Assembly: GCF_016432865.1 (NCBI RefSeq) | Contig: NC_067401.1 | Span: forward strand, 26,164,001 to 26,228,000 | Direction of reading: 5' to 3' | Source of the DNA: Antechinus flavipes | Taxonomy: Eukaryota | Length of the DNA: 64,000 nt | The notes under the pieces: generated by a model | Told to the model about the DNA's origin: nothing | The model's database searches: none | The model's input: only the letters and a program-made list of their open reading frames with translations | Part shown: positions 1 to 64,000 of the stretch, one piece after another | How positions within the stretch are numbered: position 1 is the first letter of the stretch | Layout of the letters: the number at the start of each line of letters is the position of its first letter | Translations under genes and position numbers: made by a program

Positions 1-929
1 CCCCCACTGAGGGGGAGGAGGAGGAGGAGGAGATGGGAGGGAGTTCACTCACTGACTTATGGTTTGTGGGGAAGGAAGGTGGGAGTTTCAGCCCAGCTTT
101 GATGGGGAGACCCTCTCCGTCCAGGAACAATGCAAAAGAGAATCAAAGTCTTGACAGCGTAGACTACGAAATGGGGATGGGGATGGCATGGGGAGGCCAG
201 CCCCACTTTGAGCAATCTAGTCATGTAGCTGTGTGCTGGAAGGCTAGTTGGGAACTACAACATCAATCATATTGCCAACTCTGGAGCGGTTAGGGTTGCA
301 CTGAGTTGAGAATGCCCGGAGGACTGAAATCCCCAGACAAATACAATATGGCTCCGATCTCCGCCAGCCACTTTAGCTAACTGTATGGGTCTTATCAGGG
401 CTCCTTGGGAGCCTGGCCCAAGCTCTGGAACAGGACTAGAAGATAGAGAACAGGAGGAGCAAAGACATCTGGATAATATACCACATCTATTGCCCAAATT
501 TAAATTCCAGGCCTGCAAGCAAAATGTGCTTTCTGAAGAAGATCTCACCTCATCCTCCACCCTGGGCTATCCTTCCCCCTACATCTTGGCAAGCACATTT
601 GACTTTGGGGCAGATTTAGATCCTGCCAACACTCGCTCTCTGGGTGACCCTGGGCAACCTCCTTAAGCTTCAGTTTCCTCTTCTGTAAAATAGGGATAAT
701 GCTATTTGTATTATCGTGGAAAGAGTGATGGACTTAACATCAGGAAGACCTGATTTCAAATCTTATCTCAGATACTCATTAGTTATATGTCTGGGTCAGT
801 CATTTAACCTCTCCCAGCCTCAGTTTCCTCATTTAAAAATAGAGATAATGACAACACCTATCTCCTACAGTTGTTGTGAGGATTAATGGAAATACCATTT
901 GAAAAATGCTTAAAGCATTATGTAAAAGC

Positions 930-1045
930 TAATTACTACTACTATTACTACTACTACTACTACTACCACCACTATTACTACTACTACTCTTCTACAACAA
1001 CTACTACTACTCTACTATAACAACAACTACTACTATTACTACTAA
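930..1045. repeat. (CTA)n / (TAC)n imperfect microsatellite
   Basis: Directly visible. Confidence 0.9.
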
Positions 1046-2102
1046 TCATCTTGATGGGCTCTGGGAATCCTAAAAGATCCTAGAATCATGAGCTACGTGA
1101 TTCTGATTTGCTCCTAAGGAGCTGAAAGTTAGCTGTGTTGCTTATTCCCTTTGCATACATAGGTTAAGGGATCCTACAGGGCTGGGTTGGTGAGTAACAA
1201 ATGATCTGATTTTTATCTGCAGAGTGGGTCGAGATGAGAAAACAAATCTGCTCATGTCAGGAGCAGCAGAAGCAACAACGCCGAATATTCAAGTCACTGG
1301 GTCTCTCTCTGGCCAAAGTCTCAAAACATACCCCCTTATACCCATAATCCCCTGGGTGCAGAGATTGGCAGGAAGGTGGAAGTTCTCCAGTCTTGGAGCT
1401 TTGTGGCAATTTCCTTCTTCCCATTCTCAAACCCCCAGCCCAACAAAAGGCCAAGTTTACTGGCCCCTGTCCACTGTAACAGGAAAGCTCTCATTGGCCA
1501 GCAAAGAGACAGGGGAAAAAGGCAAGGCTGTACCCCAAAGGTGCTCGGAGGGTTGAAACCACCAGAGACGGGCACCAAGCACGCATAGCCAGGGGTGGAA
1601 GGAGATTGGGCATTGGAAGGAACGAGAAATTCTGTATTCTCAGCCTCCTTTTCCAGTCCCACCATAGGGTCCGTTTTCTGACATGCAGATGGGCATTATG
1701 AGTCTGGTTGGAGGAGCTGAACCACAATTCTGGGCCTGCTACTTACTAACTGTAGGCCCTGAGGTCTCTCCACCCTGAGTTCCAGGTTCCTCCTCTATAA
1801 AATGAGGGCCTTCAGTGATCCATGAGGTCTCTCATCTCTAGACCCATGAACCTCTGAGCCTGGCTGGCTGTAGGTAGTACACATGTTCTAAAAAAGCCAA
1901 CCTGAAGAGCAGGGCAGAAATGGAATACGCGCGCTGAGAGGAGGCCCTGGGCACAAAGCACCTCTCGGGGCAGAAAGCTCCAGTGGATCATCCAGGCAAT
2001 CGCTCCTCAGCACTGTGCTCCACCTCAGCCCCCTGTCCTAACCGGCTCTGCTAGAAGGGGCTCGTCTCCCCTCCCCACCACGAGTGGGAACGGGGCACTT
2101 AC

Positions 2103-5100
2103 TGTGCTCGTGCTTGTGGCCCGGGTAGATGATCCGGAACACGTAGTCATTGGCCCGGCCTTCATCCATCACCGTCTCCTCCAGATCCATAGACCGCATG
2201 GAGCTGTTCCGCTTCCGCAGCCTGGGGAAGACCTTCCCCTGTGGAGGAGAACAGGGCCGGTAGTCAGAAGCCCCTGCCCTTGAGCCCAGGTTTCCTGTTT
2301 GGTGGGCCAGGATGGACCCATCCCTCTCCTGCAGCATCCCTGGCCCGAATTCAGTGAAGGAGAAGGGAAGCGAGGAAATCGGGCAGGAGCAAAGATGGAG
2401 ATCTCCCACCAATGGCCCGCCACCCAGGCTCTGGTGGTATACCTTTCCCTGCTGGGACCACAGTGGTGGCTCTAGCTGTCCTCGGGGCAGAAGCCCATTC
2501 TCCAGGCAGGACAAGAAAGACAGGAGGTGGCCGCCCTGAGGGAAGTGCAAAGGGGGCCTCTGGATACCGTCCTGGCTCACCAGCACCAGTGTTCCACCGT
2601 TCTCTGAAAAAAGGGACAGGAAAAATGGGCAAAGGCTAGGAGACCCCAAGGAGGGGCTCTTCTTATCTGAATGAATAGCTCACCCGCTGAGCTGGGCCAT
2701 GTTCCCAGGGCCCAGAGTCCAAGTTTGAAAATCAAGTCTATGGTAAGTCAGAGGATTGGCCCTAAAAACTGCCAGCTCCCAGCCAGCACTTCTCCTGACT
2801 AAACAATGGGGCCTGGAGAGCGAAGAAAAGAGACCCTGAGGACCCTGGGAAATCAGAGGGATTTGCAAAATGAGTTTCCCTTTCTTTGCTCCTGTGCCTG
2901 GGGTCCCGAGGGGAGGGACACAGCTTACGTTGCTGGTGGCAGTGGATGCAGACAATCTGGCTGAAGGGCACGATCAGGGCATAGTCCCAGTACACGCTGG
3001 AAAGGAACAAGCTGCGCGTTACTGTCCCTGATCCTACCCATTCTGTCCTTTCATCTAGCCACCTGCTCAACTCCATGGCCAAGAGGCGTTTTCAACCGGC
3101 CTTGTGCTGCTGCTATTGTCAGCCTCCAAATCCCAGATCTAGCGTGGTGGGCGTGGTGAAACACCTCCACAGCCAGGGCCCCAGAGAGCCCCGAAGAGTT
3201 TCCACTGGATCCTACCCCCTCACCTCTTCTCCAGCTCTGAGTCTCCCAGAGTTCCATTCATGAGCTGGTTGGGGGTCCACTTGAGCGTTAAGCTCTCTGC
3301 AGATTGGTGCAAGGACAAGTAGCCAGGGACAGCCTCCATGTCTTCCTTCTATGGAGAGGAGAGAGGCCAAAAAAAAGAGAAGAGCTTGGGCACGGGAGCA
3401 TCAAAGAGGGAAGGGGTAGGCCACATTGTCAACTCCACAACATTTCAAGGAGATTGAGAGCAGAAATAAGGGCACTGGGTTGGAGGTCATTGGTGAGTTT
3501 CTACTATAGAGATTCTCATATCAAGAACTAAGGACAGAAGGGAGATTGAAAGAGGCTGAGGAGTAAATGGGTGAAAGGGAAGTGGATGCAGTGAGTTGAT
3601 ATAAAGGAGAAATCAGGGAGATGATTGGGTCTTGAGTCAGAGAGAGAGGAACCAGTAGAGAATGAGAGTAAGATGTAGCAGGGTCCCATGGGAGATGGCA
3701 GGGATGGGGTCATAGATGTCACCTAGGGTTAAAAGTTATATAATCCTATATCCTCCTTTAAAAATAAGGAATCTGAGTGCAAGTCAAATGACTTGTCCAT
3801 GATCACACACATAGTTTAGTAGCACAGACTGGATTTGAACCCAGAAATTATTAAATTTCTTATCTTCAAACTCTCTCCGTTTATTGGCTCTGCCACTTCT
3901 GATAACCATGCCCATCTCTCCCTTATCCTCAAAAAAACAAAACAAAACAAAACAAAACCCACTTGATCCTTCCATCCACTCTATTATCCTCTATTTCTTT
4001 TTGCCCTTTATGGATATAAAGTTCTTGAAGGCACCTGTTGCCTTCACTTCCTCTCCTCTCCCAATCCAAATTCTGATCTCATCATTCAACTGAAACTTCC
4101 CTCTCCAGAGTTAGCATTTGGCCTCTAATTCCCAAACCCAAGGGCTTTTCTCTATCTCCTCGCCCCCTCTGCAGCCTCTTTCCCTTAACCTTTCCTTTTC
4201 TCTTGGTTTTCAGGACATCCCTCCCTCCTGCTTCTTCTACCAATTCACCTTGAGCTGGATTCTTATCCGGTTCATGTCCTTTACCTCTAGGGTTCTGTCC
4301 TGGGTCTCTTCTTCCTCTATTCTATTTCATTTGGTGAACTCATTAGCTCCCATAGATTAGATCCCATCTCTTCTCTCTCCTGCTAATTCTCAGATTTACT
4401 CAACCTGCTGAACTCCCATGAGTCTCCCATGGCCAACTGCCCTTCAGACATCTCAAACTATAGATCTAGAGGACATCTTAAACTCAACATGTCCAAAAGC
4501 AAATTCATCTTTCCCCCTAAGCCCTTTCTTCTACCAGCGTCCCTCTTGCTGTTGAGGACCACATTATCCTTCCAATCTCTCGGGCTCTCAACGTAGGAGC
4601 CGTCCTCAAGTGCTCACGATCTCTCACCTTCCCAATCTGCTACTCCCAAAGCTGCTGATTTTTTCTCTGAACTCTCTCTCAAATATCTGCGCCCCTTCTC
4701 TCCTCTGACACGATCATCGCTCTAGAACAGATCCTCATCGCCTCACACCTGGATTATTTCAATAGTCTGCCAATGGATCTGCCTACATTAAGTCTTCCCA
4801 CCCCAATCCATGTTTTATTCAGCTAACAAAGCCATAAAGTTTGACTATGTCACGCTGCTACACAATAAATCGCACTGGCTTTCTATCTTCCAGGATCAAG
4901 TATAGAAGTGGCTGGCATGTAAAGTCCCTTCAGAACCCAACCCCTCCTAGTTTTCTACCATCTTCTTCCCTTCCACGTGTTCTTTGAGCCAGGGATATGG
5001 GCCTCTTGGCTGATCCACAACCAAGACATTTCATTTCTCAATTCCCAGCATTTTCTCATGCCTGGAATGCTCTCTCTTCTTCACCGCTTACTGGCTACAC

Positions 5101-8100
5101 TGGCTGCTTTTAGATCTCAACCAAAATCCCATCTTCACAGGAAGCCTTTCTCAACCTCTCTTAATTCTAGTGTTTTTCTTTTCTTTATTATTTCCAATTT
5201 GTCATACATAAATACATACATATGTGTGTGTATGTGTATCCCTCTCTTACCTCTGCCTGTTTGTCTCTGTTTGTTGTTTCTCTGTCTCTCTTCCTCTCTG
5301 TCTCTGTCTCTATCTCTTCCTTTCTTTCTGTCTCTGAATCTCTCTGTGTCTCTCAATCTCTCTTTCTGTATCTGTCTCTCCCTCCCTTTTTCTCTACTCT
5401 CCCTTCCTTCTCCCCCCCCTGTCTCTTTGTCTCTCCCTTTCTCTCTTTTTCTGTCCCTTTCTCTCTCTCTCTGTCTTTTTCTCTCTTTCTCTCTCTCTCT
5501 CCACATGTAATTGCTTCCTTATTGTCTTTCCTATTAGATTGTGAACTCCTCAATGGCAAGAACTGTTTTTTTCCTCTTTTTCTGTGTCTATGACACTCTG
5601 TAATTGGCACCTGGTAGGTACTTAATAAATGCTTATTGACTGACCTAGCATCCTTTCCAGTGGTGGTGGGGGGAGACAAATGGTAAGGGTACGGATAGGA
5701 AGGAAAACTTTGGCAAGGATCAACTATCTCATCTTGGACAGCTCAGTGGCACAGTGGATAGAGAGCACCAGGCCTGGAGTTAAGAAGATCCGAGTTCAAA
5801 TTCAGCTTTTGACACTAGCTAGTGACTGGACAAATCCTTTGATTTCTGTCTGCCTCACTGTTTTTATCTGTAAAAAATAATAGCTCCTACCTCCCAGAGT
5901 TGTGAAGATCAAATGAGATAATTAATACAATGCTTGACTTGTAGTAAATGCTAAACAAATGTTAGCTATTATTATCTGAGACAGGAGGGAGGGGAGGTTG
6001 CATAAGGATGCAGACAGAAAAGAGGAGCTTTGAGGGAGCTCATCAGATGGCCTTGATTTTCTCAGTTGAGTAGGAGACAAGGTCATCTGCCATGTGTGTG
6101 AGAGCTCTTATTTTTAGGCGTGTACAAAAAAAGAGAAAAACGTGATATTAAAAAATGACAAAAATATTCGTACTAAAATATTCAACCCTGAGATCTACCG
6201 TGAGGCATGTGCCCTGCGGAGCTCAAAGATGGAAAGGCAGGTGCCATGTGTACCGAAAATGTCCACAGCAACAATTTGTGGTAACAAAGAACTGGAATAA
6301 AGCAGTCGCCTGTCAAATGGCAAAATGCTAAATGTGTCATGGTATGCAGGCCCATAGACCAAGAGACTGGAAGGAAATCTTGAGGTGACCAAATCTAACC
6401 CTTCCATTTTACAGTTGAGGAAACTGAGGCACAGAGTAGTTAAGTAAATTGTTCAAAGTAAAAAAAAAATAATATTAGGGCTGGGATTTGAATCCTAGTT
6501 TTCTGCTTCTTCCCTCTATAACTTACTGCTATGATGGAATATTACTGAGCCACGAGAATTTAGAGAAACTTGGAAAGATTTGCATTAAGTGATGAAGAAT
6601 GAAATACACAGAATAAGTAGGACAAAAACACAATGACTAAAATAACTTAAATAGAAAGAAAACAATAACATAATTGAATGCTGGGTAATTATGAACAAGA
6701 AAGCTTAGCCCTGGAAAAAGTTGAGAAAAATGCACTTTTCTCCCTTCTTTGCAAAGGTTAGGGATTGTGGAAACAGAAATATTGCATATATGCTGTCAAG
6801 ACTTAAGTTAATATATTGGTTTTGCTAAGCCAATTTCCCCCCTTTCTTTTTAAAAATTCTCTGTGGCAGACTATATGATGATCAATTCTGACAGACATGG
6901 CTCTCTTCAACATTGAGATGATTCAAACTAGTTGCATTTGTGCAGTGATGAAGAGAACCATCTACACCAAGAGAGAGAACCGTGGGAACAGAGTATGGAC
7001 CACAACATAGCATTCTCACTCTCTCTGTTGTTATTTGCTTGCATTTTGGTTTTTTTCTCAGTTTTTCTTTTTAATTCCTTTTTGATCTGATTTTTCCTGT
7101 GCAGCAAGATAACTGTATAAATATGTATCCATATATTGGATCTAACATATATTTCAATATATTTAATATGTATGGGACTACCTGCCACCTAGGGGTGAGG
7201 GGAAGGAGGGGAAAATTTGGAACAAAAGATTTTGCAAGGGTCATTGCTGAAAAATTACCCATGCATTAAAAAGAAAAAAAGAAAAAAAAAGGAGAGATTT
7301 GTAAAATAGACACTAAGAAAACTATTGGATTAATAAACAACAAAAACAAACAGCAATTATCAATGCTGAAAAATTACCCATGCATATATTTTGTAATTAA
7401 AAAGCTATAATAAAATTTTTTTTAAAAAAAATTACCCATGCATATGTTTTATAAATAAAAAGCTTCATAGGGGGAAGAGAAATGAATGTTTGCAAATGAA
7501 AGTTATATATATATATATATATATATGTATGTTATATATATCATACATACACACACTTATATAAATATATAATTTTTTAAAGGTCACCTATTTAGAACAA
7601 AGAGATTTCTTTTTTAAAGCAGCAAAGAAACATTGCAAGAACCAAGAACAGGCACATTTCCACATGACATTACAGTTTACAAAGTGCTTTCCTCACAACC
7701 ACCTGATAAAGCAGGTAATAATAATATATATACGGAGTCTTTTAGATGCATTTTTTTATCTTCTCTACAACCCGGTGATGTGGTTGCTATTATTATCCCT
7801 AGTTTACAGATTTGAAAACTGAGACTCAGAGAGGTTGATTGCCCAGAGTCCCACAGTTAGCATGTTCTTGAGGTAACCTTTGAACCCAGGTTTCCCTGAT
7901 TCTATCTTATCAAGCAGTTTCTCTTGAATAGAGCAAGTACGGTCATTTCTAAGATCCCTTCCATCCTTGATCCTATGACCCATGACACTATGAAATAGCT
8001 CAGAGATTTGACTTGCCCATTGTCACTTGACAGCTATTGGAACTAGGATTTTAACTCAGTTCTTCTGGCTCCAAACGTATCACTCTTTGGTACTGGGGAG

Positions 8101-11100
8101 CATCACTTGAGGGTGGGGAGCAGGTTCAAAATCAGGAAGCCCCTGCCATACTGGTAGCACTCTGGGGCAGAGAGACTCAGACGTTGCTCTTGCCTCCTTT
8201 TCATCAGAGAAGGGCTGTCGGGCACGTGGGAGCCTTCCTGAGCTCTCAGCTGTGACCAACTGTTGTGTGACAGCATCGCCCACTCAGCACATTTTCCTCC
8301 CTCCTTCCCTCATACTCCCACTGACAAGCAGATGCCAATCGAGTCAAGGGACTCACTGGGCAAGATGAATCCCAGCACCTTGGGCTAGAGGGAGAAGAGG
8401 GAGAAGAATCCAAGATCTCCACATTGGGCAGCTTGGAGGAAACCCCAGCTCTGTCTCCTCCTGCCTGTCTGCCTTCTCATGCCATCTAATATCAAGCTGC
8501 CAGCTGTTTAGCCTGCCAGCTGGCACTCACTCTTACCCTGGGTAGCCCGGCTCTTAATTAACTAGAGCAGATGGCTTCCCCGGGCTCCCCACTTGCCGCA
8601 GGCTGGGAGACAAGCTTGGTGAGGGCCAGAATTGTAATGGAAAGAGTGTCAATTTGGAGCCAAAGGACCCAAGTTCAAATCTCGACTCTGCCACTTAAAG
8701 CCTATACGCTGACTTTGGACGAGTACTTCACCTCTGTGACCCTCGTCCTTCTCCTCCTCAGATTGGTCTCTATTCCAGATTTGGGAAGTTTGTCTTTTCT
8801 CCCCACTCATCACTGCTTGAATCTCCTAGGAAGGGATGCCTTTGGGACATTTTAATGATTATTCTTGTTCCTAGAGAAGAGCTAATAAACTGTACCTTAC
8901 TCCCTTCACTGTAGAGATGGAAGATGTGGAGGAACTATGGGTGAGAAATAGTACATACATCATCAGATATGGTCAAATGTCTGTTTCGTTGAATCATTCT
9001 TGTCTCTTTAAATTTCTAGAGAGGAATATATTTGCAAATAAATATGATATGAAATCAAAAAGCATAAATAAAAAAAATATTTTTTTTTACAAAATTAAAA
9101 AGAATGAATGATTCTTGATTCTGGAGTCCCTGGGGAACAAGATCCAGGAATGAAGAAAGGTACCCAGGAGCATAACCAGAGTGATCTCCAGAGTCCTATC
9201 CACCTGCTGGGTCTGTCTGGGGTCTGAGCTTTGGACAAAGAACCCAAAATGAGGGAAAGGGGTTCCCCTGCCAATCCGGCAGCAGCGATGACTCCCTCTG
9301 GACAGAAAGCTGTTCAAGGTCCTGGCCATGCTGAAGAGCTAAGGCTTTTCCGGTCCCTGGCACATCCCCTCTTGCATCAGTCCATCGGGGGACTGGTTCC
9401 TTTCCAGGGGACTTCCTGTCAGGAAGCTAGCTCCCCCCTCGCCCCCTCCCTGCTGTGGGAAACCAAGGTCTGGGCTCTCTCACCGGTTGTACCAGCACGT
9501 TGTTCTTGCCGTAGAGCAGGTGCGTTCGAGAATTCTGATGCAGGGACTCCACGTACTCACGAGCCGAGGCTGCGAACCGGTCTTCCGACGCACTCCCGCT
9601 GGAGTGTCGTTTCCGGACCTTCAGAGAGAAGCTTTGCTAGATAGTTTTGCCCCCGAAACTCCCTGGCCTGGGCATCTGGGGCTGTCTGTGGAGAACCTGG
9701 GATGGTAGCATCCCTGGAGGGCCCCCTTTCATCCCTCCTTGACTGGCACACTGGACAGGTCTTCTCTAAGGCTCCCCTTCCACGAGCTGCAGCAGCTCTT
9801 GAACAATCTATGCTCCTGGCTCAGAGTTGACTCTCCAGCTTGGGGCTTCACCCAAGTGCTAGAGTGGGGAGAGGGTCAGTATCCTGGTGGGAAGACCCAC
9901 GTCTGCAGGAGTAATAGCAGACAGGGATCCCTTCCCCTCCTCTGAAGGGCTTTGGCTGGGGGGAAGAGGGAGGAGGGACATGGGACGCTGCAAGGAAGGA
10001 AACCTACTCCCAAGGCCGGACGCTTGGAGGGCGAGTCCTGACGGCCGTGGGGGCCCCGGATGCGGTGCCTCTGGACCAGCTCATCGGCAGATGGGTCCGT
10101 CCAATAGTGGTCTGCCGTCTTCAGCTTGGTATACTCCAGAGCGCAGGGTCCCACTGTGGGGAGAGGGACAGTCAGGATCTGAAGATAATCTCCTGGAATA
10201 GGAGCAGGAGAGCCGAAGCCCTCCCCGTCCTGGTACCCCAACCCTGCCCCACGCCCCACTCACCTAGCAGAGAGGCCAGGATGGGGCCAAACACGGGGTC
10301 CGCCAGCAGGGCTTCCTTCTCATAGTATTTGCTGTTCAAACAGAAGAGAGACAAGGGGTGAGCACAGGACCTCGGTTCGGTCACCGGCTTCCCCTCTGGA
10401 TCGAGGAAGGAGATGCGGAAGCGGGAAAACATGGAATGGCGGAGTGTGCGAGGGACTAGGAGCGAAAAAGTCGTGGCTTTGAACCTCACCTCAGACACCT
10501 CCTAGCTGTATGATCAAGGGCAATGGATCAATCATCAAGCAGCTATTAAGAGGATATGCTGGAAAAATTACCCTGGCATGGATTCTGTCAATATAAAGTT
10601 ATTATAAAATAAAATAAAAAAATATATTTTTTTTTACAAAATTAAAAAGAATGAATGATTCTTGATTCTGGAGTCCCTGGGGAACAAGATCCAGGAATGA
10701 AGAAAGGTACCCAGGAGCATAACCAGAGTGATCTCCAGAGTCCTATCCACCTGCTGGTCTGTCTGGGGTCTGAGCTTTGGACAAAGAACCCAAAATGAGG
10801 GAAAGGGGTTCCCCTGCCAATCCGGCAGCAGCGATGACTCCCTCTGGACAGAAAGCTGTTCAAGGTCCTGGCCATGCTGAAGAGCTAAGGCTTTTCCCGT
10901 CCCTGGCACATCCCCTCTTGCATCAGTCCATCGGGGGACTGGTTCCTTTCCAGGGGACTTCCTGTCAGGAAGCTAGCTCCCCCCTCGCCCTCTCCCTGCT
11001 GTGGGAAGCCAAGGTCTGGGCTCTCTCACCGGTTGTACCAGCACGTTGTTCTTGCCGTAGAGCAGGTGCGTTCGAGAATTCTGATGCAGGGACTCCACGT

Positions 11101-14100
11101 ACTCACGAGCCGAGGCTGCGAACCGGTCTTCCGACGCACTCCCGCTGGAGTGTCGTTTCCGGACCTTCAGAGAGAAGCTTTGCTAGATAGTTTTGCCCCC
11201 GAAACTCCCTGGCCTGGGCATCTGGGGCCGTCTGTGGAGAACCTGGGATGGTAGCATCCCTGGAGGGCCCCCTTTCATCCCTCCCTGACTGGCACACTGG
11301 ACAGGTCTTCTCTAAGGCTCCCCTTCCACGAGCTGCAGCAGCTCTTGAACAATCTATGCTCCTGGCTCAGAGTCAACTCTCCAGCTTGGGGCTTCACCCA
11401 AGTGCTAGAGTGGGGAGAGGGTCAGTATCCTGGTGGGAAGACCCACGTCTGCAGGAGTAATAGCAGACAGGGATCCCTTCCCCTCCTCTGAAGGCCTTTG
11501 GCTGGGGGGAAGAGGGAGGAGGGACATGGGACGCTGCAAGGAAGGAAACCTACTCCCAAGGCCGGACGCTTGGAGGGCGAGTCCTGACGGCCATGGGGGC
11601 CCCGGATGCGGTGCCTCTGGACCAGCTCATCGGCAGATGGGTCCGTCCAATAGTGGTCTGCCGTCTTCAGCTTGGTATACTCCAGAGCGCAGGGTCCCAC
11701 TGTGGGGAGAGGGACAGTCAGGATCTGAAGATAATCTCCTGGAATAGGAGCAGGGGAGCTGGAGCCCTCCCCGTCCTGGTACCCCAACCCTGCCCCACGC
11801 CCCACTCACCTAGCAGAGAGGCCAGGATGGGGCCAAACACGGGGTCCGCCAGCAGGGCTTCCTTCTCATAGTATTTGCTGTTCAAACAGAAGAGAGACAA
11901 GGGGTGAGCACAGGACCTCGGTTCGGTCACCGGCTTCCCCTCTGGATCGAGGAAGGAGATGCGGAAGCGGGAAAACATGGAATGGCGGAGTGTGCGAGGG
12001 ACTAGGAGCGAAAAAGTCGTGGCTTTGAACCTCACCTCAGACACCTCCTAGCTGTATGATCAAGGGCAATGGATCAATCATCAAGCAGCTATTAAGAGGA
12101 TATGCTGGAAAAATTACCCTGGCATGGATTCTGTCAATATAAAGTTATTATAAAATAAAATAAAATAAAAAAAAATATATATATATATAAAAAGAGGATA
12201 TGCTGGAACTTCAAGTCAAACATGAAAAGGCTTTGCCCTCAATTGATTAACAAGCATTTTAGCGTGCCTACCATGGAGGAGCCAGACACTGTGCTAGGTA
12301 GGGAAACAAAAACCAAAAATGAGACACGTCCAGCCCTCAAGGAACTTACATTCTAGCAAGCAAGTGATTTCGTTTCCCTGAATCTCCGTTTCTGCATTTA
12401 TAAGATGGGGACCATGATCCCCCAAGTACCTCTCTCACAGGGTTATTGTGAGGCTCCAAAGTCTTTTGTTAGTTTATTTTTTTTCCCCCTGAGGCAATTG
12501 GGGTTAAGTGACAGCTAGGAAGTGTTAAGTGACTGAGCAGATTTGAACTCGGGTCCTCCTGACTTCAGGGCTGGTGCTCTATCCACCGTGCCACCTTGCT
12601 GTCCCTGTTAGTTTACTTTAACCTGACATTTCTGAGGGGCACACTTCTTCCACACATCAGACACTTCTGAGCTGTGTGACCCTGGAAAAGTCACTTTACC
12701 CTATTTGCCTCAGTTTCCTCCTCTGTCAAATGAGCTGGAGAAGGAATGGCCAACCACCCCAGTATCTTTGCGGAAAAACCCAAATGGGAAGGAGACACAA
12801 CTGATCATAACAACTATGTTTTCTATTACACTTCCAGGTGGTATCTTGTCTGATACTCACAACAATCCAATGAATTACGTACTATTATTATTATCATTCT
12901 ACAGAGAAGAAAATGGGACTATGAAAGGACTTGCTCAAAGTCACACAGCCAGGAAATCTCCGAGGCAGCGTTTGACCTCAGTTCTTCCTGACTCACAGAC
13001 AATATTCTATCCCTCGCTCACTGAGCTTCCTTTAAGAGAAAGGAGAAGTAAGTGGATATTATACAGAAAGTGCTTGGAAATCCTAAGTCCTCTTAGGTTG
13101 TCCTTTAGTCAACAGCCTTGGTTGTCAGGATTGCTGAATAGCAAGAGGATCAAAACACGGTGATCGACCCAGCCCCGTGACCCAGGATTGCCAGAACTTG
13201 GGAAGAGGAGAAGGAGAAGGGGGAGAAGAAGGAGAAGATAGATGAGGAAGAAGAGCAAAAAAGAATGAGAAGGTGGGGGGGGGAAGGAGAAGAGAAAAAA
13301 GAAGATGACTTTGGTGGGTCAGAACATAAATGGGTTTAATTGTAGAAGGTTGGATGGAAGCTTTGCATCATTGGGACAGAGAGGCAGTGACATGGGAGGA
13401 GGGTGTGATGGGGGGCAGCACTCACCTGCAGTTTTCCACAATATACTGGACAACTCTGTCCAGCACTTTCTCAATGAGGGCAGTGCGCACCCAAATGTGC
13501 CTCAGGGCCTGGGGGCTGAGAGTTGGGGGCTTCCCTCCAGTTGAGCCCTGTCTCCGAAGGGCCTCCTGGTTGCCTCCTGTTGATTTCCTGAGGGGAGGGA
13601 AATGAGGCCATTCAGGGACAAGAGCAAGCCTGGGAAGAGGGTTCCTTGGGACTGGTGGCCCTGTCATGGCCTCCTTGTCTGCCAGGGGAAGATGTGGCCG
13701 AAGAGGGGACTTCACAGGGGACGAGGTTGGTGATGGATCGGAAGCTAAAGCTTCTCAGATTTCGAGCAGGTTGGGAACCTTGGAATCCAACTCCCAAGTG
13801 AGCTGGCCAGGGCTCCAGGCACAAGTGGTAGAGCTGGGACATAAAGCCAGCCTCCCACCCCTCCGTCCTTTTCCCTGGACCGTGTTTTTTCTCAGTCCTG
13901 GCCAGACCCAGTGGAGCAAAGAAAAACAAGGAGAACATTTGCCTCGCAGCCACCTGGAGAATGGCAGATGATACACAGGACCAGCTGACTTCCTAGAGGG
14001 AAAGTGGGCGAGAAAGCTAAAGGGAAGGCCCTGGAGTTGACCTGGGACTCACCTGCTCTCCACCTGCTGCTGCAGCTCCTGCACCTTTCGGCAGACCTCT

Positions 14101-17100
14101 CCGGCTACCACACAGGTCTTCCCCACCTTGGTGAAGAGGGCAGCCATCTTGTCACTGCGCAGGAAGCCCGCAGCCCGACGCCTCAGCTGATGCAGCAGGC
14201 AGGTCTCTACCACACCTGAAGAAGAGGGAAAGATGACACAAAAAGTCCACCTCTCCCCTTTTTTCATATCATTGGGATGCCGTCCACCATGACCTCTTTC
14301 ACCCGTTTCATATGAAGAGTCAGTTCTTCTCCTTGCCGACTGAACCTGCTCTCCATGGACAAGTAATTCTACCTCACTCTGTCCTCTCCACCAGACTGAC
14401 CTTCTATCATCTCATTCTCCCTCATCTTTGGTTGCTCCCTGTCCGCCGGCTGCTTCCCTACTGCCACAGACATGCCCACATCTCCCCTATCCCCCCAAAC
14501 TCTCACTTGATACGCTCATCCTGGTAATGATCATCCTACAGTTCTCCTTTGGGGGAGGGCCATCTACAATCAATGCTTTCAATTCCTTTCCTTTTACTCT
14601 CTTAACTCTCTACACTCCAGCTTCCCACATCATCATTCAACTGAAATTGCTCTATAAAATTACCAAGGATCTCTTCGTTGCAAAATCCAATGGATTTTTC
14701 TCCCAATTTTCTTCCAATTCCCCACAGCAATCTTTGATACTGTTGGCCACTCTCTCTTCCTTAAAACTCTCTTTTCTCTATGTTTTTGGGATACTACTCT
14801 TTTCTGGCTCTCCTTCTACCTTTCTGACTGTTCCTTAAGTTGAGATGTTCACCAAAGTCTTCTCTTCTAACCTTGGATGTCCCACAGGGCTCTGGCCTGA
14901 CTGTGGAGCCAGTGCTCTCTAATCACTGTGCTTAAAAAAATTAAAATGTTTTCAATTAAATATTTATCAACACTACACTTCTATCTCCCTTGTAGAAAAA
15001 GAAAGAAAAGTGAAATAAAACTCTTGTAATGAATATGCATAAAAATCCCCACATTTGCCAAAAACTATGTGATATTCTGCATCTTGAACCCATTTTCTCT
15101 CAGGAGGTGAGTGACATGTTTCATCTAGAAGTCTTCTGTAATCAGAGTTGATCTCTGCATTGATGAGCCTTCTTAAAGCTTTCTTAATCATTGTAGTTAT
15201 TGCATAAGATTTATCACATTAATATGTCATAATTTGTTTAGCCATTCCACTTTCTCCCCGGAGGAGGGAAAGGGAGGGAGGGGGGAGAAGAAGGGAAAGA
15301 AGAGGAAGAGAGGGGAGAAGGACACAGGGAAGGAGGGAGAAAGAGAAAGAGGGAGGAGAGGGGTGTGTTTTCACAGAATCTCACATTTGGAAGGGATTGC
15401 AGAGCCAAATTTTCTAACCAACATCTGACCCAAAGGTGGGCAAAACTTCTTTCCGCCCTTCTAGGCCAGGCCTGGCTGAAGCCCTGGAGAAAGGCCAGAA
15501 AACTCGTGGGTGCTTCTGGCAGTCAGTCCATAAGGATTTATTAAGTACCTATTTTTTTTTGCCAGGCATTGTGCTAAGCACAGGAGCTACAAAGAAAAGC
15601 CAAAGATAGTCCCTATTCTTAAGGAGATCACAATCTAATGGGAAACAACATGAAAACAACCATGTAGAAACAAGATTTGTACAGGATAAATGGGAGATGA
15701 TCAGCAACCGGAAGGGGTTAGCATTAAGGGAGATAAGGAAAGGCTTCTTGTAGCAGGCGGGGTTTCAGCTGGGACTTAAAAGAAGCCAAGAAGAGGAGAT
15801 GAGGAGGGAGAGAATTCCAATGAGGGAATTCCAGTATGGTCAGTGGAAGTGCATGAATGGGGCAGCTAAGTGGGGTAGTGGATAGAAGTCAGGAAGATCT
15901 GAGTTCAAATCCCAGACATTTGACTTTTTTGGACAATTTTGCCCAGACACTCTGGAAAAATCACTGGTGGGGGGAAGGGAAGACAGAGAGAGAGACAGAA
16001 AGGAGGGAAAAAGAGAAAGTGGGGGGAAGGGAGAAGGACAGAAGGAAGAAGGGAGAAAGGGGGAGAGGGAGAGAGGTGTATTTTCACAGAATCTCACACT
16101 TGGAAGCGATTGCAGAGGCAAGTTTTCCAACCCACATCTGAGCCAAAATACTCTTCGAGTCATCCCTGACTAGTCCATTTTGCTTTATCCATCACCCAAG
16201 TCAAGGACCTGTTTATAGGATTCCAGTGAAGTCGAGAGTTCATGAACTGATCCATTCTGTTTTCAGCCTGCTCCTACTGGTCTTAAGCATTAGATTAAAT
16301 GGATTCAGAGCTGGGAGGGAACCTGGGGGCCATTAGGGAACCAAACCTCAGAAAAGGGTTTGCCCCAGCTCATCCAAGTAGCAAGTGGAAGGGGTATATT
16401 TGAACCCAGACCCCTGACCCTCAATTCCGCACTCTTTCCACTGTACCACGGAGGTCTCCCTCTTGGACACTCAACTCCCATTTTCCTGCTCAGGCAGAAA
16501 CGTGCTCGGATGGAACCCAGCCCTCCCCCCGCTCATGGGGCCAGATAGCTCCATTTCTGCTGCTGCTCTATGGCAGGGTGCGCCCCCTCCACCTCCCTCC
16601 CCTTCTTCCCACAGCACATCCAACTAGCATTCGGCGACGTGGGGGCAGGGAACATGTGTGCAGAGCAGATCCGTCTCCTCTGCCTATCTGCACCTCCCCC
16701 CCTCCCCATCGAGGGGGAACATGATGGGCAGTGTCAGGACCAAGGGCACGGGGAGCAGCAGAAGCCAGCCAGGCCTCCCAGGGCCCTTGGATACTGTGGT
16801 TGCTAAGGAACCAGGCTCTGGAGAAACCATCAAATATTGATGGAGCTGATGCTGCGGTTATCAGGACTGACAACAACTCCTTCATTATTGATGAGCAGCA
16901 GCAGGGAGCAAAAGGAGGTTTCCAGGCCCTCTGGGGCTGTTTTTATAGGCTTGATTTAGGGGAAAGACCGAATTTCTCCCTCTGGACATTGCTTACCACA
17001 TGTCTTTGAAGAAATGGTGGACAGGCTAGAGGCCGGGGAGTGCACGGACTACCTTCTATCTCAATTTGTGGGTTTAAAGACTCACAGATTGTTGGATCCA

Positions 17101-19888
17101 AAGGGAGCTTCGAGCATAAGTCCCACTACCTCCTTTTATAGAAGTTCAAATCAGGGAATTGGCTTGGCTGAGGTTCCACAGCTAGCGAGCATTAGAACCC
17201 TGATTATTTTGTGTCTGCCTCTGGGTATACCTGGGTGTGATTGTAGGTTTTTAATTCGTCTATGAACATTTATGTTAACACACACACGTATCCATTGGTC
17301 TCTGTTTTAACTTGTGCCTGACAAATATGAGTGAGAGCAAGTTCACAGAAGCCAATTAGTTCAATTCTCTCATATTGCAAATGAGCAAACTGAGGTGCGA
17401 AGCGTTTAACGGACACAATCACAGATTTAGAGCCTGAAGGGACATGAAGTCCAAACTCCTCACTCATAGAAGCAGAAACAAGAGCTAAGTGACTTTGCCG
17501 AGATGACAAAGGAAGGGTTTGAACCAAGGAGGATTTCATCTTCGCTGGCTCCTTCCCCCAGCTGTACCCACCCATTGCCATGAAGCTCTAACTCGAGGTC
17601 TGGGTAGTTCTGGCTCAAGAAAAGCCCTTTTCCTTCAAGTCGCCGTCCAGCAGCAGCGTGAGCTGACGCTGGTCTTCTGCTGTCCAGATCCGAAGGAGAA
17701 AGAGCCATCGGGGAAGGGGGCAGTGCTGGATGCTGTCCCTGGCTGCCAGAGCAAAGGCAGGTGGCAGCAATTTGCAGCGAACACAAGGATGTGACTAATT
17801 GACAGGATAATGACTCATTAGTCTCCCCACCTTCCCCAGGGTGCAGACAAATGGCTAGAGAGGCAGGGCTGGAGAAGTGGGGAACCAAGTGCTCGGCTTC
17901 ATCTGCAGCCATCGAGCCCCACCCATTATGCTGGGACTGAAGGGAAAACCGAGATTCTCACGAGGAGCCAATCGTTTCCCAAACATGCCCCTTGCTCCGC
18001 AGCTAGCCACCTGTCTTTTAGAACGATGCTGTTAAAGTGGGAGCCAAGCCATAGCTCTCATTCTCTTCCTCCATCACTGTGGCAATGATGATCATGAAAA
18101 CAATAGTCTATGATGATACCCTATGCCCACCATTTTGTACGATCCTTGTGCAATGAATCCTGGGGTTCAAGATCCAGACCTGCCACTTAGTACTAGAATT
18201 ACCTTGGACAAGTCACTTTATTACTCCCTAGACCTCAGTTTCCTCATCTGTAAAATGAGGAGATTGGATAGCTTTCCAAGCTCCCTTCCAGCTCCAGATG
18301 TGGGATCATGATTTAGGATCTAGGATGATCTATATAATCTATGATCCAGGCTCTGTCATTAACAAGCTGTTTGACCAATCAAGTCCCTTCTCAGATCTAA
18401 GCCTCGAAGGTAGATTAAATAATTTGGGGGAAAGTGTGCACTAATTGCTTAATCAGAGCCAGCACCATGACTGGTCATCAGAGGCTATGGAAGAGGTCAG
18501 GCTGATGCAATAGGAAGGAAGGAAGCAATAGGAATCCAGCAATGGCTGTCTCTGTCTCTCTTCCCTGGACCTTTTTCTCTATGTCCAGTCTCTGCCCTTT
18601 ATAATCCGTTCCAGACAAGGCTGTCAGATTAATCATGTCCCTGCCTCAAATCTCACGGAAAAAATGTTAATAATAATAAAACTTAAGTTTCATATATGGT
18701 TTTTTTCTGGAGAGTTGATTGTTAAACATTAAAAGCATACCACTAGGTCCAGGCCATGAAAGAAACTGAGATAGATAGAAATAAAATCAAGAGACAGACT
18801 GAGGAGAGAGAATAGAGAAGGGAAAGAGAGAGACAGAAAAAACAAGATATTTTCTATGTTCTAGAGTGAATTTATTAACTAATTTATTGTGTTTGTCCTT
18901 CATTCTTTTTTTGCCTGAGGCAATTGGAATTAAGTGACTTGCCCAAGATCACACAGCTAGGAAGTGTTAGGTGTCTGAGGTCAAATTTGAACTCAAGTCC
19001 TTCTGACTTCAGGGCTGGTGCTCTATCCACTGCACCACCCAGCTGTCCCTTTGTCCTTCATTTTTGAAGAGGACTATGATATCAGGAGGTGATGCTATGA
19101 CTTGCAAGTGGATTGGATTTGAGTGATGTGCAAGGACACCTTCCTTACTTTCCCCAATGGCCAGATAGATACAGACCACTGGAGATGGCCCTGGAGATCT
19201 GGGTTTGAATTCTAGCTCTGATACTTTGTACTTGTATGACTTTGGAGCCTTTCCCATTACACAGGAGCTTTCCTTGTGCCAGAGCTCCCCTCCAGCCCCA
19301 TCATATGAACCATAGCAACCGATGGATACAACTGGGGGAAGGAATTAATGAAGACTAAATCCTCCTTGGTTCAAACCCTTCTTTGTCACTTTTTGTGTGA
19401 TCTGGCAAAGTCACAACTCTTGTTTTTGCTTCGAAAAAATGAGGGATTTGGACTAAATGAGCTCATGTCCCTTCGGCTCTAAGTCCGTGATTCCATTAGC
19501 AAGTCACTTGTGTTTTGCACTTCAGTTCCCTTATGTGTAAGTTACTCTCAGCTTCAGGTTCCTTGTCGTAAGGAGGACCTTTGCACTACTTGTCTGATAA
19601 GACCATGTTGAGGTGAGCACTTTGTGAAGCTTCCAGCAGATTCTTACTCATTTTCCCCCAAGCATGCTACTTGACTTCCCATCTCTACACATTTACTCAA
19701 ACTGTTCTCTTTGTTCAGGATGTCTGTTTCTCTCTTCTTGACCAAGCCTTTCTTTCCCCCTAAGGCAATTGGGGTTAAGTGACTTGCCCAGGGTCACATG
19801 GCCAGGAAGTATTAAGTGTCTGAGATCAAATTTGAACTCAGGTCCTCCTGACTTCAGGGTGCTCTATCCACTGCACCACTTACTGCCC

Positions 19889-19934
<46 letters not shown>

Positions 19935-19935
19935 T

Positions 19936-19966
<31 letters not shown>

Positions 19967-22900
19967 GTCCTATTCTTTTGGAGGAAGGATTCAAACCCAC
20001 TTCCTTTAGGAAGCCTTTCTTGACCACTCCAGCCCTCAGTGACTTCTAGTGCCATGTCAATCCAAATCACAGACTGTCTGTCCTTCATGAATGGGGAGTA
20101 TATTCTTCCTTGAGTCTAAGAGCCCTCATCTGGACCATCGATTCAAAGCTGGAACAAACCCGATCAAGTGCCCTTGATTTACGGGTGAGGAACCTGAGGC
20201 CCAGAGAGAATATAAATTCAATGCTAATAGGGATTATTTTATTCTCTTTATTTGCATCCCAGGTACCCAACACAGGTACCCAACATAATTATTACAGTTT
20301 AATCATTTCAGTCTCGTCTGACCCCATTTGGGGGTTTTCTTGGAACTGGTACTGGATTGGTTCACCATTTTTACTCCACCTTATTGTAAAGATGAGGAAA
20401 TCGAGGCAGAGTAAAGTGACCTGCTCAGGGTCACACAGCTTGTAAGTGTCCGAGGTTAGATTTGGACTCAAGTTTTCCTGATTCTGGAACCAGCATTCTA
20501 TCCCCTGTGCCACCTGACTGCCCTCGGCAATAATAGATATGCTTAAATACTTGATTGCTTGTTCCAGGTCAGGCATGTAGTTAAATAGCAAAGCTGAGAT
20601 TTGAACTTTGGTGCCTACTACCTTGGAGATAGCTGAGCAAGTCACTTAACCTCTGTTTGCCTCAGTTTCCCCAAATGTAAAATGGTAGAACCTACCTCAG
20701 GGTGCTGAACATCAAAGATAACATGTGTTATTGTCCTTAGCACAGGGTCTAGCACCATAGGTGCTTTATAAATATTTAATCCCTGCCCCCTGCCACTACT
20801 TTGGTCTTTTATTTTTGGAGGGGAGAATAAGGCAGATCCATGATGCCTTTGGTGTAGTCAACTGTCTATGAAAAAAACTCCCTCTCCAGCTCTTCAATTT
20901 ACATTTAGCAGCTGCTTGGGGGCACTAAGAGGTTAAATGACTGATTCAGAGTCATATATACCAGGCTTAACTAGAATTCAGATCTTCCCAACTTTGGGAC
21001 TGCCTTGCATGTTACCTTGTAGTCTTACTGGCCATTCATGTCTTTGTCTTGCTTCCCCAGGTATATGCAAAACTCCCAAAGCACAGGGGCTGTCCCAGCA
21101 GCCTTCTATATCCAGCACCTCCTGGAGTGTTCGGCACATCATAGGCACCCAGTGAATGTGTGCTGGGGCTCCTGGTAACTACCCGAGGCAGGAGAAGCCA
21201 CGTAGGGTCATCCTACGGGCTGCCTCTCTGGGGAAGTGTCTGGCATCACTTTTTGGGATGGAGCTAAATTTCCCAGGGAGAAGGGCTACCTGGCTCTCAC
21301 TGCCTGGCATCAAGGTCAAATTAGCCCCAGCTCTGCTTCCTACACCATGTGGGCTAAGCAGACTCGGGGGCTTCTAACATCCCCCAATAATGTTATTTCT
21401 AGAAAAGTTTCCAAGCCTGCAGGTCCTGTAGTCTGACCTACAGCAGGACAGGCTTAAAGCTTGTGAAGAAATCAATTCAAAACTTCCCTGGACATTTATT
21501 AACTGTGTGATTTAGTGAGTCACTTAATCCTCTCAGTGCCTCAGTTTTCCTATCTGCAAAATAAATGAATTTGACTCAATGATCCCTAAAGTTCCTCCCG
21601 ACTCTAAATCTAATGACTCAGATACTTGCTCTTCCTTCTGCTTCTACCCCTTCTGACCCAACCTGGTGCTGAACCTTGGTCTTAGGAGTTTTGTAGCAGT
21701 CTAGACCTGCTGAGGTAGCCCCCGGTTCGGTTCTCCAGCATAAGTCATCATCCAGCCCAATTTTAGGAGCCAAGGCAGTAAGGTGAAGAACAGGAGTCTC
21801 AAACCCACCCAATCCCAGATTTAGGAAGAAGCTAAGTTGGGCCGGGGAGACAATGCAGCATGGGACTCATGGAAGAGGATTCAGGACGCACAGAAGACCC
21901 TTCTTAATCCCTACCCATCTGCCCACACTAAGCCCAGTTCCCTTATCCAAGGTCCTGGATCAGATGTCTCAAGCCCCTGAGACGCTTCTAAGCCCCATGC
22001 TGTCCTCTATCACCATGGATCCTGCTTTGGGTTTAGAGGCTGGGATGCCGCCTTCCCTGCATCCTTTTGGGGAGAGTTTGGTGCTATGGGTGTGAAATGT
22101 TGGCTAAATTGTTATGCTTTGGTTAGCTTTGCAGACTGCTTTTTCTGCTTTGTTCATCTTTATTCTGAAGCGCACTGGTGAGGACAATGGAGAGAGAGAG
22201 ATTTGTAAATCAAGTTGATTTAAACACATAAGATATCAACAAAAAAAATGAGACTGTAAAAAATTGGGGTTTGGGGTAAAATCAGGTGATCTCATTTTGA
22301 TATCTGAGGGCCCCATCTTGGGGTATCCCAGTCTAGAAAAACTGAGGGAGGAGGCATAGAAACTCTGTTTTCTTTTCATAGTGTCCAGATGGCAGCCAGG
22401 GCTCAAGCTCTGAGCTAATAGGGAGTGGGTAAAAAGAACCTGTGGGTTGCCCTCCTTTGCCAGGCTCCTGCCCCCATCCCTGCTGCCTATGCCACAAGCT
22501 TACTCTCTGCTACCTCTAGGCATCTGCCCCCTCCCACCTGAACCCCTGGGGGAAGCTGGGCTGCAGTTGCTATAGAGATTTTCAGCTGGCTAGCCACTGC
22601 CAAGCATATGGCTCTCTACACAACTTGCTGAGAGATGGGGAGGGACAGAGGATGCTGCTACTTCTGCTAGTATCCCAGCCCATGGGGACAGCTTCATCTG
22701 CCACTGCATCCAGCACTCCTCAGGTATAGGGTCAGAGACCATCTGAGCAGAGATCCAAAGGGGCAGGACTCCTGGTTAAAATTCCCTACTGTCCATCTCT
22801 TAACTGGAGCCAAGAGTATCACGTAACTGGTAATGAGTGCTCAAGGCAAGCAGAGCTTAGCACTGGGTGGGGGAATGGTGAGCCCTGGTATCCCCATCAG

Positions 22901-25727
22901 GGTTGATCTGTATTCTACTAACAAGCATCTAATAGCAGAACACTTGGGGGTGCCATGGTGAAAGAGGAGAGAGAAGACAGTTTCATCTCATATGCAAGAT
23001 CCCAAAAATATGCCTCTCAATCTGAATTCCCAAGGGAAAGAAATCAGAGAGCTAGAAGGGACTTCAGAAACCACCTAGTCTAGCTCCTTTCATTTTACAA
23101 ATGACTGAGGCACAGAGGGTTTAGGTGACCTGCCCAAAGTCTCTCGGGTAGTAAATGCTTCAGAAGTGGGATTTGAACCTGGCTCCTATGTTGTTGCTCT
23201 TGTTCATCCTTTGTTTTTGAAGAGGACAGAGGGATACAGAGTCTAGGACACCAGCACCATTAGGTTGATCATTAAGATGAAAAAGATGTTAGAAGGCAAA
23301 GATTTAGGGAGTTCAATGTAAGTTTCTGGAGATCATTCAGGCAAGACCCTTTCTTGGCTAGAAGAGGGAAGGAATGACCCCTGATGATCCTATCAGGACC
23401 ATGGACTCCACTCTTGGCAGAGTGTAGACACTTCTACTCTTCGTTCCAGGGCAAACTGGAAAGGAAGAAGTAAGGGTCTTATTCTAGATGTGGTCAAGGA
23501 TGGAAGAAAGCAGGAAAGATCTCCCTCTTTTTTCCCTCCCACTGGCCCCTCTGTTTTCTGGCTGATTATTTCTGAGCTGGGAGCACAGAGCAGGGCTGCC
23601 TCCACTCGGAATGAGCATCTCTATGGTAACTGAGGTGTGTGTTCCCCCGGCTCACAGCAGGGAAGCTGGTTTTCTGCTCCAGCTTTTGGGGGAATTCATC
23701 CTTGCTGGCTCATCCCAGAAGCCAGAAACCAACTCTCCTACCTAGGTTTAGATGGAAATAGGAGAGCAATTCCTCCTCAGATTATTGGAACTGGGATTGG
23801 GAAATGAATCCATGATGGGCAGTAGACTTCCTTTCCTTTCTTGTCTCCTTAGTCCCTTCCCCTCCCACCTCCCACCCGGCACAACATTTCTCAGAGACAT
23901 AATACAAGGAGCCAGTCTTGATTCATATATCAACAGGCTTTTATCTACCTCCAGGGGAGTTGGGGGCAGGCCAGGAAATGAGAAAGCTCACAAGTGTGCT
24001 AAGATGATCACTCCAGGCCATGGAAGCATAGAGCTCAGAGCTTTGCATAGATTGTTTAGTATTTTTTTTTTTTACTTGATTCCATGAGACCAGAATTCTG
24101 TAGCATAAGCTACTTACACCTCTCTGGGGGATCAATTTTCTTAATGTCTCAGATCCCCCATCACCCTCAGGGTGGGTGCTTCATATGCTCACATTTGCCT
24201 TCTCTGCCCCCAAACTCTTTTCCAATATTTCTTTCTTCTGGCTTGGGCAAAAGCAGCTCTAGCCCAGGTTGTGGGGGTCATGGCCCAAGCAGAAAGCCAC
24301 TAAAGATAGCTGGGCAATGGGGGTATTTAGATGAACCAAATCTGGTTTCAGAATCTTAAATGGAAGTAACTAAGCCCAGAAATAAAGGATAGCCGTTCTC
24401 ACGTTTTATAATTTTATGAACATATACATAAATGCCAAGAGCCAGGGTTAGAGTTGTTGTTCCTAAGGTAGCAATAGGCTCTGCCCTCCCTGGAGGTCTA
24501 CTTGTCCTGTTTCTTAGAATCTGGCCCTCTAGAACCTGATAAATAGCTCCCCCCAAAAAAAGAGAGAAGTTTATCTTTTTTTTAAAAAGTCCCCTTTCTT
24601 CCCACTAAGTAAGAGGGTCAAATGTTCTCAGAAGGTTTACTATCTTTTGGAGGATAGAGCTTTGTCTGTTGCCAAAGGTGTTTCTCTTCTACTCAACCCC
24701 ATTCCTTTCACTGGCCACAGATTCTGTCCTGTCCTCTCTACAGCTTCAGTTCCTCAAAAGGGAGGCACAGGCCGGATTGACTCATTCACTGCCTTCCCCT
24801 GGGTGTGGTACAGGATGACTTCATTACCTAACATCCCATCTATCTTGACTAGCGAGTTGACCTTCTTCCTTCTGACAGCAAGTTGGCCACCAGGCCAGTA
24901 AGACCTGCCTGGGGAACTTCTGGCAGGTGAGGAGGATGCCTCTGAGGAGCTAAAAGGGAGCCTCAAGCTCTCAGGGGGATTAAAAATCTTTGGCTGTCCA
25001 GATTTTATGAAACCTGAAGGAAGAGGAAGGTCAGCAGCAGCATCACACCCTCCCCCTCCCCCCCAAGCCTTCTTCCCACGCATTTATGTTTGAAACTTCC
25101 TGCATGACAAGGTAATCGTGTCTCCAGCAGCCCGCCCCCAGAAAGACTGGGAGGGACTGCCAGGCTGGCTAGCTGCTGTCCTTCTCTCCAGCTGCCACGT
25201 AGATGGCTGGGAGCTGTCCAGGGTACTGTTTCTGGGCAGTCCGGCAAGTGGTTCATTCTATGCTGGAATTCATCATTCATTAACTAATCCATCCATTCAC
25301 CTATAAATTCACTGAACAGCCATTATTAAACACCTATTGAGGGTGAAATATTGTGCTAGGAATGGGGAGAGAAAGTGCAAATTATTGACAGAGCTAATTG
25401 TACTGATATCATGCATAAAGGGGTCTGGAGACTGTCAGCCTCCTGAGATATAATAGAAAGAACACCGCATTAAGTCAGAAAATCTAGGTTAAAATCTCAT
25501 TCTGACATTTACTACTTGTGCAACCTTGGACAAACTTCCTGCGCTTAAGTTTGTTCATCTGTAAAACAAAGGGCTTGGACTAGAAATCATCTAAAACGCT
25601 AGATCTAGAATTCTATAATTGGGCTCTTTAATTGTAGGAAGAGGGAAAATTCTCTTCATAGGTTCATTATAGATTTAAGGCTATCAGAGACTGAAGAGTT
25701 CGTCTAGCCCAATTCTGAACCTCTGTC

Positions 25728-25788
<61 letters not shown>

Positions 25789-28700
25789 TAGACCCCAACC
25801 CCTTCTGAGAATAATGTATTTTAATGCATAAAATAAAAACAAATATTTTAAATGTTAATGAACTCTAAGTATCCCTGATCAAGTCTAACCATGTTTTTTT
25901 TTTCACAGAGGAGAATTGAAAAATTCACCTGATGAGTGATAGAGAAGTGAATCCTTCTCTTTAGATTTCAGATCCATGCTTTTGTCCAGCACATAACTAC
26001 CTGCTTTTATCTGGGGAGATTTTCCTGGAAATATGCCTTCTCTGCAGTCTCATAGACATGTTCCTGTAAATGACTACTTTTTTCCTGACACAACTGGGGG
26101 TAAGTGACTTGCCCAAGTCAAATAGTATCTATGGTTGAATTTGAACACAGACCCTCCTGACTCCAAGACCAATGCTCTCTTCACTGTGCTACCTCATTGC
26201 CCTTTATAAACCAGCCACTAGAGATTGTGTACCTGGTCTTTGTGAGCAAGTGTGGAAGAGGAGAGAATGAGGAAGAGAGAAGGAGATGCTTGTAGCATGA
26301 GAGCAGGAGAGAAAACTGACATCTAGGAAAAGGGATTAGGATGTAATAGCAACTCCGTGAGCCTAGCCTGCTCAGGGGCATTGAGCCAAGGATTCAACTA
26401 CGTGTGACTTTCGAGGAAGGACTCAATGTTCAGGCCCCCGTTCCCCAGTGTAGATCAATTTTATTTGTGACCTTGAGCTGTAAGAGTTTAGACTTCTCAC
26501 TTGCCAACAGAACTGAAATCTCCTTCAGGCAAGATCTCTCCTGTGTCCTGCACAGTGGTGGGTACATTAAATGCCTTTGATAAAGTGAACTGAAAATTCA
26601 CCACTGCCCCTGCTTGAACAAGGTGCCTAGTAGTCCCTTGGAAGTGATTTTTCAGGTGACCCGTCTCGCAGCAAAACCCAGATTCTTCACCTCCACATTC
26701 TTTGCTCAAATCCATCTTTAAAATCAGCCTTGAAGCACCCAGAGAACTTTGACTTCTCAAGAAGAAAAAAAAACCCAGAAAAGTCCTTAAAACCCCCAGC
26801 TAGAATTAAAAACAAAGAGACCGGGGCCCACAATCTCAATGCCAGTGAGCTGTTTGGGAACGGACAGAGAAGGAACCTTTCATCTTCACTGTAGTGCTTT
26901 GAGGTTACCAAGTGAGCCATGTTATTTAAGGGTCATGGGGTCTGAGAGTAAATCCTTTAAGAAGAGTGGAGCTTGGTGAGCAGCCAGGATAAGAATAGCC
27001 TTTGGCAATCTCCCTCCCATCTTGATCACCTCAATCTGATGATGGTAAAGGGTCTTGAGTCCTTGCCATCTGAGGATCGTGGCATAAACTAGAGATGATT
27101 AGCTTGGAGAAGAAGAGAGTGGGGGTAGGGAATGATAGCTATCTTCCAGTAGCATTAAAGCTGTTCTATAAAAGGAAGAATTAAACTTGGACTTCCTAAA
27201 TGCCAGAAGATGGAACTGGGAGCAGCGAGTGGAAATTGCAAAGATGCAGGTTTAGGTTTGAAGTCTGAAAAAACTCCATCTGGCCCAAGTAGGATGGGCT
27301 GTTGGGAGGCAGAGGGTCTCCTGCTACCACAGGTCTCCAAGCAGAGGTCAGATGGGGATACTCTAATGGGTTTTGGTTTTCAGGTATGGATCAGACCAGG
27401 TGTGGCTGCTTAGGTCCCTTCTGGCTCTGACATTCTGGGATTTTGAGGAGTGAGATTCATGCGATACCCTGAAAATGAGTAATTCACTGAATAGGGCAGA
27501 GAAGAAAGCGGGGAGGGGGGCAGGGATGGAGGAACCTCCAATATGAAGAGGAATCCTTGCAGGGAAAAGAGAGAAAGACTCAAAACAGCCAGGAGTCCAA
27601 GACATTAAATATGAGGCAAAGACTTTGGCTTCTCAGCACAATTACGCAAGGTGGGGTGCAAACGTTCCCTCGAACCTGCTTCTCTTTTCATTTATTAGCA
27701 TCTCCTTCCCATTCCCCAGAGCCGCTCACTGCAGACTTTCCCTGTTAATGAAAGCTGCTTAGCAACAGGGAGCTGAATCATGAGACCCTGCTGTTGCTGC
27801 TGTTCCTTGGAGCCCGGGAGGACCCCCACCTCCCACTCCTATGGAGGAGGGGCACAGTCCCAGTCTGGAAGCAGTTCCAACGTTAACCCATCCTGTGATC
27901 ACGGGGAAGCATTGCGATGCCCTATGGAGGGAGCAGGAACTGAGCAACTCCAACAATCACAGACTTGGAATTGTAAAGGATCTTTAAAAAGCATCTGGGT
28001 TCTTCATCTCTGAACCAGCCTACTCTCCCTGCACCAAGGAAGCCACTCTGGGGGAGAAGGATTTCTGGAGCCTGAGGGCTGGGAGCCTCTTGGGAGCTTT
28101 CTCAGCTTCCTCTCACAGTCCACTCACCAAAGGTTAGATTTTAGCCAAATGAAATAGTAGCACAGTCCCGCCCTGTTCGGTTCAGAGGCAGAGGTGCTCC
28201 CTGAACACCGGGGAGAGGGCAGAGCAGTTTCTTTGTCTTCTCCAAAGAGCACAATTGATGCCTCATTGATTTTTGGAGTACCATGCTAGGCAGAGTGGCT
28301 AGCTATGTCATAGTTAGTGCTTGGCACACAGTAAGTAATTTGTGCTTGGAACCCTGACCTTCAGGACCTAATTCCTAAAAGGCAAGAACAGAGATAGTTT
28401 TGCATCCATCTTGGAGAGAGTGAGGCAGGAAATCCCTCAGAATGTTCAAATTAGAAAGGTGAACATCCCTNNNNNNNNNNNNNNNNNNNNNNNNNNNNNN
28501 NNNNNNNNNNNNNNNNNNNNNNNNNNNNNNNNNNNNNNNNNNNNNNNNNNNNNNNNNNNNNNNNNNNNNNNNNNNNNNNNNNNNNNNNNNNNNNNNNNNN
28601 NNNNNNNNNAGCCCCCCTCTGCTGACAAACAAAGCCTCCTTCTTCAAACAAATGTCTGTGAGCAGGAACCTGGCCAGCTTCTCCAACTGGACAGACAGGT

Positions 28701-31700
28701 TCCGGAGCAAGAACGGACACACCCACGGTAAGCAACTTCCCCAGTGCACATGGATTCCTTGGCTCCACTTGGAATTCCCTGGCTCCTCCTCTCACTGCCA
28801 GGAACCTGGGCCTGGGGCTCAGACCTGACCTCCCTTGGCTTCTGAAATGCACCTGGCTTTGATGTATAAACCTTTGCTCCAGGAATCCCACTGCTAAGCC
28901 TTGATTGATTTTAGCCCTTATTTTTTGAGTGATTTAGTCCCTTAGGATCACCTAAAAGGCAATAGAAAAATGTGCGGTCGAAAATGAGCAGACCACATGC
29001 TACACACAAGGGAGTGGCCCATGGGGTGATATAAAGGGTATCCTATACAAAGTATGACTTAGGGGAAAAAAGGGCTGGCCATGTAGTGGGAGCAGAGGAT
29101 AATCAGCTGCACAGTTTGGTTCCAGAGAAGATCAAGAGAATGAAGAACGGAAGCCAGGATGCCAGCATGTTGGCTAGTTCCTTTGAGGCAAGACTCACAC
29201 GAGTCAAATAGGATGGGCTACAGTTTGCCACCCTGGAGGGAATACACACCTTGGTGAGATCACAAATCCATGTGGAGCACCGAACTGATCATGATGATGG
29301 TCCCTCTTCAAGGATCCATCCTTTTGTCCCCTCTCTCTACTAGGCTGATTTCACCTAGGCCTTAGGCGGGGATCTTTGGGCAGTGCTGGGACCAAATGAG
29401 TAATAAGTTTATCAGGTTCAAAAGATCAAAGATCTGAAGCTGAAAGGAATCCTGGAGGCCACTGAATAAGTCTCATTTTTCATATGAAGAATCTAAGACT
29501 GAGCACAATTAAGTGACTTGCCATGGGCCATACAACTCTTAAGTATCTGAGACAGGATTTGAATTCAAGTCATCCTGACTCTAAGCCCAGCACTGGAGGA
29601 CCTCCCTTCTCAAAATGATCATCACCAAATCCATCAGCAACAGAACAGTGATAACAGCTACTCTAGTTGGGTGAAAGAGGCCATAGATCATTACCCCACA
29701 AAGAACAGCACTGGGACTCCAAAAGAATCGCAGCAGAGGAGAGCTGAGAGGGGCCCTCAGTGGCGATCTAATCCAACCCCTGCCTCAGAAGTATGTCCAT
29801 GCCATTCCCACTAAGTAGTTGTCTGGTCTCCGCTCCCAGACCTCCAAGGTGTGGGGAACCCTACCAGAGGCCCATTCCGCTTTTGGAAAGCCTACTTCTT
29901 AGGAAGTTTTTCCTGATACAAGTTTAAATTGATCACTTGGCAATTCCTACCCATTCCTCCTAGTGTCCAGGCACTTCTCCATTTGACAACCCTTCACAGA
30001 CTTGGAGACAATTATGTTCTCCCTGGGTCTTCTCTTCCCCTATTCTTTCTACAGCTCTTCATATAATATACACTCAAGGACATCTGCCATCTTGGTTGCC
30101 CCCATCCATCCATCCATCCCCCAGTTTATCAATGTCCTTCTTGAACCGAGCTCAGTGGCCCAAGCCAAACCCAATACTCCAGAGGTATGCTGCCTGGGGC
30201 AGAGAAGAGCTAGACCATCACCTCCCTGCTCCTGGAAGCCCTGCTCCTCTTAACAGAGCCCCAAGTCACACTAGCTTTTTTGGCTGCCATGTTGCACTGC
30301 TGACTCATACTGAGCTTGCAGCCCATTGACATTCTCAGATCTTTAACTGAACAACTGCTGTCTATCCATGCCTCCCGAAATAGATCCGATCCAGCCATTT
30401 TTGTGCACTTAATATTGTCAGGCACTGCAGTAGGCACTGGGAATACAAAGACACACAAAAACTTAGCTCCTGCCCTCAAAGAGCTTACGTTCTATTGGGG
30501 GAAATAATATCTGTATAAAACATTAAATACAAGATGTATACAAAGACTGCAAGTCTCCCACGGAGGGCCCCTTGTTAACTAGGATAGCAGTTCTAGAGGG
30601 CACGAATAAGGGAAGGAGGCAGGGATGTGGCAGGAATGGAGATGACATGAAGGACTCTGGAGCAGTGGAGAGCGGAAGCCAGGGCTCAGTGGCTTAGGAT
30701 GCTTATAGCTCAGGATGAAGGAAACTCCAAAGGAACATATGGGGCAGGAGGCTATCCCTCCTTTGTTTGCAAATAAGGCGTTTATATATGGGAGTACGCA
30801 GAAGGGTCTTGTCTGGATTAGTAGCTGGTTTGGAGAGGCAGGGCAGCCGGAAGGCCCCCAGAACACAGAGAGAATTTAGGGAAGGACAAGAGTCACATTG
30901 ATGAGATATGACCATGTTGCTTCTTGACAATTGGCAAACATCCTAGTGGATGGGATAACAGACTTGGAGTCACAAAGATTTCTCCCTTTACTCCCTTTAC
31001 TTCTGCTCTCACAGCCTTGCTTGGCTGTAACAGCTATGGATCACCTCCTGTTACCATGACCCTGAGCAGAGCCACCTCCTAGCTGCCCAAGGCAGCCCAT
31101 TCTGGGCTCAAGAACTGGGAGACCGGAGTCTTTGTCCCAGGTTTTCCATGCATGGGGTGGGGAAAGGGAATCAAATTCAATGCTTTGGGTGAGACTGCCT
31201 GATTCAATGGAAGGAAGAATTCAAGTCAGAAGATGCTGCTCCACCATGGACTCCCCAGTGACCTTGGGGGTAAGTCCCATGCTCTGTTCCCTTATCTGTA
31301 TAATGAGGAAGATGCCCTGGCCTTCTGGGGAATCAGGAAAAAACGCTCTTCAAGCGCAACCCAAGGGACAAGATAAATGTGAGACAAATACAATAACAGC
31401 AGCATTGTTATCACTTCGAGGGGAGGCTGAGAACGCACTTCAGGTCAATAGCTTCCCTTGCTCACTCCATTGCTGGCACAGCTGAAGTGCGGTCTACATT
31501 AGCCAGTTAGAAAGAACCAGACTGGGCCATTACTCTGGGGAGTCTCGCTGGATGGCTCATAGATGAGCTGGGGATGGGGGCTGCTGCTCCCCCCGGCTTC
31601 GCTGGGAAACCCTCCTGCTTAGCCTGTCGGCCGCCCGCCTCCTCCCCTAGACTTTTCCTGCCTGCCCATCGTGTTCCATGAGGGGCAAGAGCTAGGCGTG

Positions 31701-34700
31701 GTCAACGCAGAGCCCGCACAAGAGATCACACAGGATCACAGATTTAGACCCAGAAGTCTCTGGAGGATGTCTACCTCAACCTCTTCAGCTTTACAATTTG
31801 GAAAATGGAGACACCAGACAGGTCGCAACTTGCTTTCTGAAGTCACACTAGTAATCAGTATCAGAGACAGGATCTGAATCCAAGATCTCTGCCTGCCTCC
31901 CCAGTCTATGACAGCTCATGGCAACCTGGGTGGTGTAGGATATAAAGAAATAACCATAAGATCCTGATCCAACCCAATAAGTATTTAAAATAATAACAAT
32001 TTATCTTTTAATTTTTTTTTTGCTGAGGCTATTGGGCTTAAGTGACTTGCCCAGGGTCACACAGCTAACAAACACAGTGTTAGTGTCTGAGGTCACATTT
32101 GAACTCAGGACCTCCTGACTTCAGGGCTTCTATCCACTGCACCAACTAGCTGTCCTGATAATTTATCATTTTAAGAGTATCTTTTAAAGTTTGCAAAATA
32201 TATAAGTTACCCTGGGAGACAGGGGCTGGATTTCTTTTGCAGATAAACAGTTAAGGCAGAAAGAGATTAAGTGACTCGCCCAGAATCACACAGTTAGGGA
32301 AGGATCTGAATTCAGGTCTTCCAGATTCTAGCTTCAGTATTCTAGCGGCTATGCCATCTACAAAGAACACTTTGTCTTTAAGGTAGATATGAGGTACCAG
32401 CTTGTGCAAAGATTAATGTTCTGGATGCTCTAAGTGCATGGAGGGAAGTGCTTCAGCATATTCTCTGCTTAGATTTAAAGGCTCAGACAGTTGCCTGGGG
32501 AGTCCATTGATTTGCCAAGGGTCACACAGTCAGAATTTGAGGCCTCTAAGATAGGTCTCTCGCCCATCTTCTCCAAAAACAAATACATGAACGATCATCT
32601 GAGGAAGGAGAGCACCCCGAGCCTGCAAAGCCTCCTGTAGGAAGTGGCCTATGGCCTGAGCCTTGAAGGAAGCTGTGGATCCCCAGAGGCAGAGATGAGG
32701 AAGGAGAGCATTCAGGGCAGCAGGAGAAGGAGGGCCAGTTCAGGAACGGTATGTGATCATGACTGGGTTCAAAGGCTGGGTTTGTGAAGTTGAGTGAATC
32801 ATTTCCTTTCTAGGGTCTCAAAGATCCTCCCTCTATAAAACAAGGGAGTTCAATAAGATGCTTTCTAAGGCCCTTTTCAGCTATATAAGGTGTGAGCTGG
32901 CTGGGGGCTGCTGAAGCAAATGGAATGGATGGGTATGTCACAAGGTCCTGGCTCTGGGCATGGTAACGGGACTGGGCTAGAAGCTAAATCTTACCAAGAA
33001 GGCCCAGGTGTCCAGCTAACCCATGACTAAGTTGGAATGGGAGCCTATTGAGCTTTGAATTTTATGCCAGTCTCTAGGCTGACATTTTTGAGTTAAAATT
33101 CTTTTATTCCATAATGGGAAAATTCTATAATTTTGCAGGAAGTTGTATTTTGCAGCTGAAAAAATGAAACACTGGAAATTGAATTAAATCCCACTTTTGA
33201 CCTTTATTATCGTGGGCAAGTCACGTGGACAGCCTGGACTTCAGTTTCCTCATTTATAAAATGGGAAAGTAAAGGTCAAATAAGGTAAATCAGGGCAAGA
33301 GTTCCCGTTAGGATTAGAGCTGGGCCGATTCCTTTCTTGTCCAAGGCCCTATTTCCTCAATCTGACTCACACATAATAAGGGAACATTATGTGTGAAAGG
33401 CAAGGTTGCAGTCATGAAGAGAGAGCCGGTCTTGGAATTAGTATGACTGGGGTTAAAAACCTGTCTCTCATGAGTAGCTGAGTCTGAACAAGTCCCAGGA
33501 TCTCTCAGTGGTCCAGGCTAACCCTGTACTGTATAGTGGGTGCTCACCCACAGCACGAGGGAGCTTCCTCACCTGGGAGTTCCCTATGTCCATGACACCA
33601 CAAACCTGATTCGAAATCCAAAAACTCCCCACTATGTGTGAGGTACTGTGTTGGGCACAGTGCAAGCAGAGACAGCTAAACATGGAAGGGGCCAGCTTAA
33701 TACCTTTCCAAGTTAATTGAATCAGAGCTGATGTAATTTTCCCTCAGCAAACATTATAGATTACAATCAGTCCTCTGTGTGACTTACTATGTGAAGGGCC
33801 TGGGAAAACATTCGTCTTCAAAAGATAGGGGCAGAAGTTAAGAGTCTCAGAAACCTACCATGAGCTTCAAAGAGCCAAAGATCTGGGAAAAAACAATTTT
33901 TTCTCTCTTGCTTCCACGCTTCAAAGGAAAGATCTTGGATTTGCAGTCTCGGGACCCAGGTCTGGATCCCAGCACTGTCATGATAAGTGGTGTTAACTTA
34001 GGCAAGTCACTTCCCTTTGGGGAGCCCCACCTGTAAAATGAGGAGGGGGTTGGGCTGGATGGCCTGACTTGCTTCCTAGTTCTAAATCCTACAATTTGAT
34101 TAATAGCTGATCATTTCTGTCCAGTTCTCTTAAACGCACTCATTTTTTTTTGGTTGTCCTTGAGACAAGTAGGGTTAAATGACTTGCCCAGTAAATTAGT
34201 AAAATAATAAGTATCTGAGGGATTTGAATTTAGGGATTCCTGATTCCAGATCATTGCCCCACGTAGCTGCTCCCCTCACTCGTCAGCTACGGTGAAAAGC
34301 TGCCTAGCTCCTTGCTACTTGTTCCCGAGGATTTAGGAAGAACAAACTTTCAGGAAATCTAAAGTAAATTCAGCTTAGAGGTTTTAGTTTTGATCCATTC
34401 AGAGGCAGAAAGGTTCTGGGTTTACCTCGATCNNNNNNNNNNNNNNNNNNNNNNNNNNNNNNNNNNNNNNNNNNNNNNNNNNNNNNNNNNNNNNNNNNNN
34501 NNNNNNNNNNNNNNNNNNNNNNNNNNNNNNNNNNNNNNNNNNNNNNNNNNNNNNNNNNNNNNNNNNNNNNNNNNNNNNNGGTGAGGGTAAGAGAACTGAA
34601 TTGAAGAATAAAAGAATGGAAGAGCATCAGAAAAAATAATCACCAGGCTACGCCAAGTAGTCACTGCTGAATAAGGACAAGCTGAAAGATGCTTAAAGGC

Positions 34701-37700
34701 AGCTCCAGGGAACAATTCCACTTTGCCCATGACTCCAAAATCATGGGTTCAAATTTTGCCTCTGCCTCTGTACTAGTTACTCATTCACCTAATCAGCGAA
34801 TCTTTGTTAAGCACCTCTTATGTGCCAGGCCCGGTTCTAGGGGTACAGATAAAACAGTGAGTCATTCCATTCCTTTTGCCCACAAAGATCCGCTCTCTCA
34901 TATACGCAGCCCCTGTCACTCACCACACAGAGCAATGATATGGCTGCTGTCTTCATGCACAAACTTCCTGGTGACGGCTTCCTCCATGATCTGCTTTACC
35001 TAGGAACAAATGAAGCTCTCTGTCAGTCTTTCTTAGCCAGAGAAGTCCCAAAGACCCTTGTCACTGACAGGACATCCCAGTGGGCACATGGCAGACTGTC
35101 AAATCTCCCTCCATATACAAAGCAGTTGGTGAAACAGTGGCCTATCTTCCTCCATCAGTAGGCTCTTCCAGACTTGGGGTTCCCCTGGATCTGGGAGGGA
35201 CTCTTATTTCCTAGGGGATTGTGGTTACAACTCATCAAGCTGTCAATGGCTCATCAGTCAACAAGTATTAATCGCCTATTATGTGCCAGGCCCTGGGCAT
35301 GCAGAGATTGGCAAATAAGAACACTGCCTACCTTTAAGGAGGTTACTGTCTAACTGGTCTCATTTCTGGGAGTTCTTGGATCTTAGTAGGGAGAGGGTTA
35401 TAAGTCAAATGAATGAATTATAGACTAGTGAGAGTGATACCCATTTTGTCAGAGTAGGCAGGACATTAACAAATGTCTGGTCCTGCCTACAAAAGGACTT
35501 TTTTTGTTTGGTTTTGTTTAAGCTTGAGACTTCTCTTAGTGAGAGGCAAGGTAAAGTTTCCCAGAACCAGTTACTTCTAAAGGCTCTACAGGTGGATGTG
35601 AATCACTTCAGGGTTAATCCAGGACACGTGGGATGCCTTGCACCTGTGTGTCTCCTCACACTTCCTCACACTTGTTTGGAAACCACTCACCTTGATTAGA
35701 ACTCATCCATTAAGGAAACAGTAGAAAGAAAGAATGATGGATTGGAAGTCAAGAAGACCTAGATTTGAATACCAATCTTTGCCACTAAATAACTGTGATG
35801 TTGGGCAAGTCATTAGCCTCTCTGGGCCTCAGTTTCCTGATCGGTAAAATGGAGAGGGTTGGACTAAATGGCCTCCCGGTTCACTTTCGGCTCTAAATCT
35901 ATGATCCTATAATGGTCTGGCTAGACATCTTTATCTCCGTCACCTGACAAACCTCCCCAAGTTTCAGCATTGTCCAAATATAGCTTGGGTAGCCTAGGCT
36001 CTTTGTCCTACTTTGCTTTTTTACCACTGTGTCCTGCTTCCCATACCACCCGGCCCATCTCCCCCGAGAACGGATTTTGTTTTCTACTTGTGAGCTGGTT
36101 TTCTTTATTTCCCCTGGGTAAGATTCAGTTGGTCATCAGCCTGCTTGTCTGGGGATCTGGCGTCTTTAATGTCTTCCTGGCTATGTTCATCCAGGTGCAT
36201 TTGGGAATCTCCTCACTAATAGGAGAAACCAGTATATTCAATATTTCAGGGCAAGGATTGTCTTTGCCTTTCTTTGTACCTATCTATCAAGCACTATAGT
36301 GGAGTGCCTAGCACATAAGAAACCCTTAACAAATACTTGTTGACTCTATATCTAGTCTCTCTCAGTCAGCCAAAGGAGNNNNNNNNNNNNNNNNNNNNNN
36401 NNNNNNNNNNNNNNNNNNNNNNNNNNNNNNNNNNNNNNNNNNNNNNNNNNNNNNNNNNNNNNNNNNNNNNNNNNNNNNNNNNNNNNNNNNNNNNNNNNNN
36501 NNNNNNNNNNNGAAGGGAAAGGGGAAGTCTTTATAAGAAGTGGTATCCCTACTCCAAAGACCCCCAGACCAGTCTACCTTGGGTCCTGAAATTGGCTGCC
36601 ACATCAAGCTTCCTGAAGTCTGGCACAGAGCTCAGCATCCTTCCTCCCCCAAGTTCCCCTTTCCTTTTAGGCTTTGGAAACTCTTTTCACTAGGGGCATT
36701 TCCTCTTATGGAATTGGGGTGTGTGGGTGTGGGGATATATGTGGTTCCAAGACAGGGCCCCAAAGCCAGGAGGAAGTCAAGAAGGATGCAGAGAAAGGGG
36801 CTCCCGTTGGCTTGGGTAGAATAATAAATGCTTCTGGGTTAACTGGACATTTTAGAAATGAACCCCTTAAAGGAAGAGAACATGGCAGGGCAGCTAAGAC
36901 ACTTCCAAGGGAGAGAGAATCACACTGATGGAAGGGGGAGGGGGACATCGGATAGCCACCGGGAATAGAAGAGGTCAGAGTGGCAAGGCAGAAGGAAACT
37001 GGGAAGGGGGGTGGGGTGGGGGAGCTCTAGTAGGAAAGTACAGGCGTTTCCTTCCACTGAAAATATAGACGATCGGGCGGGTTTTTCTCAGGCAAGAATC
37101 GGGCAGTAGCTTGGCTTAAGGGAATGGGAGGAGGGACAATCTGTCTGGGTGGGGAAAACCTTTCTGTAGCAAAGTCCTTCGTCCCGTGAGCGGGTGCGGG
37201 GGTGGGGTGGGGGCGAGGAGCAGGACGAGATAGGCATCCAACTTCTATAACCCTCGAGCCCCAGAGCTGGGGCTGGTGCCCTGAATTGCCCCGGTACCCC
37301 AGGGAATCCAAAGAGAAACCCCGCCCCCGTACCTCTCTCCTGCAGGGCTTCAGATGAATGAATAGTATCTCTCTCCCTCCCCCCCCCCCCAGCCCCAATC
37401 TCCCTTCCAGAGGAACAACCATCGCTCCCCCTCCCACTCCCCCACCCCGTTCCCCAGGCTGCTGCTGCCGTCATAGGGTGGGGAGCTGCAGGGACCGCGG
37501 AGAAAACAAGCACGGGGGAACACTGGGAGAGACTCCCCCCTCTCGGGGAGGGTCCTCCCAAATAAAGAGGGTCCCTCCAAAGCAAGAAGGGGGCCCTAAA
37601 GTAAGGGACCACCCCGAGCTGGCCCTTTTGGATGTCCTACTCTCCCACCCACGCTAGGTTTGTTGGGGAGCACCCACTGGGACCCCGGGACTGGGCTCCT

Positions 37701-37780
37701 TACGCCCCCAGCGCGGACCTCACCTCCTTTTTGACGTTCCACAGCAATTTCTCTTTGACTGCGTCCTCGGTGCGGTTCAT
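2103..37780 (-). CDS. SGSM2: Small G protein signaling modulator 2 (RUN/TBC domain Rab GAP), exons 1-11; 3' part outside window
   Basis: Spliced by hand, all GT-AG with consistent phases: e1 37780-37724 ([19 protein letters not shown]), e2 34999-34924 ([25 protein letters not shown]), e3 14215-14053, e4 13587-13426, e5 11877-11810 or 10331-10264, e6 11699-11554 or 10153-10008, e7 11164-11030 or 9618-9484, e8 3348-3224 ([15 protein letters not shown]...), e9 2996-2929 ([11 protein letters not shown]...), e10 2603-2443, e11 2238-2103. Peptides match my recollection of mammalian SGSM2, and synteny with TSR1 agrees. No exon 12 recognised in 1-2102. Confidence 0.95.
3380..5180. mobile_element. Ancient L2-like LINE fragments
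   Basis: Degenerate L2-type stretches (CTTAAACTCAACATGTCCAAAA...ATCTTTCCCCC; GATTATTTCAATAGTCTGC). Recognised by eye; boundaries approximate. Similar pieces lie at ~14300-14860 and ~62380-63300. Confidence 0.55.
5235..5502. repeat. CT-rich simple repeat
   Basis: (CT)n / (CTGTCT)n mosaic; explains the spurious ORFs here. Confidence 0.9.
6530..7460 (+). mobile_element. Cluster of L1 3'-end fragments (older fragment plus younger 3'UTR insertion plus short termini)
   Basis: L1-type 3'UTR (GATGATCAATTCTG...GGGAAGGAGGGGAAAATTTGGAAC), and AAAAATTACCCATGCAT occurs three times, each followed by an A-rich tail. Confidence 0.75.
9484..10331 (-). CDS. SGSM2: SGSM2 exons 5-7, downstream copy A (10331-10264, 10153-10008, 9618-9484)
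   Basis: [22 protein letters not shown] / [48 protein letters not shown] / [45 protein letters not shown]; all splice sites intact. Confidence 0.9.
11030..11877 (-). CDS. SGSM2: SGSM2 exons 5-7, upstream copy B (11877-11810, 11699-11554, 11164-11030)
   Basis: Same three exons offset by 1546 bp. The only exonic difference I see is synonymous (His CAC vs CAT in exon 6); splice sites intact. Confidence 0.9.
12111..12191 (+). mobile_element. 81-bp extremely 5'-truncated L1 3' end with A/TA tail
   Basis: 17-bp TSD AAGAGGATATGCTGGAA at 12094-12110 and 12192-12208; body AAATTACCCTGGCATGG resembles other L1 3' ends in the window. A duplicated copy at ~10565-10625 lacks the second TSD. Confidence 0.75.
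12477..12605 (-). mobile_element. WSINE1-type marsupial SINE with internal deletion
   Basis: Core TGAGGCAATTGGGGTTAAGTGAC...GGTCCTCCTGACTTCAGGGCTGGTGCTCTATCCAC; TSD TGTTAGTTTA (12467-12476, 12606-12615). Confidence 0.85.
12655..12810 (+). mobile_element. MAR1-type SINE
   Basis: CORE-SINE body plus GAGCTGGAGAAGGAATGGCCAACCACCCCAGTATCTTTGC...CCCAAATGGG RTE-like tail. Confidence 0.7.
18905..19049 (-). mobile_element. WSINE1-type SINE nested in a MAR1-type tail
   Basis: Full SINE body; TSD TTTGTCCTTCATT (18892-18904, 19050-19062); the host repeat continues to ~19200. Confidence 0.85.
19760..19890 (-). mobile_element. WSINE1-type SINE
   Basis: Same SINE consensus, adjacent to a (TA)n array. Confidence 0.85.
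19891..19966. repeat. (TA)n microsatellite
   Basis: Directly visible. Confidence 0.95.
25727..25787. repeat. (GT)n microsatellite
   Basis: Directly visible. Confidence 0.95.
28471..28609. other. Assembly gap (N run)
   Basis: N run. Confidence 1.
29740..30420 (+). mobile_element. Ancient L3/CR1-like 3' fragment
   Basis: ATCTAATCCAACCCC...AGGAAGTTTTTCCTG...CCAATACTCCAGA...TTGCACTGCTGACTCATACTGAGCTTGCAG pattern; boundaries approximate. Confidence 0.5.
32012..32157 (-). mobile_element. WSINE1-type SINE
   Basis: T-tail then GCTGAGGCTATTGGGCTTAAGTGACTTGCCCAGGGTCACACAGC...TATCCACTGCACCAACTAGCTG. Confidence 0.85.
34433..34579. other. Assembly gap (N run)
   Basis: N run. Confidence 1.
36379..36511. 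other. Assembly gap (N run)
   Basis: N run. Confidence 1.
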
Positions 37781-38950
37781 GGTGCCGGGGGAGCGGAGCG
37801 CAGCGCCGGCTAGCCCCGGCTACTGCCGCTGGCCGCCGCGCCTAGTGCGGTGTTCCGCGGCTCAGCTGCCCGCGGGCAAGGCGGAGCCCCGGCCAGCCGC
37901 GCTCCCGGCGCCCCGCAGCCACCGCCGCAGCCGCTGCCCGCCGTTCGGCTCCGCAGCCATCTTCCGAGCCCGGCACAGACAGACGTCAGGAGGCTGGCCC
38001 GGCCCCTTCCCACGGCCGGGGGGGCTTGGGGAGGCGGGAGGGGAGGCAGCGCCTACCTGGGGCGGGGGAAGCGGGGAGGGCCGGCCGGGGAGCTGCGTGC
38101 CATCCAGCGGCAGCCTCCATGGCAACGGGCTCCCCCCGCCCACCCCCGCACCCCTAGCCGGGAGGGCGTGCGCCTGGCGCTTCGTGAATGTCCCCCGCTC
38201 CATACCAGGGAGCGGAGGGGGGAGGGGGAGAATGCAGTCGTGCCCCCCTGGGTCGGGAAGTGGGAGGCTTGGCAAAAGGAGAGGATGGAGAACGCAACCG
38301 CGCTTCCCTGGGTCGGGAAGTGGGGAGAGAAGGGGGATCTTTCACCCGACTAAAAGTAGCCGCCCCAAAGGTGAATGCAAGCCGAGTATAACGGCTTCTC
38401 CCGTTAGATCAGTTCGAGGGCTTGGGCGACAGGAGCGGAGCCCCGCACGTAGGGAACCCCGCAACTGCGGCAGGGTCCTTCAGGGGCTAGCGGAGGGCTA
38501 CCTCCGCCCCTCGCTCCCGACTTGGGCGGAGCCCTCGGCAAGCCGGCAACCCTAAGGCTGGACAAGCACCCCAGAGGCTGTACAAGCACCCCAGCCCGGA
38601 GCCTGGGGATCCGAGTGATTAAATAGGGATCGCTGGCACTCCTTCCGCTACTCTGCCTCCTCTCTGAGGATTCCATTTATATCTGACTCTGTCTTTTTGT
38701 AACGAGTTGTTTGTGTGAAGTCTCCCCAGTTAGACTAAGCTCTTCTTTGTTTTTTGCTTTCATTTGAATCCCCAACGCTAAGCACAGCGCCAGGCGGCTA
38801 GAAGATGCCTCAAATACGTTGGTTGACTTAACTCTGCTTCGGGATTCGTTCCAGGGCGAGCACCACCTGTTTACGATCCACAGCTGGTGGGGTGGGGAGC
38901 TATCGTAGGGTGGCAAACTCCGGGTCTTGAAGTCGTCGGGTTTAGTTTGG
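37400..38950. promoter_or_regulatory. CpG island / SGSM2 promoter and exon 1
   Basis: Very high GC and CpG density against a CpG-depleted background; GC boxes; surrounds the SGSM2 ATG. Confidence 0.85.
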
Positions 38951-39316
38951 CCAGCAATGAGACATACAGGATTGCTTGTGCCGGAAGAGACTGTAGAGAC
39001 TGACCCACTTTACAGAGGCGGAAACTGAGGTGAAGGGACTTGTGTCAAATCTAAGCCATTGGCTTCGATCCAGTTCCAGAAGTTAGAGGAGAGGAGCTTA
39101 GACTGAGGAGCTTTTCCCTTGGCTGAGCCAGATTCCTTTTGTTTTAAGTGAGAGAGATCTAGAAAATTGAGAGGTTTTTTTTTTTTTTTTTGCCTTGTGG
39201 CATTCAGCCTGGCACATAGTGGTGGATTAATCGATTCTTTTATTTATTTAATATTTTCCTTAGTTACATTCAAAACAAGAAAAAAAGCTTACTTTTGTTT
39301 TTAAATTTGAGTGCTA

Positions 39317-39470
39317 GGGGCAGCTAAGTGGTGCACTGGATAGAGCATCAGCCCTGAAGTCAGGAGGACCTGAATTCAAATCCAGCCTCAGACACCGATC
39401 ACTTCCTAGCTGTGTGACCCTGGGCAAGTCACTTAATCCCAACCGCCTCAGTAAAAAAAAAAAAAAAAAA
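39317..39470 (+). mobile_element. WSINE1-type SINE between SGSM2 and TSR1 promoters
   Basis: GGGGCAGCTAAGTGGTGCACTGGATAGAGC...GAATTCAAATCC (A/B-box-like)...GCCTCAGT followed by an A19 tail. Confidence 0.9.
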
Positions 39471-39949
39471 ATCTTGAGTTCTAGGTTTTCTCCCTTATTC
39501 TCACCCACAATTAACAAACCACAGGTGAAGTGATGCAAAATATTTCCATAAAAATTAATCTGTGAAAAAAACCGATCTCCCACCCTAAGGCTTAATCAAT
39601 TCTATTGACGAGGTGATGAGATCATCTCCCAGAGCGCTTAGGGTTCTAAATCCTTCAGTTCACAGGAAATTCTTCGGACGAGTTACCCACCCCACACCTA
39701 GAAACCAGGGGTCTTGCTCCAGAGGCACTGAGGCCCAAGAGGGAGAGAAGAAAACCCAAGAAACCACGAGCACCTGCAGGCTGCTGCCCCAGCGGCCCCG
39801 GAGTTCAGAAGGGCCTGGGGGGAGGGGGTCTCCCCAGTCATCAGCAAATGGCCAATCTTGCTCTCCAACCGAAGGAGGGTTCTCGTAAACTCCAAGGAAC
39901 GAGCGAGGCTCCTTAGGGCGCCTCATAGAACTTCTTTTAAAGCCCCCAG

Positions 39950-41250
39950 TTCATACGTGCCCACCTAAGGAAAGGTTAGAAGTAGGCGGTGGGTCTCAAA
40001 TACTGTTCGCCCATTGGCTAAGGCGGGAGCTACCCCTGGAATTGGCGGAAGCCCCGCCCCTCTCCAGCGAAACTCCGCCCCGTGGAAGAGCCTCCACCCA
40101 CTCAGGCCTCCTTGCTGGAGGCACCGGAAATACTTGGCTTAGGACTGGAAGTAGAAGGCCGCCGCACGTGGGGAAAGATGGCGGTTCATCGCTCCGGCCC
40201 GCTCAAGCAGAAGAATAAGACTCACAAGAGCGGAAGACACCGGAGTCGGGGCTCCGCTCAGCGGGACGGCAAAGGTGAGGTGCTCCTGGGGCGGGTAGAA
40301 GGACGGCTCAACTCAGCCTTTTGGCCGTCCTTGCCGGCACAGGAAGTCCTCCGCCCTAGGGCCCTCCTCGGCCCTGCGCTGTCGACCGCGCCTGACCCGC
40401 TTCGGCTCCCGTAGCGCCCTCGGCTCACCCTCGTGCCTTGCAGGTCGCGTGGCCGTGAAAGTCCAGAGCAAGAAAGTGAGGAAGGAGCTTAGCCGAGTGG
40501 ACCAGCGGCACCGGGCCAACCAGCTCCGGAAGCAGAAGAAGGAGGCGGTGAGGCCCGGGAGAGAGGAGGGGTGGCGCGGGCCCCCGTGGGCAGTGCCCTG
40601 GGAGAGGCAGGCCGTCCCCGCGGGGTGGGGGTGGGCAGCTGGAGGCTCCCTTCGGCCTCGCCCGAGGTGCTGCCCCCGCCGCGTCTGCGGCCCTCTGCTG
40701 TGGTTCAGCCCCGTCTGTTACCTGTTGGAAGTGTTTCCAGGCTCCTTTCTTTATCCTCCACACTGTTTTCAAAGCGATCTAAGAAATGAGGCTCCCAGTT
40801 CCCGAGCCTGCGGTGCGGCCCTTGGCGGCTCACACTGCCCCCACGTGCGGTCTTTCTTGGACCGTCCCTCCCTCCTTCTCATAAAGAACACGGGTTCCGG
40901 GAGAACAGAGAGCGGCCCGGCGTCTCCGCCAGGGAGGCAACGCAGTGGGAGACTCGGCCCAAGCCCCCTTTTCCCCCGCGAGGGTCTCACCGCCCCTTCC
41001 TCGCCCCCAGGTCTTGGCGGAGAAGAGGCACCTGGGCAGCAAGGATGGGCCGCCTCATCAGGTGCTGCTGGTGCCCCTGCACGCCAGCGTTTCCCTGGGC
41101 CAGGCTTTGCAGCTGCTCCGGAGCTCAGACCCGCTGTCGGTGCCTACGGGGGAGCGGGCTGGGACCCCCAGCTTTGTGCTGCTCTGCCCTCAGCTGAAGC
41201 GGCGCTGGTTCTTCACGGCTGCACAGCCAGGTGGGTGAAGTCCAAAGGCG
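39950..41250 (+). promoter_or_regulatory. CpG island / TSR1 promoter
   Basis: Inverted CCAAT boxes (ATTGG 40013-40017 and 40041-40045), E2F-like TTGGCGG, GC boxes, ETS-like CCGGAAAT, E-box CACGTG 40165-40170, and YY1-like AAGATGGCGG over the ATG. Confidence 0.8.
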
Positions 41251-44200
41251 GCGCCTGGGGTGGGCTTGGCCTGGGCTGCCGGGGGTGGTTAAGTGCTGTT
41301 GTCCTCCCTGCTCATCCCATCTTGACTTTGTCTTCTGAATCCAGGGGATCTGCACACTGTATTGGACCTGGCCAAAGTGGCTGATAGCATCCTGTTTATT
41401 CTGGAGCCCATGGAGGGCTGGGACAGCACAGGAGATTACTGCCTCTCTTGCCTCTTTGCCCAAGGCCTTCCCACCTACTGTAAGTGGGTTATGATTATCA
41501 CCCATCTTAGGGGGCTGTTTAGTTGTCCAGTGTTGGTTGAGGGTCTAGGTTTGTGGCATATCTACCTGAGTCCCTTGTCTGCTCTGGGCTCAGTGTAGGG
41601 TAAGTGGTTCATTAACTGCAATTAGTTACCAAGGCTTCTAACTACCAAAATCTCTTTTGTGCCCAGCTCTAGCCATCCAGGGGGTTGGGAGCCTTCTCCC
41701 AAAGAAACAAGCAGATGCCAAGAAGAAGCTGAGCAAGGTCTTAGAGAAGCGATTCCCTGGAGACAAACTGCTCCATTTGGACACCCCGCAGGACGCTGTA
41801 CTGCTCCTTCGACAGCTGGCTAACCAGAAGCAAAGGCATCTGGCCTTTCGAGACCGGCGTTCCTACTTGTTTGCCCACACTGCTGACTTTGTACCCAGCC
41901 AAGAGAGCAGCTCGGTGGGCACCTTAAAATTGTCAGGCTATGTTCGTGGGCAGACTCTCAACGTAAACCGTCTCCTGCATATTGTTGGACATGGTGATTT
42001 TCAGATCAAGCAGATTGATGCCCCCACAGACCCCTTTCCTCTAAATCCCAGAGTGATTAAGTCCAGCAAAGGCACGGACATGGCAATGCAGGTATGTGAT
42101 ATTGTGGACTGGGCTGTGGCTACCAGTAACTGCTGGTTTCCAAAGAAGCTGGCAGCACGTGTCATTTTAAATCTTTTTTGGTCTCATTACTAGAAAGAAA
42201 TATTCGTTTTGGCCAATTCTGTAGATCTGCATTGGCACATGGGAGGTGCTTAATAAGTGCTTACTGGGCTGGGCCAATGGTGCTGCTTGGAATGTTGTTG
42301 GAAAGTGGTGGTGGATAGGTGAAAGTTATCGAAGTGGGTGGAAACCAACCTGACCAGTGGCTTAGGGTATAGGGAGCCATTGAAAGTTAGGAGCAGGCTC
42401 CTTGGAATCCTGCATTTTAGGAAAGCAGCATTTAAGGAAGATCAGTGTGGCAACTAGGTGGTACAGAGTTTATAGAGTGCCAGACCGAAATTCAAATGCT
42501 ACCTTTAACTCGTAGTAGCTGGGGTCACGGAGAGTGGGATGTCTCTGAAAAATGACAGAATGTAGGAAAGACGAGTGGGGAGGGGAGTCTTCTGTGCTTG
42601 CCTTGTCTTGAGATAAAGTTCCGTTAATCCCACAGAGCTTCTCTGCCCACGACCCTGTCTGTGGCCGTGGTGGAGACTGGAAAATTGCAGTCTTGGGCTG
42701 CCTCAGCAAGGCTGAGTTTAGTTCAGAATGAACACTAAGCCTGCTGTGAAGTGAACCCTTAGGAAAATAATAGCAGCAAAGATGTCTATGGTCCTGGAAG
42801 GTCGGCAGAGGGCTTCACAGATAGTTCATTGGATCTCTATAACAACCTGGGGAGTAGGTGCTGTGATTATCCTCATTTAATACAGGCCAAAGGAGGCTAA
42901 GTGAGTTGCTTGGGAGCAGACGCGTGTGGGGCATGGGCCCACCTCCAGCCTTCCTATTTCCCACTCTAGGACCCTATTGCCCCAGCGGTTGCCCCTAAGA
43001 ATGAATGCTAAAAGCACGCTGGGTTGGCTCCCCCATGACAAGTCGTGGGAGAGCAGCTGGAGAATCTGATGGCGCCATGGGGGGCAGCCTGGTTCTGAAG
43101 TGTCTTGTTTGGGGGGCCCAGTGAGGAAGGGGCAGACTGAGCAGCCGGCCACCCTTCTCTCCCAGATCGATGCTGCGGATGCCGATGGTGCGTCCGAGAT
43201 GGAGGAGGACATCAAGGTTCTAGTGAAAGCAGACCCTGCTCGGCAGGAGTCTCTCCAGTCAGAGGTGGTTCCGGACCCCATGGAGGGAGAACAGACGTGG
43301 CCCACAGAGGAGGAACTGAATGAGGCCAAAGGTTGGTGTCCTTTGGGGTCATTCCATGCTGTTTTCCCGGGATCCTGGATTTCCTTTGGCGCTGATGAAG
43401 TCCCAGGCAGCCAGGCTCGGGGTGAGGATAGGGGGAAGAACAGTGAAGCTTTGATCTGTGCGAGCAAGAGTGGAGTTAGGAGAGGGCTCTTGCAGGTGGG
43501 GAACTGGGATCTATTGATGTCACATGGAAAGAGGCCAGTGACTGAATTTTCTTTGCAAGTAGTTTTTATTCTTGTCTTCTAGATTTCCTTATAGAGAGAG
43601 TCGCTTTGGGCACTGCATGTGAGAGTACTTTGAGCACCCCCTTAGCTAGATCATACTTTGGTAGACTTTTAATTCCTTAAAACTTTTTTCCATTTTGTTT
43701 TTTAATTAGCAACTATTTATTTTCTCCCTTCTAATCCTCTCCCATATAAGAGAACAAGACAAGTATAACAGAAATGCATAGTCCAGCAGTACAAATTGTT
43801 CCCATTATCCCTAACCCCAAATTCATTTGACAGCCTTCTTAAAGGAAAAAGCCAAAGTGGTGAAGAAAGTCCCCAAGGGCACATCCAGCTACCAGGCTGA
43901 GTGGATTGTGGATGAGGAAGGCAGCAGCAGTGGAGAGGAGGAAGAAGAGGAGGAGGATTCAGAGGCTGAGGATTTCATGGAGGAGGAGGATTCAGAGGTG
44001 AGCCAGCTCTGCTGCTTTCATTGCTGAGGACAAGGCCCTAGCCAGGTCTGAAGCTTTGATAGCCTGAAGCCGAGCCAGGGCTTCTTAAACGTTCTCTATT
44101 CACAACTCCTTTTTACCCAAGAAATTTTGGTGTGATCCCAGGTATATAACATAAATGTCAGACATTTACTGATAACATTTTACAACCCCCATATTGTAAA

Positions 44201-47200
44201 ACCCCATATGGGATCTTGACCCACAGTGGTGGAAAGTAGGCACTGAAGCAGACAAGGAAGGGCTCCATGGCAGACTGGCTGAGAATCGGTGTTTCCTTAG
44301 CCTTTCATAGTTCTCAGCACCCTCGTGGAGGCACAGCTCTCACCTGACCCTCAGCCAGGTCCCTGCCTTCTCTGCCACAGGGTTGTTTGAGTTACTTGCT
44401 CAGACTTATCCGGGAAAGGTCAGGACTGCCGCTGAAGTGCAAGCCCAGAGATTAGGCTGCTTGTTCAAGATGAAACTTGTATTCCTGTCTCCAGGCTGAA
44501 GGGAGCGAGGAAGAATGTGAGACCGTGACCTTGGGGGAGTCTGTTCGGGACGACCAATATGATGAGAAGATTGACAGAGAGGCCGAGGAACAAATGCTGG
44601 AGAAATACAAGCAGGAAAGGCTGGACGAGATGTTTCCAGATGAAGTGGACACCCCCAGAGATGTGGCAGCAAGAGTCCGGTCAGTTGGCTCTTGTTTGCA
44701 CTGTGGTAGACGGGCAAGAATCAGGGTTGGCACGGCCGGTAGGAAGACTTGCCCCTACAACTCCTGGTCTTGAGCCTGTCTTGGTCTCTGAAACTTGCTC
44801 AGCGGCCTCTAGATCAGGGAGCCTGGGAGGGCCCTTCTGGCCCCAAGACCCAGGGGGAAGGGCCACTCTAAACCCTCTCTGGAAAAAGAATCCCCATTAG
44901 AAGCTTGTGCAGACTCCTCCTTGCAAAGGCAGCCCCTCGGACTTGAGAACAGTGTAACGACTGATCCCTAGTTCTCCCCAGGGCCGCTTAGCTCTGGCCC
45001 CTCTCCTAGTGAATTCTGTGAAGGCCTAAAGATCCAAGCTCCTTGGAGAAGTCAGGACTTGAAGAGAATCGGGCCTGTCTTTATGGAAGAAGAGACTGGG
45101 CTGCTCATGGAGGGGCAGATCAGGATCCCAAAATGAACAAGCTTGTCCCAGCTGAGGTTAGGCCCTTGGCCCCAGCAGGGGTCCTCTCCATTATGAGCTC
45201 TTCTGGGGGACAGGTGCTTTTCTCTGTCTCACTTAGGGAAGACCTGGCCTAAGTCTCCGCCAACATCAGGATGGAAATTTGGGGGCTCTGAGTGAGGTGT
45301 CCTTATGGCCTGCTGCCATTTTAGCCCTGGCCTGAGTGAGCTTGGAGCTTAGAGGGTCCAGGCTTGGCTTGAGTTCTCTCTTTGGACGGTCTTGGGAAGT
45401 CCTCACTTGGGTTCTTCTATGGATCCTGTAGATTGGGAAGGAAGAAGTCCCAGCAGGTTCCACAAAGTTCCTGGCTTGGCTCATTTCTCTGGCATGTCTG
45501 TGTCCAGGTTTCAGAAGTACAGAGGCCTGAAGAGCTTCCGGACGTCCCCGTGGGATCCTAAGGAAAACCTGCCCCAGGATTATGCACGGATCTTTCAGTT
45601 TCAGGACTTTTCCAGAACTAGGAAACGGATCTTTAAGGAGGTCGAGGAAGAGGAATCTGAAGGGGCTGAGGTATCTGGCTCGTGCCCCCATTTGGGATTT
45701 GCTTGGCAAAGTGCTGGAGTGGTGTGTCATTCTCTTAGGTTCCTTTTCATAGATGGGAAAACTGAGGCAGACAGGGTGGAGTGACTTGTCCAGGGTCACC
45801 CAGCTGACATGCCTTGGAGGCCATGTATGGTGCCCTCTGGCACCCCCAGCTGCCTCGCCCAGGTCTGTCATGGCCTATGCTGCTTTAGGGAGGAGGTGCT
45901 CATGATGTTGGCTACAATGTCTGAACCTGGCTGAGTCTTGGTGATGCCTCAGTGTGATGCCCTGAAGCCTCCAAGCCCAAGGTGGTCTAGTGGGGGTGGG
46001 GGGGGGTCCTGCCTTCCCCAGCGGGGGTCCGCTCCACCTTGGACTTGCCCGGCTTCTCTTGGCAGGTTGGATGGTACGTGACCCTGCACGTGACAGGGGT
46101 TCCTGCCTCTGTGGGTGAGAGCTTCGGGCAGGGCGCGCCTCTGGTCGCATTTTCCCTGCTGCCGCATGAGCAGAAGGTGAGCTGCCGCTGTCCTTGCCTG
46201 GGCTAGGAACCTGGGGCTTCTTTTCCTGGGTGGGCTCCTCAGGAGGATGGAGAAGCCAGTGATGGTGGGTGCCAGTATGTCTGAACCTGTCTGAAGCATC
46301 TCAGTGATGCGTTCTGTGTGGCTCTGAGGCTTCTTCCTCGGGGGGGGGGGGGGGTCAGCTTTGTCGTGGGGCGCCACCACCTTTAGAACAGACTGGCCTG
46401 CTAGTCAAGGTGGGGGACGTGCGGGTCATCAGCTGGGCTGGAGCGGGGGTGCCTGTGGTTGGGTGCTGGCAGTGACAGCCCTCCCTCAGAACACCTGGCT
46501 CCCAGATGTGCAGGGGGCAGTAGGGACATTTGTCCTGGGGGGGCAGGTGGGGGTGTCTTGTTGCCCCTCTCTGAATGCTTTGGGCTATTCACTGGCTCAT
46601 TGCGAGCTGAGGGCGCCTATTTGCCCACGTCAGCACATCTTCCTGATCCTGTAGATGTCGGTGCTGAACATGGTGGTGAGGAGACACCCCGGGAACGAGG
46701 AGCCTGTGAAATCCAAAGAGGAGATGATCTTCCATTGCGGCTTCCGTCGCTTCCGGGCCTCGCCTCTCTATTCCCAGCACACTGCAGGTCTATAGCTGCC
46801 ATAGCTTGAGGGGGAGGGGGCCGGGGCTCCTGGGCCATTTGGGCAAATTTTGGGAATAGCTGTGAACTGGCAGCCTTGTGTTTGCTGTGCGTTCTTTTTG
46901 GCTTTTCCAACAATCTTGTGAACTATGACTGCTTCTCATCTGGGCTTAGAAAAGCGGGCCTGAGGCTTTGGGGTTAAGTGACTTTCTCTGGGTATTAAAA
47001 TAGTGCCTTGCAGGGATATAAACCAGCCCCCTGCTAGGGATAGGGCCTCTGGACGCATGTTCTTTCCCTGGTTGAAATAACATGAGACCTTTGAGACTAC
47101 TGTCTGTCATTTGGGACAGGGGCAAAGACTGAAGTGATTAGATTAGTGCAGGCCTCAGAACGGAATGGTCTCTTAACAAGGGCAGGGTGGTGGGTGAGCT

Positions 47201-49023
47201 GGCTGTGGTCAGTAAAGTGGCCCGATGGTCTTTAGGATCCCAGGAACTCATTAGAGGTGGCTATCTGTCCTGAGCCTAGCGGAGTGTGCTGCCCAAGGAC
47301 AAGCATATTTTTCTGAGCCCCAGATGCTATTTAACTTTTTTTCCCTTGTTAGCGGATAAGCACAAGGCAGAGAGGTTCCTTCGTCCTGATGTGGCCTTAG
47401 TGGTGACTGTTTATGCCCCGATCACCTTCCCTCCAGCCTCAGTGCTGCTCTTCAAACAGAAGCCTGATGGTGAGCACTGGAGCCTGAAGGGTCCCCTGGG
47501 GGGCTGAGGAGGAAGCTTCACTGGGTGAGAATCAAACGTGTTTTTAGAAAGGGTCACTGCATCCTGCCTAGCTGGGTCTGAATCTGTGGAGAAAGGCTGC
47601 TCTTGGATAGCTTAGCAGAGAACTCTCTGGGGGATAGGACAGGCAAGAGAGGTTCCAATTCCTTCTGGGTTTACCTTCATTTTTGGAAGGGATTAAAGTC
47701 TGAAATGGGAAGCCCTGCTAGTGAGTGGCTGGCTGCCTTATTTCTGCTGTTCTCCATGGATCACTATGTATCGTCCCCCAAATCCACTAGGCAAGCACAG
47801 CCTCATTGCCACGGGGTCCCTCCTCTCAGTGAATCCGGACAGGATGGTCATCAAGAGACTGGTGCTGAGTGGGCATCCTTTCAAGATCTTAACCAAAATG
47901 GCTGTGGTCCGTTACATGTTCTTTAACAGAGGTAGGTGACAGGGAGACTCTGGTAGCCTTTGGCTCTCCGAGGGTGTCACTGATGATATGACTGACTCAA
48001 GGGGTCCTTTGGCAAAGTGTTAACCGCAAGAGAAGTGCATATCCTGCCCCGGGCCTTGGCCCTGCCCCTCTCCCTCCAGAGCCTTGGTTTCTTACACTAG
48101 TGGGGTGAATTGGAGGCTGTGTCTGGTCCTTTCTAATATTGGATTCTGACTGAGAGGTCTTGCTGCTCCCTCAGAGTCCTCCCAGCCATCTTGGAGCCTT
48201 CAGGCGGCTCTCATGAGGGGTCCTGAGGTGACAGCCTTGCTTGTGCTCCTGGTCATTCTGTGGCCTCCATGCTACTTGTGTCCTCCTTCCTCACACCTAC
48301 TTAAAATCCCTAGTTCTCTTCAAAGCTGAGTGTACATACCCCATTTTCTGCCTCCCTTGGGTGCAAAGATTTCCCCTCCTCCCCCCTGTATTCTGTAATC
48401 ATGCACCTGGCCCTTAATAGATGAGGCCTACTAAAACACTTCTTCATGGATGTTTTTAATCTTAGAGGATGTGTTATGGTTTAAACCAGTGGAATTGAGA
48501 ACCAAATGGGGTCGCCGAGGACACATCAAGGAGCCGCTTGGTGAGTGAGTTTGGGCTTCAGGACTCGGTCCCTGGAAGTGACAACAGTTTCAGTGTTTGA
48601 ACCCATGACAGGACAGTTTGTGCAGTTGGGGTAGGGTTAACACAGGCTCAGCAACTCTGATGGCCATGCGCCACAGGGTATCTTCTTCTGGAGCTACTGC
48701 TTGTGTAGCTTTTGTAGGATTGTGGAGGCAGAATTGGGGGGGACCTGGGAGTCCATCCACTCTGCCTTTGGCCAAGCCTCCGTCCCGATTTTTACAGGGG
48801 AAACTTGTTCAGGGGGCCCCTTCTGGAATTCGCTCTTTGCTCCCTAGGTACTCATGGCCACATGAAGTGCACATTTGATGGACAGCTGAAGTCTCAGGAC
48901 ACAGTGCTGATGAATCTCTACAAACGGGTCTTCCCCAAATGGACTTATGATCCTTACGTGCCAGAGCCCAGGCCCTGGTCAAATGAGGAAACCTCCCCTG
49001 GGCTAGAAGTAGATATGGAATAA
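40178..49023 (+). CDS. TSR1: Pre-rRNA-processing protein TSR1 homolog (40S biogenesis factor), 15 exons, 803 aa
   Basis: Exons 40178-40274, 40444-40547, 41011-41230, 41345-41479, 41667-42091, 43166-43331, 43834-43997, 44495-44679, 45508-45670, 46066-46176, 46655-46787, 47353-47469, 47791-47931, 48466-48540, 48848-49023. All GT-AG, total 2412 nt, open to TAA. Recognisable motifs: [84 protein letters not shown]. Confidence 0.97.
45892..45972 (+). ncRNA. SNORD91: Box C/D snoRNA, SNORD91 (HBII-296) family, TSR1 intron 9
   Basis: C box ATGATG 45902-45907; guide AATGTCTGAACCTG 45916-45929, complementary to 28S rRNA CAGGUUCAGACAUU (rRNA sequence from memory); D' CTGA 45931-45934; C' GTGATG; D CTGA 45962-45965; terminal stem GGAGG/CCTCC. 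TSR1 is the known SNORD91 host. Confidence 0.85.
46251..46334 (+). ncRNA. SNORD91: Box C/D snoRNA, SNORD91 (HBII-296) family, TSR1 intron 10
   Basis: C box GTGATG 46259-46264; guide ATGTCTGAACCTG 46277-46289; D' CTGA 46291-46294; C' GTGATG 46304-46309; D CTGA 46324-46327; stem AGAAGCC/GGCTTCT. The core GTCTGAACCTGTCTGAAGCATCTCAGTGATGC matches human SNORD91A as I recall it. Confidence 0.92.
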
Positions 49024-49151
49024 GCAACTTATGCTGCTTAAGTAGGCTCTATCATCCTGCTGTCTGTTGGCCCAAACAGGTGTGGGACAAGGCTCTCCTC
49101 CCCTGGGGCTCCTGCAGAAAAGGGAAGGGAGGGGGAAAGCGCACATACCTC

Positions 49152-52100
49152 TCAGTCTGGAGGGAGCTGGGTCTCCTCTGCTCCCTTCAGCCATCCCAGG
49201 GATGTCAAGTCCACGTTCCCCCCACTGAGAACCACGCAGACATTTTGCACAGCGGGCATCTTCTGGAACCGTTCACCCAGCACAGCAGCTACTCCCACTG
49301 CAGCCGTGGGCTCGATGAGAAGCTTCATCCTCTCCCATACCAGCTGCGTGGCATGCTGTGGGCCCAGAAGAAAAAGCCGGTGTGGAGCAAGAGGGCCTGG
49401 GGCATCTCAATGCCTTATTTTTGGTCACTTCTAATGGCTCAGCTTAATGGGGACATCACCTCCCTGCAGGGTCCATGCTTTATGCACTGGGCATCTTGGT
49501 CCACAGTAGGGTGGAGCCCAGTGTCCCCGGGGCCCTCTGCCTCTGCTAAGTTGAGCATTCTTGCCTTCATATACAACCTCCCTCCTCCCCCCCCCCCCCC
49601 CCCATTTCTGAGGTTTCTTGCCTTAATTTCATCCTCTGTGACAGTGAAGACTTCATCCACCAGGTCCTTTATAATAGGCCAAGTATAGGGGCCAATGCTC
49701 GATTTAACCCCATCTGCTATGGTGTCTGGTGGAGAAGGGTTAGGGGTGAGCTCTCCTTTGAGCTTGGACTGGAAGCAGTCATCAGCATTACAGGGCTCCG
49801 CGGCGTATACTTTCACCTCTGGTCTCAGAGCCTGTCAGGAGAGTGACAGGTGTCCGGCATTGGGCCGAACCGTGGTCACTGTTTGTGTGGAGAGCCTTAA
49901 GAGCCCTCAAAAGAATGGATGTGAAAATAAAGTGCATTGCAAGATCTGGCAGCTCTTTGTGTCATTTGAAGCCCAGAAGGGTTGAATAGAAAGTGGGGAG
50001 CCAGCATGCTAGAGCAGAGCTCAGGGGCTCCCTGCCAACTAGCACTTTGCCTCCAGAGGAAACTGGATGGGGCAGGAAGAGGCCAAAGGAGAGGATTGGG
50101 GGGAAGGGGAAAAATAAAAGCCAAGTATATACAGCTACATACAGGCCTTGACTTGCAAACAAGGAATTATTACTACTAAAGAAGCAGTCAAAGCAGTCTA
50201 GAGTAAAAAACATTTTTTTAGCCATATTCACCTGTAACAAATTTTCACTTGCTTCAGCCACTAGGAATAAGGTTCAGAATTTTTCTGTACAAGATTTTTT
50301 TCCCCCTTTGCAATAATATCCTGAAGTGTGTGGTCCTGGCATCCTAATCACTAGGTTGGAGAGTAATGAGCAATTTGTGTAGCTCTTCTTCTCGCGGACC
50401 AATTCTACTAATTCGTATTTTTTTTCAGCAGTGTCACCACAGCCTATCCCCCTCCATTTGTTTCTGTGCTGAGCTGGAACTGGATGTGGAATGTCACGTA
50501 ATTAGCAAAAATTAGTTTTGTGTAGGTTTTGTAAAACTGGTTTCACTTTTATTCTTGGATAAAAGGGATGGAAGAAAATTGTGGTTAGTATGAGTGGTAG
50601 GAAAATCAATGGCTCAGAAGAAAAAATCTACCCATATTGACCATGGAGATAAAATGAAGTTTCCTTGACTAGAAGAAGGGTCTTACCTTGACTGTAATTG
50701 CTATTCCTGAGATCATCCCTCCACCCCCTACAGGTACCACTAGGGCATCCACCTTGGGAACCTATGATAGTAAAACACACAAAATAGACATGGCCGAATT
50801 AAACTTGCATGAAAGCAGAACTGTCTGTGAGGGAACATTATCAGGCTGGGAAGGCAGCTGCTGGCTTATACCACCAGAGTTAGAGACTGAGGCTCCTCAC
50901 CTGCTCGAGCACTTCCAGAGCGATGGTGCCTTGGCCCGCCATCACAGCTGGGCACTGGTTGGGATGTACCATTATCCCTTCGGTTTGCTTCACAATTCTG
51001 GCTGCCACCATTTTTCTCGACTACAGGGAGAGAATGTGACCATAAAAATAACCCTTGTTTTGTGGGTAATGGCAAATAAACCCATGAAATAAGATAGTGA
51101 TACTGGCTGTCTCATGAAAGCTGGCCTGTTACCTCATCACTGGGCTCACAGTCTACTAGGGTGGCTCCGTAGCCCCGTATTGCAGATTTCTTACAGGAAG
51201 GGGCTGTTCTTGGGACCACAATATAGGCAGGAATTCCTGAAGAAAGAAACATCTGTAGTTGCTAGCAGTGGGGAGCCCTGGGAGTTGAGGGGTCTGGGTT
51301 CAAAGCCTGGCACTTAAGAGTGGTGTTTTCCATTCTTAGTCAGCTTCTGATTCTTTGGACTATAGGATGAGGGGCAGGGTTGGGGTAGAGCAGAGAGGTC
51401 TGGGAACTTGGTTTAAAAAAAATTTGATGATTCAACATCATTGGTTTTCCTTGGTAATTCTGTCATTTTACTTTATTCACTTAAAAAAAATATTCCTGAG
51501 AAGGGGACCAAAGGCCTCTCCAGAGCACCTGCCCAAATAGTTCTGGACATGAGAAAGATGGGGAGCCCTGGGATGAAACCCCACCCAAGCTCTCAATCCA
51601 GGATGAGATCTGGGGGTCTTCTGACTGAGCACATCCCTCTTTGGATGGCACACCTGCAGATAGATACTTGTATCCCTTTGGATGGGTACCCCATAGGTAC
51701 ATCACCTCCCTGGAAAATCAGTAGCCCCTGTGAATTAGGTACTGTGGGCAGCTATATTACAAAGGAAGAAACTGGAGTTTGGAAAGGTTGCCTGACTTAC
51801 CCAGTGTCATGCAGTCAGGAGTCAGAAGCAGGCTTTGGATTCAAATAAAGCACTCTGTGGGTTATTAACTGCTTACTGTGTACCAGGCACTGTGTTAGGT
51901 GCCAAGGACACAAAGACAAAACTATGAAAGCCTGTTCACGAGAGGTTTATGCTCTAGTGGGAGGCAGGGGGAAGAATGATAGGTAGGTAGAGAATGAAAC
52001 AGAAAACAAGGAGAGAAGGAAGGAGTTCTCCGTTCTGGTGACCATTGGAAGCATGGGACATAACACCACTGACATATTAACGGTTGCTCTCTCTTCTAGC

Positions 52101-55100
52101 ACTATGAAGTTATAAGTCTTCTCTTACAAGGGAAAGGGAGGGAGGGAGGGAAGAAGGAGGGAAGGGCATTGAGGTGGGGAGCACTAGAACTCTCCATATC
52201 AGAGATGAGCCGGGGTCAGAATCAGGATGTGAATGGCAACCCATTCTCCTACCTTCTAGTCTGGCCGCGTAACTGAGCGCCTGGCCATGATTCCCACTGC
52301 TGTGAGTGACCACAGCTTTGGGTTTCTTCCTGTCTCCAGAAGTGTTGGAGGTCAAGCTCCGAATGGCATTGAAGGCCCCCCGAATCTATGGGCAGAAAGA
52401 AATGTCACATCTGAACCAAGAGCTGCCCATGTGAACATCACAGCTGGATCCTGGGTAAGAGTCTCATAGGATCATACCAGGGAGGTGGCAGAGGCTCAGT
52501 ATCATAGAGCCAGTCTGTGTGTCTAATCTGACTCCATTTTAGAGAGAAGGAAACAGGCCCAAGGTGGCAACCTGTCCAAGATAACTCATTAGCAAAAGGA
52601 AGAAACAAGGCTGTTTAATAAATTTAGAGCCATGCAGGACCCTGATCTGCTTCTAGAATTAGCTTGGAAACCTAAGGAACTCTCGAATTTCCTGTTACTA
52701 TGGGGTATTCTTTTATCTCCTTTACAAATGGGTTCTGTGACCCCAGGCATTCTCCCCCCAGCTAGGTCTGTGTTCATCCACAGCTGTCCACTGCCTGACT
52801 GGAGAGCTGCTGCTAAGATTTACATCATTACAAGAACAAGCACCATGGCAGCAATCTTGCCAGCAGTTTACTACTAACTGAAGGTGTCTGGGCTTCCACT
52901 TCCAGCAACAGCTCCTGTGGGAGGGCCGAGTACTCTGGAAAGTGATCCCCTACCATCCTGGTCTTCCCAAATCAGAAGCTGGTCACAGGTGGGCAGAATT
53001 CTTTACAAAGTCAAGTCATCCTTTCATAACCATTGTATTGGAATCTCCAGTGAATGATCCAGGTTGCTCATGGCGCAATCACCTGTGAGCTGGCTTAAGG
53101 CCATGAGGAAGCCCCTTGTCAGATAATCGGCACTGAGCCTTCTGCAAGATCCTCCTTGCTGCTTCTCCCACTTCTAAAGACATCAGAGCACTCCTCCCTT
53201 CTCTGTCCCATCCATTCCCTTAGAACAGACAGGTTGCTTAATTACGTAAGTATTTGTGTCGTATGTGTGTGTGTGTGTGTGTGTGTATTTTTTAAGGAAG
53301 ACAAAAGCAAAGCACCAAAGAACAAGTAAAAACCTGGACTATTAATTATTCTTCTTTACTATTTGAATCAACTATGTGCTTTCCAGCAGCCTCAGGAACT
53401 TTGTTTACTTTATACTTAACAGAAACTAATAAACTTTGAGCAGCCTTTAAAAAAAAAAAAGGCTTAGCAGTACCAAATCTAAAACTATATTAAAAAGCAA
53501 CAGTCATCAAAATCATTTGGTACTAGCTAAGAAACAGTATTGGATCAGTGAATATAGGTTAGGTTCACAAAACACAATAGTCAACAAGTATAGTAATCTA
53601 GTGTTTGATAAACCCAAAGACTCCAGCTTCTGGGATAAGTGTAATGGACCAGAACTCTGGAGAAATATACTTGAGGCAAGGATTCTTATAACAAGGTTTA
53701 GTTAACTTAGGGGAATTGATAAGACAATGGTTATCCAGTTTAGCTGGTGATTAATAGTTCTCTAGTTCAGTACATGTACTTTGTACTTAATATAATTCTA
53801 CAAGATTGACACTTATTCTACAAGATTATAATTATAATAGAGTATATAAGAGCCAATAAGGACTAGACAAGGGACATTCCATCTTTGATCAGGCTCCTTG
53901 GAATGGCTCTCCTTCATTTCTCCACTGAAATCAAGTCCCGTCTGAAGGCCCTCCATAAAGCTAGCCAGGCCCCAAGTGAAGGAGACAATAAAGAATCTGG
54001 ACTTTATCCCTAGCTGTTCTTGTGGTGATTACTTGGCTGAAACGAAGGCTGGTCCCAAGATCTTCAGAAAGCTAACCAAAACATTACAGATAAGGACTCA
54101 CTATTTGACAAAAACTGCTGGGAAAATTGGAAAATAAGATATAAGAAAACTTTGACATAGACCTACAACTCACATCCCATACCAAAATAAGGTCAAAATG
54201 GCTACATGATTTGGGCATAAAGGATGATACTGTAAATAAATTAGGAAAGCAAGGGATAATTAGCCTATCAGATCTTTGGAGAAGGGAGGAATTTATGATC
54301 AAAGAAGAATTAAAGAACATTATGAAAGACAAAGTGGACAACTTTGATTACATTAAATTAAAAAAGTTATCGCACAAACAAAATCAACAGAAATAAGATC
54401 AAAAGGAAAGTACAAAGCTGGGAAAAAATCTTTATAGTCAGTATTTCTGATAAAGGTCTCATTTTGAAAATATATAAAAAACTATCAAATTTATAAGAAT
54501 ACAAGTCATTCCCCAATTGATCAAAGGATATAAACTGATGGTTTTCAGATGACAAAATTAAAGCTATCTAAAGTCATATGAAAAAATACTCTAAATCACT
54601 ACTGATTACAGAAATACAAACTGAAACAACTCTGAGGTATATTGCACCTCTCAGATTGGCTAAGATGACAGGAAAAAATAATGATAAATGTTGGAGGGTT
54701 TGTGGGAAAATTGGAATTTGTTGTTGGTGGAATTGTGAAATGGTCCAACCATTCTGGAGAGCAGTCTGGAACTATGCCCAAAGGTCAATCAAACTGCACA
54801 CCCTTTGATCCAGCAATGCCACTGCTAGGTTTGTATCCCAGGGAAATCATAGAGGAGGGAAAAGGACCCACACGTACAAAAATGTTTGTAGCAGCTCTTT
54901 TTGTGGTGGCAAAGAAATGGAAAAAGAGTAGATATCTGTCCATCAATTGGGGGATGGCTGAACAAGTTGTATATAAAGGTAAATGGAATATTATCGTTCC
55001 ATAAAATATGATAAATAAGTTGATTACAGAAAGGCCTGGGAAGATTTATATGAACTGATGCTGAGAAAAACAAACAGAATCAGGAATACATTATATATAG

Positions 55101-57750
55101 TAACTGCAAGATTGTGCAATGATCAACTATGAAAGACTTGATTCTTCTTAGTAATCCAGTTATCCCAAAGCAAACCCAATACATTTCTGTCAGAAAATGC
55201 CATCTACATCCAGAAAAAGAACTAAGACTGCATGTAAATAAATCAACACATGTTAGGTTCACTTCTTTTTTCTGTATTTTTTTCTCTCCCATGATTTTTC
55301 CCTTTTGTTCTGATTTTTTTCTCCCAGTATGATTCATAAAGCAATGTGTAAGTTTAATTAACTTAATTATAAATAATGCAAATAATTAATAAAAACAATA
55401 AATAAAGAAGAAAAAATAAGGAAATAAGGAATTAGTCTGATTCCCTCACTTTACTGAGGCCTTAATGTAGGCAGTATGGGACTGAGGCAGGCTTTGAATT
55501 TCACCAAGGGGATCCATAAGCTTCTTGCCAACAGAGGTTTTAGGAGTGTAGCTTAGCAGACAGAGCTGGCCTTAGAAGACCACTGTTCAACTTCCATCTC
55601 TGGCACATCCTGGTTTGATGAGCCTGGACAATCTCAGGCCTCTCTGGGTCTGTTTCTTCATATGGAAAATGGGGGGGAGAAGGAGATAGATGCATGACCT
55701 CTGAGCTCCCTTCCTGCTCTAGATCCAGGGTCCTCTAACCAGCAGGTCTTGAGTTTTGTTCATTGTGATGTTTTTTTGCTTGCTTTCCAAGAATTTGCTT
55801 TTCTTCCACAAGTCAGAAATGGGCTTCCGAGCTCAAGCCTCCCCTTTTTCCAGATGTTTTCCCAGATCACCTAGCAGTAGTGATAAACCTGGAAGTCCAG
55901 GGTCATGGGTCCTTCTTAGCCTGTGGGAAAAGGCTTTGGGAAAAAATTCCAGCTAGGATTTTCTACCCAGTTCCCCCTCTTCCCCCAGGGGGGCTTCTCT
56001 TCCTGGGTCTCAGCCCTTGGGATAGGGCAGTGATCCCCACTGCTGCTCTGCATTTCAGACTGCTTACTGAGGGGATGTGTCCCTCTGCACTGCCTTGGAG
56101 TCCAATTATGGGAAGGACTATTTGGTTCCCCAGTCCATGGCCTACAGTGACGTGCATTCCCTCCGGGCTGCTGGTTGGCCCCTGCTTCTGCTTTCTCCCT
56201 GAAACAAACCTGACTTCCCTCTAACACCTTAAAATTCTTTAGTGACTAGTGATCTTTGGACTTCTTGTCTCCCTCATTAGAATGAGGGAGTGCCTGGTGG
56301 GAGGGATCATTTCTTTTTTGTATCCCCAGTGCCTTGCGTACAGTGGGTAATTAATAAATGCTAATTGATTGATGTTTCCCACCCAGAGATAAGGAAAGTT
56401 CCTTAATACCAGGGACTGCTCAACTGTTTTTGTCTTTGGATCCCCCAGAGCTAGAACACGCTAAGTGCCTAATGAATACTTGCTGATTTATTGATGTTGC
56501 TCACCCTTATAGAAAGTAACGGCCTTGAAAGCCAGGAGCTGTTCCTTTTGTTTTGAGTTATCTTGATTACAGGTACTTCCCAGATTAATGCTGTCCATCT
56601 GTCAGATTCTCTGCGGAGTGCTTATGGGACTGCCTCTGCATTCACACATCAGGCTGACCTATCTACAATGTTTTTCATTTTTATGGCCTTATACCACTGG
56701 CATTCTTATCCCCACTGAGTCTCTGAAAGTATACTGAGCCCTCTGTTAGTGTTACTATCAGAATTTGAACCCAGGACTTCTCTGACTTCAGGGGCAGGGC
56801 TTTCTATTAACTCATCCTACTAGATGCTCCTCTTAGGTCTTTTAGCACTCATCATTACCAATGAAAACATTCAGGCTGTCCATCTGTTATTCCTTCCTCT
56901 TTTTATACAATTAGCAGGACAGAAGATCAGAGATTTAGAGATGGAAGGGACCTTGGAGCAATGACACTACATCAAACCCAGAAATCTGAGGCCCAGAGAG
57001 AGAGAACAGAGACTTAAAGCTAGAAGAAACATTAGGAGCCATTTCACAGGAGAGGAAACTGAGGCACAATGTGGTGATTTCCTCAGGAGCTGTTAAGTGT
57101 CTAAAGCAAGAATAATTTGAACCAAGACCTTGATTCCTAAATACACTGTAAAATACTGGGACAAGAGCAGAGACATCCAACTCAGCCTCAGACCAGTGCA
57201 GAACCAGATTAAAATAAAAATACAATACAACATAGATAATAATAATTTCTGGCTTTCTAATTCAAAGGAGCCATTTCTATTCAAGTTTGACATGACTGGA
57301 TGAGAGGATCTTCTCATGCCCCACTGCATCTCAGAGGAGGCTTTTCTTTCCTTCCCATATATTCATTAGGAATGAGCTAGAATCCAATTTCCTAGAAGTG
57401 CCATTATACTTAATACTATCACTTTGGCCACTATTAAGGGCTCCTGACCAGAATTGGTCTCTGGAGGCCTATGAGGTCTGTGCTTCCCAGTGGAGACCAT
57501 GCCCCCTGTGAGCCTGGGCAGCTCCTGTGACAGGAGAAGACCAAATTCCAACCCAAAGTGAGTATCTGAGCCTCGGTCTTACCTTAAAGGACCCAGTCTT
57601 CTGGAAGAGTTCACATTTGAAGAAGAGCTTCCGGCCGGCCAACTGGTCCAAAATGGAACTTGTGAGGATGGGGGTGACGTGGATGAGGTCTTTGATTTCT
57701 GAACAAGCTTTTTTCACATCAGCTATGGAGATGCAGTATTGAGAACACAT
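49152..57750 (-). CDS. SRR: Serine racemase (PLP fold-type II), 7 coding exons, 337 aa
   Basis: Exons 57750-57583, 52385-52253, 51236-51133, 51020-50901, 50761-50687, 49831-49622, 49355-49152 (TGA); total 1014 nt. PLP lysine K56 (KTGSFK), THSSGNHGQA, VPVGGGGM, AEPxNADD and LSGGNVD motifs are present. The last intron has a GC donor. Confidence 0.96.
53461..55410 (+). mobile_element. 5'-truncated LINE-1 (ORF2 3' part + 3'UTR), decayed, antisense in an SRR intron
   Basis: ORF2-like fragments (YLTKTAGKIG-like, MKKYSKSLLITEIQ, FDPAMPLLGLYP) broken by stops and frameshifts; A-rich 3' end. Confidence 0.9.
53640..54088 (+). mobile_element. Solo ERV LTR (449 bp) inserted in the L1
   Basis: Termini TGTAATG...CATTACA; 6-bp TSD GATAAG (53634-53639, 54089-54094); internal TATATAA and AATAAA; the L1 sequence resumes in register after the TSD. 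Confidence 0.9.
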
Positions 57751-60424
57751 CTCTGCGGCAGTCTAGGCAGAAAGCAGGGCCAGGCTGGGAAGAGATTCGG
57801 CACGGACAAAGCCAGGCGCCTTCCCTGGGAGTCTTTACATAACAACAGCTTATACAATGCCTACTAGGTGCCAGGCAGGTACTGAGCACTTTATTATCTT
57901 ATTTGAGCCTCAAAACTGCCCTGGGAGATAGGTACTATTACTGTTTCACTTCTCTGAGGAAACTGAGGCAGGCACAGGTACAGTGATTTGTCCAACTAGT
58001 AAGTTTTTGATGGAGAATTTAAACTTAGGTCTTCCTGACCCCAGGCCTGCCATTCTGACCACCTAACTATAACTATCTCTAAGTAAAAATTACTGATGAT
58101 AGCTGCCTCTAATTAATAAGGATGAGGCTATGTATAAAGTTCTTTACCTTTATTATCCCAATTAATCCCAAAAAGCAGCATAGTGCAGGGGATAGAGTAC
58201 TGACTTTTGAGTCATGGGTCATGAGTTCAAATACTGACACTGCCTATATGTCCTTACCTCAGTTTCTTCATTTATAAAAATGAGGGGACTGGATTACATG
58301 ACTAAAGATCTCTCCCAATTCTAGATCTCTGATACCGTATTCCTGCATGACCTCCGAGTAAGCTTTTCCCCAATTTCCTTTTTGTAGAATGTGAGTAATA
58401 ATTCCTCCCAAGTTTCTATGAAAATCAAATTGGTATAAATAGGTAAAATACTTAAAATACTGTATTTTCTCAATCAAGGGATACCAACAGAGCAGCTATT
58501 ATCACAACTTTTTTTTTGCACTTTATAAAGGATTAATCTTCTTACCTAAAAAGAGTGAAACTCACCACTTGAGAACCAAGCATCTTCTGTGGTGGTGCTC
58601 AACAAGGGTCCGGACCTCCTGCCTCCCCTCTTCCACCCCCCTCTCCCAGAAGAACATCTAGACTCAAGAATACAGGGTGTGAAATGCCTTTTATCTTGCA
58701 TAGTCCATTAAAAACTCTGAAGCCGGTTTGGGGGTTTTATTTGTTGTTGTTTGGTAGCGGAATAATAATAATGGCAACAATAATAATAGTTTCAACGAGA
58801 CTTACACTCAAGCCTTGCAGAGGATAATCACACAACTGAGCTGTTTAAAGGAGACAAGGGGGTCTTCCCAGCAGAGACCAGCCTCTGAGACAGTCATAGG
58901 GGAAGAAGGAAGACTCCAACCCTTAGAGACAGATTAGAGTTCTGGAATCACTGGCTTTGAGGGTCCCTTCCCACTCATCCTATAATTAAACAAGAGCTGG
59001 GACAGTCATCCGGATGGACAGGGTTCCATGGAAAGATAGAAATTCATCCTCATGGCAACCAAGAAAGGAAAGAGCAGAGGCCCGAAGGAGCAACCTAGAC
59101 TTATCTCTTCGCTGATACTATGAGCAGATGGACTGTGCAGGCCATGGGAAATGGGAGACTACCAGAGACCACCATTGCCTTTCCACAGGAGTAGGGTTAA
59201 ATATAACATTGCATGTTGATGTCTTATTAGTCTGATGAAAAATGAAGCGAGGACCCTTTTTCCTTTTCTTTTTTTTTTTTAAGTACCTAAAGAGGATCCA
59301 GATTCTGATATTTCTAAAAGAAATACTGGATCAAAGGCAGGAGCTAGAGAAATGATAATGAGAAGCCCTCAAGAGGAAAGTGATCTTTGTGATGTCAGAA
59401 GTGCTTTTTTTCCCCATGGTCACCAGCTCTCTCACATCCTATATTATAACATAGGGTCCCAGAGTTAAAGCTGGAAGGGACCTTGTTGGCCATCCAGCCT
59501 TATCTTATCACTTGCCCGGGACTCGAGGAGAGCCTCCTGCAGCCTCCGGGTTTATTTGTATGCCAACTGTCCCATTCGGTTCTAAGCTCCAAGGAAGCAC
59601 GTGCCTTCTTTCCTCTTTCACCCACCGGAATCTGCCTCGACTTGAGGGGGCACTTCAGTGTTTGCTGAATCACCACTTAATTCTCACTGATGGAGATGGG
59701 TAAAGCGGTGGCCTGCCGGGAACCTCGGGAGATGGGGAGGGCTTGGAGAACGGCGCTACCGGCCCAGACCCCAAGGCCAGCCATCGAGTTCGATTCCGGG
59801 CTGGGAAGTGCCCCGTGGGCGCCTCTCTACCGGCCCACCACGCGTCTGCCTCGGTTAACCGAGCAATAACTCAAGGGCCTCCTCCGGGCGGGATACCGAG
59901 GATGGCTACAAAGACACGCCAGCCGCAGGAGTTACAGGGTACCGGCTTGAGGAAGGCCCCCCTCGGGAAGGCGCGCGGATCCCAAGAAGGGTGAGATCTC
60001 GGACAGCTGTCCCACGGGCTGCAGGAGGGGGGGTCCCCAGCTTCTCCCATTGGGGCCTTTGGGTGCACAGCGGCTCGTTGGTCGCTCCGGGGGTCCGAAT
60101 CCGGTCACCAGTGCGCCAAGCTCACGGGAGGGAGAGCCTCAGTCGGCTGGTGGTTTTCGGACGTTCCGGAAGAGCCACGGTCGGAGTGGGGGAGGGGTTG
60201 GGCCACGCCAGGAAGGCTGAGTTTGAACTTCGCTGCCGGCTGCCCCGCCCCCAGTGGCCTCCCCCCACCCCTCCACACACACCTCCATTCCTCCGGTCAA
60301 GGTGAAAGAGCACTTGCTCCGCCGAAGCCGCGGAGGATCCGGCCTGGACGGAACGAAACCGGTGTGTTCCCAAACCACGCGCTTATATACACGGGGAGCT
60401 CTCCTGCCGGCGGAGGATACTCAC

Positions 60425-60500
60425 CTTCCCGGCCGCCCCGCCCGCGCATGCGCCTACCCCCTCCTCCCCCTCCGAAACTTGCTCGCGCTTCTCCAAGGCT
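60425..60500 (-). other. SRR: Probable non-coding first exon of SRR (donor after 60425; upstream limit/TSS approximate)
   Basis: Perfect donor AAG|GTGAGT on the - strand within the CpG island; acceptor cctgctttctgcctag| at 57762 lies just before the SRR ATG. TSS cannot be determined. Confidence 0.6.
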
Positions 60501-60601
60501 TCCCTCCCTCACCGGCCACCGTACCGCCGTCCGAGATGGGAGGAGGAGGCGGGGGATGGGTGTGTGCGCGTGCGTGCGTGCGTGCGTGCGTGTGTCAGTC
60601 A

Positions 60602-60732
60602 NNNNNNNNNNNNNNNNNNNNNNNNNNNNNNNNNNNNNNNNNNNNNNNNNNNNNNNNNNNNNNNNNNNNNNNNNNNNNNNNNNNNNNNNNNNNNNNNNNN
60701 NNNNNNNNNNNNNNNNNNNNNNNNNNNNNNNN
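60602..60732. other. Assembly gap (N run) in the SRR/SMG6 promoter
   Basis: N run next to a (GCGT)n/(GT)n repeat. Confidence 1.
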
Positions 60733-60803
60733 GTTTCCTGGCTGCGCGCGGCGGCGGTGGCGGCGGCGGAGCCGGAGCAGGAGGAGCAGCAGCAGCAGCG
60801 AAG

Positions 60804-60891
60804 ATGGCGGAGGGGCTGGAGCGCGTCCGGGTCTCGGCGGCCGAGCTGCGGGGAATCCTGGCCACCCTGGCCCCGCAGGCGGGCTCTCGAG
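60804..60891 (+). CDS. SMG6: SMG6 NMD endonuclease / EST1A, coding exon 1 only
   Basis: MAEGLERVRVSAAELRGILATLAPQAGSR followed by G|GTGAGC donor; Kozak AAGATGG; synteny with SRR. Confidence 0.93.
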
Positions 60892-61259
60892 GTGAGCCGC
60901 GCCGCGCTGCCCCGCCCCGCTCCGGGGCTGGGCCGGCCCCTGCGAGCCCCCGCCCCCGGCGCCCTCCGGGGAGGCCGGCGGCGGCCGCAAGGCCGGGAGG
61001 GGAGGGACGGGGAGGGACCGAGAGGGGCGGGGGCTCGAGCCGCCGGTTTAGAGCTCCCCGCCCGCCCTGCCCGCTCCCCAGGCCTTCCGCCCCCTCCCCC
61101 CCCGTCTGAAGAGGGCGGTCCGAGTCAGCCCGGACGCCACCCCTCGCCCCGCCCTGGGCCCGCCCCTCCTTCCTCCCGCGCCTGTCTTCTCTTGTCCCCC
61201 AAGTCCTGCTACCCCCCCAGTAGTCTTCTTACTCCCGGCTCCCATACTTCGCTCTTCCC

Positions 61260-62060
61260 CCATCAGGTCCTACCTCCTCTCCCCTCCCCCTAGCACCTAC
61301 CTATCTCCTACCCACCCCTCTGTCTTCTTCCTTCCCCACCCCAGGTTCTACCTCCTTCCTCACTCCCTCCAGGTCCTACCTCCTCTCTCCTTTCCCCCCC
61401 AGTACCTCCCTCCCTCCCCTAGTCCTACCTCCTTCCTTCCCCCTTCAGGTCCTGCCTCCTCTTCCCTCCCCCCAGCCCCTCCCTCCCTCCCCACCAGGTC
61501 CTACCTCTTTCCTTCCCCCCACGCTAGGTCCTACCTCTTTCCTCCTCTCTCGTCCCAGGTCCTACCTTCCCCCTTCCCTGTCCTACCTCTTCTCCCTTCA
61601 TGTTCTGTCTCTTTTCCTTCTCCTCTCTCACAGATTTTCCTCTTGTCCTCCATCCTACTTCTTTACCTCTACCTCTTCCCGCTCAACCTCCCCCCCTCCC
61701 CAACCTATTTCTTCTCCCTGCCTCTTTTTCTCTTTTACTTCTTCTCTTTACCCCCAGGTCCTACTCCACCTCCTTGTAGGTCCTACTTCTCCCTCTCCCC
61801 AACTTTCTTCAGTTCTTTTTTCCTCCCTACTTCTTCTTCTGTCCCTTCCAATCTCCCCCTTCTTTATTTTCCTACATTTTCTCCTTATCCCACCTCTTTA
61901 CTTCTCCCCCGAGGTCCTACATTCTCTTTTCCTCCAATACCTTTTCTTCCCTCACCTTTTCTCCTGCCCATCCCCTCCCCCAGGTCCTACCTCTTCTCCT
62001 ATCTTCTTTTCCTTCCCCACTCTGAACTCTACCTTTTCTTCTCCCTGTGCCCCCACCCAT
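61260..62060. repeat. Degenerate pyrimidine-rich minisatellite with AGGTCCTAC core, SMG6 intron 1
   Basis: I count 9 exact AGGTCCTAC copies plus several variants embedded in C/T tracts. Confidence 0.8.
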
Positions 62061-64000
62061 TCTGGTCTCACTTTCTTGGCATGTCTTCTGCTTCTGCACA
62101 CACACACACACACAAAATGAAATTAAGAGAGGCAAAGTAACTTTATTTAGTTACTTGTTTAGTTAGAGCAAACTCACTTGTTTAGTTAATTTCTTTACTC
62201 AGGCAAATGGGTCCTCAAAAGGGGTTGTCCCATGCCAAGCCTTTGCCCTCAGTGTCCCCAGGAGCATATGTTACACCTTTCTTGGATGGTGTGGGAGGCA
62301 AGCTGTAGACATGGGGTGCCTGGGGGCTGGAGGCCATATGGGCCTTTTCAGTTGAGCTAGTTTATTAAGTGTGTGCTATGTACAGGGCAGCTTTCCAGGG
62401 ACTGGTATGTTTTGTAAGGAAATAGAATGTGTAAATTGAGGAGTCAAAACAAGAGAAAAGGAGGAAGGGAGCAGGGCTTCTTTACCTGGGACACCTAGAT
62501 GGAAGCCAGGGAGTCCTGAGAGAGGGGGAGGGCATCTTGGGCAGGCCAAGGAGCCAGGGCTATGGAAGTATGTCTGTGTAAAATGAAAAGGACCAGGAAG
62601 GGAAGAGTATGGACATAGATTGGAGCCAGGTTGTGTGGGGCTTGATTAAGGAGTTTCTCTCTTTTCCTAAAGTGGCTCCTTGGGCAAGGGAGGGATATGG
62701 TCGAATCTGTGCTTTTGGACAGCTTCTTTTGGCAGTTTTATGGAGGAGAACCAGAAGCAGAGCAGTCAGAACACTACTTCAGGAATCCAGGAGAGACAAG
62801 GGCCCAAACTGGGAGGATCACTCACAGAGCAGAGAGAAGGGATCACAGGTGGGAATTAGAGAGGCAATTTTGTTAACATCTGTTTGAGATGACCATGGGA
62901 CATGCAGTTATCTAGTGGAGTTGGTGACAATGGGACCAAGGAGAATGAAACTGGATATATAGGTTTGAGTATCATTTGTTTATGGATGATATTTGAACTT
63001 GTGGAAGCCAAAGAAACCAGGAAGGAAGGGAGAATGGAGCAAGAAAAGGACCCAGGAAGAGACTTCATGATTAGGGATTAACATGTGGATGATGATCCAG
63101 CAAAGGAGTGATCAGATAAGGAAGAAGAGATGTGGGAGAGACCAGTGACATGAAAGCCTAGAGCAGGGAGAGAGAGCCATGATGGAGGGGCTAGTCAGTG
63201 GTGTCCAAAGTTGCAGAGAATTCCTAGAGAGCAGGTACTGAAAAGAAGGGTAGAGGTTTGAGCAATAAAGAAATATGGAGTGAAAAGAAGGCTGTAAAAC
63301 TGTTTTTTGTTGCTCAATAACTTGACTGCATCTCTGCTTTGCAGTCTAAATAGCAGAAACTTACTTCCATCCTTCTTTGGGATGAACTATGAGATTTGTC
63401 CTTGAAATAGATTTAATGGCCTTTGTTATTTGTTAGAGCAGCTCCATTCTGTAATTTTTAAAAATTCCAGTGAAATGTCTTTTTTTTTCCCCCTAGTTTT
63501 GTTATTATTTAAAGCCTAACTAGTGGTCAATAGTTGGATTAAAAATGGAAGCTAACTTTGAAACTGACTGTTATCATTCCAGAGTTGTCAGAGCTAAGTG
63601 TTTACAGAACAACATTGGCTATTTCCACAGCACCTTTCTCCTGAGTGCTATATTAACACTCACACCTTCAATACCACATTTTCTATAAACATGGTTAATC
63701 ATTGCAGGTAGTAACATTTCCTTTTCACTGCGAAGGAAACAGGACTCCCAAAGGCCCTTTAACTTGTTGTGTAGATATGATAGTGAGAGAGGGTGGAGCC
63801 TTGGGAGATGATCCCGAGAATTATGGCTCCCCCATATCTGAATTAGTTTCCTTTTTTTTTTTTTTTTGCATATGCCAGTTTAGTGTTTGGAGAGCATGTC
63901 ACAATCCTTCTATCATCTTCCAGGGAAAGCTCCCTTGCAGAACCTTTTCCTTCTCACATTCCATCGTCGTGGCAGCAGCTGGTCTCAGCGTTCTAATGAT

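What the first reader, a model, noticed from the sequence alone, without database searches (positions are those of the whole stretch)
9066..12180. Recent tandem duplication of SGSM2 exons 5-7 (~1546-bp unit, ~99% identical)
Seen: the block holding exons 5, 6 and 7 (end of the RUN domain and following linker) with their introns occurs twice in tandem, with every splice site intact in both copies. I count ~12 substitutions and one 1-bp indel; the single exonic change is synonymous (10047 vs 11593). Established: human SGSM2 has these exons once, as I recall. Inference: this is either a real young intragenic duplication or CNV, or two alleles assembled in tandem. About 0.8% divergence is compatible with either, and the N gaps suggest a fragmented short-read assembly.
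Basis: partly seen in the sequence, partly recalled or inferred. Interest (0 to 1): 0.75.

Follow-up and report, generated by a model that had tools for sequence, protein, structure and literature searches.

The report
Frame-breaking three-exon duplication in SGSM2
A 1.5-kb piece of the marsupial SGSM2 gene holding three coding exons stands twice in a row at 99% identity; using both copies in the message would break the reading frame, and I could not test with sequencing reads whether the doubling is real or an assembly error.

Summary
Window 9066-10622 and 10612-12169 are head-to-tail copies, 99.0% identical, and they are the only long repeat in the 64 kb. The gene runs on the minus strand. 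Pfam hits on its other exons (RUN, Rab-binding domain) and its neighbours TSR1 and SRR make it SGSM2. The unit holds coding exons 5-7 (68, 146 and 135 nt). All splice sites are identical in both copies, and the one exonic difference is synonymous.

- The three exons add up to 349 nt, which is 1 more than a multiple of 3. Splicing in both sets gives ...VLVQP-QIL-stop, ahead of the Rab-binding and GAP domains.
- The junction is gapless and sits in about 14 nt of A-rich microhomology. One breakpoint lies in the A-tail of a short retroposed piece with 17-nt target-site repeats.
- Ten of the 12 differences are transitions and four touch CpG sites, so both copies are natural sequences.

Earlier scan notes name the genome as the yellow-footed antechinus, which I did not check. 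That assembly is a PacBio one with contig N50 51.8 Mb, not a fragmented short-read one.

My odds are about 0.6 for a real structural variant, which may be heterozygous, and about 0.3 for an assembly artefact. Either way it is an ordinary kind of event.

The parts
9066..10611 (-). Copy 1 of the tandem unit (downstream copy in the transcript); BLAST extends it to 10622 because of the shared A-rich tract
10612..12169 (-). Copy 2 of the tandem unit (upstream copy in the transcript)
10612..10636 (.). Gapless junction: AAAT-A7-TATA-T9, a clean hybrid of the right-edge tract (AAAT-A9-(TA)7 at 12163-12189) and the left-edge tract (AAAT-A8-TA-T9 at 9066-9088). About 14 nt of microhomology.
   Evidence: read directly
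10264..10331 (-). Exon 5, copy 1 (68 nt; starts with the third base of a Ser codon; ...[23 protein letters not shown])
10008..10153 (-). Exon 6, copy 1 (146 nt); the synonymous CAC/CAT difference is at 10047
9484..9618 (-). Exon 7, copy 1 (135 nt; ends on a complete codon, ...NNVLVQP)
11810..11877 (-). Exon 5, copy 2, identical to copy 1
11554..11699 (-). Exon 6, copy 2, one synonymous difference (11593)
11030..11164 (-). Exon 7, copy 2, identical to copy 1
10332..11029 (-). New 698-nt chimeric intron between exon 7 (copy 2) and exon 5 (copy 1). It has an intact GTGAGA donor and an intact pyrimidine tract plus AG acceptor. Using it shifts the frame to QIL-stop.
12094..12208 (+). Short retroposed piece with an A-rich tail between 17-nt direct repeats AAGAGGATATGCTGGAA (12094 and 12192; the first repeat also stands at 10548 in copy 1). 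The right breakpoint lies in its tail.
13427..13590 (-). Exon 4 (approximate 5' limit), ending ...VVQYIVENC plus AG, then gt; it supplies the first two bases of the Ser codon
3225..3348 (-). Exon 8 ([15 protein letters not shown]...), starts on a complete codon, Pfam PH_RBD

Best explanation
This is a real tandem duplication of 1546 bp inside SGSM2, present on at least one chromosome of the sequenced animal. It arose by unequal exchange or a replication template switch between two A-rich tracts that share about 14 nt. One tract is upstream of the unit; the other is the A-tail of a short retroposed piece at its end. The unit carries coding exons 5-7 with all their splice signals. Exon-by-exon recognition should therefore splice all six exons in, through a new 698-nt chimeric intron. 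The three exons total 349 nt, so the frame shifts at the exon 7 to exon 5 joint and stops after three codons (...VLVQP-QIL-stop). That message should be destroyed by nonsense-mediated decay, or would encode only the RUN part without the Rab-binding and RabGAP domains. A normal message needs one full set of three consecutive exons to be skipped. So I read it as a loss-of-function or weakened allele, more likely polymorphic or heterozygous than fixed (my split: about 0.45 polymorphic, about 0.17 fixed). The 0.8% difference between the copies need not mean an age of 1-2 million years, because an unequal crossover between two different haplotypes of a diverse species gives that divergence at once. 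Shown here: the repeat, the junction, the exons, the splice sites and the frame arithmetic. Inferred: that the duplication is real, the splicing outcome, the decay of the message, and the population status.
For: The two copies are contiguous with no N between them, and the nearest N run is 16 kb away. The junction is an exact hybrid of the right-edge and left-edge tracts, with nothing added or lost, inside about 14 nt of shared A-rich sequence. The 17-nt target-site repeat stands at 10548, 12094 and 12192. So the retroposed piece came first and the breakpoint fell in its tail, which is a coherent biological history. The differences are 10 transitions to 2 transversions, four touch CpG sites, and one site reads TG in one copy and CA in the other. 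That is a natural mutation pattern, not read error. If the genome is the antechinus assembly, it was built from 100x PacBio reads with wtdbg2 and has contig N50 51.8 Mb, so single reads span the whole 3.1 kb. From my own knowledge, that assembler merges 99%-alike haplotypes and does not keep them apart. Of the published hallmarks of false duplications (PMC9516828), the only one testable here, a gap between the two copies, is not met.
Against: A frame-breaking duplication in a conserved, widely expressed gene of a reference animal is the kind of result that often turns out to be an assembly error. The 0.8% divergence equals what two alleles could show in a species reported as far more heterozygous than the Tasmanian devil. 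No haplotig purging is described for that assembly. The unit length, 1546, lies within 10 bp of six 256-bp bins of wtdbg2; such closeness to a multiple of 256 has a chance of about 8%, so this is a weak flag. The species name rests on earlier scan notes that I did not verify.
Confidence: 0.62

Rival explanations
1. Assembly artefact (false heterotype duplication). The animal has exons 5-7 once, its two alleles differ by 0.8% over this stretch, and the assembly or polishing laid them head to tail, joining them in the low-complexity A/T tract. SGSM2 is then intact and nothing biological happened.
For: The 0.8% divergence with a natural mutation pattern fits alleles as well as paralogues. Heterozygosity is reported as high in small dasyurids. 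No purging step is described. The result is out of frame in a conserved gene. Low-complexity tracts at both edges are places where assembly graphs and local reassembly go wrong. The unit length is close to 6 x 256 bp.
Against: There is no gap between the copies, whereas gaps between the pair are a listed hallmark of same-scaffold false duplications. No other such repeat exists in the 64 kb. A long-read assembler working on 256-bp bins cannot separate 99%-alike haplotypes, and a 14-nt match cannot drive a false join in it (own knowledge of wtdbg2, not tested). A blunt layout error would not give an exact microhomology junction.
Confidence: 0.3
2. A real, old and fixed duplication that the species tolerates because splicing regularly skips one whole set of three exons (for example exon 4 straight to copy 1, or exon 7 of copy 2 straight to exon 8). 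Under this reading SGSM2 stays functional and the 0.8% divergence reflects roughly 1-2 million years.
For: Downstream exons 8-10 in the window are intact and match the Rab-binding domain strongly (E 2.8e-18). Only one exonic difference is seen where 2.7 are expected, which is not significant. Four different three-exon skips would each restore a normal message (phase arithmetic).
Against: Both sets have identical, consensus-like splice sites, so nothing marks one set for skipping. About 1 million years is too short for decay of downstream exons to show, so their intactness proves little. There are no RNA data.
Confidence: 0.17

Closest known systems
Out-of-frame intragenic multi-exon tandem duplications known as disease alleles (for example exon duplications in DMD or BRCA1; own knowledge)
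   Same: A head-to-tail copy of a few exons with their introns, breakpoints in intronic repeats or microhomology, all splice sites kept, and a frame broken when the summed exon length is not a multiple of 3.
   Different: Here it is found in a reference assembly of a wild marsupial. Its zygosity, frequency and RNA outcome are unknown, and the copies already differ by 0.8%.
False heterotype duplications in genome assemblies (Ko et al. 2022, PMC9516828)
   Same: Two nearly identical neighbouring copies of exons whose divergence is within the range of heterozygosity, in an unphased assembly with no purging described.
   Different: There is no gap between the copies, and the junction is seamless inside a very long contig. 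The other hallmarks (half depth, 1-copy k-mers, discordant pairs) could not be tested.
SGSM2 / RUTBC1, a RUN and TBC domain RabGAP for Rab32/Rab38 (PMC7308992)
   Same: RUN domain and Rab-binding domain hits on the flanking exons, and the gene order SGSM2-TSR1-SRR as at human 17p13.3 (the human map is from my own knowledge).
   Different: The TBC domain lies outside the window. The exon 5-7 block stands twice here.

Membership tests
True intragenic tandem duplication | Two head-to-tail copies, contiguous, far beyond chance | tested here: met
   99.04% over 1559 columns, the only long repeat in the window, no N at the junction
True intragenic tandem duplication | A junction explicable by a known mechanism (microhomology or repeat at both breakpoints) | tested here: met
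   About 14 nt of A-rich homology shared by the left edge, the junction and the right edge; the right edge lies in a retroposon tail with 17-nt target-site repeats
True intragenic tandem duplication | Flank-level read depth on both copies and reads crossing the junction | not testable with these tools
True intragenic tandem duplication | Seen in a second individual or a related species | not tested
False heterotype duplication (Ko et al. 2022) | Gap between the duplicated pair on the same scaffold | tested here: not met
   No N within 16 kb of the junction; criterion from PMC9516828
False heterotype duplication (Ko et al. 2022) | Half read depth on each copy, 1-copy k-mers, discordant pairs | not testable with these tools
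False heterotype duplication (Ko et al. 2022) | Divergence between the copies within the species' heterozygosity | tested here: inconclusive
   0.8% between the copies. Heterozygosity is reported only as far above the devil's, measured on a foreign reference.
SGSM2 (RUTBC1) | RUN domain in the N-terminal exons | tested here: met
   PF02759, E 1.5e-07, on exon 3
SGSM2 (RUTBC1) | PH-like Rab-binding domain after the linker | tested here: met
   PF12068, E 3.7e-07 and 2.8e-18, on exons 8 and 10
SGSM2 (RUTBC1) | C-terminal TBC RabGAP domain | not testable with these tools
   The 3' part of the gene lies beyond position 1 of the window
SGSM2 (RUTBC1) | Conserved neighbours that tell it from SGSM1 | tested here: met
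   TSR1 (RIBIOP_C, + strand, 40.1-49.0 kb) head to head, then SRR (PALP, - strand, 49.1-57.8 kb). The match to human 17p13.3 is from my own knowledge.

The most novel reading that the evidence does not exclude
The duplication is real and common or fixed in the species, and SGSM2 is either on its way to loss or is rescued by regular skipping of a whole three-exon set. That would make it a natural case of how splicing chooses between two identical exon cassettes, in a species studied for its programmed male die-off.
Probability: 0.15. Interest if true: 0.45.

Novelty: new member of a known kind. Interest (0 to 1): 0.25.

Why it matters
If real, this is a natural knock-out or weakened allele of a RabGAP that acts on Rab32/Rab38 in the trafficking of pigment-making enzymes to melanosomes (PMC7308992). 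It sits in the reference animal of a marsupial ageing model, and gene annotation would hide it by picking one copy of each exon. If it is an artefact, it is a useful warning that seamless false exon duplications can sit inside very long contigs of an unpurged long-read assembly. In either case it is a small, ordinary event, and its main use is for annotation quality.

Tried and rejected
Gene identity was taken from exons beside that stretch.
The exons were joined only inside a local script, to count the frame.
- The large protein searches, structure prediction and complex prediction were not used. They could not bear on real versus artefact, and the Pfam scans settled the gene.
- Tandem Repeats Finder missed the repeat because its longest period is 500.
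- Searches of the scan's earlier notes found nothing on this place. They did find several other young tandem duplications noted in the same genome, none with a read test I could use as a base rate.
- I rejected read error as the source of the differences because of the transition and CpG pattern.
- I rejected the N runs as evidence for a short-read assembly. The N runs were neither filled nor looked up.
- An excess of intronic over exonic differences is not significant: 1 seen against 2.7 expected.
Full report
**Observation**

A self-comparison of window 7000-14500 gives one strong direct repeat, 9066-10622 against 10612-12169. It is 99.04% identical over 1559 columns, with 12 mismatches and 3 gap openings. 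The spacing is 1546/1547.

A global alignment lists 12 internal substitutions, one more at the very edge (9076/10623) and a 1-bp indel at 9209. The A/T tracts at the edges also differ in length. A self-comparison of the whole window finds no other long repeat of 90% identity or more. The four N runs lie at 28471, 34433, 36379 and 60602, at least 16 kb away.

**The gene**

The reading frames that look like protein lie on the minus strand.
- Exons outside the repeat match the Pfam RUN domain (exon 3, E 1.5e-07).
- They also match the Rab-binding PH_RBD domain (exon 8, E 3.7e-07; exon 10, E 2.8e-18).
- Upstream of the gene's 5' end, on the + strand, are TSR1 exons (RIBIOP_C, E 2.4e-17 and 2.6e-13).
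- Beyond those, on the minus strand, are serine racemase exons (PALP).

From my own knowledge, this order (SGSM2 and TSR1 head to head, then SRR) is that of human 17p13.3. It separates SGSM2 from its paralogue SGSM1.

The only joined reading was a local frame count.

**Anatomy of the unit**

On the minus strand the exons are:

| Exon | Copy 1 | Copy 2 | Length |
|---|---|---|---|
| 5 | 10264-10331 | 11810-11877 | 68 nt |
| 6 | 10008-10153 | 11554-11699 | 146 nt |
| 7 | 9484-9618 | 11030-11164 | 135 nt |

The 20 nt before each acceptor and the 8 nt after each donor are identical in the two copies. The single exonic difference is CAC against CAT (His), which is synonymous.

The three exons add up to 349 nt, which is one more than a multiple of three.
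- Exon 4 ends with two bases of a codon (…VENC plus AG).
- Exon 5 starts with the third base of that codon.
- Exon 7 ends on a complete codon, and exon 8 starts on one.

If both sets are spliced in, the joint of exon 7 (copy 2) to exon 5 (copy 1) reads …VLVQP-QIL-stop. The new intron between them is 698 nt long and keeps an intact donor and an intact acceptor with its pyrimidine tract. I therefore expect, by inference, that all six exons are recognised.

That message has an early stop many exons before the end, so nonsense-mediated decay should remove it. Anything translated would lack the Rab-binding and RabGAP parts. A normal message needs three consecutive exons to be skipped, and four such skips are possible.

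**The junction**

The three edges read as follows.
- Left edge: AAAT-A8-TA-T9-ACAAAATT (9066-9096).
- Right edge: (ATAAA)n-A9-(TA)7 (12150-12189).
- Junction: (ATAAA)n-A7-TATA-T9-ACAAAATT (10600-10643).

The junction is therefore an exact hybrid. The exchange happened inside about 14 nt shared by both edges, with nothing added or lost.

The 17-mer AAGAGGATATGCTGGAA stands at 10548 and 12094 (the same place in each copy) and once more at 12192, just after copy 2. It brackets an 81-nt piece that ends in the A-rich tail. I read this as a short retroposed fragment with target-site repeats. It was there first, and the right breakpoint fell in its tail.

**Nature of the differences**

Ten of the 12 substitutions are transitions and four touch a CpG. 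One site reads TG in one copy and CA in the other, as expected if a CpG decayed separately in each. These are natural variants, not read errors. Both sequences therefore exist in the animal, either as two paralogues or as two alleles. Exonic differences (1 seen, 2.7 expected) are not significantly rare.

**The assembly**

Earlier notes of this scan call the genome the yellow-footed antechinus and count seven pieces. I treat this as a lead and did not verify it.

According to its paper, that genome was built as follows:
- 100x PacBio reads, corrected with canu and assembled with wtdbg2;
- polishing with pilon, using 50x short reads;
- scaffolding with 3D-DNA;
- a result of 1107 contigs and contig N50 51.8 Mb, with no purging step described.

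Four N runs in 64 kb can hardly be gaps of such an assembly.

The same paper reports heterozygosity far above the Tasmanian devil's, so 0.8% is possible for two alleles.

**Weighing real against artefact**

The published hallmarks of false duplications are half depth, a gap between the pair, discordant pairs and 1-copy k-mers (PMC9516828). Only the gap can be tested here, and it is absent.

Points in favour of a real variant:
- Long reads span the whole 3.1 kb.
- From my own knowledge, wtdbg2 merges haplotypes that are 99% alike, and a 14-nt match cannot drive a false join in it.
- A blunt layout error would not give a clean microhomology junction.

Points in favour of an artefact:
- A frame-breaking change in a conserved gene of a reference animal is suspicious in itself.
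- The copies differ by about what alleles might.
- No purging was done.
- The unit length lies within 10 bp of six 256-bp bins of wtdbg2. Such closeness to a multiple of 256 has a chance of about 8%, so it is a weak flag.

I put a real structural variant on at least one haplotype at about 0.62 and an artefact at about 0.30. Within the real case I favour a polymorphic, possibly heterozygous allele. It may have formed by unequal crossover between two different haplotypes, which would explain 0.8% divergence without any great age. A fixed, tolerated duplication seems less likely.

**What could not be done**

**Comparison with what is known, and verdict**

Out-of-frame multi-exon tandem duplications with breakpoints in intronic repeats are a well-known class of gene-breaking variant. 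False exon duplications are a well-known class of assembly error. This case is a new member of one of those two ordinary kinds.

SGSM2/RUTBC1 is a GAP for Rab32/Rab38 in the trafficking of pigment-making enzymes to melanosomes (PMC7308992), so a real allele would be a natural loss-of-function or weakened allele. Interest is low to moderate. The main practical value is as a flag for annotation and assembly quality, and the experiment that settles it is simple and cheap.

Noticed in passing
window 37000-40400: A GC-rich stretch that looks like a CpG island, though I did not measure its composition. It lies between SGSM2 exon 1 (about 37747, minus strand) and the TSR1 start ([14 protein letters not shown]..., about 40180, plus strand): a head-to-head gene pair that probably shares a bidirectional promoter.
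   Followed up: partly
window 40100-49020 (+) and 49155-57762 (-): TSR1 exons (RIBIOP_C) on the plus strand and serine racemase exons (PALP) on the minus strand, tail to tail. This gene order matches the human SGSM2 neighbourhood.
   Followed up: partly
window 28471-28609, 34433-34579, 36379-36511, 60602-60732: Four N runs of 131-147 nt, three of them inside SGSM2 introns 1-2. They are too many and too short to be Hi-C scaffold gaps of an assembly with contig N50 51.8 Mb, so they are probably masked on purpose. Not filled or looked up.
   Followed up: no
window 12094-12208: An 81-nt retroposed fragment with an (ATAAA)n-A9-(TA)7 tail, between perfect 17-nt target-site repeats. Its source element was not identified.
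   Followed up: partly
window 19890-19967: A (TA)-rich microsatellite that matches its own reverse complement (self-BLAST minus-strand hits, 94-97%).
   Followed up: no
window 5138-5742 and 61052-62137: Long open frames whose translations are simple and repetitive (R/E/K-rich at 5138-5742, P/S/L-rich at 61052-62137). I took them for simple-sequence DNA, not for genes.
   Followed up: no
same genome, other windows (scan notes s1-200962, s1-196649, s1-215354, s1-217931): Several other very young tandem duplications inside genes are noted in this assembly. A read-depth survey of all of them would show whether the assembly or the species produces them.
   Followed up: no
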